Source: a bacterium (GTDB taxonomy: Bacteria > UBA8248 > JACPRG01 > G963555815). From it: DNA of 64,000 nt. Positions 1 through 64,000 of this stretch are shown in pieces. Numbering within the stretch: the stretch's first letter is position 1; every line of letters starts with the position of its first letter. The notes beneath the pieces are model-generated. The model saw only the letters and a list, made by a program, of their open reading frames with translations, had not been told where the DNA came from and did no database searches. The translations under genes were made by a program, and so were the position numbers. The stretch spans positions 608,001-672,000 of the forward strand of contig OZ244653.1 in NCBI GenBank assembly GCA_965218795.1. Reading direction: 5' to 3'.

Positions 1-929
1 GGACGGAGGAGCGCGGGATCGAGGACGTCCGGGCGGTTGGTGGCGGCAATCAGAATCACGCCTTCGTTGCTTTCAAATCCGTCCATTTCGACCAGGAGTT
101 GGTTCAGGGTCTGCTCCCGCTCATCGTGCCCGCCGCCCAGACCTGCTCCGCGGTGTCTGCCGACGGCGTCGATCTCATCGATGAAAATAATGCACGGCGC
201 GTGCTTCTTGCCCTGTTCAAAGAGATCCCGCACCCGAGAGGCTCCGACACCGACGAACATTTCCACAAAATCCGATCCGCTGATGCTGAAAAAGGGGACC
301 TCGGCCTCGCCCGCAATCGCCCGTGCCAACAGTGTCTTCCCTGTGCCCGGGGCCCCCATCAGCAGAACGCCTTTGGGGATCTTTCCGCCCAGTTTCTGAA
401 ACTTCTGGGGATCCTTCAGGAATTCAATGATTTCCTGAAGCTCTTCCTTGGCCTCGTCAACGCCGGCCACATCAGCGAAAGTGACTCTGGTCTTCTTATC
501 CGACATAAGGCGGGCCCGGCTCTTCCCGAAGGAGAGGGCCTTGGTCCCTCCCGTTTGCATCTGACGCATGAAGAAGATCCATACGCCCAGAAGCAAGAGC
601 ATGGGAAGCCAGGACAGGAGTATGTTGGTGTACCAGGAGCCATGGTCAGGCGGCTCGACACGAATGCTAACCCCTTTTTCCCGCATCAGCGGAACCAGGG
701 TGTCATCCTTGGGCACATAGGTGCGGAACTGACGACCATCCATGAAGCGCCCTCGAATATTCTCTCCCTGCATCACGACTTCCAGGACGCGCTGTTCCTG
801 GACCGCACGCACGAATTCACTATATCCGATACTGCTCTCGGTGGCATGGGGTCGGAAGAGCTGGAAGATGGCGATCATGATGAGGCCGATGACCAGCCAA
901 AGGGCTAGATTTCGGTAGAATTGGTTCAA
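1..929 (-). CDS. ftsH: ATP-dependent zinc metalloprotease FtsH (N-terminal part, runs off the window)
   Basis: Minus-strand translation from TTG at 929 gives [25 protein letters not shown]; Walker A GAPGTGKT near 335-358; lies downstream of tilS. Absent from the ORF track because it has no stop in the window. Confidence 0.95.
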
Positions 930-1079
930 GTCGTTATTCTTCCCCGTCCGACCATCGAGGCCGGCTGCGAAATTGAGAGAGCGCTCGATCAGGCCAAGTC
1001 ATTGCTGAACTCATCGATTCTTTAGATTAGGGTCCAAAGGGTTTCTTTTCAACCTCTATTTTCGCTTGCTTTGTTCCGT

Positions 1080-2585
1080 TCAGGGGCTCGAAGGGGTCAA
1101 AGGAGAGACCTTGAGACGCAAAATTTGTCTGGTTTCGGGGCGAATTTTGAATCGATCGTCAATTCGATGTCCGATGATCCATGCAATTTCCCCGCCAGAT
1201 GTGATCAGCAATGGGACGCGGTCACGAAATCTCCGGGGAATTCGGGCGTCCACCAAGAAATCCTGAACCTTCTTCGATCCCCCAAGCCCAAGAGGATGGA
1301 AGCGGTCACCCGGTCTACGGGAGCGAACGGAGAGCGAGGTTCCCGTCCCATCGGCGTCCAGAATTGCCTCGTCGGACTGACAGGCCACGGAAAGGCTTCC
1401 GTCTCGGGGGGCGAACGAAGATTCAATTCGAATCCCCCAAGAAGGCAACTCCACAACCCCGGGTACGAAGACCTCACACGTATTCATTAGACTTTGGCTG
1501 GTTCCCGAGGGCTCCGGGTTTGCTTTCTGAATAACCAGGCGTGCACCATCCCGAATCGCAACAATCCCGCCCGGTAGGGACAGCCTTTTCTCGCCGCCCA
1601 ATTCAAAAGCGGTTTGCTCCGCCAGTCCAATCATCTTGCTGATCGTCTCGAATTCCGGGGGCGCCGCGTCAAAGTCCTTGAGGATTGCATAGAGTACACG
1701 GCGTTGTAAGGCAATCGGCAGACCCGAAAAGCGGGTGAGATCAATGGCCGGTTCCCCTTCAGCAGAGGAGGCGCGCACGCCGCTCATGGCCCGGGCCGAT
1801 TCGTCCATCAACCATTTCTCTTCCGCCCTCAGGATTTCAGCGGTCTCCCGGATGCGATTCTGGATTCCGGGATTTTCCTGTTCCAACAAGGGGAGGATGT
1901 GATTCCGGACGCGATTTCGCTGGTACTTGTCGGTGTCATTGCTCGGGTCCAGCAGGTATGGAATTCTTTCCTCCTGCAAGAATCCCAGAATCTCCGCGCG
2001 GCGGGTTTCAATCAACGGACGAATGAGTGTCACGGGTTTCGATGATTCTCGGCTATCGAGATTCATGGGCCGTTTCGGTGGAATGCCCGCCAGGCCAGGC
2101 CGTCCTGAGCCACGAATGAGGTTGAGCAGGACGGTTTCTACGAGATCATCCGAGTTGTGTCCGAGAGCCAGTCGATCGGCCTCCAGCTCCCGGGCGGCCT
2201 CAGTAAAAAATGCATACCGAAGTTTACGGGCCGCCATCTGGATGGATCCCCCCCCCTTATCCGCCCATTGCTCTTTGCTGATGGATGAGACCAGGCATTG
2301 AATATTCAGTGATTTGCAATGAGAGCGAACCCAGTCAGCGTCCCGGTCGGCTTCCTCGCCGCGAAGGCCGTGGTGTACGTGAACGGCGGTCAGAGCCTTT
2401 TGGCTCCCATAAAGCCTGTGAAGGGCGTGGAGCAGGGAGATGGAATCAGGTCCACCCGACAGAGCGACCAGGATCCGGTCGTCTGGCTGAAGCAGATCAT
2501 GTTTTCGAATGGTATTTTCGACGGATGAGAGAAAGCGACTCAAAACAGCCTCCCCGGGCCGGCACCCCGAGGTACGCTCACGCAC
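1080..2585 (-). CDS. tilS: tRNA(Ile)-lysidine synthase
   Basis: ALSGGPDS PP-loop, HVHHGLR, GHNSDDLVET, LIRPLI, RNRVR and the TilS C-terminal domain. Confidence 0.96.
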   Translation of the reverse strand: MRERTSGCRPGEAVLSRFLSSVENTIRKHDLLQPDDRILVALSGGPDSISLLHALHRLYGSQKALTAVHVHHGLRGEEADRDADWVRSHCKSLNIQCLVSSISKEQWADKGGGSIQMAARKLRYAFFTEAARELEADRLALGHNSDDLVETVLLNLIRGSGRPGLAGIPPKRPMNLDSRESSKPVTLIRPLIETRRAEILGFLQEERIPYLLDPSNDTDKYQRNRVRNHILPLLEQENPGIQNRIRETAEILRAEEKWLMDESARAMSGVRASSAEGEPAIDLTRFSGLPIALQRRVLYAILKDFDAAPPEFETISKMIGLAEQTAFELGGEKRLSLPGGIVAIRDGARLVIQKANPEPSGTSQSLMNTCEVFVPGVVELPSWGIRIESSFAPRDGSLSVACQSDEAILDADGTGTSLSVRSRRPGDRFHPLGLGGSKKVQDFLVDARIPRRFRDRVPLLITSGGEIAWIIGHRIDDRFKIRPETRQILRLKVSPLTPSSP

Positions 2586-2622
2586 AGTCCGAGCAAAGCG
2601 AGAGTCCAGGGAGGAGGAGACA

Positions 2623-2699
2623 TGGTGGCGGTGCAGGGATTTGAACCCCGGACACTGCGGATATGAGCCGCATGCTCTAACCGACTGAGCTACACCGCC
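2623..2699 (-). tRNA. tRNA-Met(CAT), probably elongator
   Basis: Cloverleaf GGCGGTG...CACCGCC-ACCA; anticodon arm TGCGG-CTCATAT-CCGCA; TTCAAAT T-loop. Confidence 0.93.
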
Positions 2700-2745
2700 T
2701 TAGACGAAAAATCCGCAGACCACCGCCAGGCATCCGCGCAACGCC

Positions 2746-2901
2746 TTAAGGAATGCGCTTCGGCCTGAAGATGGCAAGGGCAAACATGCCGGCCAGGAGA
2801 TAGAGAAACAGCTTGTAGTTGATGTCAGCCACCTTGAGGCCAGCCGCCACGCAAATGTAAGTGACAACGACCAGTATGGCGATTTCGATTTCACGTCTCA
2901 C
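2746..2901 (-). CDS. Small (51 aa) putative two-helix membrane protein
   Basis: GTG start with upstream GGAG; MRREIEIAILVVVTYICVAAGLKVADINYKLFLYLLAGMFALAIFRPKRIP; below the ORF-track length cutoff. Confidence 0.65.
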   Translation of the reverse strand: MRREIEIAILVVVTYICVAAGLKVADINYKLFLYLLAGMFALAIFRPKRIP

Positions 2902-2998
2902 GCCCGATTTTTCTCCAAATCCTTAATGATTCTATTGTTCGGGCCGGGCTAAAAGACAGACAGGGTGACTGTGAATCTCCCGGTTACACAGCATTGAC

Positions 2999-3026
2999 AT
3001 TATAGGCGTGGCCAGGGAAGAGTCAA
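2999..3026 (-). promoter_or_regulatory. Sigma70-type promoter for small ORF/tRNA-Met/tilS
   Basis: TTGACT-N16-TATAAT on the minus strand. Confidence 0.65.
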
Positions 3027-3324
3027 GAATACCGAGACAGCCGAAAATCATGATTCAGCGGGTATGAATGCCTCGCTGGTTGATATTCGGCTTGAGTTCA
3101 GGTTATGTATCGAATATCTGGCCTCTTTGCTTCGCTCACCATCCTGGGAGAGATCTTGTTGGGGAAGGCAGAGGAATTCCGACTGCCCCCAGGATGTCGA
3201 TCAAGATGGGTGCATTGACTCCCGTGCGGTTTGAATGCGCGGGTGGATTTCCCATGATGAACACATATCGAGAGGTTGGTTGATACGGCCGGCCGCTACG
3301 CTGGAAGACAAGGAGGTCGCCGCA

Positions 3325-4626
3325 ATGGCCACGGAAGTCACCATGCCCAAATTGGGCCTTACGATGGAGCAGGGCACGGTTCTCACCTGGAAGAAGAAGG
3401 CTGGGGATCTCGTCGGGGAAGGAGAGGTCCTCCTCGTGATCCAGACGGACAAGGTGGAGTTCGACGTTGAGTCTCCGGCTGCCGGTACTCTCCTGAGGCT
3501 CCTGGCGAACGAAGGCGATGTGGTGCCGACGGGCGATGTGATCGCGTACGTCGGGGAGGCGGATGAGAAGCTGGAAAATGCGCCTGCGCCGAGAGTGGGA
3601 GCTGCCGCTGCCGGCCGTGTTGCGGCATCGCCGGTCGCGCGGAATCTGGCGACAGAGTTGGGTGTCGACCTCTCGGCGGTCAAAGGGAGCGGGCCGGGGG
3701 GGCGAATCGTCAAGGAGGACGTACTGAAAGCCGCCGAGGCTCCGTCCGCCGCGCCCGTATCCGCCGACGGTCGGGTCTTCATCTCCCCGCTGGCCAAGCG
3801 GCTCGCCCGCGAGCGAGGAATCGACTACTCGCGAATCAGGGGAAGCGGGCCGAACGGCCGGATCATCAAGAACGATATCCTGCAAGCTGAACAGAAACCG
3901 GAAGCCGCGCCCACGATTGCCACATCACCGGGCGGGATATTGGAGAGCATCCCGGTCCGGGGGATGCGTCAGGTCATTGCCCAGAGAATGGTGCAGAGTT
4001 GGACGTCCATTCCGCATGTCACCGAAGTCATTGACGTGGATGCCACGAAAATCGTGGAGATGCGGGAGGCCCATCAATCCGTTTGGGAAGAGCATTATGG
4101 CGTCAAGATTTCTTACAACGATATTTTTGTGCACCAGATTGCGCGCGCCATCCGTAGATTCCCCAGGGTCAATTCCCGGTTAAACGGCAATGTCATCGAG
4201 ATCCTCGAAGAAGTCAATATCGGTGTTGCGGTTGAAGTGGATGAGGGGCTGATGGTTCCTGTGATCCGGAACGCCGACCGGAAAAACGTGGGACAGATCG
4301 CGGGTGAAATCCGGGATCTCGCCGAAAGGGCGCGGGAGGGACGGATCAATCCCGACGAACTCGCCGGCGGCACGTTTACCATCTCAAATCTCGGAGCGTA
4401 CGGAATTCAGACCTTTACGCCCATCATTGACCTTCCGAACAGTTGCATTCTGGGAATCGGAAAGATTACGAAGACCCCTGTCGTCGTCGATAACGTGGTT
4501 GCGATTCGGGATGTCGTTTATTTGAGCCTGTCCTTCGATCATCGAATTGTTGACGGCGCGCCCGCCGCGCAGTTCCTGGCGTTATTGAAAGAGACGTTGG
4601 AAGATCCGGTTGTCGTACCGTTGTAG
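3325..4626 (+). CDS. Dihydrolipoamide acyltransferase (E2 of a 2-oxoacid/acetoin dehydrogenase complex)
   Basis: AGGAGG RBS; lipoyl domain QTDKV; two subunit-binding repeats (ASPVAR..GSGPGGRI, ISPLAK..GSGPNGRI); catalytic DHRIVDG. Confidence 0.93.
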   Translation: MATEVTMPKLGLTMEQGTVLTWKKKAGDLVGEGEVLLVIQTDKVEFDVESPAAGTLLRLLANEGDVVPTGDVIAYVGEADEKLENAPAPRVGAAAAGRVAASPVARNLATELGVDLSAVKGSGPGGRIVKEDVLKAAEAPSAAPVSADGRVFISPLAKRLARERGIDYSRIRGSGPNGRIIKNDILQAEQKPEAAPTIATSPGGILESIPVRGMRQVIAQRMVQSWTSIPHVTEVIDVDATKIVEMREAHQSVWEEHYGVKISYNDIFVHQIARAIRRFPRVNSRLNGNVIEILEEVNIGVAVEVDEGLMVPVIRNADRKNVGQIAGEIRDLAERAREGRINPDELAGGTFTISNLGAYGIQTFTPIIDLPNSCILGIGKITKTPVVVDNVVAIRDVVYLSLSFDHRIVDGAPAAQFLALLKETLEDPVVVPL

Positions 4627-4852
4627 AGCCTCCTTTTTTTCAGTCCTTGCTACTGAAAGAGTCACTCGATGGCGCAAGGTCTTGTTTTGACGTTGCCTTA
4701 TTATCAAAGATGCCCATTGGATAAGGCACGCTCGAGGTCTCCGGAAGTGTGATGCCAAGGGGCAATCGAACCCGAGTGACGTGCACAGCCATTGAGCTTG
4801 TTTTCTTTCGGCCGTGCTAAACTTGCTTCCTCTCTGCATAGGAGGATCGGCC

Positions 4853-5887
4853 ATGCTCGGGGTGGTCAAGACGACGAGGGGGGAGGGAAACGTTGAAGTG
4901 CGGGAAGTCCCGGAGCCCTCACCCGGTACCGGAGAGGTCAAGATAGCGGTTCGTAACGCGGGCATCTGCGGGACGGATCTCCATATCTACCATGATCATT
5001 TCATGTCGAATCCCCCTGTGGTCATGGGACACGAATTCTGCGGCGAAATTGTTGATGTCGGGCAGGGAGTGACGGGATACGGGCCGGGAGACCGGGTCAC
5101 CTGTGAGACGGCAGCGAGAACCTGTGGGACCTGCCGGTATTGCCGCCGCGGGGATTACAATCTTTGCGACGAGCGATTGGGATTCGGGTACGGCGTGAAC
5201 GGGGCTTTCACGAGCTTTGTCATCGCCCGGCAGCAGCTCCTTCACCGTCTGCCGGATAACGTGGATTTTTTGGCGGGCGCGCTCACCGAACCGCTGGCGT
5301 GCGCCGTCCACGGGGTGATCCACATGACGGGCGTCCAGGCCGGCGATGTGGTGGTGGTGACCGGACCCGGCCCCATCGGGTTGATGGTGGCTCAGGTGGC
5401 CCGCGCGGAAGGGGGCCACGTCGTGATGCTTGGAACGGGGCGTGACCAGGCGCGGCTGAAGATAGCGGAAGGGCTGGGATTCGCGCGTGTCATGAATATC
5501 GATGAGGAGGATGCTGGAGAGTACATCAAGGAATTGACGGACGGCTTTGGAGCGGACGTGGTTTTCGAAGGCGCGGGCGCTCCGGTCGCGGCCAGGCTCC
5601 TTCTTGAGATGGTTCGCAAATCGGGGAAATTCACACAAGTCGGTTTAATGGGGAAGCCCTTCGAGATTGATTGGGAGCGGATAGCTTACAAGGAACTCAA
5701 GGTCACCGGGATGTTCTCCCAAAACTGGCGGGATTGGGAGCGGGCGCTGGCGCTTATCAGCCAGGGGAAAGTGGATGTGGCGGCTCTTGTCTCCAGTCGG
5801 GTTCCCATCACCGAGTGGGAAGCCTCCTTTCAAAAGCTCGAGGCCGCCGAGGAGGTCAAGGTTCTCATGAAACCGGTGGAGGACTGA
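4853..5887 (+). CDS. Zinc-dependent alcohol/polyol dehydrogenase (MDR family)
   Basis: GICGTDLH, GHEFCG, structural Zn motif CxxCxxC..C, GPGPIG; GGAGG RBS. Confidence 0.93.
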   Translation: MLGVVKTTRGEGNVEVREVPEPSPGTGEVKIAVRNAGICGTDLHIYHDHFMSNPPVVMGHEFCGEIVDVGQGVTGYGPGDRVTCETAARTCGTCRYCRRGDYNLCDERLGFGYGVNGAFTSFVIARQQLLHRLPDNVDFLAGALTEPLACAVHGVIHMTGVQAGDVVVVTGPGPIGLMVAQVARAEGGHVVMLGTGRDQARLKIAEGLGFARVMNIDEEDAGEYIKELTDGFGADVVFEGAGAPVAARLLLEMVRKSGKFTQVGLMGKPFEIDWERIAYKELKVTGMFSQNWRDWERALALISQGKVDVAALVSSRVPITEWEASFQKLEAAEEVKVLMKPVED

Positions 5888-6005
5888 CTTTCAGACGCTG
5901 TTCAATTCACGCCCGGATTCCGCCCTGCCTTCGATACACGAATCCATCCAGAGCCCAATGACGATGGGGCTCCGGCCATTCATCGGTTAAGGCCGAGATA
6001 CCCGC

Positions 6006-6503
6006 TCACTCATATCGGGGCATGGGTTGCTCCGGCGGGACCACGTGAATCTGCTCGATCAGTTCGGGCGGATGAACGATCGTGTTGTGCAGCGGGCAGT
6101 GGGCCAAGTCCTCGAGAAGTGTCTTTTTCTGGTCTTCGGTCAAATCCCCTTTGATGTAAACGTCAGACACAATCTTGGCGATCATGTTTTTACGGCGTTC
6201 GGGATCCCCATGGTAGTCCTTGTGAAACTTGGGGGTGAGACTCCGCTTGAAGCTCAGGTGAATTTCCACATCATCAATCTGGATCCCTTTGGCCTTCGCT
6301 ACTCCCAGCAGCGTGAGGAGGCTTCACCCGCCGTAGCCGGCCGCAAAAAACTCGAACGGGGTAGCCCCGAGATCATCCCCGCCGCGGACCTCCGGTTCGT
6401 CCAGTACGTAGGAATGTTTCCCGGTGGTCGTGAACATTTGCATCTGCATGCCCCTGCCCGTCGTTCGGACAACGACTTGAGGCTGGCCTCGTTTTTCAGG
6501 CAT
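6006..6503 (-). CDS. OsmC-family selenoprotein (Sec at codon 60)
   Basis: ATG at 6503 with AAAGG RBS; DEPEVRGGDDLGATPFEFFAAGYGG-[TGA 6326-6324]-SLLTL continues in frame into the track ORF 6006..6269, which has the resolving CPLHNT. Confidence 0.85.
6292..6322 (-). promoter_or_regulatory. Bacterial SECIS-like hairpin
   Basis: After the UGA: lower stem GCCU/AGGC, upper stem CGCUGCU-GGG-AGUAGCG starting 11 nt downstream, G in the apical loop. Confidence 0.75.
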
Positions 6504-6667
6504 GTGAGTGACCTTTCTCTCGTTTGGGTTGTCCGGATAGAAGAAAAAGGAAATCGATGCTCATCGGGAGTTGGCCGCCATGCGGAGGCCGTTCAGTCGA
6601 TACGGAGCGGGAGTCAGCAAGTCCTTCGGAGCCGACCGGTAAGCCTCCGAGGCCTCCTTGTTTTTCC

Positions 6668-7784
6668 CTAACGCTGAAAGCGCTTCTCCCCATAGAATTG
6701 AGAGATTTTTCTCCATTTTCCGCTTGGAAATTCGGCGTCCAGTGGGTCAAGGATTTTCAAAGCCGACTTTGGGTTGCGGGCCTGAAGGAGTGCCGTGCCG
6801 TAGAAGAAGAGGGTGTCCTCCCGGACCGTTCCGGTCGCCTCGGACAGGAGCTCTTGGTACAAGGGTAACGCCTTGTGCCAGCGCGCGTGGAGCGTGTAGT
6901 GCCGGGCGCGGGTCAGTTTCCCGCCTGCGGCCTGATCAACTTTGAACCAAAGCCGGCTCCGGAGAAAATAGATGTCCTGGACAAAGGCGGAAAATGCCTT
7001 TCCGAACATTCGGTGATACAAGCCTGTTGTCTTGATGATGCGCCGATGCTTTGGTCGCTGGCCTTCGATAAAGCTGAGTCCGGGACGGCTGGGTCCGATC
7101 GGGCTGATGACGAACGAGCGATACCAATCCAAAAATTGAGCCTGACGGCTTCCGTTGCTGGCTATGCCCGCCAGCTCGAATCCGGCGCGGAAAATGGGAA
7201 GATTGTCGATATGGGAAAAATCCCTTTTGAGTTCGTCACGCGTCAAGCGTCACGCCTCCGCGCTCGGCCCCGGGAAGAATTCCATTAAGCGGATCGACGA
7301 TTATCCAGCGGCCGTTCAGATTCACTTCCGCGATGGTGTGTGGAGAGTTTCCGGTTTTGTCCCGCATCATCGCTATTCGCGCGGACAGCCCCCTCTTTGC
7401 AACCAACTGAATGTGCACGACGGCTATCTGGTTGCAGTAAGCCCTGCCTTCGGCTGCCACGTCCAGTGGGGGGCGGTCGCGCCCGGGGGTATCCGACGGG
7501 ACGTTGAGGCGCCAGTGGAGATAGGTCATCACGCCCGAAACTGTCTGGAGCGGGCCCTTTCCGACAGGGGAAGCCCGATGGGCCATGACCTCATAGGTGA
7601 CATGTGCGTATGCCCGTCTCAGGGTTCCGCCCCCGGTAATGGTCAAATAGAGGGGGAAGGAGAGGATGAGGACAACAAGGAGCACCGGCACCGCGATGAG
7701 GATCCGCCGCCTCCCGCTCCGGCGGGTTTTGACACCGCCTTGCCGGTCAATCCATGAGGTGCTGAGAAGGTTGAAAGCGCTCAA
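6668..7784 (-). pseudogene. Transglutaminase-like membrane protein with C-terminal TPR, split by an apparent single-base frameshift near 7245
   Basis: Upstream ORF has a TM helix and the Cys-His-Asp triad (AYCNQ, PHTIAEV, WIIVDP); downstream ORF overlaps it by 11 nt and is TPR-like; removing one T gives VTLTRDELK. Confidence 0.6.
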
Positions 7785-7786
7785 TG

Positions 7787-8782
7787 TTACTTCTCGTAAG
7801 GGATTGGCGTCAGGAGAGCTTCGTTTTCCCTCATGTCACGCTCCAGATCTTCAAAAAGCCGGCTTGTGATCGGGCCGGGTCCTCCGTTACCAATCGGATG
7901 TCCGTCGTACTCGACGATGGGAATCACTTTAAAGGTCGTCCCCAGAAACATCATTTCGGCCGCCGTGTAAGCCTGGGTTGGGAGGATGTCGCACTGCTCG
8001 GCGCTGGCTAGGTGCCCTTGCTCGATGAGCGTTCGGGCAATATCCAAGACCCGGGTGAGGGTTGTCCCCTGGAGCGCGTTTCGGAAACAAGGCGTCTTGA
8101 ATTCGTTGTTTGGGGTAACAACGGCTACATTCTTGTTCGACCCTTCCGCCAAACAGCGGTTCTCGTCCAGTGCGACGGCGCTGTTGACACCCCTTCTGGT
8201 CGCTTCCAGTTCCATCAACGCATTCGGCATGTAATTGCAATTTTTCAACTGGGCGGAATCTTCCTTTCGTGCAGGGATGCTGCTGGTGATGACCCGCATT
8301 CCGTGCAGACTGTGAGCGGCGGCAGGGTTCTCCGGGGCGGTGATGACCACGTACAAGTGGCTGAAGTTGCATTCTCCCGGATTGACCGAAAAACCGCCCG
8401 TTCCTCTCGAGATGAAGACCCTGGCGGTTGCCTCCCGGGCCTGACCGACCGCGGCCGTCTCCAAAAGGATGTCACGAATTTCGCTCTCGGACGCCGGAAA
8501 TTCGATGCCCGCAATTCGGGCGGAACGCTCGAGCCGGTCGAGGTGCGCGTCCAGCTGATAGACCCTTCCATGGTGGATGGCCATGGTCTCGAAGACTCCA
8601 TCCCCCCGGTGGACCATGTGATCATCCATAGGAACGGTCATGAGGCGAGGATCTGTGACTATCCCCCCGAAGACGCTTGAATACATCGAGAAGTACCGTC
8701 CGGAGCGCGGATCATCCGGAGACAATCTTCCCTTGAAAAGATCGTGCGCATCCAAATGCGAGAGGTGGCTTCGGGTTTTCAT
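7787..8782 (-). CDS. Class IV PLP aminotransferase (D-amino acid transaminase/ADC lyase-like)
   Basis: DDHMVHRGDGVFET, HLDRL, LKNCNY (PLP Lys), AEGSNKN, LQGTT. Confidence 0.92.
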   Translation of the reverse strand: MKTRSHLSHLDAHDLFKGRLSPDDPRSGRYFSMYSSVFGGIVTDPRLMTVPMDDHMVHRGDGVFETMAIHHGRVYQLDAHLDRLERSARIAGIEFPASESEIRDILLETAAVGQAREATARVFISRGTGGFSVNPGECNFSHLYVVITAPENPAAAHSLHGMRVITSSIPARKEDSAQLKNCNYMPNALMELEATRRGVNSAVALDENRCLAEGSNKNVAVVTPNNEFKTPCFRNALQGTTLTRVLDIARTLIEQGHLASAEQCDILPTQAYTAAEMMFLGTTFKVIPIVEYDGHPIGNGGPGPITSRLFEDLERDMRENEALLTPIPYEK

Positions 8783-8806
8783 CCCTCGATCCCCCTTTCT
8801 CTTGAA

Positions 8807-10237
8807 TCAGTGCTCGACACCAGCCGTTTTCGAGCGCCAGAGAAATACTAATACCGCTCCAAAAACGATGATGAACAGGGCGGCTTCCGGGGCGCGTTTC
8901 TCGACCGCGAGGAAGAGTTTCGTCCGGAGGTAAGCCAGCGTTCCCGTGTGGCTTTTCTCTAGTCTTGCCTGTTCTTTTTCTGCGTGACGAATTCGGGATT
9001 TGACGGCCTCGGGATCCACGGCCTCGGGGAGACTTTTTTTCAGAAAGTGGATCTCCAGGGCATAGTGGCGGACAGCATCTCTCCATCCATTCTGGACATA
9101 TCTGAGGATATCGGCGAGGGCACCATGGATGCGGCCGTCTTCGGGTGTCCACGACAGAGCTCGTTTATACGCCTCGACCGTCTCATTGAGACGGCCTCGT
9201 GTTGTGGCCCGTTCCGCCTTTGCGAGCTCCTCCTCGGCCGCGCGCTTACGGTAGACAGGGTTGTTTGGGTCCACTCGGGCCAAACCCTCCATGATGGCGA
9301 GCCCGGATTCAGCCTGTTCTTCCTCCGATGAACCGGAAGCGGAACCCTCCAGAAGTCGTTTGGCCTTCAAGTATATGGCGAGGGATTCCTTTTGTTTTCC
9401 CGGCATCCTTTCTAAGGTCTGGGCGATTCGAATGTGGGCCGAAACACTGTCATCAAGCCACTCGAGAGCCTTTTGGTAACGTTTCAGGGCTTTCGTATAA
9501 TTTCCTCCCCTGAAGAAATAATCCCCGCCTTCCAGGGCGCGTTCCACCATGGCTTCCCTTGCTTCTCGGAAACTCGGGTCAAGGCTGACGGCGTGCAGAA
9601 ACATGGCCTCGGCTTTCTCCGTTTTCCCAGTCCTGACGAGGGCACGAGCTTGAGCCAACAGGTAGGCTGCATAGGGCCGCCCGGCTACTTCACCCCCGGC
9701 AGGTGTTCCGATCATATCTCTGGCTTTCCGGCCTTCAAAGAATGTCTTCAACAGTGGAGACTCGACATCGCCTTCATAATTCGCCAAAGGGAGGAACTCT
9801 CTGAAGTCTGAAAAAAATGCCTGAACTTGCGGATGCATCGGCTGGATGGCACGGGCCACCCAATAGAACTTGATGGCCTGGCGATAGTTGTTGAGAGCAA
9901 TCTCGGCCTCTGCCGCTCCAAGGAGAGAATCCACTAGGCCCGGGAGCCTGAGGAGACCGGCCCTGAAGGCGTTGACCGCGGCGCTCGGGCGGTCTTGTTT
10001 CAAAAAAAGTCTTCCCAGTTCATCGACGATTTCCAGATTTCCCGGACAGCCGAACGCGGCCTCTTGTAAGACGGTCACCTCTTCCTGTGGCGACTTCACT
10101 TTCTTCAAGGATTCCTTCCAATTTTTGTCAGACCGACAATCCGGAGACTCTTCCGAGAAGACGGAAGGCGACACCATAGTTATCCAGATGAGGACAAGGG
10201 TGAAGAAGAAGCCGAGAGAAAGGTTTCGATGAGTCAT
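8807..10237 (-). CDS. Exported TPR protein with C-terminal membrane anchor
   Basis: N-terminal hydrophobic signal, multiple TPR-like repeats, C-terminal AALFIIVFGAVLVFLWRSK; start codon uncertain. Confidence 0.8.
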   Translation of the reverse strand: MTHRNLSLGFFFTLVLIWITMVSPSVFSEESPDCRSDKNWKESLKKVKSPQEEVTVLQEAAFGCPGNLEIVDELGRLFLKQDRPSAAVNAFRAGLLRLPGLVDSLLGAAEAEIALNNYRQAIKFYWVARAIQPMHPQVQAFFSDFREFLPLANYEGDVESPLLKTFFEGRKARDMIGTPAGGEVAGRPYAAYLLAQARALVRTGKTEKAEAMFLHAVSLDPSFREAREAMVERALEGGDYFFRGGNYTKALKRYQKALEWLDDSVSAHIRIAQTLERMPGKQKESLAIYLKAKRLLEGSASGSSEEEQAESGLAIMEGLARVDPNNPVYRKRAAEEELAKAERATTRGRLNETVEAYKRALSWTPEDGRIHGALADILRYVQNGWRDAVRHYALEIHFLKKSLPEAVDPEAVKSRIRHAEKEQARLEKSHTGTLAYLRTKLFLAVEKRAPEAALFIIVFGAVLVFLWRSKTAGVEH

Positions 10238-10424
10238 ATGCGCTGAGACCAGCTTGCTCATGATAATAAGTTTAGGAATGCCAAGCGCCATCCGCAAATC
10301 CAACTTTTTGAGTCTTGCCGAAATTGCGGGTTATGGGGGAATCGACCAGAGTCATTCGTCGGCATCCCGTCGATGGAGTAGGGCCGGGCGAATATCTCAC
10401 AGGTCGGCCGCTTTGCGGAAAAGA

Positions 10425-11201
10425 TCAGGAGAGGCCGTATTTTCCCCTGAGGGAATTGATCCGGATTCGAAGGAGCCCGACCAGCGATCGAATCGAATCA
10501 CGGATGATGTGTACCTTGGAGTCATCGGCGTTCTTCCAGTTGACGGGCACTTCTTTCACCCGAAAACCCTGCCGCTTAGCGATGTAAAGGATTTCAGCGT
10601 CAAAACTCCAATCATGAAGGGTTTGAAGGGAGAAGATCGAATGTGCGGCTTCCAGGCTGAAGCATTTGAACCCGCATGTGAAATCGCTCACGGTCAATCC
10701 GAGTAGCCATCGGGAAAGTAAGGTAAAGATGGTGCCCATTTTCTCGCGGAGAAAGGATTGGTGCCGTTCGATGTGCGCTCCCTCTGTGCGACGGGTCCCT
10801 ATGACGGAGTCATAGCCCTGCTGAAACCACTCCTTGAGGTGGTCGAACTCTTCGGGTCGGGTAGAAAGATCGGCGTCCAGAAACAGGATCAGCTTTCCCC
10901 GGGCCGCCAGCATTCCCCGCTGGACGGCGAATCCCTTCCCACGGTTCCGATCATTGTTCAGAAGGGCCATATGGTTTCTTCCGGATTTGAACGCCCGGGC
11001 AATCTCGCTCGTTCGATCGGCGCTCCCATCGTCGACTACTATGATTTCATAGGTGGGAGTTTGCTTTTGGGCGTAATCTTCGACAGCCTCCAGACATTTT
11101 TGCAGGACGGGTTCTTCATTAAAAGCAGGGATGACGATGGACAATTCGATAGAAGCGTCGGCCGCTGCCGTTTGTGCGGAATCGGGCGGCGAGTGTTGCA
11201 T
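10425..11201 (-). CDS. GT2 polyprenyl-phosphate glycosyltransferase (dolichyl-P glucosyltransferase-like)
   Basis: SIVIPAFNEE, VVDDGS, NRGKG, FLDADL, DFTCGFK, WSFDAE. Confidence 0.92.
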   Translation of the reverse strand: MQHSPPDSAQTAAADASIELSIVIPAFNEEPVLQKCLEAVEDYAQKQTPTYEIIVVDDGSADRTSEIARAFKSGRNHMALLNNDRNRGKGFAVQRGMLAARGKLILFLDADLSTRPEEFDHLKEWFQQGYDSVIGTRRTEGAHIERHQSFLREKMGTIFTLLSRWLLGLTVSDFTCGFKCFSLEAAHSIFSLQTLHDWSFDAEILYIAKRQGFRVKEVPVNWKNADDSKVHIIRDSIRSLVGLLRIRINSLRGKYGLS

Positions 11202-11346
11202 GACGAATTTTCCCGGAAAAGGACAAGTCTCGTCGAGACCGTAGTTTTCAAGTCCGGGATGGGTTTCCCGAATCGATCCGGGAAACTTCGGCCCCGTCCC
11301 CAAAAATCAGCCGGTCATCATGACATACGGAAGCCGGGGATTTCAA

Positions 11347-12412
11347 TCACTCGGACGGCTCCCATCTCTCAGCAGTCCTCGCAAGAGGCCTCATCGAAGC
11401 AGACCTGGAAACGATCCCCGATTTTCGGTCCGGCTGAGTTTCTTCTTTTCGCCGAAAAAGAAGATAACCGTTGGTTTCCCGAACCAGTTCGAAATCGGGA
11501 TGAGTGCGCATCTCCTTTTGCTTTGCAGGCTCCATAAACTTTGCGGTTGGTATCGATGAGAACGAACCTGGCGTCGCGAACGATCGGAAACACGAAGATA
11601 TTTTCCTGTCGGGTCATGTGAGGGACAAGTCGCTGGTTGCCGAGACAGAGGCTCCCCGGGGAATGGAGACGGTCAAGGATCTACTCGTCCAATGCCGCTC
11701 GCTGATGATGAGACGACGCGGACGGGTCAAATCCCAAAAGGAGAAATTCGCAACGCCCACGACGAAGACGAGTCCGCCGAGTCCTCAAACGACGGCTCTT
11801 GACCTGGTCCGCCTTTCAATGGCTCGCAGCGCCCGGACGGTTCAGGTGTTTGACTGAAAGCCGGCATGGCCACCTGGATGGCCAGAACCGCCCACCACAA
11901 AGGTAGAGTCCTGCGGTTGTTCACCCGATTTTTCTCTCCTTACAGAACGACTGCCGTCCAGAGTCCAAACACGAACAAATAGACCGGAACGTCTTCTTTG
12001 GTCATCCACGCGGGGACGATGCCTGGTCAGTGCAATGCCCATCTTTTCCGCGACAAGCCAAGGAACGCGGTGGACAAGAGAGTAGGGGCTCAAGCATTTC
12101 CATGTGGAAGTCGAACATGAGCCCTCGGGACAGGTTGCGGGACAGGGGGTATGAAAACGCGAGAGCCAAGCCGGCTCAGCGGGTTTGAAGCTCTGAGCGG
12201 CTGTAGGCGTATAGGGGGGAGGGCGGCCGCCCCAACGAGGCCAGGGCCTGAAGAATCGCAAGCGTCAGGGGGCCGTCGTGGATAAGGGGGAAGATTGGAG
12301 CAGGGTGTTCACCGAAGTCGATGTGCGGTAAAAGTGGAACAAAAAAGAATCGTCCCTTCAGATATTGGACAGGCCGTAATCAAAAATGCTCAAATCCCAT
12401 GCATTGGTCCCT
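11347..12412 (-). pseudogene. Decayed DUF2079-like integral membrane protein (putative GT-C fold)
   Basis: Fragments in different frames: TNAWDLSIFDY..*..FGEHPAPIFPL; IPRGASVSATSD / LVPHMTRQENIFVFP..ARFVLIDT; FELVRETNGYLLFRR. Confidence 0.6.
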
Positions 12413-12622
12413 GAGTCAGGTGCTGAATCATCCGAAATGCCAGATAGGCCACACACCAGGCGATTAGGCCGACGAGCAATGCTTGGTTCATTTTGAAAGA
12501 TTTTCCACCTCATCCGGATGGAGATGGAGGTCCCTTAGGATGGTGGCGTTGCAGGGTCAGGCTGCGGGCCTCCCCAAGGTTTTCTATGTTTGGACGGGTG
12601 ATCTCTCCCGGAGCGAGGACCG

Positions 12623-13849
12623 GTGATGGATGAATCCGGAAACGGTCGCCGCGCATGGGGAATGGTCGCCATCGTATTCGTCACCGTTGGCTTCTCCGGC
12701 GCCGTATGGCACATGTTCGGAATATTCGTGAAGCCGCTGGAGGCCGAATTCGATTTGACTCGCACGTCGGTATCACTCGTCGTAACCCTTTCCCAAGGCG
12801 TCTATTTCTGCATGATGATGGTGGTCGGGAAGATCCTGCATCGCTTCGGGCCCAAGGCGTTGATTGTCACGGGAATGGCCGTGTTGGGCACAGGGGCGCT
12901 CCTCTCCGGGTCCGTGCAATCCATAGGTCAAATGTACTTGGCCTATGGGGTTGTGCTCGCAGCCGGCTATTCGGTGGCGACCATCAATGTATCGAGTATC
13001 GCGGTTACGCAATGGTTTAGCCGAAACCGGGGATTGGCCCTGGGAGTTGCTCTGGCCGGGTTCAACGCGGGCCAGCTTGTCATCCTGCCTTTTACCCAAT
13101 ACTGGGTGCTTCACTTCGGCTGGCGAAATGCATTTTATCTTGTGGGGGTTGCCACCCTCCTCCTACCCTTGCCGCTGGCAGTCACCCTTTTGCGGAACGG
13201 CCCTTATCGCAATGAAGACACCGGGACAGAGTTGTCGCGAGTCGGGAAGGCGGGGAATTCGCTGAGAGAGTCACTGAAGCGCCGTTCATTCTGGTTTCTG
13301 GCCGTAAGCTTTTTTGCCTGCGGTTTCAGCGATTTCGTACTTGCCGCCCATCTGCCGTCTTTTGCAATAGACGTCGGAATCAGCCCGTTTCTCAGCGGTT
13401 CGGCTCACGGGATGATCAGCGGAATCAGCATTGTGGGCGTCATTGTCCTCGGGGCTCTTTCGGATCGAATCGGCCGCCGATACCCGTTGACATTCATCTA
13501 TGTGGTCCGCGCGGTCTGTTTCTTGTTCCTCCCTTGGATTGGCGGTTATCTGGGTCTTTGGATATTCATCTCGCTCTATGGCTTCTTCTATTTCGCGACG
13601 ACCCCCATGACCTCAGCCGCGGCATCAGATATCTTTCCTTCGGATCAGTTGGGTACCCTGTATGGGTACATTATTGCGGCTCATGGTCTGGGAGCGCTGT
13701 TGGGGCCTTTTGTGGCGGGCGTCATCTTCGACACCCAGGGGAGTTACACACCAGCCTTCCTCATCACGGGGGTCGTCCTTCTTTTCGGCGCGGTTTGTTG
13801 CGCCTTGATTGACGACCCCATCCGGGAGGCTCGCCAAAGCCCGGCTTGA
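12623..13849 (+). CDS. MFS transporter (OFA/MCT-like)
   Basis: About 12 hydrophobic segments; GKILHRFGPK and GALSDRIGRR motif A; WFSRNRGLALG. Confidence 0.92.
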   Translation: MMDESGNGRRAWGMVAIVFVTVGFSGAVWHMFGIFVKPLEAEFDLTRTSVSLVVTLSQGVYFCMMMVVGKILHRFGPKALIVTGMAVLGTGALLSGSVQSIGQMYLAYGVVLAAGYSVATINVSSIAVTQWFSRNRGLALGVALAGFNAGQLVILPFTQYWVLHFGWRNAFYLVGVATLLLPLPLAVTLLRNGPYRNEDTGTELSRVGKAGNSLRESLKRRSFWFLAVSFFACGFSDFVLAAHLPSFAIDVGISPFLSGSAHGMISGISIVGVIVLGALSDRIGRRYPLTFIYVVRAVCFLFLPWIGGYLGLWIFISLYGFFYFATTPMTSAAASDIFPSDQLGTLYGYIIAAHGLGALLGPFVAGVIFDTQGSYTPAFLITGVVLLFGAVCCALIDDPIREARQSPA

Positions 13850-13855
13850 GAAATC

Positions 13856-14434
13856 CTACCGGAGGCCGTCCTCGCCTTCGACTTCCTGCAGTTTCAAGCC
13901 GCCGACCCTCGGGAAGGGACGGCCTCCGTCCGTTACCACGATGGCGCAAAGTATCTCATCCGGAAACGGAGCGTCCGGAACGCAAACGGTCATCGCGTCA
14001 TAGTGGGACCGGACGTACACGGCGTCTTTGTAATGGAGGGGGACATCCAGCGTCGTTCCGGCCGCTCCCCGTTTTTTTGAAGAAGCGATCACCGCTTTCC
14101 CGCCACCGACCAGTTCCCGAAGGGGTTTTCCAAGCTTGGGGTGGAGAACAGCGGCCGCATGTTCCATTTCACCGGACGTCCCGACAATCGCCCCTTTGCC
14201 GTAACTGTGGTACCTGTCTCCGCCCAAAGCCTCGATGGCAATCCTTCCCAAGACGCTGCCGGCCTCTTCACCCATTGAGATGAGTTCTTCAAGGGATTCA
14301 TCGAACCGGCCGACAAAGGGGTTTTCAAATACAGCGATCGCGGCCGCTTTTCGGATGGGAGGATCCACATCCCTTCCGGTTTCCCGTCGGATCTCTTCAA
14401 CCATCGTCATGAATTTTCGGACCTTCATTTCCAT
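13856..14434 (-). CDS. Amino acid synthesis family protein (DUF1185)
   Basis: NPFVGRF, SYGKGAIVG, GEMEHAAA, DVPLHYKD, RSHYD, GGRP; GGAGG RBS. Confidence 0.88.
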   Translation of the reverse strand: MEMKVRKFMTMVEEIRRETGRDVDPPIRKAAAIAVFENPFVGRFDESLEELISMGEEAGSVLGRIAIEALGGDRYHSYGKGAIVGTSGEMEHAAAVLHPKLGKPLRELVGGGKAVIASSKKRGAAGTTLDVPLHYKDAVYVRSHYDAMTVCVPDAPFPDEILCAIVVTDGGRPFPRVGGLKLQEVEGEDGLR

Positions 14435-15029
14435 TAGGAGCCTCCGTGGCAGGGGATACACTCGACGTTGGTCCGGCTTTTGAATTGGCGCGCTCTCAGG
14501 CTGTCCCCGAGTAAGATTGGGTTTGTCACGTTGTCACAGACCCAAGGGTCTGTAGACGGAAGTCCATTCCAGCTTGAGCTTTTTTAAACAAAATTTCAGG
14601 AAAAGGAAAGGGAGGCCGCTGGATGGTACGGGATGCTTCGGGAGATGCGGCTTGCCTTGATGGATCGAGAGTATCTTCGAAATCGGTCTGAATGGAATTC
14701 TTCTCGCTGAGCCGGGGCCTGCGTCTTCAATCCTTTGATTCGGAAGAGTCGAGGCATTCGGGATGATAGAATATGTAAAGACCTTCGTGGCCGATACAGA
14801 CGGCAACATGATCCTCGATTTCTCCTTTGCAGCGCTTACAGACCTACCGGCCAGGAGGCGGCGTGGTGGAAGGAAAATTTGAGAATGAATCTCGGTATTT
14901 GCAATGGAAGTGAACAAAGGATTCATTGCTCCATCCCGCATAATTCCAAAAAAGTGGTACTCTGATAAGTCGGATTCTGACGAAAGAACTTGAGCCTTGA
15001 TTTCCCAGTGGAGCACATAGAAAGACCCG

Positions 15030-15058
15030 TTGACTTGACCAAGATATCCGAATAGAAT
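15030..15058 (+). promoter_or_regulatory. Sigma70-type promoter for the lytic transglycosylase
   Basis: TTGACT-N17-TAGAAT. Confidence 0.55.
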
Positions 15059-15112
15059 CTTACGATTCCTCTGGAGCGAAGGTTTAATATTGAGGGATCA
15101 ATTAACTGGGGT

Positions 15113-16696
15113 TTGAAACTCTTGCCTTGGATTCCATGGACAAGGGGGTCACCTGTGAGCGCTCTCCGGATTTTTCTTTTCATTTCTTTTCTGTTCGTAT
15201 TGAGCGCTTGTGCTGCTGTTCCCGGCCGCTCCAATCGGACGATCGGGTCCGTTCCCGTCCCTTCTGAAAGGGACACCGCAGCCGATTTGAAACGAGGGAC
15301 CTCGCAGTCCGTTGCAACCGCTCCCATTCCAGCCACTCAGTCGCAGGAACCCCTTTCGACTTCCCTGAAACAGGAGACGGAGAGCTCTCTGAGAATTGCG
15401 GAGAGCGAAACCATCACCAGTCGCCTTTCCATTCCGTCCGAGCCGTTGAAGGGCCCGGATCAGCCATCCCCCGTTCTCCCCCCCCAGCCGCCTCGAAACC
15501 GTCCGGAGCCGGGAGGCGATACGGTGATTCGCAAAGATACCGGACCCACGATTCCAATCGTCTTGACTGCCAGGGTTCGTTGGTTCGTCAATTACTTTAC
15601 CGGGCCGCGCCGGAAGACGTTTACGAAATGGCTGGAGCGATCGACCCGCTATACTGATATGATGCGGAAAATCCTTCGGGAAGAGAGGGTCCCTGAGGAC
15701 CTGATCTATATCGCGCTGATCGAGAGTGGGTACGATCCCAAGGCTCGCTCCTGGGCGGGCGCGACCGGAATCTGGCAATTCATGAAGCCCACGGCAAGGA
15801 TGTATGGGCTCAAGGTGAACTGGTGGATCGATGAGCGGCGTGACCCTGAAAAGGCAACCCGGGCGGCCGCTCGTTACTTCAGGGATCTTCACCAGTCGTT
15901 CCGCTCATGGCATCTGGCCCAGGCCGGCTACAACGCTGGAGAGGGAAAAATCCGACGGGGGCTTCGGCGGGTGAAGCGGAAGGATTTTTGGACGCTGGCC
16001 AAGACCCGCTACATTGCCAGAGAAACTCGAAATTTTGTACCGAAGTTCATGGCGGCCGCAAGGGTGGCCAAGAGCCCCGAAGACTACGGGTTTACCGGAC
16101 TGAATTACCAGTCGCCGCGTCGCTTCGAAAAGGTGCGCGTATCCAAGTCCACCGATCTGCGATGGATCGCTTCGGCGGCGGGTGTCTCATTGAAAGAGAT
16201 ACAGGATTTGAATCCTGCGTTGCGGCGCTGGAGAACCCCTCCGAAGTATCCCGACTTTGAGATCAGGGTTCCCGTCGGGACCTCTGAGCAGGTGGCCACG
16301 GCCATTGAGAACTGGTCTCCCGAAATATATGCGGGTCGGAAATACAAAGTGGAGAGAGGCGACACATTAAGCGAGATTGCCTTGAGCATCGGGACGCCGA
16401 TTAAAGTTCTGATGGAACTGAACGGGCTCAGCAATCCGGGTCGGATATACATCGGGCAGGAGTTGATCCTGCCAGACAAGGGTCCCAAAGGGCAGAGAAT
16501 CGTTCGGGTGTCCCCCCAATCCCCCCGAGTTTCCTCCCCTGGACGCGACTCCATTCATGTCGTTCGTTCAGGGGAGACCATCTGGCATCTTTCAAGACGC
16601 TATCGGATCAAGATGAAAAAGCTGCTGGCCTGGAATCACCTCTCCAAAGATGCGCAGATTCGCCCTGGAGACAAGATTCTTCTTTCGCTCCCTTGA
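15113..16696 (+). CDS. mltD: Membrane-bound lytic murein transglycosylase D-like lipoprotein with LysM domains
   Basis: Lipobox LSAC; IESG, GIWQFM, DERRDP, YNAGEG, ETRNFVPK; C-terminal LysM repeats; start codon uncertain. Confidence 0.88.
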   Translation: MKLLPWIPWTRGSPVSALRIFLFISFLFVLSACAAVPGRSNRTIGSVPVPSERDTAADLKRGTSQSVATAPIPATQSQEPLSTSLKQETESSLRIAESETITSRLSIPSEPLKGPDQPSPVLPPQPPRNRPEPGGDTVIRKDTGPTIPIVLTARVRWFVNYFTGPRRKTFTKWLERSTRYTDMMRKILREERVPEDLIYIALIESGYDPKARSWAGATGIWQFMKPTARMYGLKVNWWIDERRDPEKATRAAARYFRDLHQSFRSWHLAQAGYNAGEGKIRRGLRRVKRKDFWTLAKTRYIARETRNFVPKFMAAARVAKSPEDYGFTGLNYQSPRRFEKVRVSKSTDLRWIASAAGVSLKEIQDLNPALRRWRTPPKYPDFEIRVPVGTSEQVATAIENWSPEIYAGRKYKVERGDTLSEIALSIGTPIKVLMELNGLSNPGRIYIGQELILPDKGPKGQRIVRVSPQSPRVSSPGRDSIHVVRSGETIWHLSRRYRIKMKKLLAWNHLSKDAQIRPGDKILLSLP

Positions 16697-16759
16697 TCCC
16701 CTTCTCGCCAGTAGATTCAATCCCTCCATAAGGAATGAATGTTTCTGTGGGTGAAAGGA

Positions 16760-18028
16760 TCAAACTTGGTCCAATGTTCCCCAGCGTCCGCAGGATGGGC
16801 ACCGACCTCTCCAGTCCGTAAGCTGTTCCTGGCACGTGGTACAATGGAAATGCCCTCCGCTTTTCGGCTGAAAGGACAAAGCCGCCCGGGCTCCTGCGAC
16901 ATCATCTGTATCCAGGAGCGCCCGGGCGCGGACCAGGCGGGCGCGGGGGGTATCTTTAGCGGAGTCATCCTCAAGGTGCCGTAACGCTTCTGTCGGTTGC
17001 CCCAGACGCAGGTAGGCCTCGGCCAGGGCCAGCTGCAAAAGATCATCGCCGGGCCCCCTTCGCCGGGCCTTCCGGAGGGCCTGGACCGTATCCTCTCCCG
17101 AAGAGCCATTGCCGAGCGTTGAGAGGATACGTGCCAGGAATATAAACGCCCTTGTTTTCTCGTACCCTTCCCGCCAGATACCGAGCGCCTGATCTCTCCT
17201 GCCGGATGCGCGAAGAACATCCCCCAGGGCTACCCGCGGCGGGATGCAATCGCCATGGACGTCGATGGCCTCATTGAGGCGTTTCTCGGCATCGGCCGGT
17301 TTTCCGGCTTGGGCGAGTTGCCATCCGGCTTCATAGAGCAGATGGGCGAGAAGCATTCGATCCGGATCGCTTGCGCCCCCCGGACGGCGGACCAGCCGTT
17401 TTTGAAACCCGGCGGCAATTTCCCATGCCCCGGCGGAGATATAGTGGTCGCGAATTCGCGTGAGGGGGATGGATTCGTCCCCGCCGGCATAACGCACGCG
17501 CTCCAAGAGGGCCCGGAGGGCGTCCGGGCGTCCGGCGATCGCGAAATCGTCGGCCAGACTCTCAATCAGCCGACCGTCATCGCTGCCGGCCTGGATGGCC
17601 CTTCTGTGAAGGTCGAAGGCGGCGTCCAAACGGCCCAGGTCGCGCTGAAGGTTTCCCGATTCCAACAGCGCTTGTTTGTGGACGGGATTTCTCCGAAGGC
17701 TTCGGCGGAACGCTCGCCGGGCTGCCTGTCGATCGCCCTTGGCGATAGAAGCCTGACCAGCTCGATAGAAGATTTCGGCCTCTTGAATCCGACGCTCCGC
17801 CCGTCTGTGCCGGCTCCTGCGCCATGCGTTGATGATTCGGGAGGGAAGATCCCAGATGCCCGTGCCGAGAGCGCCGAGCAAAGCAAATCCCAACACCACC
17901 AGGATCAATGGCAAGTCGTACGCCCGCCCTTTCCACAAAGTCAGGCGGACGTTTTCAGCATTCTGGGGCAGGAGATACAGACCGCCCAGCAAGAGTAATC
18001 CCAAAGTGACGATGAAACGCAAGGGCAT
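16760..18028 (-). CDS. lapB: LapA-LapB-like LPS assembly protein (TM, TPR, rubredoxin-like Zn domain)
   Basis: N-terminal LapA-like QN..V.L..LPL segment, TPRs, C-terminal CTTC..W.GRCPSCGRWGT. Confidence 0.75.
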   Translation of the reverse strand: MPLRFIVTLGLLLLGGLYLLPQNAENVRLTLWKGRAYDLPLILVVLGFALLGALGTGIWDLPSRIINAWRRSRHRRAERRIQEAEIFYRAGQASIAKGDRQAARRAFRRSLRRNPVHKQALLESGNLQRDLGRLDAAFDLHRRAIQAGSDDGRLIESLADDFAIAGRPDALRALLERVRYAGGDESIPLTRIRDHYISAGAWEIAAGFQKRLVRRPGGASDPDRMLLAHLLYEAGWQLAQAGKPADAEKRLNEAIDVHGDCIPPRVALGDVLRASGRRDQALGIWREGYEKTRAFIFLARILSTLGNGSSGEDTVQALRKARRRGPGDDLLQLALAEAYLRLGQPTEALRHLEDDSAKDTPRARLVRARALLDTDDVAGARAALSFQPKSGGHFHCTTCQEQLTDWRGRCPSCGRWGTLDQV

Positions 18029-18068
18029 GGACGTTCCCCGGAATCAGAACCGGGCGTTGACCCTCCTG

Positions 18069-18428
18069 CTAGGAAACTCTCGGTGTACGCTCGGCTTCAC
18101 TTTGACAGACAATACAGAGCCTCGCATAGGGCATGGCGTTGAGGCGTTTGGCCGGAATTTTGGATTCACATTGCTCGCAAATTCCATACGTCTCGTCTTC
18201 AATCTTCTCAAGGGCCATTTCGACAAGTTTCAGTTGGGAACGTTCTTTTTCCCCCAATCCGATGAGGATTTGCCGGGTGTTGATGCCTGTCGCCTGATCC
18301 GCAATATCCTGGATGCCGTCTTCGCCGATTTCCTGGTTTTCCCGTCTTCGGGTGCCGACGTCTCCGATCAGCGATCGGCGGATTTCAAGGAGCTTCTGAC
18401 GATGCTTTTCCAGGGTTTTCTTGTTCAT
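18069..18428 (-). CDS. dksA: DksA/TraR C4 zinc-finger protein
   Basis: DIADQA; YGICEQC..IPAKRLNAMPYARLCIVCQ. Confidence 0.88.
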   Translation of the reverse strand: MNKKTLEKHRQKLLEIRRSLIGDVGTRRRENQEIGEDGIQDIADQATGINTRQILIGLGEKERSQLKLVEMALEKIEDETYGICEQCESKIPAKRLNAMPYARLCIVCQSEAERTPRVS

Positions 18429-18841
18429 GAAGAGCTTCCCGTTTGAAACGCGATGGGTTGCCCGCCGTCTTGGGCAGGTCCATCCGTGATTATGTGGCCG
18501 GCCAGTTCGTCGAGTCGCGGGGCTCGGGCCCAGAGCCGTTCCAAATGATAGAAATTCCGAGCTTCGGAGCTAAACACGTGGATGACGATATCGTCGTAAT
18601 CCAGCAAGATCCAGCTTCCTTCCTTCAGCCCCTCCCGGGAGAGCGGTTCAACCCCCAAGGCGGAGAGGCGTTCATCGATGCTTTCCGCTATGGCCTCCAT
18701 CTGGCGGGGATTCTGCCCGGAGCAGATGAGAAACAGGTCCGTGATGCTCGAGATTCCCCGGAGGTCCAGCACCGCGAGGTCCATGGCTTTTCGATCCAGC
18801 GCCGCCCGGCAGGCTGTCAAACCCTTCTGTTCCGTGTCCAA
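18425..18841 (-). CDS. rsfS: Ribosome silencing factor
   Basis: KAMDLAVLDL, WILLDYDDIVIHVF, RNFYHLERLW; follows nadD; TTG start inferred. Confidence 0.93.
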   Translation of the reverse strand: MDTEQKGLTACRAALDRKAMDLAVLDLRGISSITDLFLICSGQNPRQMEAIAESIDERLSALGVEPLSREGLKEGSWILLDYDDIVIHVFSSEARNFYHLERLWARAPRLDELAGHIITDGPAQDGGQPIAFQTGSSS

Positions 18842-18851
18842 CGGTTGACCT

Positions 18852-19592
18852 TTACGACCTTGCAAATTCCTGTCCCGCCGCGCCGGCATAGAGCAAGTGC
18901 TCCAAAATGTAAGCCTCCACCATGTCGGGCACAAGGTATTTAATGCTCCTGCCCGAGGCGAGCCGTTGCCGGATCATGGAGGAGGAAATATCGAAATAGG
19001 GTATATCCTTCAACCAAATCCGGCTTTCGCAAGGCTCCACTTCAACGCCTTCCGCCGCCACCTGATGATCGAAGCCTGTCCGTGCGAAATTCAGCTCCCC
19101 CTTCGGAGTGGTGAGAGATTCTTCCAAAATCCCCAACATCTCATCGACGGACAGCGTCGGACGCCGAACGACCACGAAGTGAGTCAGCCCAAAAAGAGCC
19201 TGTGCGTCCCGCCAGGATCCTATTTGACGAAAGGCGTCCTGGCCAATGATGAAGAAAAACGCTGTATCCGGGGCCTCCTCGTCTTGCAGCGCGCCCAGCG
19301 TGTCGATGGTGTAGCTCACCCCGCCCCGCCGAATTTCCATGTCCCGGACCTCAAGTCTGGGATTCGACAGAATGGCCAATGAAACCATTTTCAATCGATG
19401 CTCGGAGGCAATGAGACACTCATTATCCTTGAGGGGAGGCAGATTGGCCGGAATCAGGATGACCTTATCCAGGCTGAAATCCTTCCCGACCTCTTCGGCC
19501 GCGACCAGGTGCCCCATGTGAATCGGGTTGAACGTGCCCCCTAGAATCCCGATTCGATGGCCGTCGGTCCCCAAGTCAATCGATGATTTCAA
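18852..19592 (-). CDS. nadD: Nicotinate-nucleotide adenylyltransferase
   Basis: GGTFNPIHMGH, SYTIDT, IIGQD, DISSS. Confidence 0.96.
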   Translation of the reverse strand: MKSSIDLGTDGHRIGILGGTFNPIHMGHLVAAEEVGKDFSLDKVILIPANLPPLKDNECLIASEHRLKMVSLAILSNPRLEVRDMEIRRGGVSYTIDTLGALQDEEAPDTAFFFIIGQDAFRQIGSWRDAQALFGLTHFVVVRRPTLSVDEMLGILEESLTTPKGELNFARTGFDHQVAAEGVEVEPCESRIWLKDIPYFDISSSMIRQRLASGRSIKYLVPDMVEAYILEHLLYAGAAGQEFARS

Positions 19593-19604
19593 ACCCGTGT
19601 CGCC

Positions 19605-20732
19605 TTACTGAAGCAGGACAAGGTTATCGCGGTGGATCACTTCGTCGTATCCCTTGAACCCCAAGATGGATTGGATGGCCGATGTCTTTTGACCTTTGAT
19701 CTGCTCCAGGTCTTTGGAGCCGTAATTGACCAGTCCCCGAGCGAACTCATCCCCCATCGGCGTGCAGCACGTCGATGAATCCCCGAATGAGAAAATTCCT
19801 TCCACGGCGATCACACCCGATGGCAGGAGGCTTTTCCCCTTTTCGGTGAGGGCAAGGCGCGCTCCTTCATCCACAATGATCTTGCCTTGGGCCCTACGCG
19901 CAAAGGCTATCCAGCTTTTTCGCCCGCTCATCGGATGATTCTCAGGCCGAAACAATGTCCCGACGGATTCTCCGGCGAGAACCGACGTGAGGATTCCATC
20001 CAGGGTGCCTCCGGTTACGACAGCCGGGATTCCGGCTTCCGTTACGGATTTGACCGCCCGGAGCTTTGTGATCATCCCGCCGGCTCCGAATTCGCTTTTT
20101 CCTTTTTGCGCCATATCCTCGATCCGATCGTCAATCCGATCGACCTCGGGAATGAGCTTAGCGGATTTGGACTTGTTGGGATTGGCCGTGTACAAGCCGT
20201 CCACATCCGTCAGGATGATCAAGAGGTCGGCTTCAATCATCGTCGCGATAAGGGAAGATAAGGTGTCGTTGTCTCCAAACCGTATCTCCTCAACGGAGAC
20301 GGTATCGTTCTCATTCACAATGGGGAGGACGCCCTGATGCAGCATGGCGAAGATCGTATTTCGTGCGTTGAGAAACCGGCCCCGGTGATGGACGTCATCG
20401 TGCGTCAGGAGGATCTGACCCACGGTAATTCGGTCCTTTTCGAAGCACCTTTGATACGCCTGGATCAGACGGCTTTGTCCGACGGCCGCCGCGGCCTGTT
20501 TCAGCGGCATATTATGAGGAATGCGACTGAGTCCCAACGCCTGGACACCCACGCTGACGGCCCCGGACGATACCAAAACGACTTGGCGCCCCTTCGATCG
20601 TATCGCGCTCAGCTGGTTTGCCAGTGAGCGAACGGACGCCTCGTCCAGACCCGCACCGGGAGGGCCTGCCAGAACACTGCTTCCGACCTTGATCACGATC
20701 CGCCGGCATTGGTGAAGTCGCTCTCTGGTCAT
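19605..20732 (-). CDS. proB: Glutamate 5-kinase
   Basis: KVGSS, VSSGA, NENDTV, FGDND, GGMITK, PUA domain; TGATG coupling to obgE. Confidence 0.96.
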   Translation of the reverse strand: MTRERLHQCRRIVIKVGSSVLAGPPGAGLDEASVRSLANQLSAIRSKGRQVVLVSSGAVSVGVQALGLSRIPHNMPLKQAAAAVGQSRLIQAYQRCFEKDRITVGQILLTHDDVHHRGRFLNARNTIFAMLHQGVLPIVNENDTVSVEEIRFGDNDTLSSLIATMIEADLLIILTDVDGLYTANPNKSKSAKLIPEVDRIDDRIEDMAQKGKSEFGAGGMITKLRAVKSVTEAGIPAVVTGGTLDGILTSVLAGESVGTLFRPENHPMSGRKSWIAFARRAQGKIIVDEGARLALTEKGKSLLPSGVIAVEGIFSFGDSSTCCTPMGDEFARGLVNYGSKDLEQIKGQKTSAIQSILGFKGYDEVIHRDNLVLLQ

Positions 20733-21793
20733 CAGCGCACTGTCTGCGTGTCGTGAGTGTCCAACCCGTCCCATCCGTTTCTTTTGATTTGCGAATCCGT
20801 CAACGGTTCGTTCGAGAGAATGCGGCGCACCGCCCGGAGGAGATCGGGAAGGCCTTCTCCCGTGGCGGCCGAAATCGCAATCACTTCCTCAGCCGTGACC
20901 GGCTGCCCGAAATTCGGCATGGCGTGACGGGCTTCCGGCAGGTCGATCTTGTTGGCCGCAACGATCACCGGTTTTTCCAACAAGGATTTATCGAACAAAC
21001 CCAGCTCGGCCATGACGGCGCCGTAATTTTTCATCGGATCCCCTTCCGGCGGGAAGAGGTCCACCACGTGGATAAGGACCCGCGTTCTCTGTATGTGCCG
21101 GAGAAAGTGTGCGCCCAGCCCTTTACCGACATGGGCTCCCTCGATAAGGCCCGGAATGTCGGCTGCCACACAGGACTCGTAATCGCCCAGATCCACAATG
21201 CCCAAGACTGGCTCCAATGTGGAGAACGGGTAGTCTGCAATCCGGGGGGTGGAGTTGCTGATACGGGCGAGGAGCGAGGATTTCCCGGCGTTGGGCGCGC
21301 CGACGATACCAACATCGGCCAGCAGGCGCAACTCGAGCCGCAACAACCTTTTTTCGCCAGCCACTCCTTTTCCGGCCCGCCGGGGAGCGCGCTGTGTGGA
21401 AGACTTGAAGCGGGCGTTGCCCCGTCCGCCCCGTCCGCCGCGCGCCACCACGACCTCATCTCCCTCGGCAGCAAGGTCAAAGAGGTTCTCGTCCGAGGCG
21501 TCATCCATGACCAGCGTCCCCACAGGAACCTCGAACCGTATATCCGGCCCTTTTCGGCCGTGCTGGTCCTGCCCCCGTCCGGGGGTTCCACTCCGGGCCG
21601 CAATCCGGTTCTTGTTTCGGAAGACAAGCAGGGTGCTGGCGGAGGATGATGCGAGAAGCCGAACATCCCCCCCATCGCCTCCGTCGCCTCCGTCCGGGCC
21701 GCCTCTGGGGACGTATTTTTCCCGCCGGAAGCTGACGCAACCCCGGCCGCCGTCTCCACCTTGAACGATGATGCGAGCCGAGTCGATAAACAT
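20732..21793 (-). CDS. obgE: GTPase Obg/CgtA
   Basis: MFIDSA..GDGGRGCVSFRREK, GAPNAGKSS, DIPGLIEGA, NKID. Confidence 0.97.
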   Translation of the reverse strand: MFIDSARIIVQGGDGGRGCVSFRREKYVPRGGPDGGDGGDGGDVRLLASSSASTLLVFRNKNRIAARSGTPGRGQDQHGRKGPDIRFEVPVGTLVMDDASDENLFDLAAEGDEVVVARGGRGGRGNARFKSSTQRAPRRAGKGVAGEKRLLRLELRLLADVGIVGAPNAGKSSLLARISNSTPRIADYPFSTLEPVLGIVDLGDYESCVAADIPGLIEGAHVGKGLGAHFLRHIQRTRVLIHVVDLFPPEGDPMKNYGAVMAELGLFDKSLLEKPVIVAANKIDLPEARHAMPNFGQPVTAEEVIAISAATGEGLPDLLRAVRRILSNEPLTDSQIKRNGWDGLDTHDTQTVR

Positions 21794-21806
21794 TGTCGTT
21801 GGGGGC

Positions 21807-22076
21807 TTAGCCGGATTCCGAGGACACCTCGACGATGTGGACGAATTTGCGGCCGCCGCGTCCGGTTTGGAACTTGACCTGGCCGCTTCGTTTGGCGAAA
21901 AGCGTATAGTCGCCGCCGGTTCCGACGCCTTCGCCGGCGTGATAGGAGGTCCCGCGCTGGCGGACAATAATGGTTCCGGCATTGACTTGCTGGCCCCCGA
22001 AACGTTTGATTCCGAGGCGTTTTCCTGCGCTGTCCCGTCCGTTTTGCGAACTCCCGCCAGCCTTCTTGTGAGCCAT
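21807..22076 (-). CDS. rpmA: 50S ribosomal protein L27
   Basis: [24 protein letters not shown]. Confidence 0.98.
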
Positions 22077-22089
22077 TTGAATACCCTCC

Positions 22090-22404
22090 TCAGGAGGAGG
22101 CGATTTCCGTTATCCGGACCGCCGTGAAATACTGCCGGTGTCCATTCTTGCGTCTGTAGTTCTTCCGACGCTTCTTCTTGAAGACGATGATCTTCTTATC
22201 ACGCCCTCGATTCACAATGACGCCCTTGACGTGAGCTTTTTGCAGGTTGGCTGGAGAGGCTGCCAGATTCTCTCCCGAGCCAACGGCGAGAACCTTGGGA
22301 AAGGTGATTTCCTGGCCGATTTCGCCTTCTATTTTCTGAAGGTGGACAATCTCTCCCTCTGCGACGCGGTGTTGATGCCCACCAGTGTCAATTACGGCAT
22401 ACAC
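22090..22404 (-). CDS. rplU: 50S ribosomal protein L21
   Basis: [30 protein letters not shown]. Confidence 0.98.
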
Positions 22405-22500
22405 GATAACCCACTCCCTGGAATTCTCAGGAATTTCAGGAATCAGTGAACGACTGAAGACTCCATCGAACGAAACGCATTTCTTCTGTCAAACCACCGA

Positions 22501-22529
22501 AATTTAGACCGATTACGGGGATCTGTCAA
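22501..22529 (-). promoter_or_regulatory. Sigma70-type promoter of the rplU operon
   Basis: TTGACA-N17-TAAATT on the minus strand. Confidence 0.65.
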
Positions 22530-22559
22530 GGAGGATTTACCGTCTCCATCGCCGGGTTG

Positions 22560-23180
22560 GGAAGAATGGGCCAGCGGTCAAAATCCGGGTTTGACGGCTA
22601 CTTTCGCATTCTTTGCAACATTCCGATTTCCAAGGCAAGCGCAGCACCGGTCGGGACGGGCCCCATGAAGACCAAACGAGAAGAATCCCCCCGGCGAACA
22701 GACCGATCCCTTCATCCCATCTCGGTTGCTCTTCATGAAGTGACCCGTCAGAGCGGAGCCCGCCGCCATAACCCCCAGGGCCGTCGAAATGAAGGCCGGT
22801 GCCAGGGGATACGCCCCCGACGACTTTCTTCCCTCGAAGGTCCGAAATGTTGCGACATCCCGGATGCCTTTGTGGTGACGATTCGTACGGGTTCCGGGTA
22901 CAGGGAAGCGATGGCCAGCAGGTTTTTTACGGGCCGCTTCCCCTTGAAAAATCCCGTGCCGGTATAGGCCCAGTTGGCCACGTTGTTCTGAATGAAGGCC
23001 GACTCGATGGCCCGGCGGGCGATGAGGTTGCCGTTGGCCACCGAGGCGTTTCCGGTTTGCGCGGTGGTGACCAGGCCCGGGATTCTCTCAGGCAAGGCGG
23101 CTGCCAGTGCTCCCCCCAAGGGGTAATAGGTCCCCCCGGTCCCTACCCGCAACAGCCCAGGATGAAAAACGAGGACACGA
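22560..23180 (-). pseudogene. TAXI-family TRAP substrate-binding protein remnant
   Basis: GTGGTYYPLG, GNASVAN, ASLYPE, then a frameshift into NISDLRGKKV; no intact N- or C-terminus. Confidence 0.8.
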
Positions 23181-23355
23181 GATATCCGCGCCTGCAATGA
23201 ACTGTACGGCACGCAAGGCGCCCTTGAGAGAGAGCTTGTTCCGTAATTCTTCCTGTAAGGACTTTGCTTGTCGGGTTTTCACCCGCCAAGAGTGAAGCTG
23301 GAGGCTTTGCAACGGTCCCGGTAACGTGGAGAAGGTGCGTCCCCAAGGTCTGCAA

Positions 23356-23550
23356 TCATTCTTCTAACCCCTGGGATGTAGTTTCGTCCGCTTCGGCATC
23401 CTCTTCCAAAGCCCTCTGTATTTCTTCCCTGACCGACGAACGGATGTGCTTCGGGTCCCTGGACCATTCCGGAATCTCCTGCCCTCTTCGAGAAGGGACA
23501 TACTTCCGGCTCATTCGTCTGACACGCTTCACCCGGTCATCTTCACTCAC
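23356..23550 (-). CDS. Small charged hypothetical protein (64 aa)
   Basis: GTG start with upstream GAGGA; no family recognised. Confidence 0.45.
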   Translation of the reverse strand: MSEDDRVKRVRRMSRKYVPSRRGQEIPEWSRDPKHIRSSVREEIQRALEEDAEADETTSQGLEE

Positions 23551-23767
23551 AGCCGGAAGTCCTCATCAGCGCGAATCCAGTCTACCCCAGTCCCATTCTA
23601 CTTCATCTTAACGGATTCCGTGCGCTCCATTGAACCCTGTGCGCGGTTGGAAATCAGAGCGGTTGTCCGGCGAGAGAGATTCTCTTATACTCGCATGTCG
23701 CGTTTCGACTGAAGAGCGGGATATCCCCCCGACCATTCAATGAATTTCTGCGGGAGCGATCTTGACC

Positions 23768-24157
23768 ATGTCCAAACAAGTGATCCAACCGAAGAACATG
23801 CCTGTTCCGGCGGCGCCTTATTCCCCGGGAATCAAGAAGGGAAACTTCATTTTTACGTCCGGCCAGGTGGCCAATGACTCCAGTGGTACCTTGGTCGGCA
23901 TTGGAGACGTCAAGGCCCAGACCGATCAGTGCCTGGCCAACATTGAAACCATTTTGAAAGAGGCCGGCGCCGGCAAGGAAGATATCCTCAAGTGCGTCGT
24001 TTTTCTGTCCGACATTCGTTACTTTCAGGATATGAACGAAGCCTACGCCAAGTTCTTCGAGGGGACGGATAAACCGGGCCGTTCTACGGTTCAGGCACCC
24101 TTGGCCCGTCCCGAGATGCTCGTAGAGATCGAGGCCGTCGCCTACGTTGGCGACTAG
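23768..24157 (+). CDS. RidA/YjgF family protein, copy 1
   Basis: APYSPG, SGQV, MNEAY, PGRST, VEIEA. Confidence 0.92.
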   Translation: MSKQVIQPKNMPVPAAPYSPGIKKGNFIFTSGQVANDSSGTLVGIGDVKAQTDQCLANIETILKEAGAGKEDILKCVVFLSDIRYFQDMNEAYAKFFEGTDKPGRSTVQAPLARPEMLVEIEAVAYVGD

Positions 24158-24165
24158 GAGGAGTC

Positions 24166-24549
24166 ATGCCAAAGACGATCATCGAATCTGAAGGCTCGGC
24201 CGCGATCGGCCCATACTCTCCCGGCGCCGGAGCCGAAGGGCTGTTCTTTTTGTCCGGAAAAGCCGCCCTCGACGAGGAGGGTAACGTCATCGCTCGCGGA
24301 GACGTGCGGGGCCAGACCGAAGCAACGTTGAAGGCCGTCGAAAAGGTCCTCTTGGATGCCGGGGGCACGCTCAGCGACATCGTCAAGACGACGGTGTTCT
24401 TGTCGGACATGCGCCATTACGAAGGGATGAACGAGGTATACGGAAATATGCTTCCCAAGGATCGGCCCGCGCGTTCGACGATTTTGATGGTTCCGCCCGC
24501 AGTGGACCTGCTGGTCGAGATCGATGTCATTGCCGTGATTGGAGAATGA
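24166..24549 (+). CDS. RidA/YjgF family protein, copy 2
   Basis: GPYSPG, SGKA, MNEVY, PARST, VEIDV; AGGAGG RBS. Confidence 0.92.
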   Translation: MPKTIIESEGSAAIGPYSPGAGAEGLFFLSGKAALDEEGNVIARGDVRGQTEATLKAVEKVLLDAGGTLSDIVKTTVFLSDMRHYEGMNEVYGNMLPKDRPARSTILMVPPAVDLLVEIDVIAVIGE

Positions 24550-24553
24550 GGGG

Positions 24554-24940
24554 ATGGGTCGAACGATCATCACGATGGAAGACGGCTCGAAAGCCGTCGG
24601 ACCGTATTCTTCGGGGGGCATCGGCGGCTCACTGGTTTACTCCTCGGGCCAGACCTCTCTGGACCGGGACGGAAACGTCGTTGGCATTGGGGACGTGAGC
24701 GTACAAACCACTGAGACGATGAAGAATCTGATCGCCGCCTTGGCTGCGGGGGGCGCTTCGGTGGAGGATATTGTTAAGACGACGGTGTTTCTGCCGGATA
24801 TCCGGGATTTTGCGGAAATGAATGAAGCCTACGCAAAGTTTTTCCCCAAGGATCCTCCGGCTCGATCCACTATCCAGGCCGCCTTGGCGCTCCCGGAATT
24901 GCTGGTGGAGATAGAGGCGATCGCTGTGCTGGACGACTAA
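24554..24940 (+). CDS. RidA/YjgF family protein, copy 3
   Basis: GPYSSG, SGQT, MNEAY, PPARST, VEIEA. Confidence 0.92.
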   Translation: MGRTIITMEDGSKAVGPYSSGGIGGSLVYSSGQTSLDRDGNVVGIGDVSVQTTETMKNLIAALAAGGASVEDIVKTTVFLPDIRDFAEMNEAYAKFFPKDPPARSTIQAALALPELLVEIEAIAVLDD

Positions 24941-25065
24941 TGTTTTGAAGGAACCCCGTTCCGGAAGGCCTCGATATCCCGAAACGGGATGCAAGGGAGG
25001 TGGAGGAGTGGTTCAGTGCTGAGGCTTGATCCCCAAGCGTAGCAGGTGGTTCATCCCGGGTGGAA

Positions 25066-25365
25066 TCAGCTGAGGTCCCTGTCTTGTCCATAGACCTTAT
25101 GTGAAGGCCGGTTTTCGAGAATTCCGTCAAGCCCCCAGTTGGTGACCTGCTTGAACAAATCGCTTTTGATGAAGCTGGCAAAATCTTCCCGTTGTTCCCA
25201 CTCGGAGAGTATGGCGTAGGAGTTCGGGCGCTTGACTTGGTGATACAGATAGCTGACCTTATGCCCGGGTTGTCCCTCCAGGACGTCCAGCACCTCCTCG
25301 AATTTCTCCTCGAATCGATCTTCATTCCCCGGCTTGACGTCGTAGTAAAGTCCCACCGTAATCAT
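25066..25365 (-). CDS. Antibiotic biosynthesis monooxygenase (ABM) domain protein
   Basis: YDVKPG.E..FE..F....L..QPG, SEW...EDF..F..SD.F. Confidence 0.8.
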   Translation of the reverse strand: MITVGLYYDVKPGNEDRFEEKFEEVLDVLEGQPGHKVSYLYHQVKRPNSYAILSEWEQREDFASFIKSDLFKQVTNWGLDGILENRPSHKVYGQDRDLS

Positions 25366-25623
25366 TCTCTTTTTGATTCCCCCAATCGGCTCTGTTCTGG
25401 ATGGAGACGGGAATCCGTTCCCATGATATGAAAATGCGTCCGGTCGCTTCACCGTAGAAGATCGATATTCCTAAGTCAACGATTTCGGCTCCGATCCGTC
25501 GATTGGTTGGCCGGAACTTTTTGCCTATATACCACGTTTGTATCTTTCAGTGTTTCGATACGGGAGATAGCCGATTGGAAGGAAACCCGGGCGACTGCTC
25601 GGAGGAGATGAAAAGGAAAGGTC

Positions 25624-26880
25624 ATGGACATCCAAACAGGTATGCTCAGCAATGGCATCCGAATCGTCACTCAAAAGCGGTTCGGAAGCGAGGCGGTGGC
25701 GTTTCACATCTATTTTGGATGCGGCGGGAGGCACGAACCCGACGAGGTGGTGGGCGTTTCGCATGCGCTCGAGCACATGATATTCAAAGGTACCCCCACG
25801 CGAACGTACCTGCAAATTGCTGAGGAAATGGAGGGCGTCGGGGCGTCAATCAATGCCAATACAGGGTCTGAGCGCACCTGCTATTTCTTTGTGGCTCCGG
25901 TCGAGGTGCTGGGCAAGGTTCTTCCGGTTTATGCCGATGCCATCCATAACAGCTTGTTGGACGCGGACGAATGGGAGAAGGAAAGGCATGTCATCCTCGA
26001 AGAGCTGAAGATGTACGAAGACATGCCTCGTTTCGTGGTCAGCGACAGGCTGGAAACGACCATGTTCAATCTTCAGGTGGGGGTCATCGGTTCCCAGGAG
26101 ACCATCCAGGCGATTCAGACGGAAGACATGCGGCAATTGATAGCCCGGTGGTATGGCTCGGACAATACGGTCATTTCCGCCGCCGGCGGCATCGACCACG
26201 ACGCCGTGATGGAGATTGCGGATCGGTATTTCGGATCGCGTTCGGAAAGCGGCGCCAAGGCCGAATGGCCGAAATTGCCGGGCAAGAGCAGCCAGCCGAT
26301 TTGCGGTGTCGTCCGTCAGACGGATCAAGTGAATCTGGCCATCGGATTCCGGTCGTTCGGGCTGTCGCATCCGAATCTTCCCGCCCTCCGTCTGATGAAT
26401 GACATCCTGGGCGGAAAGATGTCGAGCCGTCTTTTTGATGAAGTGAGAGAAAAGCGGGGACTGGCCTACAGCGTCCACTCGCGCGTCCACCCATTGACGG
26501 ATACGGGATATCTGGAGCTGAAGGCGGGCGTTGCCCTGGACAAAGCAGTGGAAGCGACCCGGGTCATCCTGGGAGAGACCGCGCGACTGCGGGAGCAGCC
26601 CGTGGGGGAAGAGGAACTGATTTCGGCGAAGAAACATCTGCGGGGCCTTCTTCTCATACAGGAGGAGTCCAGTGAATTTGCCGACCGGAACGGGGAGAGC
26701 CTTCTGCTGGAAGGGGAGGTGAAGACCCTTGAGAAAGAGCTCGCAGCGATTGAGCGTGTCAGCCGCGAAGACATCCGGCAGGTGGCGAACGATATCTTTG
26801 TCGACGAGGAATTAACGTCCGCTTTTGTTGCCGAGCGAGACCTCAGTGATGTGCTCACTCCAGTCTTGAGAGTCGAATGA
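25624..26880 (+). CDS. M16 family zinc peptidase
   Basis: HALEH inverzincin motif, NANTG.ERTCY, SSRLFDEVREKRGLAY. Confidence 0.94.
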   Translation: MDIQTGMLSNGIRIVTQKRFGSEAVAFHIYFGCGGRHEPDEVVGVSHALEHMIFKGTPTRTYLQIAEEMEGVGASINANTGSERTCYFFVAPVEVLGKVLPVYADAIHNSLLDADEWEKERHVILEELKMYEDMPRFVVSDRLETTMFNLQVGVIGSQETIQAIQTEDMRQLIARWYGSDNTVISAAGGIDHDAVMEIADRYFGSRSESGAKAEWPKLPGKSSQPICGVVRQTDQVNLAIGFRSFGLSHPNLPALRLMNDILGGKMSSRLFDEVREKRGLAYSVHSRVHPLTDTGYLELKAGVALDKAVEATRVILGETARLREQPVGEEELISAKKHLRGLLLIQEESSEFADRNGESLLLEGEVKTLEKELAAIERVSREDIRQVANDIFVDEELTSAFVAERDLSDVLTPVLRVE

Positions 26881-27160
26881 TACTGCCATGATGTGAAATT
26901 CGATGGGCCGAGGTGACGTCAGTCCATCCGAAACATTCTTACCCCGCTGGTCCGAATTTTCGCCGAATTGTCGTTTCCGTATTTGCTATAATTGGATTTG
27001 CTTTTTCGCCAGGGTATGTTCAGATTGGGTGGAAAAGGCGGCGGCGAGGGTCGTCCAGTGCTTGATTGATAGGCCGGATCTCCAGGAAAGAATCACCATT
27101 CATTGGAATGGGCGACATTGGATTGAGGGGTCCGTCAGCGCAAGAATTTCGGGGCTTGGA

Positions 27161-28585
27161 ATGATGAAGGTTCCCATCCTCGTGTCGGTCAGTCCGTGTC
27201 TCGTCGCGGGATTGTTATGCGCGGGCTCAGGGTGGTCAGAAAAGGGTGCTCCTTGTCCGAAAACGGGTGAAAAATTTTTGTCGGCAGCGAGGTTCGCGGT
27301 GAGGCCCTTTGTGCGGGAAAGCCTGTTCCGTAAAGCGATCGCTCAATGTCCAAAGGACGCGCGCGCCTATTATCTGCTGGGGCGTCATTATCAGGCGCTT
27401 CATCTGCGATCGAAGGCAAGCCAAGCCTACCAGTCCGCTCTGGAGCGCCTGCCGGAGGCCACCGACATCCTGCGGCAAATCGGAAGGCTCGATCCTCGGA
27501 GGCCCAAAGAGGCGATTTGGAGCGTAATAGGGAATCTTATCCCACCCAAGGAAAGAGGAGAGAGCGGCAATCCGGAGTCACGGTCCCTTCAGAACCTCCT
27601 GGGAAAGATGTCCAGTGACCCCGAAGACCGATTGACCTTGGCAAAGGAATTGACCAGCCTCGCAGAGAGTAGGATGCGCCGAAATCAGAGCAGCTTGCCA
27701 CTCCTGTTGCGTGCAATCGAGCTCGTTCCGACCTACGAGCGTGCCCGGAACTTTGTCTTGCAACGTTTCTGGGATAAGGGTGAATATCTATTTCATGGCG
27801 AATGGTATGACAAGGCGGCAAAAGAGTATCAAGAAGCGTTGATCTACGCGCCGAACGATCCAAGGCTACATCTGAGGCTGGCGGACACGTACAGTCGAAT
27901 GAAGGGTGCCGAGAGTGATGCCCTCAGGCACTACCGGCAGGCGGACACTTTTTTCGCGCAACGGCGGACCAGTGTCATACCGGGCGATGACCAGGTATCC
28001 ATCCGCCAGAAAATTCAGTGGGGTCTGGACAAGTTTGATGAAAATCGTCCGGCCTATCGAAAAAAGCGGGGTGACAAGGCACGAAAGCGAGGAAAAACGT
28101 ACCTGGACAAGGCCGACTACAAAAGGGCAGCCGTCGCGTTCAAGAAAGCGATTGGTTGGATGCCCGGCGATGCGCTCCTACACTTTGATCTGGCGACGAC
28201 GCTGAAGCAGTTAGAGGACCCGCGGTCCGACAGGGAGGCCCTTCAGCACTATGAGCGCTCTCTCGCACTGTTCCGAACAAGCCCTCCGCCGGAGGCGGCA
28301 AACCTGAAAAAGCGGTTTGAGAAGCGAATCCAATTGGAGATTGCCCATCTCACAGGAGAGAGCAGCTCAATGTATTACCTGATGCAGCAAGTGGCCCTAG
28401 GGGTTCAGGAACGCGCTGTTGAATTGTCCCTCTTTGTTCTCGCCTTCGCGGGGATTACGGTATACTTACTGCGCGCTGGCATGCGGATTAGCAGCCCTAG
28501 AGCCGAGGGGCCCCTATCCCACCCAATAGTCCGGCAGCCCACCATCTTGACTTCCGAATCTGCCAGCTTGACGACCCAGCAGTAG
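27161..28585 (+). CDS. Exported TPR protein with C-terminal membrane anchor (paralog of 8807..10237)
   Basis: Signal-like N-terminus, TPRs, LSLFVLAFAGITVYLLR TM segment; start codon uncertain. Confidence 0.8.
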   Translation: MMKVPILVSVSPCLVAGLLCAGSGWSEKGAPCPKTGEKFLSAARFAVRPFVRESLFRKAIAQCPKDARAYYLLGRHYQALHLRSKASQAYQSALERLPEATDILRQIGRLDPRRPKEAIWSVIGNLIPPKERGESGNPESRSLQNLLGKMSSDPEDRLTLAKELTSLAESRMRRNQSSLPLLLRAIELVPTYERARNFVLQRFWDKGEYLFHGEWYDKAAKEYQEALIYAPNDPRLHLRLADTYSRMKGAESDALRHYRQADTFFAQRRTSVIPGDDQVSIRQKIQWGLDKFDENRPAYRKKRGDKARKRGKTYLDKADYKRAAVAFKKAIGWMPGDALLHFDLATTLKQLEDPRSDREALQHYERSLALFRTSPPPEAANLKKRFEKRIQLEIAHLTGESSSMYYLMQQVALGVQERAVELSLFVLAFAGITVYLLRAGMRISSPRAEGPLSHPIVRQPTILTSESASLTTQQ

Positions 28586-28857
28586 TTTTCCCACCGATCG
28601 AAGCGCCACATTCTGTCCAGGACCAGATTGTGTTTGACGTAATAAACGCCGCGGGAGGCCCTTTTGGCAATCCAGTCGTAAGACCGGCCATCGGTTTGGG
28701 CGGCGCCTTCGATCAGGTTGGTGACGGTGCGCTCTTTGACCATTTCAATTGCCTTGAGCCCGTCCATCGATTCTTTGACGCTGATTCCCCACTGGTAGAC
28801 CAGACCCAGAAAGATGGCCACCACGATATACCCAAGGATTTTCAGCTCATGGTTCAT
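28405..28857 (-). CDS. Hypothetical single-pass membrane protein
   Basis: N-terminal TM ILGYIVVAIFLGLVYQW; co-directional with the upstream GT2; overlaps the TPR gene 3' end. Confidence 0.55.
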   Translation of the reverse strand: MNHELKILGYIVVAIFLGLVYQWGISVKESMDGLKAIEMVKERTVTNLIEGAAQTDGRSYDWIAKRASRGVYYVKHNLVLDRMWRFDRWENYCWVVKLADSEVKMVGCRTIGWDRGPSALGLLIRMPARSKYTVIPAKARTKRDNSTARS

Positions 28858-28914
28858 ATTTTGAGGGGGCTTCATCTATCTTCCGTAGGCTTCTGTCGTA
28901 TTGGCTCTTAAAGA

Positions 28915-29628
28915 TTAGAACCGATGGTTTCGCAGAAGAATGGCCCAAAGGGACCAACGGAAATAGCTGCGGGCGACTTGTAGAAGTTTGAAGCTGGACT
29001 GGCCGGCTTTGCGTCCCTGCCAAGTGGTAGGGACTTCAGTGATACGATAGCCTTTGAGAAATGCCTTGACGCATATTTCCAACGAGGAGGCGAACCCCGC
29101 TTCCTCTAGCGGTGTCGTGTGCAGAATTTCCGACCGGTACATTTTGAATGCATTGCTGACATCGTGGGTAGGGATTCCGGTCAACTTCTTAAGGCTTAAG
29201 CAAACATAACGCGAAAGGAAACCCTGGAGAAACGGTCCACCCCGCCGTTTGCCCCCCGGCATATACCTTGATGCACAGACTAAATCGAATCCCTCCTGAA
29301 GCTTCTCATACATGAGGGGGACCGTTTCGGGATCATCACAGAGGTCGGCCATCATTACGACGGTCACAGGTGTCGTGACCTGCTCGAAACCGGACTTCAG
29401 GGCATTGGTGATTCCGCGGGGGCGCGGGCTGTTCACAAGCTGGATATTCGGTCTCCGCTTGGAGAGCTCGGTGACGATTTCCGAAGTGCGATCATCCGAG
29501 CTGTCGTTCACGACGATCACACGATGGGGGATCCGAAGCCTCTCTTCGAGCGATTCCAGTGTATCCTCAATATTCGGCTCTTCATTCAAAGCCGGAATAA
29601 CGATGGTGATTTCCGAATTGTCGCTCAA
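28915..29628 (-). CDS. GT2 glycosyltransferase (DPM1-like)
   Basis: IVIPALNEE, VNDSSDD, MMADLCD, ASRYMPGG, DVSNAFK. Confidence 0.92.
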   Translation of the reverse strand: MSDNSEITIVIPALNEEPNIEDTLESLEERLRIPHRVIVVNDSSDDRTSEIVTELSKRRPNIQLVNSPRPRGITNALKSGFEQVTTPVTVVMMADLCDDPETVPLMYEKLQEGFDLVCASRYMPGGKRRGGPFLQGFLSRYVCLSLKKLTGIPTHDVSNAFKMYRSEILHTTPLEEAGFASSLEICVKAFLKGYRITEVPTTWQGRKAGQSSFKLLQVARSYFRWSLWAILLRNHRF

Positions 29629-30240
29629 CGGTCAACCCCGGTTGGTTCGCAAGTTTGGTGCATTGCCTGCCCATGAATCAACGATTGTAGTCCAATGGGG
29701 GATTTGAAGTAGATGAATGAGTCTCACGAACTTATCGAATCTGCCTGGAATCCAGAGGATGAGCCGCCAATTTACCACACGCCGGAGAAGTCTCGCTCTC
29801 CAGGTTTTGAAGAGAACATCCAGAGTCTCACTGCCCATGCGGGCTGAGACCTTTTTCCTCCTCGGGACCACTGCGAAGGCGGTCCCGGCTCCTTTACGCG
29901 CTGCCAGCCGACCATGAAGGCAGGCCCGCTCGGAGGGCGAATCATGTTGCAAATCCAACCCTCCGTCAAAATCCGTCAACCCTCTCTCATTTATGTGGGA
30001 TGGAACGAATATCGGCAAATGTTCTTCAGTAGAAACCGCGCCCAAAACCGAGGACCCTCCGGCTCCGGAAAAACCGACTTTGGAGACCCAAGGCTCGACA
30101 TTTTTCTTGTACCGCCGAGTGGAAAGAATAGTGCCTGAGAACGCATGAGATGACGGACACCTGAGAAGGATATATAATTTTTTAGATGGCGTGCCAAGAC
30201 TCCGTTTTAAAGGTGTACGAGCAGAAGGATTCATTTTTTC

Positions 30241-30933
30241 TTGGACATCCAAAAACAACATCGGTTCAATCTACGGCGGGCCCTTCTCGTATACCCGATA
30301 GCTCTTGTGTCCGCTCTTTTTTTTGCACCTCTGGCACCCGCTCAGTTGCCAGATATCCTCAAGCCCGGGGATTTTCCGTTGGACAAATCCCCCAAGACCC
30401 CCGATAAACCCAAAGATGATTTATTTCAGGGGGTTAACTCGGAGCTTGGAACAGCGCCAAAGATTACTTATGCCAGGGCGGCCGATCTCGTCGCTCCTGG
30501 GGAGATTTGGGAGATTTTTCTGGTTCTGCAGGACGAGGAGGGCGACCTGAAATCCGTGGAGTGGGAGCTCCGTCAATTTGGGCTTGGTGGTACCTCCAAA
30601 GGAACACTCCCCCTGTCTCTGTCGAGGAAAAAACCCAAGGAAGGACAGGAAAAATTCAAGCGTGATGTTATCGAAAAACTGTCTGGTTACATCGAATTAG
30701 ATACCGCGGGTCCGGATGTCCTCAGACACCCGGGTCGTTTTGACGGTCTCCGGATGGAATTGATCGTAGTTGCCGTGGATCGCCGCGGGCTGCAGAGTAA
30801 GAAGCGCGTTTTCTCTCTGACGTTCCGTCTTGGGGCGCCCCGCGCCGCACGCCCTGTCATATCCGGTGGGAAGTTCTCTTATCGTATTGGAAGTATTGTC
30901 GCTGTGTTTCCGGACCCATTAAAGGAGAGGTAA
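30241..30933 (+). CDS. Hypothetical exported protein
   Basis: Signal peptide ending APA-Q; 230-aa ORF; no family recognised. Confidence 0.65.
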   Translation: MDIQKQHRFNLRRALLVYPIALVSALFFAPLAPAQLPDILKPGDFPLDKSPKTPDKPKDDLFQGVNSELGTAPKITYARAADLVAPGEIWEIFLVLQDEEGDLKSVEWELRQFGLGGTSKGTLPLSLSRKKPKEGQEKFKRDVIEKLSGYIELDTAGPDVLRHPGRFDGLRMELIVVAVDRRGLQSKKRVFSLTFRLGAPRAARPVISGGKFSYRIGSIVAVFPDPLKER

Positions 30934-31115
30934 TCGGGCTTCCCTTTATTTTCGTCGAAATCTGTTATTCATTCCCAATGGCTCCCTCTTTGATCTGCTG
31001 GATGTGAAAAATTTGTTGCTGGATAGAGAAATTCTTGACACAGGGTATTTTGGGAATAATCTGCTGTTTGCAAATGACAACCGCATGATTCTGCTTGATT
31101 AAAGGACTACATCCC

Positions 31116-31787
31116 ATGTCGGCAACAAGCCTTCAGCCGCTGCGGAAGAAGCTTCTCTCAGAGAACGTGGTCGGAGCGATCCGATCGGCGATACTGAATG
31201 GGGAATTGGAGTTGGGTCAGCGGCTTGTAGAAACGGATTTGGCAGAACAATTAGGCGTCAGTCGAGGTCCGGTCCGGGAGGCTTTGCGGCTCTTAGCTGC
31301 TGAGGGGTTGGTCGTGATTAACGTCCATCGCGGCACTTTTGTCGTCCAGCCGACGAAAGATGACGTGGAAGAAATCTACAGCTTGCGCGAGGCGCTGGAA
31401 TTCCTGGCCGTCAAGCGGGTCATCGAGATAGCGCGTGACGAGGAAATTGAAGGTCTTTTCAAAACGGCCAAGCAATTTACGGCCGCTTCCAGCCAGAAAA
31501 AGGTGGCTCAACTCGTCGGTACGAACATGGCGCTTCACGGCGAACTGTTCAAATTGGCTCGACATGAGCGCCTTTCTCAGATATGGGCCACGTTGGAATC
31601 TCAGCTTCGTCTCTGCAATCTCATCGAATTCGAGCGTAGGAACGAAGATACGGAACGGGCATTCGATCAGCACATGAAAATTTTAGATGCCATCCGCGAC
31701 CGGGACAGTGAGGCAGCATGCCGGTTCATATCCGAACATATTCAGAAGTCGGCTCAGGTATTGCAGGCAACAGATGTCTCTGGCTGA
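31116..31787 (+). CDS. GntR/FadR (FCD) transcriptional regulator
   Basis: RLVETDLAEQLGVSRGPVREAL helix-turn-helix; FCD domain; TTGACA-N16-TAATCT upstream. Confidence 0.93.
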   Translation: MSATSLQPLRKKLLSENVVGAIRSAILNGELELGQRLVETDLAEQLGVSRGPVREALRLLAAEGLVVINVHRGTFVVQPTKDDVEEIYSLREALEFLAVKRVIEIARDEEIEGLFKTAKQFTAASSQKKVAQLVGTNMALHGELFKLARHERLSQIWATLESQLRLCNLIEFERRNEDTERAFDQHMKILDAIRDRDSEAACRFISEHIQKSAQVLQATDVSG

Positions 31788-32121
31788 GACGATAAAGAAC
31801 CTTTTCGGCCGTAAGCCCTTCTTTCTTCAAGAAACTACTTCTTCCCCCCCGGAGAATCATTCGTCTCCATCCTGACCACAACGGGCACTTTCTTTGAATC
31901 GAAAATTCAATTAGAGAAAGCCCAGGGCGGGGATTGAGAGGTCCGTTCTCGATGTCGGAAGGCGAACCAAGCGTAAGCAGTCACGCGTTCGTTTGAGAGT
32001 GGCCCTGGAGAAGGTCGAGGCGGAAGGAGCGGCGTGTGTTGCCCCTGCCCGGATTTCATGAAACCGGCAGGCGCGCTTGAGCCGTGATTTCGCGCAGGCC
32101 CTCCCGTCAGGAGGAATACTT

Positions 32122-33750
32122 TTGGCATTCAAGCCGGAATACGACGGAATCATTATCGGCGCCGGACACAATGCGCTCATACTCGCCGGGTATATGGCCC
32201 GGGCCGGCTGCGAAGTCGTCGTCCTCGAGCGTTACCTCGAGCAGGGCGGGGGGCTGGACACCCATGTCGATCCGTGGCATCCGGGATTTCTTCACAACAT
32301 GCATTCCGTCTTTCACCGGAACTTGACCAACTTGCCGTGGTGGCGGGATTTGCGGGTGGGAGACTTCGACGTCGAATACATCAAACCCGAGGTGGGATGC
32401 GGACTTCTTTATGAGTCGGATCGGTGCCTTCTTCTTTATTCCGATCTTGAAAAAACAAAACGTTCCATTGCGAAGGTTTCGCCTCGGGACGCCGAGACCT
32501 GGGAATCGATCCATCGCCGATGGCAGCCCGTGGTGAGTGAGGTCACGGAGCCGATGACCTACTCCCCTCCTATGGAATGGGAAAAACTGAGGATATGCAT
32601 GAAGGGTAGCCGCTCCGGCGACGAATTTCTCTGGTTTGCGGAAAGATCTCCGGAGGAGGTTGTCCGCGAATTGTTTGAGAGCGGCCCATTGCAGGGGTTC
32701 TTGCTGTTCCTGGCCGACCTGAGGGGATACGACAGCTACTCCAAGCGGTTGGGATGGATCATTCCCCAGATGATCGCCACCGGCGTCAATCCGCAGCTTG
32801 CACGGGGGACTTCCCATAGACTGGCCCATGCCTTGGACGCCAGCGCGTTATCGGCTGGAGCGGATGTCGTTGAAGGAAGGGAAGTCACGAAAATCATCGT
32901 GGAGGACGGCCTCGCACGAGGTGTAGAGCTCAAAGACGGCCGGCGCATCTACGCCCGGAGATTCATCGCGACGAGCACCGGACCTGCGCAAACTTTCCAA
33001 CGACTTGTCGATGCTCACCATGTGAAGCCCGAGTTTGCCGAGAAGACTTCGAGTTTTCAGTACGGTCCCATCGGCCCGATTTTTTCGATCCATCTCGCGC
33101 TCGCCGAGCGTCCGGTCTATACGGCCGAACGGCATGAGCCGGATGCGGGAAGAATCTTTTTGACACTGATCGGTCTGGATTCACCGGAGGACATGCGGGA
33201 GTTCCACCGGGCACATGTGGAAGGCAGAATCCCCAGTAAACTTTTCTTCAACGGAACAACCCCGTCGGTGTTCGACCCCGCTCAGGCGCCGCCCGGGAAG
33301 CACACGGCTTTCATGTGGCAGATGGTTCCTTACGACTTGGCGGACGGCGGACCGCAGCGGTGGTCTACGATCAAAGAGGAATTTCTCGATACACTTTTCG
33401 AGCATTGGGCCCGTCACGCCCCCAACCTCAAACGCGAGGGCGTGGTTCTCAACCGGTTTTGTCAGACTCCGCTCGACATCGAAGCCCATATCGCCACGAT
33501 GGTAAAGGGGGATCAGCTCGTGGGCCGCCTGACGGATCGTCAATACTATGACCGTCGGCCGCTGCCCGAGCTCTCCCGCTATCGGACGCCGATTCAAAAC
33601 CTGTATCTTTGCGGGGGTTGCTGCCATCCAAGCGCCAACATTACCGGCGGGCCCGGGTACAACGCAGCCAAGATTATCGCTGAGGATCTGGGTGTGGAGC
33701 CCTGGTGGAATCCACTGGAGTTGGAAGAGCACCTCCAATCTCTGAAGTGA
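32122..33750 (+). CDS. Phytoene dehydrogenase-like FAD oxidoreductase
   Basis: IIGAGHN, DPAQAPPGKHT, YRTPIQNLYLCG..HP..G.PGYNAA; AGGAGG RBS before TTG. Confidence 0.88.
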   Translation: MAFKPEYDGIIIGAGHNALILAGYMARAGCEVVVLERYLEQGGGLDTHVDPWHPGFLHNMHSVFHRNLTNLPWWRDLRVGDFDVEYIKPEVGCGLLYESDRCLLLYSDLEKTKRSIAKVSPRDAETWESIHRRWQPVVSEVTEPMTYSPPMEWEKLRICMKGSRSGDEFLWFAERSPEEVVRELFESGPLQGFLLFLADLRGYDSYSKRLGWIIPQMIATGVNPQLARGTSHRLAHALDASALSAGADVVEGREVTKIIVEDGLARGVELKDGRRIYARRFIATSTGPAQTFQRLVDAHHVKPEFAEKTSSFQYGPIGPIFSIHLALAERPVYTAERHEPDAGRIFLTLIGLDSPEDMREFHRAHVEGRIPSKLFFNGTTPSVFDPAQAPPGKHTAFMWQMVPYDLADGGPQRWSTIKEEFLDTLFEHWARHAPNLKREGVVLNRFCQTPLDIEAHIATMVKGDQLVGRLTDRQYYDRRPLPELSRYRTPIQNLYLCGGCCHPSANITGGPGYNAAKIIAEDLGVEPWWNPLELEEHLQSLK

Positions 33751-33771
33751 GCTGAACGCATGGGGTGATTC

Positions 33772-34330
33772 ATGCGAATAGATTTGGAATGACTCCAAGG
33801 AGCCTGCGACATCCACATCCACCCATCGCCGGATGTATTCGCGCGGCTTTACGACCACATTGACGCGGCTTGTCACGCCCGGGATGCGAGCCGTTTTGAT
33901 GAAGTCCACCACCAGGGGACAGCCGGCCGAATGCCGCTGGCGGCCCGGGCCGTATGCGGGATTGACGTTTTCGGAAGCCTGAACTTGAACGATCCGGCGG
34001 GCGGACTGAACCCCTGGACGGTTGAAACGGCCATCCGGTACGGCGCGAAAAGAACTTTGTGCCCACCGTGGACGCACGTCTATTTCCGTTCTGTATGCGG
34101 ACGGATCGATTCTGCCGGACGTTCACATCATTCTGGTACTGAATCGCCGAGGCGAACAGCACCCTCAGTTGTGGGCACCTCGATCCGAGCATGTCGGGGA
34201 AGATGGGAATCCATTGCCCTGGCCAAACCGCTCAGGCGGGCGGATTTCCTGACCCTTGTTTCTTCGACATTATCAAGCAAAAAGCGAATCCTCACCTCTG
34301 GTGACCCCGATAGGTTGGGAATCCCACGGG
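33772..34330 (+). pseudogene. DUF6282-like metallo-hydrolase remnant
   Basis: MRIDLE*LQGACDIHIHPSPDVFAR...GIDVFGSLNLN..GGLNPWTVETAIRYGAK, then loss of frame. Confidence 0.65.
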
Positions 34331-34349
34331 TCATCCAGTCTTCCCTATA

Positions 34350-35771
34350 TCAGCTCCGCCGGGTGGTTTTCCCCCATCGAAAAGTCGCTTGACGGTTTGC
34401 CTTGCGTCCGGAAGCGAGCCTCCTGAACAGGTAGCGTCCCGAGCCCGGCTCGCTTAGAATTTTGTCCTCCCGGATGACGATGCGCCCTCCCTTGACCACG
34501 GCCTTGGGCCATCCCTTGAGAACTTGGCTTTCGTACAGACTGAATCCGGCGAATGAATGAAGCGTTTCCGGGCGGACCCGACGCTCGGAGTTCAAGTCGA
34601 CAAGCGCCAAGTCCGCATCGGTTCCCGGTCGGATATCTCCTTTCTGCGGGTAGATGCCGTAAATCTGTGCCGGTTTTCGGCTGGCCGCCTCGACGATCCT
34701 CTCCAAAGGGATCTTGCGTTTGTGGTATCCCTCGTGAAGCAAGACCGGAAGGTGTGTTCCGACGGCCGCAATGCCTGTCTTCGACCCCCAGAGGCCGCCT
34801 TGGAGGTTCTTCTCCTTGCGGGTCCGGGGGGTGTGGTCCGTTCCGAGCGCATCGATGTGGCCGTCCCTTAACGCCTCCCAAAGGAGATCGACATCCCGGG
34901 GTCCCCGGAAGGGGGGCGACATCTTGGCCAGGAAACCCTTCTTGGAATGCTTGGTGATTGACAGGTTGGGCGAAGTGGTCTCAACGAACAGGTTCGGGTT
35001 TCTCTTCCGGAGCTCCGGGAGTCTGCGGGCCGCCAGTGCGGTCGACAGGTGAACGACGTAGACCCGCGCCCCTGTCGCTTCGGAAAGATAGGCGGCGCGG
35101 AGCATGCCTTCTTCTTCGGCTTCATCCGGGTGGGTGTCGGCCCAGTCGGCCAGCGTCCCATTCTTTCTGGATCGGTAGATCCGCTCGGTGGCCTGGATGA
35201 CCAGGTCCTCGTTCTCACAGTGGATTGCGAGAAAGGTCGGGGGGCCGAGCCGCGCCAGCGTCTTCATCGCCATATACATGATCCCGTCGTCTTCTGCCTC
35301 GACGATGCCGGGAAGCCCGTATTGGTAGCACTTGAAGCCCGTCACACCCAGCCGGTCGACGTACTCCGGAATCTCTTCGACCTGGAGCTCTTCACCGAGC
35401 TTGAGGGAGAAGACCATATCCGTATGGCTGTTGTTTTCGACGTCCTCCCGGAAATCCTGAAATGTATTCAGGTACGAACCCGGCTCGCGAAGAAGGGCGG
35501 AGAGGGTCGTTGTTCCGGCGGCCAGGGCCGACAAGCTTTCCGTGCGGCAATCGTTGGCGAAGCTCCCAGAGAATCCCAAATGGACATGGGGATCGAATAT
35601 TCCCGGAAAGACATGCAGCCCGGAGGCGTCAAATTCTTCCCGGGCGGAGGGCAGGACCTTTTCCATTGCAACCGACAGAATTTTCCCTTTCCGAATGGAA
35701 ACGCCCGCCCGGACGAGACCGGATCCAGGTATCACCAGGGTTCCACCTTTAATGTTCAGATCTGCTTCCAT
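34350..35771 (-). CDS. Cyclic amidohydrolase (dihydropyrimidinase/allantoinase/dihydroorotase-like)
   Basis: DPHVH, GTTT, FKCY, HCEN, VHLS, PPFR, GTDH, GTDADL. Confidence 0.92.
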   Translation of the reverse strand: MEADLNIKGGTLVIPGSGLVRAGVSIRKGKILSVAMEKVLPSAREEFDASGLHVFPGIFDPHVHLGFSGSFANDCRTESLSALAAGTTTLSALLREPGSYLNTFQDFREDVENNSHTDMVFSLKLGEELQVEEIPEYVDRLGVTGFKCYQYGLPGIVEAEDDGIMYMAMKTLARLGPPTFLAIHCENEDLVIQATERIYRSRKNGTLADWADTHPDEAEEEGMLRAAYLSEATGARVYVVHLSTALAARRLPELRKRNPNLFVETTSPNLSITKHSKKGFLAKMSPPFRGPRDVDLLWEALRDGHIDALGTDHTPRTRKEKNLQGGLWGSKTGIAAVGTHLPVLLHEGYHKRKIPLERIVEAASRKPAQIYGIYPQKGDIRPGTDADLALVDLNSERRVRPETLHSFAGFSLYESQVLKGWPKAVVKGGRIVIREDKILSEPGSGRYLFRRLASGRKANRQATFRWGKTTRRS

Positions 35772-36019
35772 GCCGGGTACCTCACGGGCGAGGGAGTTCC
35801 ATGACTGGTAAAGTTCGGAGCCCCAAAGGAAGAATCAGACGATATTTCTGTTCTTCAACCATTGTCCCTCGAAGGGCTTCTTGTCGCCGTTCGCGTTCTT
35901 CCCTTGAGAGGCTGGCTTTTCGGGGTGATCATCTTCCTGCTCCGTTACGGGGGGAAAGCGTCAAACCTCGCAAATTGCTCCCTGATTCCGTCGGGTCCTC
36001 AGGGTTGGGGGCTGCCCGT

Positions 36020-36949
36020 TCATCCGGATGGATCGGACGCTTGCTCAAGCCCGAGAAAAACCATTTCCGCGTTGAGAGGCAGATCTGCTTGATACCGTGG
36101 CCATTTTGCATATTTTTGTATGTCGATGTCGGATTTGATTTCGGTCAGCGTCTTCCCTTTATCCCGCAGACTCTTCACAGCATCCAGGAGATCGCGAAAG
36201 AACTCCCGCATGGCCCGGATGATTTCCACGCCACCCGCTCGCCCATGTCCCGGGACAATGATACCCGCACCGGACTGCTCCAATACCTCGAATGCGCGGA
36301 ACATGTCCGGGCCAATCGGTTCGGCCATGAAGGGGATACGTCCCACGAAGACGAGGTCGCCGGCGAACAGGACGCCTTCATCGGGCACAAGGACGGCGGC
36401 GTCCCCGACTGAATGGCAATGACCCAGGTGGAAGATTTCCACCGGACCATCCGGATCTTGGAGAGAGAGACGTTCAGAAAAGGTGACATCCGGGGCCCGC
36501 AATCGGAGACTGCAGAGATCGAGCGCTTGAAACCTTTTGAATAAAGAGAGGGTATCCTTTCGCCCAGCCTGAATTGCGCGTGAAATGATCGGGCCGTAGA
36601 AAAGCTCCAACGACCCGGATGAATCAGATCGTGCCGACACGGTTCGCAGCGCACGAGCTGTCGAGACGTGGGAGATGACAGCGCACTCAAAGGCTTGGCC
36701 TCCGAACGTGTGATCCCCATGATGGTGAGTGTAGAGAAGCGCCCGAGTTGGAAGATGGGACAACTCTTGAACACGCTCAAGAAGGGTTTGGCCCGAAGAA
36801 GGTGAACGCAGGGAGTCTACGACAATCGGTCCCCTGGCGCCGAGGATGATGCCGGCGTTCGCACCCCCGTCGGGTTCCGAGGCCACATAGACCCGCCGGG
36901 AGATTTGCTGGAGCGTGAAAGGAAGGTTTGAGATTCTTCTTGGGTCCAT
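36020..36949 (-). CDS. MBL-fold metallo-hydrolase (cyclase-like)
   Basis: ANAGII, VVDS, THHHGDH, CHSVGD, FAGDL, VPGHG; start codon uncertain. Confidence 0.88.
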   Translation of the reverse strand: MDPRRISNLPFTLQQISRRVYVASEPDGGANAGIILGARGPIVVDSLRSPSSGQTLLERVQELSHLPTRALLYTHHHGDHTFGGQAFECAVISHVSTARALRTVSARSDSSGSLELFYGPIISRAIQAGRKDTLSLFKRFQALDLCSLRLRAPDVTFSERLSLQDPDGPVEIFHLGHCHSVGDAAVLVPDEGVLFAGDLVFVGRIPFMAEPIGPDMFRAFEVLEQSGAGIIVPGHGRAGGVEIIRAMREFFRDLLDAVKSLRDKGKTLTEIKSDIDIQKYAKWPRYQADLPLNAEMVFLGLEQASDPSG

Positions 36950-37239
36950 TGACGTCATCGGGATTACAGAAATCCCGGAAAATCCATTTTCGGATGATGA
37001 GTCTTTCGAACAATCAGATCGAGAGAGGATCGTAACACGGTCGGACTTGTCAATCTCGGAAGAAGCCGTCACCCGACAGGCCCTTCGGCGTTTGAGGCGT
37101 TTATTGTGTGCTAACCTGACGCTCATCGTTGTAATGCTCTCTTGCGATCGCAGACCGTTCCGCCGATGAGGGAAAGACGCTCAGGGAAAAATGTTCTCAT
37201 CGTCAAAGGCGAAAGGGTCGTCTTTTAAGAAGATCTCAT

Positions 37240-37722
37240 ATGGGCCGAACCAGGTTTTGGCCCTATCCGAGGCGGCGTGCTCGCAAGCTTTGCATCGATG
37301 TCCGTCTGCCGCCGAACGTGCTCCCGGTGGAGGTCTTCCATGAGTTGCGCGGTATAATCCGGAAGTTGCAGGCAGGCGATAAGGGGTTGAAAATGGATGT
37401 GGAAATATACGCATCCAACCCTCGGGTCGATATTCCACACGACCACCCCACGATTCGAGTCCTGGCCAAGGCGCACAGGGCGGTGTTTCGTAAGCGGCCG
37501 AAGGTGGAATGTTCGATTTATATCTCAGACGCCTGCCATCTCAACCGGTATGGAATCGCGACCGTCAATTACGGTGGCGGCGGAAGGCTCCGGACAGGCG
37601 GCTGGTTCGATCCTCAAGAGGGGGGAGCACCAACAGCATCAAAGACATGGTCCGGGCGACGGAGGCGTTCATTCCAGCTATGGATCTTTGCTCAAAGAGG
37701 CGGCGACCAACCCACTCCGTAG
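37240..37722 (+). pseudogene. M20 (ArgE/DapE-like) peptidase, C-terminal remnant
   Basis: IDVRLPP, SDACHLNRYGIATVNYG.G, frameshifted EH..KDMVRAT; N-terminal metal-binding half absent. Confidence 0.7.
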
Positions 37723-37783
37723 GTGCGTCGGTTTTTTTGCGGGGTGAAGGGTTCTGGCAGACCAAACCAGGTGGAAAAACAAG

Positions 37784-38860
37784 ATGGACATGGAATTCAA
37801 TACGCTTCATGAAATCATCCTCGAAGCCCGACGCAACGTCGCGCAATACGTCTGGAACTACCTGAGCGGCGGATCGGAATCGGAAACCACACTGCGCCGG
37901 AACCGCCAGGGATTGGACAGTCTGGCCCTTCGGCCGAGGGTGCTCCGCGACGTCAGTGGAATTGATCCCTCGACCCGGTTCTTGGGCCACCCGGTGAGAA
38001 TTCCGGTCCTGATGGCGCCCATCGGGACGATCCATTCTCTCGTTCCGGAAGGTGCAGTGGCCGTTTCCCGCGCCGCCCATGCGTTTGGAACGGTGAATTT
38101 CGTCAGTTCCGCGACGCAGCCCAGCCTGGAGGAAACTGCCGCTGCCACGCCCAATCCCAAGTTTTATCAGCTCTATGTCTGGGGAGATATGAAGTGGGTC
38201 GAGGAACTCTTGGCGCGGGTCAAGAAGGCCGGATACGATGCCCTGACACTGACCGTGGATTCCACTTATTACGGCGCCCATGACCGCCAGTTGATCCAGG
38301 GTTGGATACCGGAAGCCGTGAAGCGAAAAGAAGGCAGGGAATATCAGCGATCCCTGACTTGGGACACCATGGACGCGATCAGAGAGCTCGCAGGCCTGCC
38401 CTTCATCCTGAAGGGCGTGGCCACCGGGGAAGACGCTGAAGCCGCTGTCGAACATGGGGCCCGCGCCGTTTATATCTCGAATCATGGTGGCCGTCAGCTC
38501 GACCACGGTCAGGGGTGTATCGATGTGCTTCCCGAGATCGCCGCTGCCGTCGATGGACGGGCGGAAATCATTATCGACGGCGGTTTTGTCAGAGGTACGG
38601 ATGTTCTCAAGGCGATTGCCCTCGGAGCTGATGCCGTAGCCATAGGGAAACTCCAGGGGTGGGCGCTGGCTGCAGCCGGGGAACAAGGTCTCGTTCGCGC
38701 GCTTGAACTCCTCGAAGAGGAAATGAAGAGAGATATGGGTCTTTTAGGGATTGCACGGTTGGATGAAATCGATTCCGATTATGTGACCGTCGCCAAACCC
38801 GTTTGTCAGCCTCACGCATATAGTGCTTTTCCTCACCTGCCGGAAGATATCTTTCGATAG
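37784..38860 (+). CDS. FMN-dependent alpha-hydroxy acid oxidase/dehydrogenase
   Basis: LRPRVLRDV, FYQLY, LTVD, LKGV, SNHGGRQLD, DGGFVRGTDVLKA. Confidence 0.93.
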   Translation: MDMEFNTLHEIILEARRNVAQYVWNYLSGGSESETTLRRNRQGLDSLALRPRVLRDVSGIDPSTRFLGHPVRIPVLMAPIGTIHSLVPEGAVAVSRAAHAFGTVNFVSSATQPSLEETAAATPNPKFYQLYVWGDMKWVEELLARVKKAGYDALTLTVDSTYYGAHDRQLIQGWIPEAVKRKEGREYQRSLTWDTMDAIRELAGLPFILKGVATGEDAEAAVEHGARAVYISNHGGRQLDHGQGCIDVLPEIAAAVDGRAEIIIDGGFVRGTDVLKAIALGADAVAIGKLQGWALAAAGEQGLVRALELLEEEMKRDMGLLGIARLDEIDSDYVTVAKPVCQPHAYSAFPHLPEDIFR

Positions 38861-39096
38861 ATGTCTCCCTCGAACACCCTCCAAACTCGCTCAAAAAGGA
38901 CTTCTTGCACGTCCCCTCTCAGGACAGGTGATTCATTCTGATTGTGTGGTTTTTTTTGTCATTTGTATGAGCTGCTTGTAAAGCTCTGAGTAACATACCG
39001 AATGGAAGATTCCTGTCCGGGAAGAAATCCATCGGAGCATGATGTTTGCCACTGAAGACACGTTTTGGTTTGATAGGGTTCAGTGAGAACCACTCG

Positions 39097-39245
39097 GACA
39101 TCAGCCAGCGGAAGGAAGCTCGCGAGACCCTTCAGCAGTCGGAGAAAGAGTACCGCACCCTGTTCGAGCAGGCCGGCTCTCATCCTGGATAGGGGCAATG
39201 AAGTCATGAATGTGGACAAGAGCGTATCAGAAAATGCGGGTGAGA
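39097..39245 (+). pseudogene. PAS-domain sensor fragment
   Basis: DISQRKEARETLQQSEKEYRTLFEQAG matches the PAC-PAS linker; frameshifted LILDRGNEVMNVD follows. Confidence 0.6.
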
Positions 39246-39277
39246 TTTCAAGAAGCGGGTGTAATGATAGGGAAAAA

Positions 39278-39354
39278 TGGCGGGGTTGACGGGACTTGAA
39301 CCCGCGACCTCTGGCTTGACAGGCCAGCGTTCTAACCGTCTGAACTACAACCCC
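39278..39354 (-). tRNA. tRNA-Asp(GTC)
   Basis: GGGGTTG...CAACCCC-GCCA; anticodon loop CTGTCAA. Confidence 0.95.
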
Positions 39355-39376
39355 GCCGCGTATCTCTTCATTGGTA

Positions 39377-39452
39377 TGGTGGGCGGAACAGGGCTTGAAC
39401 CTGTGACCTCCGGCTTGTAAGGCCGGCGCTCTTCCAACTGAGCTATCCGCCC
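39377..39452 (-). tRNA. tRNA-Val(TAC)
   Basis: GGGCGGA...TCCGCCC-ACCA; anticodon loop CTTACAA. Confidence 0.95.
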
Positions 39453-39637
39453 CGTTCCTCCGGCCCAATCAATATATGACCACCGGAAAGAGAGCGTCAA
39501 GCTGATTCTTCGAAGGTCCTCGGGTATATCCAGAGTTCTCCTGTCGAATCATTGAATGGACGGAATGTGCGGGAAATTCTAAATTGAGGGCTTAGACATT
39601 CTACGTCCAAACCAGCCTGATAACGGATTCATTCAAT

Positions 39638-40666
39638 TTGATTCAAAATTTCCGCCGTCCAATATTCCAATGGTTGCTCTCAGCGTTCCTCGCAGGATTG
39701 TGGGCGTTGGGGTTGTCCGTTCCTCCGGCTCGGGCCGAACCCGCAAAGGTGCGTGTCGCGCTCGGACCCTCCATCACGACGGACATGATTGGCCGCCACT
39801 TGCTCCGTACGGGTGTCTTGAAGAGGTGGGGGGAGAAGGCGGATGCCGACATCGAGCTCACGGCGAGCAGGAACGCGAACATCCTCCTGGCCCAGAATAA
39901 GGCGGACATTGTCCTGTTGAGCACCATCGACGTAGCCCGGCTGGTACTGAACGATAAGCTGGAAATCGTTATTTGGGGGAAGGAATCAACCTCCTACGAA
40001 TCTTTTTATTCCAAGAGCGGACAGCCGGGGGACCTTCCCCTGGACTTCAAAGGGAAGCGGCTGGTTCATCCAGGCTGGAATACCCGGGGTACGCGTATCG
40101 GTCAGATCCTTCTGAAAAGCTTCTGGGGGCTGGACGCCGGGGCCGACTTCCAGGTCGTTACCGTTCCCTGGCGAATCGGGCCGGAAAAACTCCTTGAGGA
40201 TGAAGCGGATCTCGCCATCAACACCATGCCTTTTGTTCTCAACGGATTGCAGAAGGGGGTTCTCAGGAAAGTCGGGAAGAGCTTTGCCGGGCATTGGGCC
40301 GATTTGCGCGGAAACGGCAGAAGGCTGGGGGGGCTCTTCTGGGTTTCTTGGCAGAGCTGGTTGCAACGGGAGAGAAAAAGGGCGTTTGCGCTGCTGGGTG
40401 CATGGGCCGAAGGCATGCAGTATAGCCATACTGATACAGAGACGTGGGTCCGGGAGTATCTTCCGCTGGTCATGCGCGGGGCCGATAAGGAGAGCGTCCG
40501 ATTTTTCCTGGACTGGGTCCGGAGAGAACAGCCTGTCTACGCTTCTCCCTATCTGTCGGCAGAGGATATCGAAGACGAGAATCAATTTCTGAGGCTCGCG
40601 GTTCAGAGCAAGCTGATCCGCAGGATGCCGGATCGTCCGATTTGGGAGGTGGTCCGGCCGCGATAG
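39638..40666 (+). CDS. ABC transporter substrate-binding protein (NitT/TauT-like, divergent)
   Basis: Signal peptide ARA-E; DFKGKRL; periplasmic binding protein type 2-like pattern. Confidence 0.65.
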   Translation: MIQNFRRPIFQWLLSAFLAGLWALGLSVPPARAEPAKVRVALGPSITTDMIGRHLLRTGVLKRWGEKADADIELTASRNANILLAQNKADIVLLSTIDVARLVLNDKLEIVIWGKESTSYESFYSKSGQPGDLPLDFKGKRLVHPGWNTRGTRIGQILLKSFWGLDAGADFQVVTVPWRIGPEKLLEDEADLAINTMPFVLNGLQKGVLRKVGKSFAGHWADLRGNGRRLGGLFWVSWQSWLQRERKRAFALLGAWAEGMQYSHTDTETWVREYLPLVMRGADKESVRFFLDWVRREQPVYASPYLSAEDIEDENQFLRLAVQSKLIRRMPDRPIWEVVRPR

Positions 40667-40884
40667 GGAAATCGTCACGCTGAGAGCCTTGCTCTGTGAC
40701 ACTTCCATGCCGATATTCGGCCCTGCGGTTGGATTGCAGATTGACCTCCTCCACCCCTTTTGATAGTTTCCAAGTAGTGCCCACTTAAGCAATCCGCGCG
40801 CAAAGAGCAGATCAAGAATAAGCGGGTGCTCGGCCTCGCTCCGAAGGGCTGAGAATTTCCTATTGAATCAAAAGGGAAGAATCG

Positions 40885-42069
40885 ATGAGGGACGTGGTTA
40901 TCGTCGGCGGCGTGAGGACGCCGGGTGCAAAATTCGGCGGGACCCTGAAGGATGCGCCCGTCCCGGAACTGGGCGCCCTGGTGGTCAAGGAAGTCATTGA
41001 CCGGTCGGGAATTGACCCGAAGACGATTGAGGAAGTGATTTTCGGAAACGGCTGGCAGACGGGCGTAGGCCCTAATCCGGCCCGCTTGGTGTCCGTCAAG
41101 GGCGGAGTCCCCGAGAGCGCTCCCGCATACACGGTCAACAAGAGATGTGGTTCCAGCCTCAAAACGATTATTCTCGGGACTCAGGCCATCCGCTCCGGCG
41201 ACGCGGACACTGTCCTCGTCGGAGGGGTTGAAAATACCAGCCGGGTGCCGTTCATCGTTCAAAATGCCCGCTGGGGACTGCGTCAGGGTCATGGGGAGTT
41301 GGTGGATCTGACCCATCAGGACGGCTATGTGTGTGGCCTGGTCGGGGAAATCATGGGTTCCACGGCCGAGACACTGGCCGTTCAATATGCCATCAGCCGA
41401 GATGAACAGGACGATTTTGCTCTTCGGAGTCACGAAAAGGCCCTGGCCGCAATCGAAAAAGGGTATTTTGAGGAGGAGGTCGTACGAGTCCCTTTGAACG
41501 GAAAGAAGAAAGGTCCCGAGAGTTTTGATGTGGACGAGATTCCCAGAGGTGACATATCGCTGGAAAGGCTGGGCAGGCTCAAGCCGATCTTCAAGAAAGA
41601 TGGAACGGTAACGGCGGGCAATGCTTGCGCGCAGTGCGATGCTGCATCGGCTCTCATCCTGATGGCTGGCGAGCGGGCGGCGGAGCTTGGGATCGATCCG
41701 ATGGCGAAGATCGTCGGCTATGGAAGCGCGGGTGTGGACCCGAAGGTCATGGGAATTGGGCCTGTTCCCGCGGCCCAGCAGGCCCTCGAGAAGGCCGGGA
41801 TGACGCTCGAGCAGATGGACCTCATTGAAGTCAATGAGGCCTTTGCCGCGCGAGTGATTGCCGTCGAGCGTGAATTGAAGTGGGACCGGGACCGCGTCAA
41901 CGTGCATGGCGGGGCCATCGCATTGGGGCACCCGGTCGGTGCGACCGGCGGGAAAATCACGGTGACGCTCCTGCACGCGCTGAAACGGTACGACAAAACC
42001 CTTGGGATGGCGACGCTCTGCATCGGGGGCGGGCAGGGAGTGGCCATCATTTTTGAACGACAGAACTGA
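40885..42069 (+). CDS. Acetyl-CoA C-acetyltransferase (thiolase)
   Basis: NKRCGSS, NEAFA, GHPVGATG, LCIGGGQG; TTGACC-N17-TAGTTT upstream. Confidence 0.95.
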   Translation: MRDVVIVGGVRTPGAKFGGTLKDAPVPELGALVVKEVIDRSGIDPKTIEEVIFGNGWQTGVGPNPARLVSVKGGVPESAPAYTVNKRCGSSLKTIILGTQAIRSGDADTVLVGGVENTSRVPFIVQNARWGLRQGHGELVDLTHQDGYVCGLVGEIMGSTAETLAVQYAISRDEQDDFALRSHEKALAAIEKGYFEEEVVRVPLNGKKKGPESFDVDEIPRGDISLERLGRLKPIFKKDGTVTAGNACAQCDAASALILMAGERAAELGIDPMAKIVGYGSAGVDPKVMGIGPVPAAQQALEKAGMTLEQMDLIEVNEAFAARVIAVERELKWDRDRVNVHGGAIALGHPVGATGGKITVTLLHALKRYDKTLGMATLCIGGGQGVAIIFERQN

Positions 42070-42112
42070 GCCGGCCGGTTCTTCCTCTCTTGATTCATAA
42101 AGGACGCGCCGA

Positions 42113-42967
42113 ATGACGGTAAGCCACCTTTTCGTCGCTGGGGCGGGGCAGATGGGCGCGGGAATCGCTCAACTCGCCGCCCAGGCGGGAATCCGGGCGA
42201 CCTTGATGGACGTCAACGAAAAACTGGCCCGCAGCGGCGTCGCACGAATGGAGGAGTCCCTTCAACGCCGGGTCGACAAGGGAAAGATGAGCGGAGAGGA
42301 GAGGGAAGGCATCCTGTCGCGAATCGATGTTGCCGACCGTTTATCGGAGGCGGGCCCCAGTGATTTTGTCATCGAGGCCGTGATCGAGAATATCGAGATC
42401 AAAAAGAAGGTGTTTGCCGATCTGGATGAAGTGACGCACGAAAATGCCGTACTTGCGAGCAACACGACGGCCCTTTCAATCAGCGAAATCGCATCCGCGA
42501 CGAAACGGCCTGAGCGGGTCATCGGGATGCACTTTTTCAATCCGCCCGTTGTCATGAAACTGGTCGAAATCATCCCCGGAATCGCGACGGACTCTCGGGT
42601 CGTGGATGCGACGCGCGAATTGGCCGTGACCCTGGGAAAGGATCCTGTGGTGACGAAAATCGAGACCCCGGCAGGCATTGTCAGCCGGGTTCTCGCGGGA
42701 TTATTGAACGAGGCGGTCCTGGTTTACGAGTCTGGTGTCGCCTCAGTGGAGGATGTCGATAAGGCCATGAAGATGGGCACCAATATGCCTATGGGTCCAC
42801 TGGCCCTGCTCGACCTGATTGGTCTGGATGTCCATTTGGCGAAGATGGAGACTTTACACCGTGAATTGGGCGACTCGCGGTACCGGACGCCCTATCTGGT
42901 TCGGAAGATGGTCAAGGCAGGTCATTTGGGCGTCAAGGCCGGGAGGGGATTCTACGATTATACTTGA
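42113..42967 (+). CDS. 3-hydroxybutyryl-CoA dehydrogenase
   Basis: GAGQMGAGIA, EAVIEN, ASNT, GMHFFNP, PMGPL. Confidence 0.93.
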   Translation: MTVSHLFVAGAGQMGAGIAQLAAQAGIRATLMDVNEKLARSGVARMEESLQRRVDKGKMSGEEREGILSRIDVADRLSEAGPSDFVIEAVIENIEIKKKVFADLDEVTHENAVLASNTTALSISEIASATKRPERVIGMHFFNPPVVMKLVEIIPGIATDSRVVDATRELAVTLGKDPVVTKIETPAGIVSRVLAGLLNEAVLVYESGVASVEDVDKAMKMGTNMPMGPLALLDLIGLDVHLAKMETLHRELGDSRYRTPYLVRKMVKAGHLGVKAGRGFYDYT

Positions 42968-43024
42968 GCCAGCGTCCATAGTTATAAAATAGCAATAATA
43001 ATAGGTATACCAAATAGATATATA

Positions 43025-44173
43025 GTGAATTTTAATCTAACAGATGAACAAATATCAATCCGCGAGGAAGCCCGAACCTTTGTGGATGATGTCCTTGCGC
43101 CCGCCGCTCCTCAGCTCGCACGTGAGCACCGTTTTCCCCATGAGATCCTTGAGCAACTCGCGGAAAAGGGTTATTTGGGGGGACCGATCCCGGAGGAATG
43201 GGGCGGCCGTGGATACGATTACATCACCCACGGCCTCGTGGCGGAGGAGATTGGAAGGGGTTGCTCGTCGATGCGCAGCACATTTTCCGCTCACCTTTCT
43301 CTTTGCACGCTTCCGCTTTATACCTGGGGATCAGAAGAACAAAAAGAACGGTATCTTCGGAAGATGGCGAGCGGTGAATGGCTCGGGTGCATGGGATTGA
43401 CCGAACCGGATGCGGGTAGTGATGTCGCGGGGATGCTCTCCGTTGCAGAACTGAAGGGCGACCACTACGTCCTGACCGGGCGGAAAATGTGGATCAGCAA
43501 CGGGTGCGAGGCCGATTTGGCGCTCATCTTTGCCAAGACCGACAAGGCAAAAGGCGCGCGAGGAATCACGAGTTTCCTGGTGGAGATGGCCTGGGACGGG
43601 TGCTCTGCCGAGGAAATTCACGGAAAACTCGGACTGTGGTCGTCCAATACGGCGGAACTGATGTTCGATCAAGCGAAAATTCCCGCTGGCAACGTCCTGG
43701 GGGAAGTCGGGGCGGGGTTCAAAGTCGCCATGTCCACGTTGGATTTCGGCCGTTATACGGTGGCCGCGGGCTGCGTGGGTCTGGCGCAGGCGTGCCTGGA
43801 TGCAGTGCGCGAGTACGTCGCGGAATCGGGGCCGCCTCTATTGCGGGCGCGGCCGGAGGTTCGAGAAACCATAGGAGAAATGGTCAGGGATATCGAAGCC
43901 GGACGGCTTCTCGTAAGGCGGGTCGGATATCTGAAAAATCTGGAGGTCCGGAACACCCGGGAGACCAGTATCGCGAAATACTACGCAAGCGAATTGGCAA
44001 ACCGGGCTGCGACACACGCTATGCGTGTGATCGGAATGGATGCCAATACGGATAGATACCCCGTTGAGCGATTTTTGAGAGATGCCAGAGTGAACACGCT
44101 GTTCGAAGGGACTTCACAGATTCAGAAATTAATCATCGGGAGTCTCGAGTTGGGAATGCGCGCCGTCAGCTGA
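43025..44173 (+). CDS. Acyl-CoA dehydrogenase with divergent C-terminal FAD contacts
   Basis: GLTEPDAGSD, GRKMWISNG, KLG, FEGTSQIQ. Confidence 0.92.
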   Translation: MNFNLTDEQISIREEARTFVDDVLAPAAPQLAREHRFPHEILEQLAEKGYLGGPIPEEWGGRGYDYITHGLVAEEIGRGCSSMRSTFSAHLSLCTLPLYTWGSEEQKERYLRKMASGEWLGCMGLTEPDAGSDVAGMLSVAELKGDHYVLTGRKMWISNGCEADLALIFAKTDKAKGARGITSFLVEMAWDGCSAEEIHGKLGLWSSNTAELMFDQAKIPAGNVLGEVGAGFKVAMSTLDFGRYTVAAGCVGLAQACLDAVREYVAESGPPLLRARPEVRETIGEMVRDIEAGRLLVRRVGYLKNLEVRNTRETSIAKYYASELANRAATHAMRVIGMDANTDRYPVERFLRDARVNTLFEGTSQIQKLIIGSLELGMRAVS

Positions 44174-44226
44174 TGACCTCGAAGGGTGGTCGATAGAGTC
44201 GGATGATCAGAGGCAGCCGAAATCAT

Positions 44227-44751
44227 ATGAGACGAACGGCCCTAACCCTTGGATGTATCCTCTTCATCTCTGGATGCGGGTTCTCTTCGCGATGGGCTTC
44301 GGAGCCCGATCCATCGGATGATCGCTCTTCGGGCGGAGAGCAGACAGCCGCCCTTGAGCGCCGGCGGATTCAGCCGTGTCCATCGTTTCTCGATATCAAT
44401 CCTGTTCAATCAACGGTTCGGGGGGTATGGCTGGCGAATCGCCGAATTCCCTTTAAAATGCGAATTGCCGGGAAACTTCAGATCAACCCCGGTTTGCGGG
44501 ATGTTTCAGAGATTCTCCTCGTGCTGGATGACTGGCGCACCGATGCCTGCAAATCCAGGCGGACCGCGAAAGGAGCCGAGCGCGCGAAAATCGACCGCAA
44601 AATCGTGAAAGTAGATAATTACCTTCGTGCGTTCACGCTGGTCTTGACGATTCCTTATACCACCCGGGGGGAGGCGGAGGAGGAACTTCGAAAATGGGTG
44701 CGGGAGGTACGGGATCGCCTCCTGAGAGAGTTAATGCGTGGGACCGGCTGA
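44227..44751 (+). CDS. Hypothetical lipoprotein
   Basis: MRRTALTLGCILFISG-C lipobox. Confidence 0.65.
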   Translation: MRRTALTLGCILFISGCGFSSRWASEPDPSDDRSSGGEQTAALERRRIQPCPSFLDINPVQSTVRGVWLANRRIPFKMRIAGKLQINPGLRDVSEILLVLDDWRTDACKSRRTAKGAERAKIDRKIVKVDNYLRAFTLVLTIPYTTRGEAEEELRKWVREVRDRLLRELMRGTG

Positions 44752-44819
44752 GGGTCGTTGGCCCGATCAGTGCCGTGAGAGTGGACGCCGTGATCAGGGT
44801 ATCCTCGCTTGGGGATCGA

Positions 44820-45249
44820 TGCGAATGGCGAGGGCGGTTATTGCGGTTTCCTTGATCGTGGGAGGTTTCGCGTTGGGCCCGACGGCTTGGGCTTTCGTCC
44901 AATCCGAGTCTTCCTGCAAGAGTTTCCGACGGTCGTATAAAGGTGAAAGCGCGGCAGGGTGCTTTGCGAGATTGAAGAATTGGCCGCGTGCGTGGATGTG
45001 ACCAAGGATGTCATGGGTCGGCTCGAACTGATTCAGCGCCAGGTCAAGGACGCGGGCGAGAAAGAACTCCTGATCGGGGCCAGAAGTTTGATGGCCGCCG
45101 GGCTGAATGAGGCCCGGGCGGTTGTGGCCTATCAGGAATCCGGAGCGGACACGGCTTGCATTCTCCTGGGCAACGTTCAAACCCATCTTGCGAATGCGGA
45201 TGATACTTTTGTTCTCCTTCCACCCAAACACTGGCGGACCGATGCGTAA
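44820..45249 (+). pseudogene. Hypothetical exported Cys-containing protein, apparently frameshifted near 44965
   Basis: Signal peptide AWA-F in one frame; helical continuation EIEELAACVD... in the adjacent frame. Confidence 0.45.
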
Positions 45250-45416
45250 CGGGTCGTCAGCAGGTGAAACGAACCTCGAATATCGACCGTCGTCCAGGTA
45301 AGATCGTGCCACGTGTCTATCCGAGTGACAGGGTATTTTGAAGTCGGCCACAATTTTTCCTGTACCCGTTTGACCCAGAGGGTCTTCCGTGCATCAGTGG
45401 ACGGACTGGAGCGCCA

Positions 45417-46160
45417 GTGAGGATTCTCCTCAGTAACGATGACGGTATCGATTCCGCCGGTTTGAAATCCCTGTATGACGCTCTGAGCGAGGATCATCAG
45501 GTTGTGGTCGTCGCTCCTGACAGGGAGAGAAGCGCGGCCGGGCATTCGCTCACGCTCCATCGTCCCCTCCGAGTCCAGGAAGTCAGCCAAGGCTGGTATT
45601 CAGTCGACGGCACGCCGACCGATTGTGTCCACTTGGCGCTGAACGGCCTTCTTTGCGGGTCGCGGCCGGAGATGGTCGTGGCAGGCATCAACATGGGAGC
45701 CAATCTTGGCAGCGATATCACATATTCCGGGACCGTGGCGGCTGCGATCGAAGGCACACTATCCGGCGTGCCGTCGATCGCTGTATCGCTGGCCTCCCGG
45801 GGGCCCTTTGAGTTCGGACCGGCTGCGGAATTGACGGCCAACCTCGTCTCAATTGTTGCGGAAAAGACCCTGCCCGAGGATACCCTATTGAATGTCAACG
45901 TGCCGGATGTTTCAAAGAGGCCGATCCGCGGAGTCCGGGTGACCCGGCAGGGGAAGAGTGTCTGCGGCGAAGCCATCGTCGAAAAGGTAGACCCCCGCGG
46001 CCAGAAGTATTTCTGGATTGGAAGCGGGAAACTCGAATGGACGAAATGCGGCGATACGGATTTGGACGCAGTTCACGAAGGCATCATTTCCATCACCCCC
46101 CTGCATCTGAATTTGACCAATGAAGTCGCCTATCAAGAACTCTTGCAATGGAGTTTTTGA
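45417..46160 (+). CDS. surE: 5'/3'-nucleotidase SurE
   Basis: LSNDDGI, GTPTDCV, GIN.GANLG, YSGTV, ITPL. Confidence 0.96.
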   Translation: MRILLSNDDGIDSAGLKSLYDALSEDHQVVVVAPDRERSAAGHSLTLHRPLRVQEVSQGWYSVDGTPTDCVHLALNGLLCGSRPEMVVAGINMGANLGSDITYSGTVAAAIEGTLSGVPSIAVSLASRGPFEFGPAAELTANLVSIVAEKTLPEDTLLNVNVPDVSKRPIRGVRVTRQGKSVCGEAIVEKVDPRGQKYFWIGSGKLEWTKCGDTDLDAVHEGIISITPLHLNLTNEVAYQELLQWSF

Positions 46161-46214
46161 CTCCGGAGCAGTGAGAGATGCAGGGCGGCATTGATTTTTG
46201 ATTGATTCGGCAGG

Positions 46215-46937
46215 GTGCGCGGAGACCGAATGTTGAGATTCCCGTTTCATACGAACGGCCGGGAGAGGAAATGCAACGGAGAGGATTCCCCCTCTTTTGC
46301 CAGAGAGCGAAACCGAATGGTCGACGACCAAGTCGCCGCGCGCGGGATCGCCGACCCCCGCGTATTGGACGCCATGCGGCGCGTTCCTCGTCATCTGTTC
46401 GTTGAAGAGGCGCTTCAGTCTCGCGCTTACGGCGACCACCCGCTCCCTATTGGAGAAGGGCAGACGATTTCCCAGCCCTTCATCGTGGCCCTGACCTGCC
46501 AGGCCCTCGCCCTGAATGGATCAGAGCGGGTTCTGGAAATCGGAACCGGCTCCGGGTATCAGACGGCCATTCTGGCGGAGTTGGCCGAGAAAGTGTTCTC
46601 CGTCGAGCGGTTGAACTCGCTGGCGAGCGTCGCGCGCGAGCGGCTGGACCGCCTCGGCTATCATAATGTCGCCTGCTGGATTTCGGACGGAAGTCTCGGG
46701 TGGTCCTCCGAGGCGCCGTTTGACGGAATCGCAGTCGCCGCCAGCGCTCCTGGGATCCCACCCCCGCTGAAAGCCCAGCTTGGAGAGAAAGGCCGCCTCG
46801 TATTGCCGGTGGGCGATCAGGAGGAGCAGGCTCTGCTTCGGGTAACCAGGGCCGGAGACCTGTATGAGAGTGTTACGCTGAGCCCCTGTGTCTTTGTCCG
46901 GCTGGTGGGAAGACACGGCTGGACGTCCGGGGACTGA
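46215..46937 (+). CDS. pcm: Protein-L-isoaspartate O-methyltransferase
   Basis: VPRHLFV, GQTISQP, LEIGTGSGYQ; follows surE; start codon uncertain. Confidence 0.95.
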   Translation: MRGDRMLRFPFHTNGRERKCNGEDSPSFARERNRMVDDQVAARGIADPRVLDAMRRVPRHLFVEEALQSRAYGDHPLPIGEGQTISQPFIVALTCQALALNGSERVLEIGTGSGYQTAILAELAEKVFSVERLNSLASVARERLDRLGYHNVACWISDGSLGWSSEAPFDGIAVAASAPGIPPPLKAQLGEKGRLVLPVGDQEEQALLRVTRAGDLYESVTLSPCVFVRLVGRHGWTSGD

Positions 46938-47007
46938 TTTTTCAGCAGGGGTTGGCAAACACGAGGAAGTTTCATTAAATAAAATGGCATTGTCGGCGAG
47001 TGTCGAT

Positions 47008-47084
47008 CGGGGCGTAGCGCAGCCTGGTAGCGCGCTTGCTTCGGGAGCAAGAGGTCAGGAGTTCAAATCTCCTCGCCCCGACCA
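47008..47084 (+). tRNA. tRNA-Pro(CGG)
   Basis: CGGGGCG...CGCCCCG-ACCA; anticodon loop TTCGGGA. Confidence 0.95.
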
Positions 47085-47088
47085 TGGT

Positions 47089-47128
47089 GAAGGGGAACCG
47101 GCTTTTGCGTGTCGGTTCCCCTTCTTTT
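47089..47128 (+). terminator. Rho-independent terminator after tRNA-Pro
   Basis: GAAGGGGAACCG..CGGTTCCCCTTC hairpin followed by TTTT. Confidence 0.75.
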
Positions 47129-47170
47129 CCAGTTCTTCGGATTGTCTGACTTGGATAGCTTCCTGTCAGG

Positions 47171-47200
47171 TTGACAGTCCTTTTGGCCTTCTCCTAGAAT
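47171..47200 (+). promoter_or_regulatory. Sigma70-type promoter for the Gfo/DAHP synthase/AroE operon
   Basis: TTGACA-N18-TAGAAT. Confidence 0.6.
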
Positions 47201-47260
47201 TTCGGGCGTTTTTCAAAGGAAATTTCCGTTTTCTCTATCTCAATCTCAAAGGAAATCCTC

Positions 47261-48283
47261 TTGAAGGTTTTGCAAATCGGGCTGAGCGGATTTGGAAAAA
47301 ATCACGTCGAGGCGTGGGCTCGCATGGGCATGGCGGACTCGCTCTATATCGCCGATTTCAGACCCGAGGCATTCGATCTGCTCGCGCGCTACCAGATCCC
47401 CCCCGAGCAATTTTCAACAGATCTCGAAACGTTTCTGGGCGACGTTGACGTTGTGGATGTCGTCACGCCCTCGGACAGCCATTTCCCATTGTGCCGGACG
47501 GCCATCAAGGCGGGAAAAGACGTCTTCGTTGAGAAGCCGATCACGGTAAAGACGGAGGAGGCCGAAGCCCTCGCCCGGTTGGTGGGGGAGTCCGAAAAGA
47601 TTCTACAGGTAGGATACTATTACCGGTACCATCCGATCTCGCGGTTCATCAAGGAACGAATCGATGCGGGGTCCCTGGGCGAGATTCGCTACATCGCCGG
47701 GAACTTCCTGGGATTCAAGCGGGCGAGGAACGACGTCGGAGTGACCCACACCGATGCCATTCATTTCTTTGATTTGTACAATTGGTTTTTGGGGCCGGCC
47801 GAGACGGTATTGACGTCTGTTGTCCGGGACCATTTCGGACGGGGTCTGGAGGACACCTCGCTGGTGGTGCTCGAGTATCCCGGCGGAGCCATCGGAAGGG
47901 TGGAATCCGGGTACATCCAGCCGGGCCGGTGGATTGAGAAGGTGGTCCCCAAGGCGATGACCACAAAAGATCTCTGGGTCATAGGTTCGGAGGCCGCGAT
48001 CGTGGCGGATTTCGAGGTCGAAACGCTAACGGTGCACAAAGTCCGCCATGAGTTGATCGACGGCACCTGGACGGCGATTCGGGGCGGAGCGGAAACACCG
48101 GTCCTCGGAACGGCCAGTCCGGTCGATCAAATCATTATGGAGCTGGAGGCCTTTATCGAATCCGTCAAGACGCGGAAGCCGCCGGCTGCGGGGGTTGTCA
48201 ACAGCGGTGTGCACTTGGCCAAAATAATGGATGCGGTCTATGAATCCAGCCGGGAACGGCGGGCTATTCCCCTGAATCTCTAG
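47261..48283 (+). CDS. Gfo/Idh/MocA family oxidoreductase
   Basis: IGLSGFG, VFVEKP, VGYYYRYHP, DAIHFFD. Confidence 0.9.
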   Translation: MKVLQIGLSGFGKNHVEAWARMGMADSLYIADFRPEAFDLLARYQIPPEQFSTDLETFLGDVDVVDVVTPSDSHFPLCRTAIKAGKDVFVEKPITVKTEEAEALARLVGESEKILQVGYYYRYHPISRFIKERIDAGSLGEIRYIAGNFLGFKRARNDVGVTHTDAIHFFDLYNWFLGPAETVLTSVVRDHFGRGLEDTSLVVLEYPGGAIGRVESGYIQPGRWIEKVVPKAMTTKDLWVIGSEAAIVADFEVETLTVHKVRHELIDGTWTAIRGGAETPVLGTASPVDQIIMELEAFIESVKTRKPPAAGVVNSGVHLAKIMDAVYESSRERRAIPLNL

Positions 48284-48309
48284 AGTCGATTTGGGAAGGG
48301 GAGCGAGAG

Positions 48310-49173
48310 GTGAAAGACATAACTCAGAAGGATATAGAGAAGAATTTCCCGTTGGTGTCCCGTCGCAACGGCGGCGAGCGGAGTACCGTTCGCGTGGGAG
48401 ACGTGGTGATAGGTGGGAACCGGCTCGTGGTCATGGCGGGTCCCTGCACCATCGAAAATATCGATCAGCTCCGAGACATTGCCCGGCACGTGAAGGGTAG
48501 TGGGGCCGTCCTCCTTCGGGGCGGGGCCTATAAGCCGATGACCTTCCCGTATCGAAATGAAAAAACATTTGAGCTGGGCGAAGATGGATTGGCCCAACTC
48601 CGGCAGGTCCGGGAAGAAGTCGGGTTGCCCGTCGTGACCGAGGTCGTGGACGTTCGGTTGGTGGGGCAGGTGGCCGAGACGGCGGACATGGTTCAGGTCG
48701 GGGCGCGGAACATGCAGAACTTTCCACTGCTCGAAGAACTCGCCCGGTGCGGAAAGCCCGTTCTTCTCAAGCGGCACTTTGGTTGCAGTCTGCGTGATTG
48801 GCTGGGTGCGGCCGAGTACCTCTATCATTTGGGAAACGACCAAGTCGTGCTGTGCGAGCGAGGGATCGTCGCGCCTCATACGCACGAGCCGACGGCACGG
48901 TTCATTGTGGATATCCAGGCGGTACCGGCGGTGCACAAGTACTCCCATCTGCCCATCGTCATCGATCCCAGCCATGCGACGTTCAACCGGGAATTTGTTC
49001 CCTCCATCTCCAAGGCCGCCATCGCCGCGGGGGCTGACGGCTTGATCCTGGAGGTGCATCCGACACCGCAGGAAGCGGCCGTGGACCCACTCCAGGCGCT
49101 CAGCTATGACGTGTTCGACGAGTTGATGAGTACGCTGCGCACCTTGGCCCCGGTGGTAGACAAGTCGCTGTAA
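48310..49173 (+). CDS. Type I-beta DAHP synthase-like PEP-condensing enzyme (no regulatory domain, altered motif)
   Basis: AGPCTIE, RGGAYKPMTFPY, QVGARNMQNF, LCERG, DPSH, EVHP. Confidence 0.88.
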   Translation: MKDITQKDIEKNFPLVSRRNGGERSTVRVGDVVIGGNRLVVMAGPCTIENIDQLRDIARHVKGSGAVLLRGGAYKPMTFPYRNEKTFELGEDGLAQLRQVREEVGLPVVTEVVDVRLVGQVAETADMVQVGARNMQNFPLLEELARCGKPVLLKRHFGCSLRDWLGAAEYLYHLGNDQVVLCERGIVAPHTHEPTARFIVDIQAVPAVHKYSHLPIVIDPSHATFNREFVPSISKAAIAAGADGLILEVHPTPQEAAVDPLQALSYDVFDELMSTLRTLAPVVDKSL

Positions 49174-49197
49174 CCCCTCCGAAAGGAAAGATCCGCA

Positions 49198-50310
49198 ATG
49201 GTCAGCGATCTGGGCGATATCCAGGACTGTATATCCAATCCGCTTCAAAAAGAGGTGGAGTCCATCTCGTATTTTGTCGGAATTGTGGGCGATCGCCCGT
49301 CTCAATACGCCAAAAGCCCGACGATTTGGAACCCGACCCTGAAAAAGTTCGAGTTCGACGCTTTCTACGTCGCCTTCGATGTGGAAGAGGCCAAGCTCTC
49401 GGATCTCCTGCGGGTCTTGAAAGCCCACCCCCAGCTCCTTGGTTTCAACGTGACCGTCCCCTATAAAGTGAAAATTCTTCCCCTGCTGGACGAACTGGAA
49501 CCCAAGGCGGAGCGGATTGGGGCCGTGAACACAGTGATGAGGGAGCCCGATGGCCGCCTCGTGGGCTACAACACCGATGGGCAGGGCGGAATCGACAGCC
49601 TGACCCAGGTTCAGCCCGGGGAAAGCGGGGTGTTCATCTCTGGATTAAAAGGCGTAAAGACATTGTTGATCGGCGCCGGCGGCGCGGCGGCCGCACTGGC
49701 CCATTACATCAATGAATCGAGTGAGGGCGCTCCGTTGAAGATCGCCAATCGAACGAAGGAGACCGCCGAAGCCCTGGCCGATTCAGTCAACGGCGCGGGA
49801 GGGGCGGCTACCGTGGTCTCCGAGTCGGAGATCGAGAACGTTGCTCCGGACGTGGACCTGATCGTCAACGCGACAGTCAAAGGGCAGAGCGGGATCCGCC
49901 AGCTTTCAGGAGGGGTGGCGACTTGCATGGAGCCTTATTCGTCTTTGGCCGGGGCGAACCCCGCACCCGTTCCCGAGCCTAGATCGGACGGCGAGGATCG
50001 GTTTTACGCGGCATGGTGGAAGAACTCGGTTGGGGACGTGGTCGAGAATCAGAGAACTTCCTCCGAACTTGCCTCAAGGATTCCCACCGAAGTACGCTTC
50101 TATGATGCGATTTATTCCCCGCAGGAGACCGTTTTTCTGCGCCATGGCCGGCTCAGCGGGCACCGGACCCTAAACGGCAAGGGGATGAACGTCTGCCAGG
50201 CGGCCGACGGTTTCTTCAACCGAATCATGGCCCGGTATCTTGAAGAGCAAAACCTGAAGAATCAGGAAATCTATACGGCAATTCGGGACTTTATGTATCA
50301 AGTGTGGTAG
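49198..50310 (+). CDS. Shikimate/quinate dehydrogenase-like protein
   Basis: KSP, GFNVTVPYK, GAVNT, YNTDG, GAGGAA, ANRT, DAIYSP. Confidence 0.88.
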   Translation: MVSDLGDIQDCISNPLQKEVESISYFVGIVGDRPSQYAKSPTIWNPTLKKFEFDAFYVAFDVEEAKLSDLLRVLKAHPQLLGFNVTVPYKVKILPLLDELEPKAERIGAVNTVMREPDGRLVGYNTDGQGGIDSLTQVQPGESGVFISGLKGVKTLLIGAGGAAAALAHYINESSEGAPLKIANRTKETAEALADSVNGAGGAATVVSESEIENVAPDVDLIVNATVKGQSGIRQLSGGVATCMEPYSSLAGANPAPVPEPRSDGEDRFYAAWWKNSVGDVVENQRTSSELASRIPTEVRFYDAIYSPQETVFLRHGRLSGHRTLNGKGMNVCQAADGFFNRIMARYLEEQNLKNQEIYTAIRDFMYQVW

Positions 50311-50399
50311 CCGGGGTCTCTACCCCCCCTTGTCAAGCTTCAATTGAGACGTGATTCCGGACCAACATGTCTTTGGAGTGGGGGTCCAGAGAAATCTGC

Positions 50400-50600
50400 C
50401 TCCTCAGTGAGTCCACTTCATATTGCCGCGTCCTGGGAGCACACGAACCGGTTGGAAGCGGATTCGGCCTGTTATCTGCGAGACCAAATCGAATATGCAC
50501 TGGCCATGGGTGTTTTCGGTCGACTTCTGGCAGGACCTTCGTCCAGAGAAAGCTGAAGCGACTGTTCGCCTACCGGCAAAACATTTCTGATCGGGAACTT
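50400..50600 (+). pseudogene. SRPBCC-domain remnant upstream of TIGR01777
   Basis: SWEHTNRL..LRDQIEYALAMG..GRLLAGP, then frameshifted FVQRKLKRLFAYRQ in frame with the downstream gene. Confidence 0.65.
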
Positions 50601-50630
50601 GCGGAACGGCCGGATAGGAGAAACAAGGTC

Positions 50631-51533
50631 ATGAAGGTGCTGGTCACAGGGTCGACGGGACTCGTCGGTTCGACGCTGATTCCATTTCTGGCGACAGAAG
50701 GTCATACGATGACGCGGCTGGTCCGGTCCCGGCCTTCCAGCCCGAATCAGGAAGCAGGCTGGGATCCGGAGAGAGGAGATCTGGATCCCGCCGGACTGGA
50801 GGGACACGATGCCGTTGTTCATCTGGCCGGAGAGAACATCGCGGCTGGGCGGTGGACCCCGGAACGAAAAGAGAAAATTCGTGCGAGCCGGGTCAACGGA
50901 ACACGTCTTCTCTGCGAGGCCCTTGCCGGACTCGACGATCCCCCGAAAGTTTTGGTCTCGGCATCCGCTATCGGATACTACGGTGAGCGAGGCAATGAGG
51001 CGGTGACCGAGGAGAGTACAGCGGGGTCGGGCTTTCTACCGGAAGTCTGTAAAGCATGGGAAGAGGCTGCGCAACCCGCGGCCAATGCTGGGATTCGGGT
51101 GGTCCACGTCAGAATCGGAATCGTCATGAGTCCGGCAGGCGGTGCGCTTGCAAAGATGTTAACTCCATTCAGGATGGGGTTAGGCGGAAAGATTGGAAGC
51201 GGAAAGCAGTATATGAGCTGGATTTCAATCGATGACCTGATTGGTGTCATACATCACGCGATCACATCGGGAGCTCTGATAGGGCCGGTCAACGCAGTAG
51301 CCCCCACACCGGTCAGAAACTCGGAATTCACCCGGATCCTCGGTCGGGTTCTGGGCCGCCCGGCTTTGATCCCGCTCCCGGCATTTGCGGCCAAGATGAT
51401 GTTGGGTGAAATGGCGGACGAGTTGCTTCTGGCCAGCACCCGTGTGGAACCCGGACGGCTGAAAAGCACGGGGTACACATTTCATCATTCCCGCTTGGAA
51501 GAGGCGTTGCGGCATGTCTTGGGTAAGATTTGA
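50631..51533 (+). CDS. TIGR01777 family (YfcH-like) NAD-dependent oxidoreductase
   Basis: VTGSTGLVG, HLAGENI..RWT, SASAIGYYG, FLPEVC.AWE; AGGAG RBS. Confidence 0.92.
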   Translation: MKVLVTGSTGLVGSTLIPFLATEGHTMTRLVRSRPSSPNQEAGWDPERGDLDPAGLEGHDAVVHLAGENIAAGRWTPERKEKIRASRVNGTRLLCEALAGLDDPPKVLVSASAIGYYGERGNEAVTEESTAGSGFLPEVCKAWEEAAQPAANAGIRVVHVRIGIVMSPAGGALAKMLTPFRMGLGGKIGSGKQYMSWISIDDLIGVIHHAITSGALIGPVNAVAPTPVRNSEFTRILGRVLGRPALIPLPAFAAKMMLGEMADELLLASTRVEPGRLKSTGYTFHHSRLEEALRHVLGKI

Positions 51534-51582
51534 TAGGTTTTTCCAACCAACTCATTTCAATATGTGATGATAGGGTGATGCA

Positions 51583-52053
51583 TTGAATGCCTCGACTCGA
51601 TTGATCATCGGTGTCATAGGAGCCAACCAGCCCTCAAATGAAACCTACAGGCTCGCCCAGGAGGTTGGACGCAAGATTGCGGAGCGGGGGGGGACGGTGG
51701 TTTGCGGCGGCCTTGGCGGCGTTATGGAGGCTGCCTGCAAAGGCGCCAAGGAGGCCGGTGGGTTGACCATCGGCATTCTGCCCGGCGAGGAGGCGAAGAC
51801 CGCGAATCCGTATGTGGATATCCCAATCGTTACAGGGATTGGATATGCGCGAAACATCATTCTCGTTCGCACCGCGGAGTCAATCATCGCGATGGATGGG
51901 AGTTACGGGACCCTCTCGGAAATCGCGCACGCGCTTCAGATGGGAAAGCCGGTAATTGGCGTTCGATCTCGAATTGCACCCGCAGATGTGCCGCAGGTGG
52001 GCGATCCGGAGGAGGCTGTCGAACGGGCGTTCGCCGTCTGTGCCGGCCGTTGA
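51583..52053 (+). CDS. TIGR00725 family LOG/DprA-like Rossmann protein
   Basis: CGGLGGVMEAA.KGA, GILPG, ARN, GTLSEIA. Confidence 0.88.
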   Translation: MNASTRLIIGVIGANQPSNETYRLAQEVGRKIAERGGTVVCGGLGGVMEAACKGAKEAGGLTIGILPGEEAKTANPYVDIPIVTGIGYARNIILVRTAESIIAMDGSYGTLSEIAHALQMGKPVIGVRSRIAPADVPQVGDPEEAVERAFAVCAGR

Positions 52054-52101
52054 GCCGAACGGGTCCAAAAAGGCGGTGAAAGGATGCGGGCAAGATCGTC
52101 G

Positions 52102-52917
52102 ATGAAGACAGTCGTTCGATCGCCCTGGGTCGGTTGTGCCCTCCTGTTGCTCCTGGGGGGATGCTCGGTTGCCGGCGTTTTCCGAAAGCCGGGCGCCTAT
52201 CACACGATTCAGCCTGGAGAGACCCTGTATCGGATTGCCCGAACCTACCGGGTGGACCTCGATGAACTGGTCAAGGTCAACCACATCGCGGATTCCCGCC
52301 GTATCGATGTGGGGACGCGGCTATTTATCCCCCGCGCCGTCCGGGTCTTGAAGGTGCCGCCTCGGAGGAAGCCGCCTCGGAGAGAGCGGACCGATCAGGT
52401 GTCGAGGAAGACACCCACGTGGCCGGGACGGCGCAATGTCGAGCGGGAGTCCTCCAGGCGATCGTCTTCCGGATCGAGAGTGCCGTCGACCGCTCTCCGG
52501 ACGGCGAAGCCGCCGAAGCAGGTGGCCAGAGTCACGTTGCCGGCCGAGGTGGATTTTATCTGGCCCGTAAAGGGAAAGATCAGCTCCTTTTACGGAAAAA
52601 GAGGGAAACGAAGGTATCAGGGGATCGATATCGTCGCCGCGACCGGTACGCCCGTGCGTGCGGCTGAAGACGGTTACGTCATTTTCAGCGGCAAGGGGCC
52701 GGGTGGGTACGGTCTTATGGTTATCCTTCGACACCCGAAGGGGTTCCATTCGATTTACGCCCACAATTCGAAAAACATCGTGAAAAAGGGGAGCAAAGTC
52801 AGGCAGGGAGAGGTGATTGCGCTGGTCGGCGAGACTGGTAGAATCGACGGGCCTCACCTTCATTTCGAGATTCGAAATCGGACCAAGCCGAAGGATCCGC
52901 TGTTCTATTTGCCCTGA
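52102..52917 (+). CDS. LysM/M23 lipoprotein (NlpD-like)
   Basis: Lipobox LGGC, LysM domain, WPVKG, QGIDI, YAHN, HLHFEIR. Confidence 0.88.
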   Translation: MKTVVRSPWVGCALLLLLGGCSVAGVFRKPGAYHTIQPGETLYRIARTYRVDLDELVKVNHIADSRRIDVGTRLFIPRAVRVLKVPPRRKPPRRERTDQVSRKTPTWPGRRNVERESSRRSSSGSRVPSTALRTAKPPKQVARVTLPAEVDFIWPVKGKISSFYGKRGKRRYQGIDIVAATGTPVRAAEDGYVIFSGKGPGGYGLMVILRHPKGFHSIYAHNSKNIVKKGSKVRQGEVIALVGETGRIDGPHLHFEIRNRTKPKDPLFYLP

Positions 52918-52953
52918 GGATTTGGTTGTTCGCACCCGGATGGAGGAAATGGA

Positions 52954-53478
52954 ATGCTCAGTGTCGACGATTTGAAGGTGATGATTCGGGATATCCCGGA
53001 TTTTCCAAAGAAGGGCGTCATCTTCAAAGACATCACAACGCTGCTGTCGAACGCGAAGGCCTTCACTACTTCAATCGATCTGATTGGCGATCGATACATT
53101 GACAAGGGGGTGGACCTGGTGGTCGGCGCCGAGGCCCGCGGATTCGTATTTGGCGCGGCCCTGGCATACAAGTTAAACGCCGGGGTCATCATGATCCGAA
53201 AAACCGGTAAGCTCCCCTACAGGACGGTCAAGACACTCTACGAACTCGAATACGGGACCGACGAACTCGAGATCCATGAAGACGCCATCTCCGAAGGAAA
53301 TCGCGTTTTGATTGTAGATGACTTGCTGGCGACAGGTGGTACGGCTTCGGCCTCGGCGGAACTGGTACAAAAACTGAAGGGGGAAGTCGTGGGGTTTGCT
53401 TTTCTGGTTGAGCTTTCTTTCCTGAAAGGAAGGGACCGCCTCAAGGAGCACGAAGTCTTCTCCTTGATTCAATTCTAA
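52954..53478 (+). CDS. apt: Adenine phosphoribosyltransferase
   Basis: IPDFPKKGVIFKDITT, EARGF, LEYGT, VDDLLATGGT. Confidence 0.97.
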   Translation: MLSVDDLKVMIRDIPDFPKKGVIFKDITTLLSNAKAFTTSIDLIGDRYIDKGVDLVVGAEARGFVFGAALAYKLNAGVIMIRKTGKLPYRTVKTLYELEYGTDELEIHEDAISEGNRVLIVDDLLATGGTASASAELVQKLKGEVVGFAFLVELSFLKGRDRLKEHEVFSLIQF

Positions 53479-54153
53479 GCCGGGGGACCGCTTTATCTTC
53501 CTGGAACCCCGGCCCTGGCGGAGACGGTCAAAGCCTCTGAATCAAGGGCTTCCGCTATCTTTGCAGTGTGCGCCGGCGACCCTCTGACCGTCATCTTCGT
53601 TGGTCAGGGGCTCATCACAGACCTCGCATATGGGCTGCATCGGTGAGAAGCCTCTGAGTTTCATGAATTCTTACCCTCCGAGATAGTCCAACCAATCGAT
53701 GACTTCTTGAGTGATCCAAGGTCCGGAGACCTCCAGGTCTTCCATTTTTTCCTTCAGGTTTCGGGTTTCCCAGAGTGAAATATTCGTTTTCGAGCCGAAT
53801 CGCCCGAGGAAATTCGAGCTGAACATCGAAATCGGAAGGGGAAAGATGGCAAATCCGGTGCCAGTACGAGCCGCTATGGCGGCGCATCGCAGACAGGTGT
53901 GGGGAAGAACATGTGAATAGGGAATGATTGAACTCAAAGAAGGAGAAGTGCCCCCGGCCGGCGGGGTCGACCGGCCGGAAGTGGGAGGATATGAGCTTTG
54001 GTTGTGTTCTGGAGTCGCCACCAATGCACCAATGATCGTATCGGAAGAATCTTGAGAGATTTAAGAGCGGGAAAGGAATTTTTGATTTTACTCGTCATGC
54101 AAAGACCGGCTGTCAAAGCACAAGGGTTCGTCCGAATGCCCATTTTACAGTCT

Positions 54154-54182
54154 TTGACATGGATTCCGAGGTTCCCTAAAAT
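54154..54182 (+). promoter_or_regulatory. Sigma70-type promoter for the ABM-CBS operon
   Basis: TTGACA-N17-TAAAAT. Confidence 0.65.
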
Positions 54183-54324
54183 CAAGCATCGGATTGAGTT
54201 CCATCAGTCTGTTTCTCCGAATTCATCCCAACTTTGAATTTGACGGAACCAGGTCGTCGTTAGTTGCCGCGTACAGCCATTCAAAGCTGGCCCGGCCCGA
54301 ATGGAAGGAGAAATTGGACTTCGA

Positions 54325-54630
54325 ATGATTGTGGTTGCAAACCGGCTTCAAGTTGCCACGGGCTTTGAGGAGGAGTTTGAGAAGCGGTTTCAGGACCGTG
54401 TGGGCATGGTGGAAGACGCCCCCGGCTTTATCCGCAACGAGGTGCTCCGCCCGCTGAAGTCGGATTGCTACGTCGTCAAGACATACTGGTCGGACAGGGC
54501 TTCCTTTGAAGCGTGGACCCAAAGCGATTCTTTCAAAAGGGCGCATGCCGCATATCCTCCGAAGGAGATTTTCTCTGGGCCCAACACTCTTGAGATTCAT
54601 GAAGTGATTCAAACAACGGGCCTGCAATGA
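54325..54630 (+). CDS. IsdG/HmoA-like heme-degrading monooxygenase (ABM family)
   Basis: VANR, FEKRF, PGF, FEAWTQSDSFKRAH with the Asn/Trp/His triad. Confidence 0.82.
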   Translation: MIVVANRLQVATGFEEEFEKRFQDRVGMVEDAPGFIRNEVLRPLKSDCYVVKTYWSDRASFEAWTQSDSFKRAHAAYPPKEIFSGPNTLEIHEVIQTTGLQ

Positions 54631-55076
54631 TCGCCAAACGAACAACATCCCAAAAAGGTCGCAACGTTCACGACTATATGAGTGAAAATGTCGTTTCCAT
54701 TCCGTTGGGAGAGACCATCAAACTGGCCGAAGACATCATGTCGCTTGGGCACATCCGGCATTTGCCGGTGGTCGAAGCCGGGCTGCTCGTCGGGGTGGTC
54801 AGTCAGCGGGACTTGCTCAGATCATCGCTGACGAGCCTACTCGAACACTCCGAATCCGATCGCGAACTCTTCCTCGAGTCGATTCGGGTCTTGGAGATCA
54901 TGACCCCGCTCGTGCGAACCATCACGCCGGAGGCGCCTATTTCGGACGCGGCCCGGTTGATGCTCGAACACAAGATCGGGTGCCTGCCCGTTGTCTCCGA
55001 AGAGCGGGATCGCGAAATCGTAGGTCTCATCACCGAAGCTGATATCCTCAGGGCGTTTCTTGACAAGGTGGAGTGA
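54627..55076 (+). CDS. CBS domain pair protein
   Basis: IRHLPVV..LVGVVSQRDL; IGCLPVV..VGLITEADI; ATGA overlap with the ABM gene. Confidence 0.9.
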   Translation: MIAKRTTSQKGRNVHDYMSENVVSIPLGETIKLAEDIMSLGHIRHLPVVEAGLLVGVVSQRDLLRSSLTSLLEHSESDRELFLESIRVLEIMTPLVRTITPEAPISDAARLMLEHKIGCLPVVSEERDREIVGLITEADILRAFLDKVE

Positions 55077-55156
55077 CGGCATCGTTTTTTGGAAATCCCC
55101 CCGATCGATAAATCCCGTTTTCTTCCATTTGGCCAACTTCCCAGCAGGATTTCCTG

Positions 55157-55627
55157 ATGAGCAGACAGCTGGAAAATCGGATTCCGGACGATTTTCGCAG
55201 AAAATTGTGTGCCGAAGACTTGACCGGCCTGGAAGGTCGGGCGCTTCTGCTTCTGACGATAGACGAGGCGGGGTTCCCGCATTCCGCCATGTTGTCCTAT
55301 CGGGAGATGGCGGCTCCGGACCCAGGGCGGATTCGATTTGCCATATGGAAAGGGACGACAACGAGCCGGAACATCCGTCGCGAGCCACGCGTGTCGCTGA
55401 TCGCCGTGGATGAAGAAATGAGCTACTATCTCAAGGGGCGGACCCGTATCTTCTTGAAGGATTCAGAAACCTTCGCCGGGTGCTCCGTCTATGAATTTAC
55501 AGTGGAGACGGTTCTGGAAGATAGGGAGCCTCAGCTCCCGATCACAGGGGGTATCGAGTATCGGAACCCCCAGGGTGCCGAGCCGGTGGAAACCAGAAAA
55601 GAGCGCCTGACGGAGCTGATGGGTTGA
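55157..55627 (+). CDS. Pyridoxamine 5'-phosphate oxidase-like split-barrel protein
   Basis: [29 protein letters not shown]. Confidence 0.78.
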
Positions 55628-55670
55628 AATCAGAGTGCAAACCGTTTCAATTCTTGCAGGGGGACAAACG

Positions 55671-55832
55671 ATGAAATATCAGTGTGGCGTTTGTGGATAC
55701 ATTTATGACGCGGCGGAAGGAGACCCGGACGGGGGTATCGCAGCGGGGACGCCGTTTGAAGACATTCCCGACGATTGGGTTTGTCCGGTCTGCGGCGCAA
55801 CGAAAGCCGATTTCTCACCCTCGGATGGATAA
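55671..55832 (+). CDS. Rubredoxin
   Basis: [35 protein letters not shown]. Confidence 0.96.
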
Positions 55833-55904
55833 CGCCGGGGATTTCCCCCGCGGAACCTTCCGCTGTTTTTAAAGTGAACCTAAAGGATTGCAGTTGGAGA
55901 CGAC

Positions 55905-56861
55905 ATGAGCGAGTCATACCTTGCGCTGAGGGAGCGGCTGGAATCCCGTAACCGGGGATTGAGAGACAAGGTCATGAGCCTGTCCGAGGCCGTCGGTCTG
56001 GTGAAAAACGGCGATCAGGTGGCTCTGGGCGGCAATACCTTTTCCAGAACCCCGTTTGCCCTGGTATGGGAGACGGTCCGTCAGAAAAGGAAGGATCTGC
56101 AAATCGTGAGGAATATTACTTCCTCCGAGGGCGATATGCTTCTTGCGGGCGGATGTACCAATCATTACATGACCAGCTGGTTCAGCCAGGGGATCATTTG
56201 GGGCGTCTCGCGGGTCATGAGGCATTTCACCGAGTCGGGGGCGGTCCGTTACGACGAATGGAGCCACATGAGCATCGGCATGATGTTCCGGGCTGGCGCG
56301 CTCGGTCTCCCCTTCATGCCCACTCGCGTCATGATGGGCTCGGACATGGCCCGGTTACTGGAGAATGAAATCAAGGAGATGGCCTGCCCGTTTACGGGAG
56401 ACAAGCTGGCGTTGCTTCCCGCTCTGAATCCCGATGTGGCGTTCATCCACGTCCAAAGGGCGGACCCTTACGGCAACGCCCAGTACGACGGACTGCCGTT
56501 CATGGATGCCGACGTCGCCATGGCGGCCGATAAGGTCATCCTCACGACCGAGCAGATCATCAGCAATGATCAAATCCGCCGTGCCCCCGACCAGACCAAG
56601 ATTCCATTTTTCTGCGTAGAGGCCGTTGTCGAGGTGCCGTACGGAAGCGTGCCCCACGAATGTTCCGGGATGTATGAGCCGTTTTACGGGCACATGGATC
56701 AATACGCCAAATTGACCCGCGAGAAAGGGATTGACGGGGCCATGGAATACCTGGGGAAGTACGTCCATGCGCCTGACTCCTGGGACGATTATCTCAACCT
56801 GATTGGCGTCCATGGCCTGATGAAGGCCACCAAGGCTGGAAGGAGGATGTACAGTGACTGA
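55905..56861 (+). CDS. CoA-transferase subunit A (GctA-like)
   Basis: KVMSLSEAV, AGALGLPFMP, GSD, CPFTG, HVQRAD.YGN. Confidence 0.9.
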   Translation: MSESYLALRERLESRNRGLRDKVMSLSEAVGLVKNGDQVALGGNTFSRTPFALVWETVRQKRKDLQIVRNITSSEGDMLLAGGCTNHYMTSWFSQGIIWGVSRVMRHFTESGAVRYDEWSHMSIGMMFRAGALGLPFMPTRVMMGSDMARLLENEIKEMACPFTGDKLALLPALNPDVAFIHVQRADPYGNAQYDGLPFMDADVAMAADKVILTTEQIISNDQIRRAPDQTKIPFFCVEAVVEVPYGSVPHECSGMYEPFYGHMDQYAKLTREKGIDGAMEYLGKYVHAPDSWDDYLNLIGVHGLMKATKAGRRMYSD

Positions 56862-57630
56862 ACCGGCGACGGGAACCGATTACTCGACGGCCGAACTTCT
56901 CTCCGTGATGAGTTCCCGGATTCTGGAAGACGGGAAAGTGCTCTTCGCGGGAGTCGGCATCCCTTTGTTGGCCGCCACGGTGGCCCAGAGCATGCACGCC
57001 CCTCACCTGACCATCCTGTTCGAAGGCGGAGTGATCGGTCCCTTTATTGAACCCGGCAAGCTTCCTCCATCGACCAATGAGGCGCGGACCGCCCGGAGGG
57101 CGAACATGGTCCCGTCCCCGACCGACGTGCTCGCCCTTCTTCAGCGCGGATACGTGGACTATGGCTTTATGGGGGGCGCACAGGTCGATCAGTACGGAAA
57201 CCTGAACAGCTCGTTTATCGGTGACCCGGCCAAGCCGAAAGTCCGCCTCCCCGGCAGCGGAGGAGGGAACGATATCGCCAGTCTGGCCAAGATGATTGTC
57301 GCCATGCCCCATGAGAAGAAGCGTTTTGTCGAGAAGGTGGATTTCGTGACCAGCCCGGGATATCTGGACGGAGGGACCACCCGATACGATTCCGGCCTCA
57401 TTACCGGAAGCATGCACAAGGTCATCACGAACCTGTGCATCATGGATTTCGATGAAGAAAGCAAGAGAATGCGTTTGGAGGCCCTTCATCCCGGAGTCAA
57501 GGTCGAGGACGTGTTGGAGAATACCGGGTTCGAACCTGTGATCCCGAAGAAGATTGAAACGACGGAACCTCCGACCGAGGAAGAATTGAACATTCTGAAC
57601 GAGCTGGATCCGGAACGAATGTATCTATAG
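56854..57630 (+). CDS. CoA-transferase subunit B (GctB-like)
   Basis: FAGVGIP, LFEGG (catalytic Glu), AQVDQYGNLNS, RLPGSGG, DFVTSPG. Confidence 0.9.
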   Translation: MTEPATGTDYSTAELLSVMSSRILEDGKVLFAGVGIPLLAATVAQSMHAPHLTILFEGGVIGPFIEPGKLPPSTNEARTARRANMVPSPTDVLALLQRGYVDYGFMGGAQVDQYGNLNSSFIGDPAKPKVRLPGSGGGNDIASLAKMIVAMPHEKKRFVEKVDFVTSPGYLDGGTTRYDSGLITGSMHKVITNLCIMDFDEESKRMRLEALHPGVKVEDVLENTGFEPVIPKKIETTEPPTEEELNILNELDPERMYL

Positions 57631-57667
57631 TAAAACATAAATGATATCTATTTAATTAATTGTTTTA

Positions 57668-58450
57668 TTGGAGATTTATGATTATCCTCACCTTGGACCT
57701 GTGAGTCAGGGCGCGCAGCCATTGAGCACCGATGATATCCGGCAGTTTTTGGCCGCTATCAGAGACGGCGGGCGGACGATGTTGAGCGAGTCGGAGGCGC
57801 TCAACGTACTGCAGCTCGCCGGCGTTCCCGTGGTGCGAATGGAGTCCGTCCCCGAACCGGATGGTGTAGCCCTAGCGGCGGATCGGGTCGGCTTCCCTGT
57901 CGTTCTGAAGATCTGCTCCCCCGATATACCCCACAAATCGGATGCAGGGGGTGTGGCCCCGGGCCTGAATACGGCCGAAGAGGTCGGTCGCGCCGCAAAG
58001 GAGATGCACGACCGTGTCCGAACGACGCATCCTGAAGCCAGGTTTCTGGGATTTGTTGTGCAGGCCATGGCGCAGGGGGTCGAGACCCTTGTGTCTGCCA
58101 CCATGGATCCCGTCTTCGGCCCCGTCTTGGCCTTCGGGTTGGGAGGAGTCTGGGTGGAAGTCCTCGAAGACGTCGCCTTTCGCTTGGTTCCTGTCGGTCC
58201 AGAGGATGTGGACGAGATGATGGCCGAGGTCAAAGGAAGAAAATTGCTGGAAGGCTATCGGGGAACTCCGGCGGTCCGCAAAGACGCCCTGAAAGATGTG
58301 CTTCTCTCGCTTTCCAATTTGCTCGGCAATCTCTCCGACGAAATCGCCGAAGTCGAAATCAATCCTTTGATGGCCGGCCCTGATGGAGTCGTCGCAGTCG
58401 ACGGATTGGTTCGTCTGCACGAGAACGAGTCAGAGAGGAGGCAGCCATGA
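57668..58450 (+). CDS. ADP-forming acyl-CoA synthetase beta (ATP-grasp) subunit
   Basis: GFPVVLKI.SPDIPHKSDAGGV, DPVFGP, EINPL, VDG; start codon uncertain. Confidence 0.88.
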   Translation: MEIYDYPHLGPVSQGAQPLSTDDIRQFLAAIRDGGRTMLSESEALNVLQLAGVPVVRMESVPEPDGVALAADRVGFPVVLKICSPDIPHKSDAGGVAPGLNTAEEVGRAAKEMHDRVRTTHPEARFLGFVVQAMAQGVETLVSATMDPVFGPVLAFGLGGVWVEVLEDVAFRLVPVGPEDVDEMMAEVKGRKLLEGYRGTPAVRKDALKDVLLSLSNLLGNLSDEIAEVEINPLMAGPDGVVAVDGLVRLHENESERRQP

Positions 58451-59880
58451 GCGGATTTCGTCCCATGATCGAGCCCCGTTCAGTCGCCGTCATCGGCGCT
58501 TCGGCCGATCCCAAAAAGTCGGGAAATTTCCTGCTCACGAACATTTTGGATTGCGGGTATGAAGGGGAGGTGTACCCCATTAATCCGAAGGGGGGCGAAA
58601 TCCTGGGGCGCAAGGCGTATCCGAGCGTCCTGGACGTTCCGGGAGAGATCGATCTGGTCCTCTTTCTCCTCCCCCGTGAACACGTCGCCGGGATCCTGGA
58701 GGAATGTGGAAGGAAGGGGGTCAAAACGGCGGTCATTATCACGGCCGGTTTCGGAGAGGTTCCAGGCGATGGGTTGCGTTTTGATAAAGGATTGCGGGAA
58801 GCGATTCGCAAAAGCGGCGTCCGGTGCACGGGTCCGAACACCCTGGGGCTTGCCAACGCCCATCTGAATTTCATCGCCGGCTTCGTCACCGTTGCCGACT
58901 GGCTCAAAGGCGACATCTCGATCATGGCCCAAACGGGCAACTTCACAGGCTGCATGGCCAACCAGATTATGGACCAGGATTATCAGCGGTTGGGTATCGG
59001 GAAGAGCGTGGCCGTGGGGAACAAAGTCGACCTGGATGAGGTGGACTTTCTGGAGTACGGCCGGGACGATCCCGAAACCGCGGTGATCGGATTGTACCTG
59101 GAAAACTTTCTCCGGCCCCGGGAGTTCTTCTCGCTTGCCCAGGAAATCAAACGTGAGAAACCAATCGTCCTCCTGAAGCCGGGGCAAACGGATGTGGGTG
59201 AGCGAGTGTCCGCCGCCCATACCGGCGCTTTGGCCGCGGATGACCGGATTCTTGATGCGGCCTGCCGGCAGTACGGTGTCGTGCGTGCCCGGACGATTCA
59301 GGAATTTCTGGAAATGCTCAAGGGCTTTTCATTCCAGCCTTTGCCCAGAGGAAGGCGTATCGGCATGGTCTTCTATAGCGGCGGCGCGGCCGTGCTGGCG
59401 GCTGATCAGATGTCGTCGGCCGGCTTCGCTCTGCCGGACTTTGACCGACGCACGCGGCAACGTCTGGAGGCGCTGATGCCGGAATGGCAGCCCGTGAAGA
59501 ATCCCGTGGATCTATGGCCCGCGATGACGGGAGACAACCTTTGGGTGCAGGGGGAATCCATCCGCGCCGCAATGGATGACGAGAACACCGATATCGTTTT
59601 GTCGCTTCTGTTGGGTGTTCCAAATGCCGACTGTGAAGGTCTTGCGGGAGAGTTTCGCGCAGCGATGGAGGCTAATCCCCACAAACCGCTTTTCTCGATG
59701 TTCTATGGAGGACGGGTAAGCGAGAAATGGAAACGGGAACTGGAGGAGGATGGTCTCCGGAATAAGACACGGGTCCCCATCTTCCAGGATTCTTCCATGG
59801 CCATCCGGGTTCTCGAAGTGATGGCATGGTACGCGGAGCACCGGGAGAAGATTTCCCCGGACCCTCGAATTTACGGGTGA
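58447..59880 (+). CDS. ADP-forming acyl-CoA synthetase alpha (CoA-binding) subunit
   Basis: PRSVAVIGAS, YPINP, GPNTLG, GNKVD, AHTGALA (phospho-His), NPVD. Confidence 0.9.
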   Translation: MSGFRPMIEPRSVAVIGASADPKKSGNFLLTNILDCGYEGEVYPINPKGGEILGRKAYPSVLDVPGEIDLVLFLLPREHVAGILEECGRKGVKTAVIITAGFGEVPGDGLRFDKGLREAIRKSGVRCTGPNTLGLANAHLNFIAGFVTVADWLKGDISIMAQTGNFTGCMANQIMDQDYQRLGIGKSVAVGNKVDLDEVDFLEYGRDDPETAVIGLYLENFLRPREFFSLAQEIKREKPIVLLKPGQTDVGERVSAAHTGALAADDRILDAACRQYGVVRARTIQEFLEMLKGFSFQPLPRGRRIGMVFYSGGAAVLAADQMSSAGFALPDFDRRTRQRLEALMPEWQPVKNPVDLWPAMTGDNLWVQGESIRAAMDDENTDIVLSLLLGVPNADCEGLAGEFRAAMEANPHKPLFSMFYGGRVSEKWKRELEEDGLRNKTRVPIFQDSSMAIRVLEVMAWYAEHREKISPDPRIYG

Positions 59881-60214
59881 GCTGCTCCTGACACCGTTCT
59901 TCCTTTGAGACGCCCTGCAAAATCAGTCGGGCCAGACGGCGATTCCTTCGATCTCGACGAGGAAATCCGGTGATGCCAGGGCGGTAACGCAGAGAAACGT
60001 CGAGGTGGGGAAATCTTCGGCAATGAGGCATCTCATCGGCATGCGGGCCCGCGGTTGACTCAATAAAATGGAGTTGATAGGGTTGGGTTGCGCGAGGGGT
60101 TCATCCGCTTCTTTTGTGACCGATTATCGTTTTAACTTGCCGCCTTCATTCACGTTCTTCATCGTTCTGAATCCTTCAGGCGTTGGGGATAAAAAAGGGG
60201 GGTCGGTTGTAGCC

Positions 60215-61075
60215 ATGGCTCAAGAAATTGCCGGAAAAATAGAAGAGCGCGCGGGGTTTCTTCTGGAACGTCGGGCCGAAGAGGAGGCTGTCTCTCGTTG
60301 GCGCAAAATCCTGAATCCTCGGGTCATGTCCGTCCTTTCCGTTCTAGCCTTGTGGTACCTGGCGTCATGGGTGACCTTTCTTCTGACCGAGACACAAACG
60401 CTTCCTTACCCACATGTTGTCGCCCGCGTGATGATCATGTCGACCATCATGGACGATGTGATGAAGTTTCTGGAACATCTTGGATCCAGTCTCCTGCGGA
60501 TCATCATCGGATTCGGGATCTCCCTGCTGATCGGCGTTCCCATGGGGATCATCATGGGGATCCGGAGATACTGGGAATCGTTTTTCGGTGATTATGTCGT
60601 CGTCGGCCTTACGATCCCGAGTCTGGCCTGGGCCATCATCGGTGTCCTGTGGTTCGGCATCCAGCCGCTCACGCCGATCTTCGCCACCTTCATGATCACC
60701 TTCCCCTACATTACCATCAACATCTGGGAAGGGATGAAGGATGTCGACAAGGACCTCGTGGATATGGCACGCGCGTTCGGGGTCAATCGGGGTAAGATCG
60801 TCCGGCGGATCTACATCCCATCGCTGATGCCGTTTTTCTTCGCCGCAATCCGATTCGGATTTGCCGTTGCCTGGAAGATCGTCATCCTGGCGGAAGTTTT
60901 TGGAGCGGAGAACGGAATCGGCTACATGATCTCGTATTGGTATCACATGTTTAACATGCGTCAGGTTCTGGCCTGGGTGGTCGTGTTCACCATCCTGATG
61001 TTTGCTTTGGAGTATGGGGTGATCCGGCCGCTGGAGAGGAAAATCCTCGCTTGGCGTCCCGAGGCGAAGATCTGA
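60215..61075 (+). CDS. NitT/TauT-type ABC transporter permease
   Basis: TM helices; EAA-like DMARAFGV; AWKIVILAE..G.GY. Confidence 0.9.
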   Translation: MAQEIAGKIEERAGFLLERRAEEEAVSRWRKILNPRVMSVLSVLALWYLASWVTFLLTETQTLPYPHVVARVMIMSTIMDDVMKFLEHLGSSLLRIIIGFGISLLIGVPMGIIMGIRRYWESFFGDYVVVGLTIPSLAWAIIGVLWFGIQPLTPIFATFMITFPYITINIWEGMKDVDKDLVDMARAFGVNRGKIVRRIYIPSLMPFFFAAIRFGFAVAWKIVILAEVFGAENGIGYMISYWYHMFNMRQVLAWVVVFTILMFALEYGVIRPLERKILAWRPEAKI

Positions 61076-61079
61076 GATC

Positions 61080-61874
61080 ATGACCGAGAAACCGCTCATA
61101 GAGATTGTCGGGCTGAAGAAATCTTTCTCCCAGCCCGATGATAGTGAATTGTCGGTCCTCGCCGGGATTGATTTGACGGTCGAGAAGAACTCCCTTACCA
61201 CGCTGATCGGGCCGAGCGGGTGCGGCAAATCGACATTCTTGAACATCCTGACGGGACTGGAAGCTCCCACGGGAGGTGAGATCCGGTTTCACCCGCAGGA
61301 GAAGGAAACGGTCGAGTTCGGCTATGTCTTCCAGGCGGCGCGATTGCTGCCCTGGATGAAGGTGATCGACAACGTCCTTTTCGTCCATGACAATGACCGT
61401 CCAACCGGGGAGACCGGGACGCTTGCCCGACGCTATCTGGAAATTGTCGGTCTGAAGGATTTCATGGACGTTTATCCGCACCAACTTTCCGGTGGAATGC
61501 AACAGCGTGTCGGGATCGCCCGGGCCTTGTCCCTCGAACCTGATATCCTTCTGATGGATGAGCCATTTAGTCATTTGGATGAGATTACGGCCAAGAGGAT
61601 GCGGAGGGATTTGATCGAAATCTGGAAGGAGTCGAAGGTCACGATTCTTTTCGTGACGCACGACTTGAGCGAGGCGGCGGTTCTTTCAGACCGGATCCTT
61701 TTTCTTACGCAAAAGCCGGCAAAAATTCATGAGGATGTTCGCATCGATATCCCGCGCCCCCGCAAGCTGCACGATGAGGAATTCCTCAACCTTCACGCGC
61801 GGCTCACCCGTGAATTTGCTTACATGGAGGGAGACGAGGACGATCTGGATGTGGCCACCGCCGGCAGCGGCTGA
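61080..61874 (+). CDS. NitT/TauT-type ABC transporter ATPase
   Basis: [26 protein letters not shown]. Confidence 0.94.
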
Positions 61875-61927
61875 GGGGATGACATCAATCGGTGTGAATG
61901 GAAGATGAGCCGACATCGTTCGTATTC

Positions 61928-61962
61928 AAACAACCGCCGGTCGCGGAATCGGCGGCTGTTTT
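61928..61962 (+). terminator. Possible terminator hairpin
   Basis: AAACAACCGCCG..CGGCGGCTGTTTT after the ATPase gene. Confidence 0.4.
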
Positions 61963-62242
61963 GAGTCGACTTTCCAACCGCGGCAAAACGGGCACATTCC
62001 ATGTCCGAATCAAATTTGTTATGATCGTCTCGCTTTCGGCCTCATAAAAGGGGGGCACTTAGAAGGGGTCAAGGCCGCATCCACGCATTTGACCGATTTG
62101 ACAGCCTTGTCAGGGTCATCCATTCATCCCCCCTGTGGTTAGAAGTATCTGCTTCAGTCCTACGCATTTTTCGGCGCGTTCCGTACCATGTCGTGCGGAA
62201 TCCGGGCGGGTTGAGACCGCACGTGAAGTAAGGAAGGGTTCG

Positions 62243-63112
62243 ATGGAGCTGTTCTCACGTCTGGTGTTGCATAGCCTGGACGGGATTGTCTTCGGGTGGC
62301 TGTACGCACTCATTGCGTTTGGTCTCAGTCTCATCTTCGGCCTGCTGAATATCGTCAACGTCGCCCATGGAACGCTGTACATGCTGGGTGCGGTTTTCGG
62401 CTGGTATTTTGGCGGGGCTCTGTCAGGCGGAAATTACTGGGTGGCGTTGATTTGCGCTCCTCTCATTGTGTGTCTGTTCTCTGTCTTCCTGGAATTGGTG
62501 GTTCTGCGGCCGATCGAAGAAAATACGGACATGACAATCCTCTCGACTTTCGGGATACTCCTGGTGGTTGAAAATATCGTCCTGCTCTGGATCGGAGGGC
62601 AGGGGGTGACCTTCGATGCCCCGTTCGAGGCCCAGGTTCCCATCGCCGGTTACAGGTATTCGGTTTACCGGCTCTTTGTCATGGGATTTGCCGTGACGAC
62701 TTCCCTCATCCTCTGGTGGTTTCTCCAAAAAACGCGTTATGGATTGTGGATCCGGGCCGTCCGGATGAATACGGAGCTTTCCCTGGCGGATGGTATCCCC
62801 GTCAAGTCCGTCAATACGGTCGCCTTCGCCTTGGGGGGATTATTGGCCGGCCTGTCGGGGGTATTGGCAGGGCCCTTTGTCGCTGTTTCCCCGGTGATGG
62901 GTTTAAACGTCTTGATCATCGCCTTCATCGTGGTCATCGTCGGCGGGTTGGGGGATCCGTTCGGAGCTGTGTTGGCCGGAATCATCCTCGGCTTGGTGGA
63001 AAGCCTTGCGTCCATCTTTATGGAACCCACGTTGGCCCGTGTGATCTCCCTGCTGTTCGTGACGACCTTTCTGTTCTTCCGTCCGAACGGGCTTTTTGGG
63101 AGGGGCAGGTAA
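62243..63112 (+). CDS. Branched-chain amino acid ABC permease (LivH-like)
   Basis: GLSLIFG..NVAHG, TRYGLWIRA, VIVGGLG, RPNGLFG. Confidence 0.92.
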   Translation: MELFSRLVLHSLDGIVFGWLYALIAFGLSLIFGLLNIVNVAHGTLYMLGAVFGWYFGGALSGGNYWVALICAPLIVCLFSVFLELVVLRPIEENTDMTILSTFGILLVVENIVLLWIGGQGVTFDAPFEAQVPIAGYRYSVYRLFVMGFAVTTSLILWWFLQKTRYGLWIRAVRMNTELSLADGIPVKSVNTVAFALGGLLAGLSGVLAGPFVAVSPVMGLNVLIIAFIVVIVGGLGDPFGAVLAGIILGLVESLASIFMEPTLARVISLLFVTTFLFFRPNGLFGRGR

Positions 63113-64000
63113 TGGCACTGTCCGTTCTCCCCAGGGCAGACTCACGGCGAACGGCGTATACCCTGCTCGGCGTTCTGGTCATTCTCCTCGTCTTACCCTT
63201 GATGACGGATGATTTCGGCGTTGCCTTTACGATGGACATCCTCATTTGGGGATTGCTGGCAATGTCGTTCGACTTCATTTACGGCTTCACTGGTCTATTG
63301 AGTCTCGGGCAGTCCGTGTTTTTCGGTCTCGGCGTCTACGGTCTGACGTTGGTGATCATCCACTGGGGAGCCGGCATCTGGTTGGCCATGTTGACGGGGC
63401 TTGTTCTGTCCGGTGCCGGTGCCGCCCTTTTCGGCTACTTCGCTGTCAAAGTCCGCGGGCACGGATTTATCATCGTTACCGTGGTCGGGGCGACCATCAT
63501 CACCTTGATCGCCTTTGCGTGGAAAACGGTCACCGGAGGAGACGACGGTCTGGTGTTCACTCGGCCCCTGTTGACGCTGGGCCCCTGGGCCATCGATTTG
63601 ACCGAACAACTGCCACGTTACTATTACACAATCATCTGCATTGCCGCTTGTTATTATATTGCTCTGCGCATTCTCCGCTCTCCCCTGGGCAGGGTATTCG
63701 AACTGATCCGCGAGAATGAGGATCGCGCGCGCTGCGTGGGGTACGACACCGGCCGGTACAAGCTGATCTCCTTTACCATCGCGGGCTTGATTGCAGGCTT
63801 GTCCGGTGTTTTGTATGCCATGTCCGTCAGCTATGCCAGCGCGGAATTCTTCAACTGGTTAATTTCGGCCGAGGCAGTCGTCTGGACGTTGTTCGGCGGC
63901 GCGGGAACGCTTTATGGCGCTGTGGCCGGAGCCGGGATTCTCATCTATCTGCGCGAAGCCTTGAGCAGCACGTGGTCGGTGACCTATCCCATCATCCTTG
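63112..64000 (+). CDS. Branched-chain amino acid ABC permease (LivM-like, runs off the window)
   Basis: ATG overlaps the previous stop; GFTGLLSLGQSVFFG, TGGDDG, SPLGR..IRENEDRA..G, GGAGTLYG. Confidence 0.9.
   Translation, partial: MALSVLPRADSRRTAYTLLGVLVILLVLPLMTDDFGVAFTMDILIWGLLAMSFDFIYGFTGLLSLGQSVFFGLGVYGLTLVIIHWGAGIWLAMLTGLVLSGAGAALFGYFAVKVRGHGFIIVTVVGATIITLIAFAWKTVTGGDDGLVFTRPLLTLGPWAIDLTEQLPRYYYTIICIAACYYIALRILRSPLGRVFELIRENEDRARCVGYDTGRYKLISFTIAGLIAGLSGVLYAMSVSYASAEFFNWLISAEAVVWTLFGGAGTLYGAVAGAGILIYLREALSSTWSVTYPIIL

Follow-up and report, generated by a model that had tools for sequence, protein, structure and literature searches.

Ohr and OsmC proteins, as described in PMC5384416, are dimeric thiol peroxidases whose peroxidatic cysteine is converted into a sulfenic acid, and then forms a disulfide with a resolving cysteine, the two members of this conserved redox pair being about 60 residues apart. 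An Arg and a Glu assist catalysis in these proteins, and the Arg of the OsmC subfamily is found in the loop between strand 3 and helix 1 (PMC5384416). A selenoprotein family named 'OsmC-like protein' was reported in the 2005 survey of the Sargasso Sea by Zhang, Fomenko and Gladyshev, in which it is placed in COG1765 with a UxxT motif (PMC1088965), and where reviews of 2022 and 2026 treat this kind of selenoprotein, they present a single OsmC-like form, again with the UxxT motif (PMC9312934, PMC13188914). This family is modelled as NCBIfam NF041052 ('OsmC-related (seleno)protein'). In the full-text literature on OsmC or Nitrospira selenoproteins, no description was found of the subfamily presented here; supplementary tables might list one.

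The gene considered here lies on the minus strand of the window (the term designates the whole stretch of 64,000 nucleotides that was analysed) and, judged by its sequence and its relatives, is a genuine selenoprotein gene that has been mis-split; its kind is known, and it belongs to a subfamily missed by curated models. Its internal stop codon almost certainly encodes selenocysteine (Sec), and it is highly probable that the locus constitutes one intact OsmC-fold selenoprotein gene with Sec at UGA-60, the predicted product most likely being an OsmC-type hydroperoxide reductase. The original prediction had assigned it to the known class of OsmC-like selenoproteins, and this is correct as far as the kind is concerned, known since 2005, but the protein falls outside the curated family, with 53.6 bits against the NF041052 cut-off of 95 (44.4 bits in a six-frame search). 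It shares with NF041052 the OsmC fold, the PF02566 domain, a UGA at the first redox Cys and a small G-loop hairpin thereafter. In contrast, the redox motif is UxxxT instead of the UxxT of the published family, the second Cys occurs in CP[LI]HNT instead of the GC[FY]AENM of NF041052, and the window's protein has an invariant OsmC-type Arg and a His-rich loop.

Gene structure

The frame comprises 165 codons, and its sole internal stop is the TGA at 6326-6324, in the context GATPFEFFAAGYGG*SLLTL (the asterisk marking the TGA). What the original prediction had said of this minus-strand frame, of its one in-frame TGA and of the CPLHNT motif proved exact in both coordinates and contexts, and the hairpin CGCUGCU-GGG-AGUAGCG that it placed 3' of the UGA is present at 6313-6297, 10 nt downstream. 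The features of the locus are as follows.

6006..6503, minus strand: whole selenoprotein gene, with 165 sense codons, predicted Sec at codon 60 and the terminal TGA at 6008-6006
6501..6503, minus strand: ATG start codon; a homologous Met starts 26 of the 26 extracted orthologues
6516-6512, minus strand: AAAGG, a purine-rich, Shine-Dalgarno-like stretch predicted from the sequence, 8 nt upstream of the ATG
6324..6326, minus strand: UGA codon 60, predicted Sec, at the peroxidatic position; conserved column, with Cys in homologues
6297..6313, minus strand: upper hairpin of the putative SECIS, with a 7-bp stem and an invariant GGG loop, beginning 10 nt past the UGA
6291..6323, minus strand: possible extended SECIS, with a tentative lower helix pairing 6319-6323 with 6291-6295
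6096..6098, minus strand: Cys136 codon (TGC) in the CP[LI]HNT motif, presumed resolving Cys; invariant in the orthologue alignment
6384..6386, minus strand: Arg40 codon (CGC), candidate OsmC-type catalytic Arg; invariant in the orthologue alignment
6351..6353, minus strand: Glu51 codon (GAG), candidate catalytic Glu; invariant in the orthologue alignment
6183..6242, minus strand: clade-specific His-rich loop, residues 88-107 (...PKFHKDYHGDPERRK...), with His, Asp and Arg residues invariant in the orthologues

In a plain list of open reading frames, the gene is split into a frame of 59 aa (6324-6503) and another of 87 aa (6006-6269, with a GTG start), and the expected truncation by gene callers is indeed found in public databases, which store the 87-aa and 59-aa fragments. 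The orthologues start with MPE[KR], MSEK or MSRK, and each of these genes has one TGA. A scan of 5700-6900 revealed no promoter- or terminator-like site on the minus strand. An antisense open reading frame (6027-6671, plus strand) had no Pfam hit and was judged spurious, and a metatranscriptome contig (5906-6168) was not retained as RNA evidence, since it stops short of the TGA and could represent DNA carry-over.

Conservation of the in-frame TGA

When 51 genomes from the window's phylum were searched with a profile, 27 orthologues were identified (E <= 7.6e-88), and the TGA is kept in close homologues as the original prediction required, exactly one being present in each of the 27. Similarly, a six-frame search of 41 related genomes gave 22 matches, including the window's own, at 59-99% identity and each with exactly one TGA. 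Among the orthologues that were extracted (26 sequences, from 25 of the 27 phylum genomes and one genome of another phylum, at 59-81% identity), the TGA occupies the same aligned codon in every case (26/26). It is also kept at this column in three metagenome loci out of three; the metagenome scan found only these three loci, and one of its two search patterns was unable to match a TGA because it had Cys at the Sec column. The matches of a scan of genome collections were close relatives only. An assembly error at the TGA, a possibility raised at the outset, is ruled out, as contigs from three runs of three studies cover 5800-6800 and agree at 6324-6326 (one of these runs being possibly the window's own source).

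Substitution patterns were estimated by the Nei-Gojobori method for ten pairs, with pN of 0.05-0.20 upstream and 0.11-0.33 downstream of the TGA, and pS of 0.35-0.92, often saturated, on both sides. As pN is well below pS on either side, both halves are probably translated in this frame, and by this measure purifying selection is acting on both flanks of the TGA. Codons 61-78, which separate the TGA from the first downstream start, show conservation at the protein level, together with synonymous variation outside the hairpin. One relative (G026) harbors a decayed copy, which is frameshifted and has lost the TGA, selA being still present in this genome; compared with the other orthologues, this copy is what true decay looks like among them, and its loss in a genome that kept selA indicates that the gene would be dispensable in at least that lineage.

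The hairpin downstream of the TGA

Bacterial SECIS elements are described in PMC1088965 as stem-loops located just 3' of the UGA, with a small G-containing apical loop, and the locus agrees with this description through its 7-bp stem, its GGG loop, a distance of 10 nt from the UGA, covariation and frozen synonymous sites. In an alignment of the 60 nt from the TGA (26 sequences, 25 of them distinct), the seven stem pairs form in 175 of 175 cells of the distinct sequences, and the GGG loop never varies. At pair 18:26, GC is found in 18 sequences, AU in 5 and GU in 2, while pair 19:25 is CG (24) or UA (1). The covariation score of the hairpin was reached by none of 500 shuffles, and sliding the partner columns reduces pairing from 92% to 22-52%. 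The possible lower helix is less well supported: 81.6% of cells are paired, with a change on both sides in one of the five pairs, and the window's own sequence can form all but one of the five.

Synonymous sites provide the strongest argument: the third positions of codons 64, 66, 67 and 69, all four-fold sites, are invariant in 26/26 sequences, and the four-fold site of codon 65 is restricted to G or A, with the pair kept, whereas outside codons 61-72 each of the 45 four-fold sites varies. The mean entropy of four-fold sites is thus 0.14 bits in the hairpin versus 1.08 bits elsewhere, and Gly67 is always encoded by GGA, the other Gly sites of the gene being mostly GGC. As read from these alignments, the hairpin is under RNA-level selection.

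Taken alone, the hairpin exceeds chance only moderately. Its own energy is -7.6 kcal/mol, and the 61-nt stretch has a minimum free energy of -14.5 kcal/mol (z = +0.76), 152 of 200 shuffles being at least as stable. A comparable hairpin follows 917 of the 156,876 TGA trinucleotides of the genome (0.58%), when defined by a stem of at least 7 bp with at most one G-U, beginning 8-14 nt after the TGA, and a loop of 3-6 nt with a G within its first two positions. Since the hairpin is by itself moderately unusual and the region is not extra stable, the case rests on the comparison with relatives. A permissive Rfam scan of 6150-6450 returned no SECIS family, with chance-level matches only (E >= 0.15).

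Selenocysteine machinery and the reading of the UGA

The original prediction implied that selA, selB, selC and selD should be encoded in the genome (5.17 Mb, in one contig), and all four are present: selA (565.8 bits) with an adjoining selB (386.7 bits), selD (319.1 bits), which has its own in-frame TGA in AGG-U-GSKLG, and one tRNA-Sec (72.1 bits, anticodon TCA), the other sub-threshold RF01852 matches examined being tRNA-Ser and tRNA-Leu. At the scale of the phylum, selA is found in 49 of 51 genomes (the two exceptions being 67% and 79% complete), so that co-occurrence of the gene with the Sec machinery has no power to discriminate.

Two readings of the locus do without selenium. The TGA could be a true stop, leaving either a pseudogene or two short genes of 59 aa and 87 aa, which would fit the fact that gene callers give exactly these two fragments, that the hairpin is thermodynamically unexceptional, and that a decayed copy exists in G026. 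This is nevertheless extremely improbable, because the TGA column is kept in 27/27 orthologues from two families, although synonymous sites are saturated and the flanks evolve under apparent purifying selection, and because the codons preceding the first downstream start (61-78) are conserved as protein. Moreover, the Pfam domain and the fold require both halves, and the truly decayed G026 copy looks different, being frameshifted and devoid of the TGA. Hardly more credible is a UGA read as Trp, Cys or Gly, through a reassigned code or near-cognate read-through. One public gene call (P0002) does have a W at the TGA of an orthologue, but it also reads the terminal TGA as W and continues beyond, so that this W is an artefact of a TGA=W translation. 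In this genome, TGA is to be considered as a normal stop, since the frames of selA and selB are free of it and the present gene uses it as its own terminator; furthermore, the Sec machinery is complete, and the synonymous-site constraint in the downstream hairpin is the prediction for a SelB-binding element. Both readings are thus far less probable than the insertion of Sec at UGA-60.

Fold and redox residues

Read through the TGA, the protein can be aligned to the Pfam OsmC domain (PF02566; 52.6 bits versus a cut-off of 27.5, E 6.4e-14) over residues 42-147, a match that runs across the TGA as had been anticipated. The AF2 model has a pLDDT of 75.8 and a pTM of 0.74, the loop 88-107 being of low confidence (pLDDT about 55-64), and its comparison with the PDB by Foldseek yielded 53 matches at E <= 0.001, all those listed being OsmC or Ohr proteins (probability 1.00, TM 0.43-0.64). 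In HMMER alignments, the Sec column corresponds to the first conserved Cys of 9wo1, 1vla, 2opl, 3cje and 6mjn. The TGA had been proposed to stand at the catalytic Cys position, with a second Cys further on, and Cys is found at both the Sec and the C136 columns in 63/63 Cys-type homologues (the best 60 of 141 representatives with at least 100 aligned residues, and three from related genomes). C136 is invariant among the orthologues and aligned to the CPVHKT of 9wo1, and the first redox motif is U-[SG]-L-[LY]-T (USLLT or UGLYT). The two positions are 76 residues apart, a spacing due to the longer loop.

R40 is invariant among the orthologues and lies between a predicted strand (31-33) and a predicted helix (49-72). 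Its distance of 20 residues to U60 is the same as that from R39 to C59 in E. coli OsmC (b1482), as judged by position and not by superposition; in the alignment with the Cys-type homologues, Arg is found at this column in one of the 63 and in none of the 13 rows of other Sec clades. E51, also invariant, is aligned to E50 of E. coli OsmC, and the equivalent of E49 is Phe50. The E. coli protein has in common with the window's protein the two redox residues, the Arg at -20, the acidic residue at -9, a Pro after the resolving Cys and the fold (matches to 1nye and 1qwi). It differs by Cys in place of Sec, by a redox spacing of 66 instead of 76, and by Glu instead of Phe at -10, and the similarity between the two sequences is very low (hhalign probability 0.3%).

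Within the loop, residues F93, H94, H98, D100, P101, R103, R104 and K105 are invariant among the orthologues, and of 62 Cys homologues, 30 have a CxxC loop whose first Cys is aligned to H98, this motif being frequent in the matching loop of the nearest ones. The apparent insertion noticed initially has thus to be reconsidered: its His-rich composition is clade-specific, but the loop is only 6 residues longer than in the nearest Cys homologues, including 9wo1. The latter belongs to the OsmC domains fused to alpha/beta-hydrolases or esterases, which give the best solved-structure match (E 7e-16 to 3e-17) and, as esterase fusions, represent the commonest full-length Cys homologues (30-40% identity). 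They share the C-x-x-x-T and CPVH motifs, with a loop at the same place; in contrast, they are fusions of ~400 aa with Cys instead of Sec, their loop has CxxC where HxxxH is found here, and Arg40 is absent in 17/17. Another comparison is that with Ohr, whose fold is shared (top Foldseek matches 6mjn, 1n2f and 1zb9) and whose FAAGY-x-x-C is aligned to FAAGYGGU, whereas the Arg of its strand 1-2 loop is not conserved here, the column being R, K, E, Q or a gap.

Proposed function and alternatives

From the invariant Arg at the E. coli OsmC spacing, we infer that the gene most likely encodes a hydroperoxide reductase of the OsmC type, dependent on Sec. According to the proposed mechanism, the hairpin at 6313-6297 would recruit SelB with Sec-tRNA(Sec) when the ribosome reaches UGA-60, and Sec would be inserted there in place of termination, a step backed by the comparison with relatives. 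U60, as a selenolate activated by Arg40 and perhaps by Glu51, would then attack the hydroperoxide and be converted into a selenenic acid, which Cys136 would resolve by forming an intramolecular selenenylsulfide. The latter would finally be reduced by a thiol donor, the precedents for Ohr/OsmC being lipoyl proteins or thioredoxin. Several observations run counter to peroxidase activity: the canonical Glu position (-10 from the catalytic residue) is occupied by Phe, with a Glu one residue later, the OsmC subfamily model TIGR03562 is absent among the four families listed at E <= 0.1, the Ohr model TIGR03561 gives 21.6 bits versus a cut-off of 88.85, and the nearest Cys relatives are esterase-fused OsmC domains. 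A further caution is that Arg at the R40 column is nearly confined to this clade.

The protein could therefore be a real selenoprotein but not a peroxidase; it would then belong to the third, 'Ohr-like' group, which is poorly characterised, and would use its OsmC fold in redox reactions or in the handling of metals. This alternative is possible, if rather unlikely. In that case, the Sec/Cys pair might serve for thiol-disulfide or persulfide exchange, or the His-rich loop might form a metal site, for which H82, H94, H98 and D100 might be the candidate binding residues. The Phe at the canonical Glu position and the missed thresholds of the OsmC and Ohr subfamily models speak in this direction, as does the alignment of the clade-specific invariant His and Asp with the H...CxxC loop of the Cys relatives. 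Precedents exist too: for one esterase fusion, the FOX assays described in PMC5113044 detected no peroxidase activity of the OsmC domain with H2O2 or cumene hydroperoxide in the presence of DTT, and another Ohr-like protein is reported in PMC4069020 as lacking thiol peroxidase activity, in the account given there. On the other hand, Arg40 is invariant at the exact OsmC spacing, in a column where Arg is nearly absent from the Cys-type homologues and missing from the other Sec rows, an invariant acidic residue comes one position after the canonical Glu, and both redox positions are invariant. Moreover, it is typically at catalytic redox nucleophiles that Sec takes the place of Cys, as the redox motifs listed in PMC1088965 (Table 3) illustrate. 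A Sec-dependent hydroperoxide reductase thus remains the preferred reading.

Other OsmC-domain genes and reliance on selenium

The most interesting aspect of the locus is its genomic context, as an in-frame TGA occurs in five of the six OsmC-domain genes of the genome. In the four others of these, the TGA is at the same position and is followed by a small G-loop hairpin; the genome contains three members of NF041052 with a TGA (143.5, 135.5 and 120.9 bits). The presence of predicted Sec in five of six such genes suggests that peroxide defence relies on selenium to an unusual degree; if true, this would tie the fitness of these bacteria to the supply of selenium. Since the present gene and its orthologues are stored as fragments and lie beyond the reach of NF041052, proteomics and metabolic reconstructions of the phylum would miss a probable antioxidant enzyme.

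A broader and doubtful proposition is that of an obligately Sec-dependent, lineage-restricted OsmC subfamily, combining the OsmC-type Arg with a His/Asp-rich metal or substrate loop and acting as one arm of a selenium-based battery. If so, the His/Asp-rich loop would replace the H...CxxC loop of the Cys relatives, and hydroperoxide defence in the phylum would depend largely on selenium. The five Sec genes would then represent three or more distinct subfamilies (four across the class), and two Sec subfamilies (three across the class) would fall below every curated model.

Distribution, phylogeny and neighbourhood

No full-length Cys-form orthologue was found, and of 1.84 billion representative proteins none reaches E <= 1e-30. 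Every match above 48% identity is a fragment from one side of the TGA, and the one gene call of full length has W at both TGAs. In the source records, these proteins go under the names 'OsmC family protein', 'uncharacterized OsmC-like protein' or 'hypothetical protein'. Judged by these sequence matches, the subfamily is lineage-restricted, and the protein collections that were searched yielded Sec forms alone. Orthologues are present in 27 of the 51 genomes of the window's phylum; in another phylum, one genome has an orthologue and 150 further genomes sampled have none, so that this lone occurrence could correspond to a horizontal transfer or to a binning error.

In a quick maximum-likelihood tree, the clade has an SH-aLRT support of 100% and forms a group (92%) together with three Cys proteins and another Sec clade, the NF041052 members being apart on a long branch. 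An independent origin of Sec in the clade was considered on account of this separation, but the AU test does not reject a tree in which all Sec forms make up one clade (p-AU 0.64), and for this reason no independent origin is claimed; the constrained all-Sec tree even exceeds the quick free one by 12.4 log-likelihood units.

Synteny (with genes for a Zn-ADH, a TPR protein, a transglutaminase-like protein and a class IV aminotransferase) is confined to the window's own family, and the gene stands alone across the two families, with no conserved partner gene; as synteny is limited to the family, no partner can be inferred from it. The other family has a diadenylate cyclase gene and a deaminase gene as neighbours. 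A lipoyl-bearing E2 gene (3235-4626) was considered as a hint of a lipoyl reductant and rejected, being convergent, two genes away and observed only at the two loci of a same-genus genome (L027 and L046, which form one record).

Further OsmC-domain selenoproteins in the same genome

An in-frame TGA interrupts five of the six OsmC-domain genes of G000, the genome that contains the window. Three of the five are paralogues recognised by the NCBIfam model NF041052. In each of these three paralogues, the TGA lies within GIG-x-U-LLT and is accompanied by a small hairpin with a G in its loop.

Genes on contig C1 of G000
1380473-1380892, + strand: NF041052 OsmC-like selenoprotein paralogue, 143.5 bits; outside the window
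3682860-3683228, + strand: NF041052 OsmC-like selenoprotein paralogue, 135.5 bits; outside the window
3048035-3048394, - strand: NF041052 OsmC-like selenoprotein paralogue, 120.9 bits; outside the window
1453461-1453922 (462-923 of the excised locus L103), + strand: hidden OsmC-domain selenoprotein gene of 154 codons with an in-frame TGA and a downstream hairpin; outside the window
5147448-5148413, - strand: selD, itself with an in-frame TGA (AGG-U-GSKLG); outside the window
5145405-5146154, near selD: second selD-like gene without TGA, 106 bits, below cut-off

The gene at 1453461-1453922 encodes a further OsmC-domain selenoprotein besides that of the window. Its TGA lies in the context TAVAS-U-MTGN, and 19 nt 3' of this codon there is a hairpin, GCGCGC-UGGAG-GCGCGC. 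Among 41 related genomes, 37 carry an orthologue; each of the 38 matches contains exactly one TGA. No NCBIfam model scores its product near the cut-off, the best being the OsmC subfamily model TIGR03562 (24.2 bits vs 85.8). The selD product of G000 is also a selenoprotein.

A second Sec subfamily and the distribution of window-gene orthologues

Related genomes harbor a second, unrecognised Sec subfamily, defined by the motifs AGLGL-U-T[VI][VT]TL and CP[VI][HS]N[TA]L, and sharing 33-40% identity with the window's protein. Its copies fall under the NF041052 cut-off, four of the five at about 52-56 bits.

Loci in other genomes
L098 (G006), L099 (G004), L100 (G003), L074 (G014) and L075 (G038), related genomes: second Sec subfamily
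L048/L105 (G051:C28), 1.9-Mb genome bin of another phylum: window-gene orthologue, 67% identity, TGA present
L076 (G026:C10:1514109-1517342), in a genome of the large genus: decayed window-gene orthologue

The G051 copy could reflect horizontal transfer or a mis-binned contig; a sample of 150 further genomes from that phylum yielded no orthologue. In G026, the two halves of the decayed gene lie in separate frames with Arg at the Sec column, and selA is retained despite this decay.

Conserved regions of the window gene

6183-6242, - strand: His-rich loop, residues 88-107, considered together with H82

H82, H94, H98 and D100 are invariant in the clade of the window's protein and align with the H...CxxC loop of many Cys-type relatives, H98 being opposite a Cys in 30 of 62. 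PMC5113044 notes a CxxC motif in esterase-OsmC fusions. The region may be a metal site or a second redox site.

Two metagenome runs contain additional short contigs of other organisms that match the window gene only around the Sec codon and SECIS (6281-6341), with 4-5 differences. This agrees with nucleotide conservation within the gene being highest there.

Follow-up and report, generated by a model that had tools for sequence, protein, structure and literature searches.

Among described systems, the closest counterparts of the locus reported here include the type I-beta 3-deoxy-7-phosphoheptulonate (DAHP) synthases (DAHPS), KDO8P synthase (KDO8PS), and the aldolases of the NeuB, PseI, and LegI pathways. 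In the latter, phosphoenolpyruvate (PEP) is condensed with an unphosphorylated sugar and the product is directly activated with CMP (NeuA/PseF). KDO8PS, with its KANRS motif, is a precedent for a shifted arginine, and a Cys-to-Asn switch at the metal site is known from functional non-metallo members of this family. The rifamycin cluster brings together an oxidoreductase of the Gfo type with a DAHPS and an AroE-like enzyme. For DAHPS, PMC6362186 gives Cys/His/Glu/Asp as the metal ligands, the equivalents of Arg70, Lys75, Arg133, Lys154, and Arg184 as the PEP ligands, and the Arg and Thr of KPRT as the ligands of erythrose-4-phosphate (E4P).

The locus lies in a 64,000-nucleotide stretch of a bacterial contig, referred to here as the window. 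Its three genes probably form one half of a divided cassette, the half that makes and tailors the sugar; the product would be a Kdo-like 3-deoxy-2-ulosonic acid, activated with CMP and destined for a cell-surface glycoconjugate. The initial annotation regarded the locus as its best candidate for an undescribed pathway, and we found no publication on it.

Organization of the locus

The three genes (47261-50310, hereafter the trio) encode a Gfo/Idh/MocA protein, a DAHPS-like protein, and an AroE-like protein, and all three open reading frames of the initial annotation were recovered on the + strand (Table 1). The Gfo gene starts with TTG, and the purine-rich stretch AAAGGAAA lies about 5 nt 5' of this start. 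The trio had been credited with its own promoter, and a near-consensus site is indeed found about 60 nt 5' of the first gene; it is a consensus match, not functional proof, and the best of four promoter-like sites that the pattern scan returned for the region, where 1.8 ± 1.3 were expected. The hairpin upstream of it, which is absent from the pattern-scan list because its loop exceeds the permitted length, is likely a terminator dividing the trio from the upstream surE-pcm-tRNA genes.

Table 1. Positions of the features discussed (window coordinates, except for the partner locus)
Feature	Position	Strand	Basis
tRNA-Pro, upstream of the hairpin	47008-47084		
Hairpin GGGGAACCG...CGGTTCCCC with T-rich tail	47092..47130	+	direct reading
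Sigma-70-like promoter match, TTGACA-18 nt-TAGAAT, 11/12	47171..47200	+	consensus match
Gfo/Idh/MocA NAD(P)-dependent sugar oxidoreductase, 340 aa	47261..48283	+	Pfam
Type I-beta DAHPS-fold PEP aldolase paralog (D-type), 287 aa	48310..49173	+	HMM, tree, AlphaFold
KPMTFPY motif, in place of KPRTSPY, β2-α2 loop	48532..48552	+	sequence
AroE-family oxidoreductase (shikimate/quinate dehydrogenase fold), 370 aa	49198..50310	+	HMM
Partner locus: NeuB-like, small GT2, CT1, CT2, GT30 Kdo-transferase paralog, AsnB-like amidotransferase	G000:C1:4059569-4066296		

Housekeeping genes flank the trio, both here and in the four most closely related genomes (surE, pcm, and tRNA-Pro on one side, then yfcH, a SLOG protein gene, nlpD, and apt), and by synteny in four relatives the trio alone is the conserved unit. 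No cytidylyltransferase or glycosyltransferase lies beside it in the window neighborhood or in the four closest relatives.

The DAHPS-like protein and its clade

The DAHPS-like protein (RGGAYKPMTFPY) matches DAHP_synth_1 (PF00793) with 199.9 bits. It scores above the NCBIfam cutoffs for DAHPS (NF006421, 344.6 versus 335; TIGR01361, 295.9 versus 267.75) and below those for KDO8PS (NF003543, 104.8 versus 242; TIGR01362, 103.9 versus 314), and its match to the NeuB-type family PF03102 is only partial (24.5 bits, residues 85 to 181), with no SAF domain found by Pfam. The protein is 44 to 50% identical to the type I-beta enzymes of A. pernix (1VS1), T. maritima (1RZM), and P. furiosus (1ZCO), and it has the same metal and PEP ligands. 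It consists of the catalytic domain alone, as do the enzymes of A. pernix and P. furiosus; as first read, it has no N-terminal regulatory domain, and its length is 287 residues, compared with 338 for the canonical enzyme of the same genome. The metal ligands, including Cys46, and all five PEP ligand equivalents are present, and the GPC, DPSH, and EVH motifs and the LKRHFG and AVDPLQ sequences noted at the outset were all found in the protein.

The replacement of KPRTS by KPMTF is also as first read, with residues K75-Y81 mapping exactly to the motif listed in Table 1. KPMTFPY is followed by a three-residue insertion that carries a clade-conserved arginine, Arg82. Compared with type I-beta DAHPS, the motif-bearing proteins (D-type) present KP(L/M)TF and the three-residue insertion instead of KPRTS, ERGIxAPHTH instead of ERGI-RTF, KRH instead of KRG, DPSHxxF instead of DPSHxxG, and VDP instead of SDG. 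The substitution is conserved in relatives, given that KP[LM]TFP occurs in 120 of the 120 best database matches (103 with Leu and 17 with Met), and is therefore not due to chance. A tree of 176 sequences, comprising 95 D-type proteins, 78 canonical type I-beta DAHPS, and the KPTTY variant, and rooted with KDO8PS, shows the 95 motif-bearing tips as monophyletic and nested within type I-beta DAHPS. The node that joins the D-type clade to its sister KPTTY clade has a support of 0.99, whereas the D-type clade by itself reaches only 0.52.

The Arg and Ser of KPRTS are found in all 78 canonical sequences and in none of the 95 D-type sequences, and about 10 further changes mark the clade. In the comparison of these two sets, Arg77 is replaced by Leu (91 of the 95) or Met (4), Ser79 by Phe (95), Gly156 by His (84), Arg190 by His (93), Phe192 by His (93), Asn198 by Phe (84), Gly225 by Phe (93), and Gly260 by Pro (92), while Arg82 (88) and Arg162 (93) are new. 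Arg70, Lys75, Arg133, Lys154, Arg184, His222, Glu248, and Asp259 are kept. Overall, the four metal and five PEP ligands are present in 83 to 95 of the 95 sequences, with the metal cysteine site occupied by Cys in 20 and by Asn in 74; the Cys-to-Asn switch characterizes subclade A, and the clade is split into metallo and Asn forms as KDO8PS is. The AlphaFold model of the DAHPS-like protein (pLDDT of 92.2, pTM of 0.91) places all of the changed positions in the loops after β2, β5, β6, β7, or β8, which form the catalytic face. Its best structural match in Foldseek is the A. pernix DAHPS 1VS1 (target-normalized TM score of 0.93 to 0.94, 50% identity), and the matches listed include C11N KDO8PS structures.

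With the metal and PEP ligands kept and the E4P-binding arginine lost, a PEP acceptor other than E4P, as originally suggested, is the natural inference. Since the pocket has gained Arg82, Arg162, His156, His190, and His192, this acceptor may keep an anionic group. Carriers of D-type genes comprise metagenome-assembled genomes (MAGs) labeled Nitrospinota and Tectomicrobia, Nitrospira, Acidobacteriota, and one actinobacterial MAG.

The two dehydrogenases

The Gfo protein contains the N- and C-terminal domains of its family (PF01408, PF02894, and PF22725). Its best NCBIfam matches fall far under the cutoffs (UDP-GlcNAc 3-dehydrogenase, 90 versus 450; IolG, 79 versus 355), and the nearest solved structures are dehydrogenases of inositol and sugar ring hydroxyls. 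Orthologs with 78 to 85% identity lie directly 5' of the DAHPS-like gene in four other genomes (G001, G002, G003, and G006).

The AroE-like protein presents the Shikimate_dh_N and Shikimate_DH domains. Among 53 homologs, each encoded beside a D-type gene, Lys90 and Asp127 of the catalytic pair are kept in 96 to 100%, as are Asn111, Tyr306, and Gln334, and the first Ser of the HSxSP motif is Ala in 83%. The protein retains the catalytic Lys and Asp of AroE and YdiB, their NADP-type NRT motif, and their Tyr and Gln near the C terminus. It differs from them in this Ala, in some 65 extra residues inserted between positions ~230 and ~294, and in its TIGR00507 (aroE) score of 170 bits, under the cutoff of 200.2. 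Judged by sequence, it is a member of the AroE family fold and not an aroE equivalog. The family also includes the 5-ketofructose reductase 7COK, which is among the structure matches listed, and is therefore able to act on keto-sugars.

Canonical aromatic and Kdo genes

A separate canonical DAHPS with KPRTS (338 aa, C1:4143343) is encoded about 5 kb from a canonical aroE (252 bits). This, together with the clade-wide substitution, identifies the D-type gene as a conserved paralog and not the housekeeping DAHPS. The genome also encodes a KDO8PS (KdsA) that carries KANRS, and its own KdsB and WaaA. DHQ synthase is present in a single copy, 1.7 Mb from the trio, whose neighbors are not aro genes. 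Since canonical DAHPS, KDO8PS, and aroE are all encoded separately and DHQ synthase only once, the trio does not belong to the shikimate pathway. The label "shikimate-like operon" that it had received finds no support, given the distance of the one DHQ synthase and the CMP-sugar cytidylyltransferases, glycosyltransferases, and NeuB-like gene that adjoin D-type genes elsewhere.

Neighborhoods of D-type genes and the partner locus

Neighbors within 9 kb were counted in a survey of 121 loci, 101 of which contain a D-type gene. According to a crude gene caller, which yielded at least one antisense artifact, and to tblastn with the proteins of this genome, which under-detects distant homologs, these 101 loci include an AroE-like gene in 59 cases, a CT1/CT2-like cytidylyltransferase in 52, Gfo in 42, a small GT2 in 32, AsnB in 12, and a NeuB-like gene in 11. 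A cytidylyltransferase is found in 13 of the 13 metagenome loci whose two flanks each span 4 kb or more. Pfam confirmed CTP_transf_3, GT2, NeuB+SAF, FMN_dh, and other neighbors, and no HAD or KdsC-like phosphatase occurs among the annotated recurrent neighbor families, which cover part of the clusters. In the closest subclade, the gene orders are UGDH-Gfo-D-AroE-like-NeuB-like-GT2 (locus L168), CT-CT-D-AroE-like-NeuB-like (L009), and D-CT fusion-GT30-AsnB (L240), the last with KduI/IolB-type and xylose-isomerase-like uronate enzymes adjoining the D-type gene. In L165, a GT2 gene (L165_4) lies directly 5' of Gfo-D-AroE-like.

The partner locus of this genome (Table 1) is 3.4 Mb from the trio, and its genes are tightly packed on one strand. 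Its GT2 is 58% identical to L165_4, and the best NCBIfam match of CT1 is PseF (91 bits versus a cutoff of 205.7). Orthologs of partner-locus genes are joined to the subclade in L168, L009, L165, L210, and L240, and from these neighborhoods in other lineages the cassette of this genome appears to be split into two loci. The NeuB-like protein scores 206.5 against the NeuB cutoff of 399.65 and lacks residues that PseI and SpsE conserve: in the alignment, their Lys, Lys, Glu, and His are replaced by Asn, Val, Asn, and Pro. The NeuB-like protein is therefore degenerate and probably does not serve as the working PEP aldolase.

With an identity threshold of 65%, the CT1 locus is found in 7 of the 51 genomes of the phylum, which are exactly the seven of one family (f1), and all seven have a D-type or KPTTY gene beside pcm; as they are close kin, this co-occurrence represents roughly one event. 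Two genomes, G004 and G005, contain the partner locus and the KPTTY sister variant without a Gfo or AroE-like ortholog, showing that the two dehydrogenases are not obligatory partners of the locus. This gene content suggests that tailoring roles for both enzymes fit better than the earlier proposal that the Gfo protein makes the aldehyde.

Proposed function and alternatives

The reaction, the sequence of steps, the connection of the two loci, and where the product ends up are inferred as follows. The DAHPS-like enzyme would catalyze the metal-dependent addition of PEP to an aldehyde to give a 3-deoxy-2-keto acid, and its rebuilt acceptor pocket would take an aldose other than E4P. The Gfo/Idh/MocA and AroE-like enzymes would then act on hydroxyls of the sugar ring, oxidizing and reducing them in either the substrate or the product; the pyranose form of a 3-deoxy-ulosonate resembles quinate and would suit an AroE-type site. 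Activation and transfer would be supplied by the partner locus. The product had been proposed to be an unusual ulosonate or a carbocycle. The cytidylyltransferase, glycosyltransferase, and NeuB-like neighbors in other lineages point to a CMP-activated ulosonic acid and a surface glycan, whereas the carbocycle fares poorly with a single, distant DHQ synthase, so that an ulosonate is the more likely product.

The proposed logic of the cassette is that of the Kdo pathway: both would combine a PEP aldolase from one superfamily with a cytidylyltransferase of the CTP_transf_3 type and a transferase of family GT30. The cassette differs in that the D-type clade falls within DAHPS rather than KDO8PS and lacks KANRS, in that no KdsC-like phosphatase was seen among the annotated neighbor families, and in the addition of the Gfo, AroE-like, and NeuB-like proteins, GT2, and a second cytidylyltransferase. 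The logic also resembles that of the NeuB-type pathways, to which the best match of CT1 belongs, except that the proposed working aldolase has the DAHPS and not the NeuB fold.

The distance of 3.4 Mb from the cytidylyltransferase locus, the promoter-like site of the trio and the terminator-like hairpin beside it, the status of the trio as the sole conserved unit in four relatives, and the presence of the cytidylyltransferase locus without Gfo or AroE-like genes in G004 and G005 could instead indicate a self-contained pathway for a soluble small molecule. Its product might be a sugar acid, a compound resembling an osmolyte, or the precursor of a secondary metabolite, and in this genome the pathway would have no functional tie to the NeuB-like/CT/GT30 locus. 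We consider this unlikely in view of the physical linkage of the subclade to partner-locus orthologs in five loci, the cytidylyltransferase in every well-flanked locus, and the D-type or sister gene beside pcm in each f1 genome with the cytidylyltransferase locus.

It is quite unlikely that a sugar phosphate or another anionic aldose remains the acceptor, bound at a shifted position, which would make the enzyme a new 3-deoxy-ulosonate-phosphate synthase followed by a phosphatase before CMP activation. Arg82, Arg162, His156, His190, and His192 do replace neutral or absent residues, and KDO8PS sets the precedent of a shifted Arg, but the bulky hydrophobic residues (Leu/Met, Phe, and Phe for Gly225 and Asn198) suggest that the old phosphate pocket is filled, and the annotated part of the clusters revealed no recurrent HAD or KdsC-like phosphatase.

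A bolder reading is a long shot: PEP would react with an aldehydo-uronic acid, for instance a tetruronic or hexuronic acid, to give a Dha-type 3-deoxy-2-ulosaric (dicarboxylic) acid; the AsnB-like enzyme might amidate one of the two carboxyls, and CMP activation and transfer by the GT30 paralog would follow. It is put forward because phosphate ligands are lost while the five Arg and His residues are gained, so that the pocket may bind a carboxylate. Hints are the UDP-glucose 6-dehydrogenase directly 5' of the trio in L168, the uronate enzymes of L240, and the recurrence of AsnB-like genes in the cassette. Plant cell-wall reviews (PMC3355719 and PMC12168206) count the enzymes that make Dha and activate it among those not yet identified.

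A true but unregulated DAHPS isozyme serving a second shikimate or aminoshikimate branch, with the AroE-like protein as a dehydroshikimate/quinate dehydrogenase and the Gfo protein resembling RifL (AHBA), is very improbable. The DAHPS cutoffs are passed, the fold and ligands for metal and PEP are intact, the Lys/Asp pair of the AroE-like protein is kept, and the rifamycin cluster has the same three enzyme types. Against this, the arginine that binds E4P (PMC6362186), kept in 78 of 78 canonical sequences, is lost clade-wide, the one DHQ synthase is far from the trio, and the recurrent neighbors include nucleotide-sugar and glycan genes but no aro, AHBA-synthase, or cyclase genes. That the DAHPS-like protein is a catalytically dead pseudoenzyme or binding subunit is barely credible despite the loss of the canonical substrate ligands and the clearly degenerate NeuB-like protein of the cassette, given the retention of metal and PEP ligands across the clade, a Cys-to-Asn switch like that of functional non-metallo KDO8PS, and a confident, well-folded model.

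Implications

Database names for thousands of these proteins are "3-deoxy-7-phosphoheptulonate synthase" and "shikimate dehydrogenase," and genomes with D-type and AroE-like genes are consequently mis-scored as holding extra aromatic-pathway genes. If the proposed Kdo-like acid cassette is correct, the D-type clade would be a third functional branch of the DAHPS/KDO8PS superfamily, with its own acceptor pocket and both metallo and non-metallo forms, and would feed a CMP-sugar pathway that spans several phyla. It would also offer a natural experiment on the evolution of acceptor specificity in PEP aldolases. The KPTTY variant of close relatives, without the two dehydrogenases, helps to separate core from tailoring steps. 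For bacterial surface chemistry, the proposed pathway would add a new acidic sugar and a defined set of enzymes for making it.

Genes and genomic context of the trio

The trio comprises three co-directional genes, separated by 26 and 24 nt, for a Gfo/Idh/MocA oxidoreductase, a type I-beta DAHP synthase (DAHPS)-like protein, and an AroE-like protein. The KPMTFPY motif quoted in the initial annotation for the second protein is exact, with residues 70 to 81 reading RGGAYKPMTFPY and K75 to Y81 corresponding to positions 48532 to 48552; proteins with the KP[LM]TFP motif are here called D-type. The 370-aa AroE-like protein did not reach the NCBIfam aroE cutoff (170 versus 200.2). The genes downstream encode a TIGR01777/yfcH-type protein, a TIGR00725 SLOG protein, NlpD, and Apt. 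Four relatives from the same family (G003, G001, G002, and G006; 78 to 84% identity) have the trio in synteny, and because G006 lacks yfcH next to it, the trio is taken as the conserved unit and the yfcH and SLOG genes were rejected as members.

The yfcH open reading frame (50367 to 51533) is open over 388 aa, with family matches from residue 89 (MKVLVTGSTG) onward; judging from this pattern, its true start is probably near 50631, which would leave a gap of ~320 nt behind the AroE-like gene. Together with yfcH and the SLOG gene, the trio is bordered by pcm/tRNA-Pro on one side and by nlpD-apt on the other (45417 to 53478); in many proteobacteria, surE, pcm, and nlpD form an uninterrupted cluster at the corresponding position. 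The position of the block with respect to surE-pcm differs in G001 and G002, where it has been rearranged.

The source genome is one 5.17-Mb contig, of which the window spans C1:608001-672000. It contains three PF00793 genes, as follows: a canonical DAHPS of 338 aa with an N-terminal domain and the motif GGAFKPRTSPYSFQGLG, a KDO8P synthase with the motif KANRSS, and the window gene, which is thus not the sole DAHPS. About 5 kb separates the canonical DAHPS from a canonical aroE (252 bits). Since the one DHQ synthase of the genome is at 2.34 Mb, where it adjoins a type II dehydroquinase (the second dehydroquinase is at 5.08 Mb), a parallel carbocycle route would have no cyclase of its own. This gene content sets the trio apart from the shikimate pathway, and the earlier description of a shikimate-like operon with a possible carbocycle product is not supported.

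Coordinates and arrangement of features in the window, the second locus, and related loci (D, D-type gene; CT, cytidylyltransferase; L numbers, loci)
Feature	Location	Strand	Description
tRNA-Pro(CGG)	47008-47084		Upstream of trio, with surE and pcm
Hairpin with T-rich tail	47092-47130		3' of tRNA-Pro; read from sequence
Promoter-like match TTGACA-18-TAGAAT	47171-47200		5' of trio; consensus match
Gfo/Idh/MocA ORF	47261-48283	+	340 aa; Pfam and NCBIfam
DAHP_synth_1 ORF	48310-49173	+	287 aa; Pfam and NCBIfam
Shikimate-dehydrogenase-family ORF	49198-50310	+	370 aa; Pfam and NCBIfam
Second locus	C1:4059569-4066296 (L247:7570-14297)	+	Compact block
NeuB-like	Second locus	+	340 aa
GT2	Second locus	+	232 aa; overlaps NeuB-like stop codon
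CT1	Second locus	+	252 aa; CTP_transf_3
CT2	Second locus	+	245 aa; CTP_transf_3
GT30 Kdo-transferase paralog	Second locus	+	455 aa; 96.7 bits versus 204.6 for the genome's canonical WaaA
AsnB-like amidotransferase	Second locus	+	656 aa
Lone DAHPS paralog	L256 (G004:C1:1252000-1266000) ~6903-7739	-	GGAYKPTTYPVKFQGLEEEGL (Arg to Thr, Ser to Tyr)
Lone DAHPS paralog	L257 (G005:C2) ~6957-7793		GGAYKPTTYPVKFQGLEEEGL; next to pcm
Locus of window's subclade	L168		UGDH-Gfo-D-AroE-like-NeuB-like-GT2; UDP-glucose 6-dehydrogenase at 6457-7884
Locus of window's subclade	L009		CT-CT-D-AroE-like-NeuB-like
Locus of window's subclade	L210		Probable AroE-like fusion-CT (53%)-D
Locus of window's subclade	L240		KduI/IolB-like, xylose-isomerase-like, D, CT fusion, GT30 (33%), AsnB

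Phylogeny of D-type proteins

Conservation of the motif in homologs, a point left to check by the initial annotation, was confirmed: KP[LM]TFP is fixed in the 120 best database matches (62 to 100% identity, mostly 287 aa), with Leu in 103 and Met in 17. These come from metagenome-assembled genomes labeled Nitrospinota, Tectomicrobia, Nitrospirota, and Acidobacteria and from one Nitrospira strain. Among the matches, P0039, from a Nitrospira isolate, has 66% identity. In a protein scan, species genomes gave KPR(T/S)S at 77 of 80 loci, with L009 (Acidobacteriota, 60% identity) and L010 (Ilumatobacteraceae, 52%) as the only D-type loci. Few D-type proteins were among the best 150 matches in a representative library at 50% clustering (P0121, P0124, P0127, P0128, P0138, P0165, and P0168-like variants), a result that consists of variant motifs and is not a measure of clade size. 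The ESM Atlas search returned DAHPS-named clusters only.

A single FastTree run on 176 sequences (95 D-type, 78 canonical, 2 with the variant motif KPTTY, and the genome's KDO8P synthase as the root), in which the canonical loci of the species-genome scan were reused as the outgroup, placed the D-type tips as monophyletic with a support of 0.52. When the KPTTY pair is included, the resulting clade (0.99) is nested within type I-beta DAHPS. The D-type proteins include two subclades, A with 74 tips (0.999) and B with 19 tips (0.94), the window protein belonging to B.

Neighborhoods and the second locus

A degenerate DNA pattern for [FY]KP[LMIF]TFPY retrieved 119 metagenome stretches, 107 of them with a motif-bearing ORF. 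Neighbors, from home-made gene calls using a G1-G2 codon-position score, were clustered and then annotated with Pfam; they include CTP_transf_3 cytidylyltransferases, GT2-cytidylyltransferase fusions, small GT2, FMN_dh, and NAD epimerase/dehydratases, as well as radical-SAM/SPASM, NeuB+SAF, enolase-like, AsnB-like, and DegT proteins, ABC exporters, and UDP-glucose dehydrogenase. The count based on these calls (23/28) was redone by tblastn of the genome's proteins on raw DNA, independent of gene calling, which located a D-type gene in 101 of 121 loci. Within 9 kb of it were AroE-like (59 loci), CT1/CT2-like (52), Gfo (42), small GT2 (32), AsnB (12), NeuB-like (11), and GT30 (1) matches, counted on mostly short contigs where distant homologs are underdetected. 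Where 4 kb or more of sequence flanks the D-type gene on each side (13 loci), a cytidylyltransferase is present in every case, alongside AroE-like, Gfo, and GT2 (9 each) and NeuB-like (7) genes.

Several of these loci have further genes beside the D-type gene. L240:8898-10493 encodes a KduI/IolB-family isomerase and a xylose-isomerase-like TIM barrel, and L129:4798-5286 encodes an APS-kinase-like P-loop protein; the neighbors in L240, L129, and L168 give a hint of substrates that are of the uronate type or modified in some other way. Very long ORFs with AroE-like best matches adjoin D-type genes at L210:6492-9866 (1,125 aa) and L222:4234-6423 (730 aa), and these are probably fusions of AroE-like with other cassette enzymes. 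In the window, a beta-oxidation-type block upstream of surE (37784 to 44173) starts with an FMN-dependent alpha-hydroxy-acid dehydrogenase (37784 to 38860; 351 bits), followed by thiolase, 3-hydroxyacyl-CoA dehydrogenase, and acyl-CoA dehydrogenase. The first of these was rejected as a partner of the trio, as it is 28.6% identical to the FMN_dh of subclade A cassettes and the beta-oxidation genes intervene.

A genome search with the cassette neighbor proteins located a second locus 3.4 Mb from the trio, with MurJ-like, PMT_2, and epimerase/dehydratase genes on its flanks. Its GT2 shares 58% identity with L165_4, encoded directly upstream of Gfo-D-AroE-like in locus L165. The second locus is likely the partner locus of the trio. 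An assignment of L165_4 as a CT1 orthologue was withdrawn, as it matches this GT2, and an antisense ORF (unk278; L247:8613-9446, minus strand) was discarded, the true gene there being the GT2 on the plus strand. The NeuB-like protein, aligned with SpsE/PseI, has Asn, Val, Asn, and Pro in place of conserved Lys, Lys, Glu, and His, positions that we take to be catalytic from the literature on Neisseria meningitidis NeuB, and it scores 206.5 against a NeuB cutoff of 399.65. Since it is degenerate at conserved positions and below the cutoff, the D-type enzyme is likelier to be the working aldolase of the cassette. A separate region of the genome (C1, ~4510000 to 4532000) has two NeuB-like matches, a CTP_transf_3 gene (4513899), a DegT aminotransferase, an epimerase/dehydratase, and several AsnB-like genes and has the look of a classical nonulosonic acid locus of the pseudaminic/legionaminic type.

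Probably, as these arrangements suggest, a cassette for a CMP-activated 3-deoxy-2-ulosonic acid is split in this genome, and the trio is the half that forms the sugar. As for the neighborhood conservation that the initial annotation proposed to test, the gene order persists in the four relatives and D-type genes elsewhere lie among glycan and CMP-sugar genes, but no nucleotide-sugar genes were found near the trio in G003, G001, G002, and G006. A stand-alone pathway to a soluble metabolite in the source genome, to which the trio's isolation in these relatives would be congenial and the consistent cytidylyltransferases of well-flanked loci would not, is rather unlikely.

Active site of the D-type enzyme

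Comparison of 95 D-type with 78 canonical aligned proteins showed that Arg77 is replaced by Leu (91/95) or Met (4/95), and Ser79, which follows the Thr of the motif and which we take to be phosphate binding as well, by Phe in all 95. Arg82 lies on a three-residue insertion (88/95), and Arg162 is fixed (93/95). Gly156 is changed to His (84/95), Asn198 to Phe (84/95), Gly225 to Phe (93/95), and Gly260 to Pro (92/95), while ERGI-RTF becomes ERGIxAPHTH, with His for both Arg190 and Phe192 (93/95 each). Arg70, Lys75, Arg133, Lys154, Arg184, His222, and Asp259 are unchanged, and Glu248 is Glu in 83 and Asp in 10. As recounted in PMC6362186 for a characterized type I-beta enzyme, the equivalents of these kept residues are the PEP and metal ligands, and the Arg and Thr of KPRT are ligands of erythrose-4-phosphate; the retention of metal and PEP ligands proposed initially is borne out for the window protein.

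In the AlphaFold model of the 287-aa protein (pLDDT 92.2, pTM 0.91), whose least confident part is the motif-bearing beta2-alpha2 loop (66-70), every changed position lies in the loop after beta2, beta5, beta6, beta7, or beta8, that is, on the catalytic face. The best Foldseek matches are the DAHPS of Aeropyrum pernix, Thermotoga maritima, and Pyrococcus furiosus. The metal-binding Cys46 (GPC; 48445 to 48447) is Cys in 78/78 canonical proteins and in 20/95 D-type proteins, including that of the window (subclade B), and Asn in 74/95, all of subclade A. A Cys/Asn change also separates metallo from nonmetallo KDO8P synthases, a division mirrored by the D-type clade, and C11N structures are among the structural matches.

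Taken together, because the PEP and metal residues are kept and the catalytic-face loops are changed, the PEP chemistry appears to be preserved and the acceptor site rebuilt. In this site, bulky hydrophobic residues stand where the phosphate ligands were, and several basic residues are new. That the acceptor has remained phosphorylated or otherwise anionic, and is held by the new basic residues in spite of the lost ligands, is unlikely. Less probable still is binding of a carboxylate by the basic site, with a Dha-type ulosaric acid as the product; plant reviews list the biosynthesis of Dha as unknown (PMC3355719 and PMC12168206). The 287-aa protein clears two NCBIfam DAHPS cutoffs (344.6 versus 335; 295.9 versus 267.75), and the named proteins among the 120 best matches are called DAHP synthase; set beside the rebuilt acceptor site and the separate canonical enzyme, a true DAHPS isozyme is nevertheless very improbable. 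A dead enzyme, with the PEP and metal ligands so widely kept, can practically be dismissed.

Partner dehydrogenases and distribution

The catalytic residues Lys90 (100%) and Asp127 (98%) are kept among 53 AroE-like homologs adjoining D-type genes, as are Asn111, Tyr306, and Gln334 (96 to 98%). In 83%, Ala replaces the leading Ser of HSxSP, with Arg or Lys next in sequence, and Trp44 is conserved in 94%. The window protein has ~65 extra residues between about 230 and 294. Keto-sugars are plausible substrates because the family includes 5-ketofructose reductase (7COK), and a 3-deoxy-ulosonate pyranose might act as a quinate mimic. The Gfo protein is distantly similar to ring-hydroxyl sugar and inositol dehydrogenases.

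Within the 51 genomes of the phylum, D-type genes (at least 78% identity) occur in 5 and CT1 orthologues (at least 65%) in 7, the latter being all seven members of family f1; as these are close kin, the profile amounts to about one evolutionary observation. The f1 genomes without the trio (G004 and G005; 2.1 Mb) have a lone paralog adjoining pcm that reads GGAYKPTTYPVKFQGL and is sister to the KP(L/M)TF clade (0.99). Gfo and AroE-like orthologues were not found in these two genomes, and the NeuB-like/GT2/CT1/CT2/GT30/AsnB locus is intact in the small-genome relatives (L258). Because G004 and G005 keep the second locus and the sister aldolase without Gfo and AroE-like, the profile suggests a core role for the aldolase alongside the second locus and a tailoring role for the two dehydrogenases.

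A search of open-access papers and preprints found no publication describing the cassette. The available portion of the SugarBase preprint (10.64898/2026.04.20.719630) has no mention of DAHPS, and its supplement tabulates unassigned CMP-sugars that could bear on the product. In the split cassette proposed here, a remodeled DAHPS-type aldolase would supply a 3-deoxy-2-ulosonic acid, which would then be CMP activated, the acceptor and the order of steps being presumed. The logic of such a cassette would be like that of the Kdo and NeuB pathways, with the difference that it would be built on a remodeled DAHPS.
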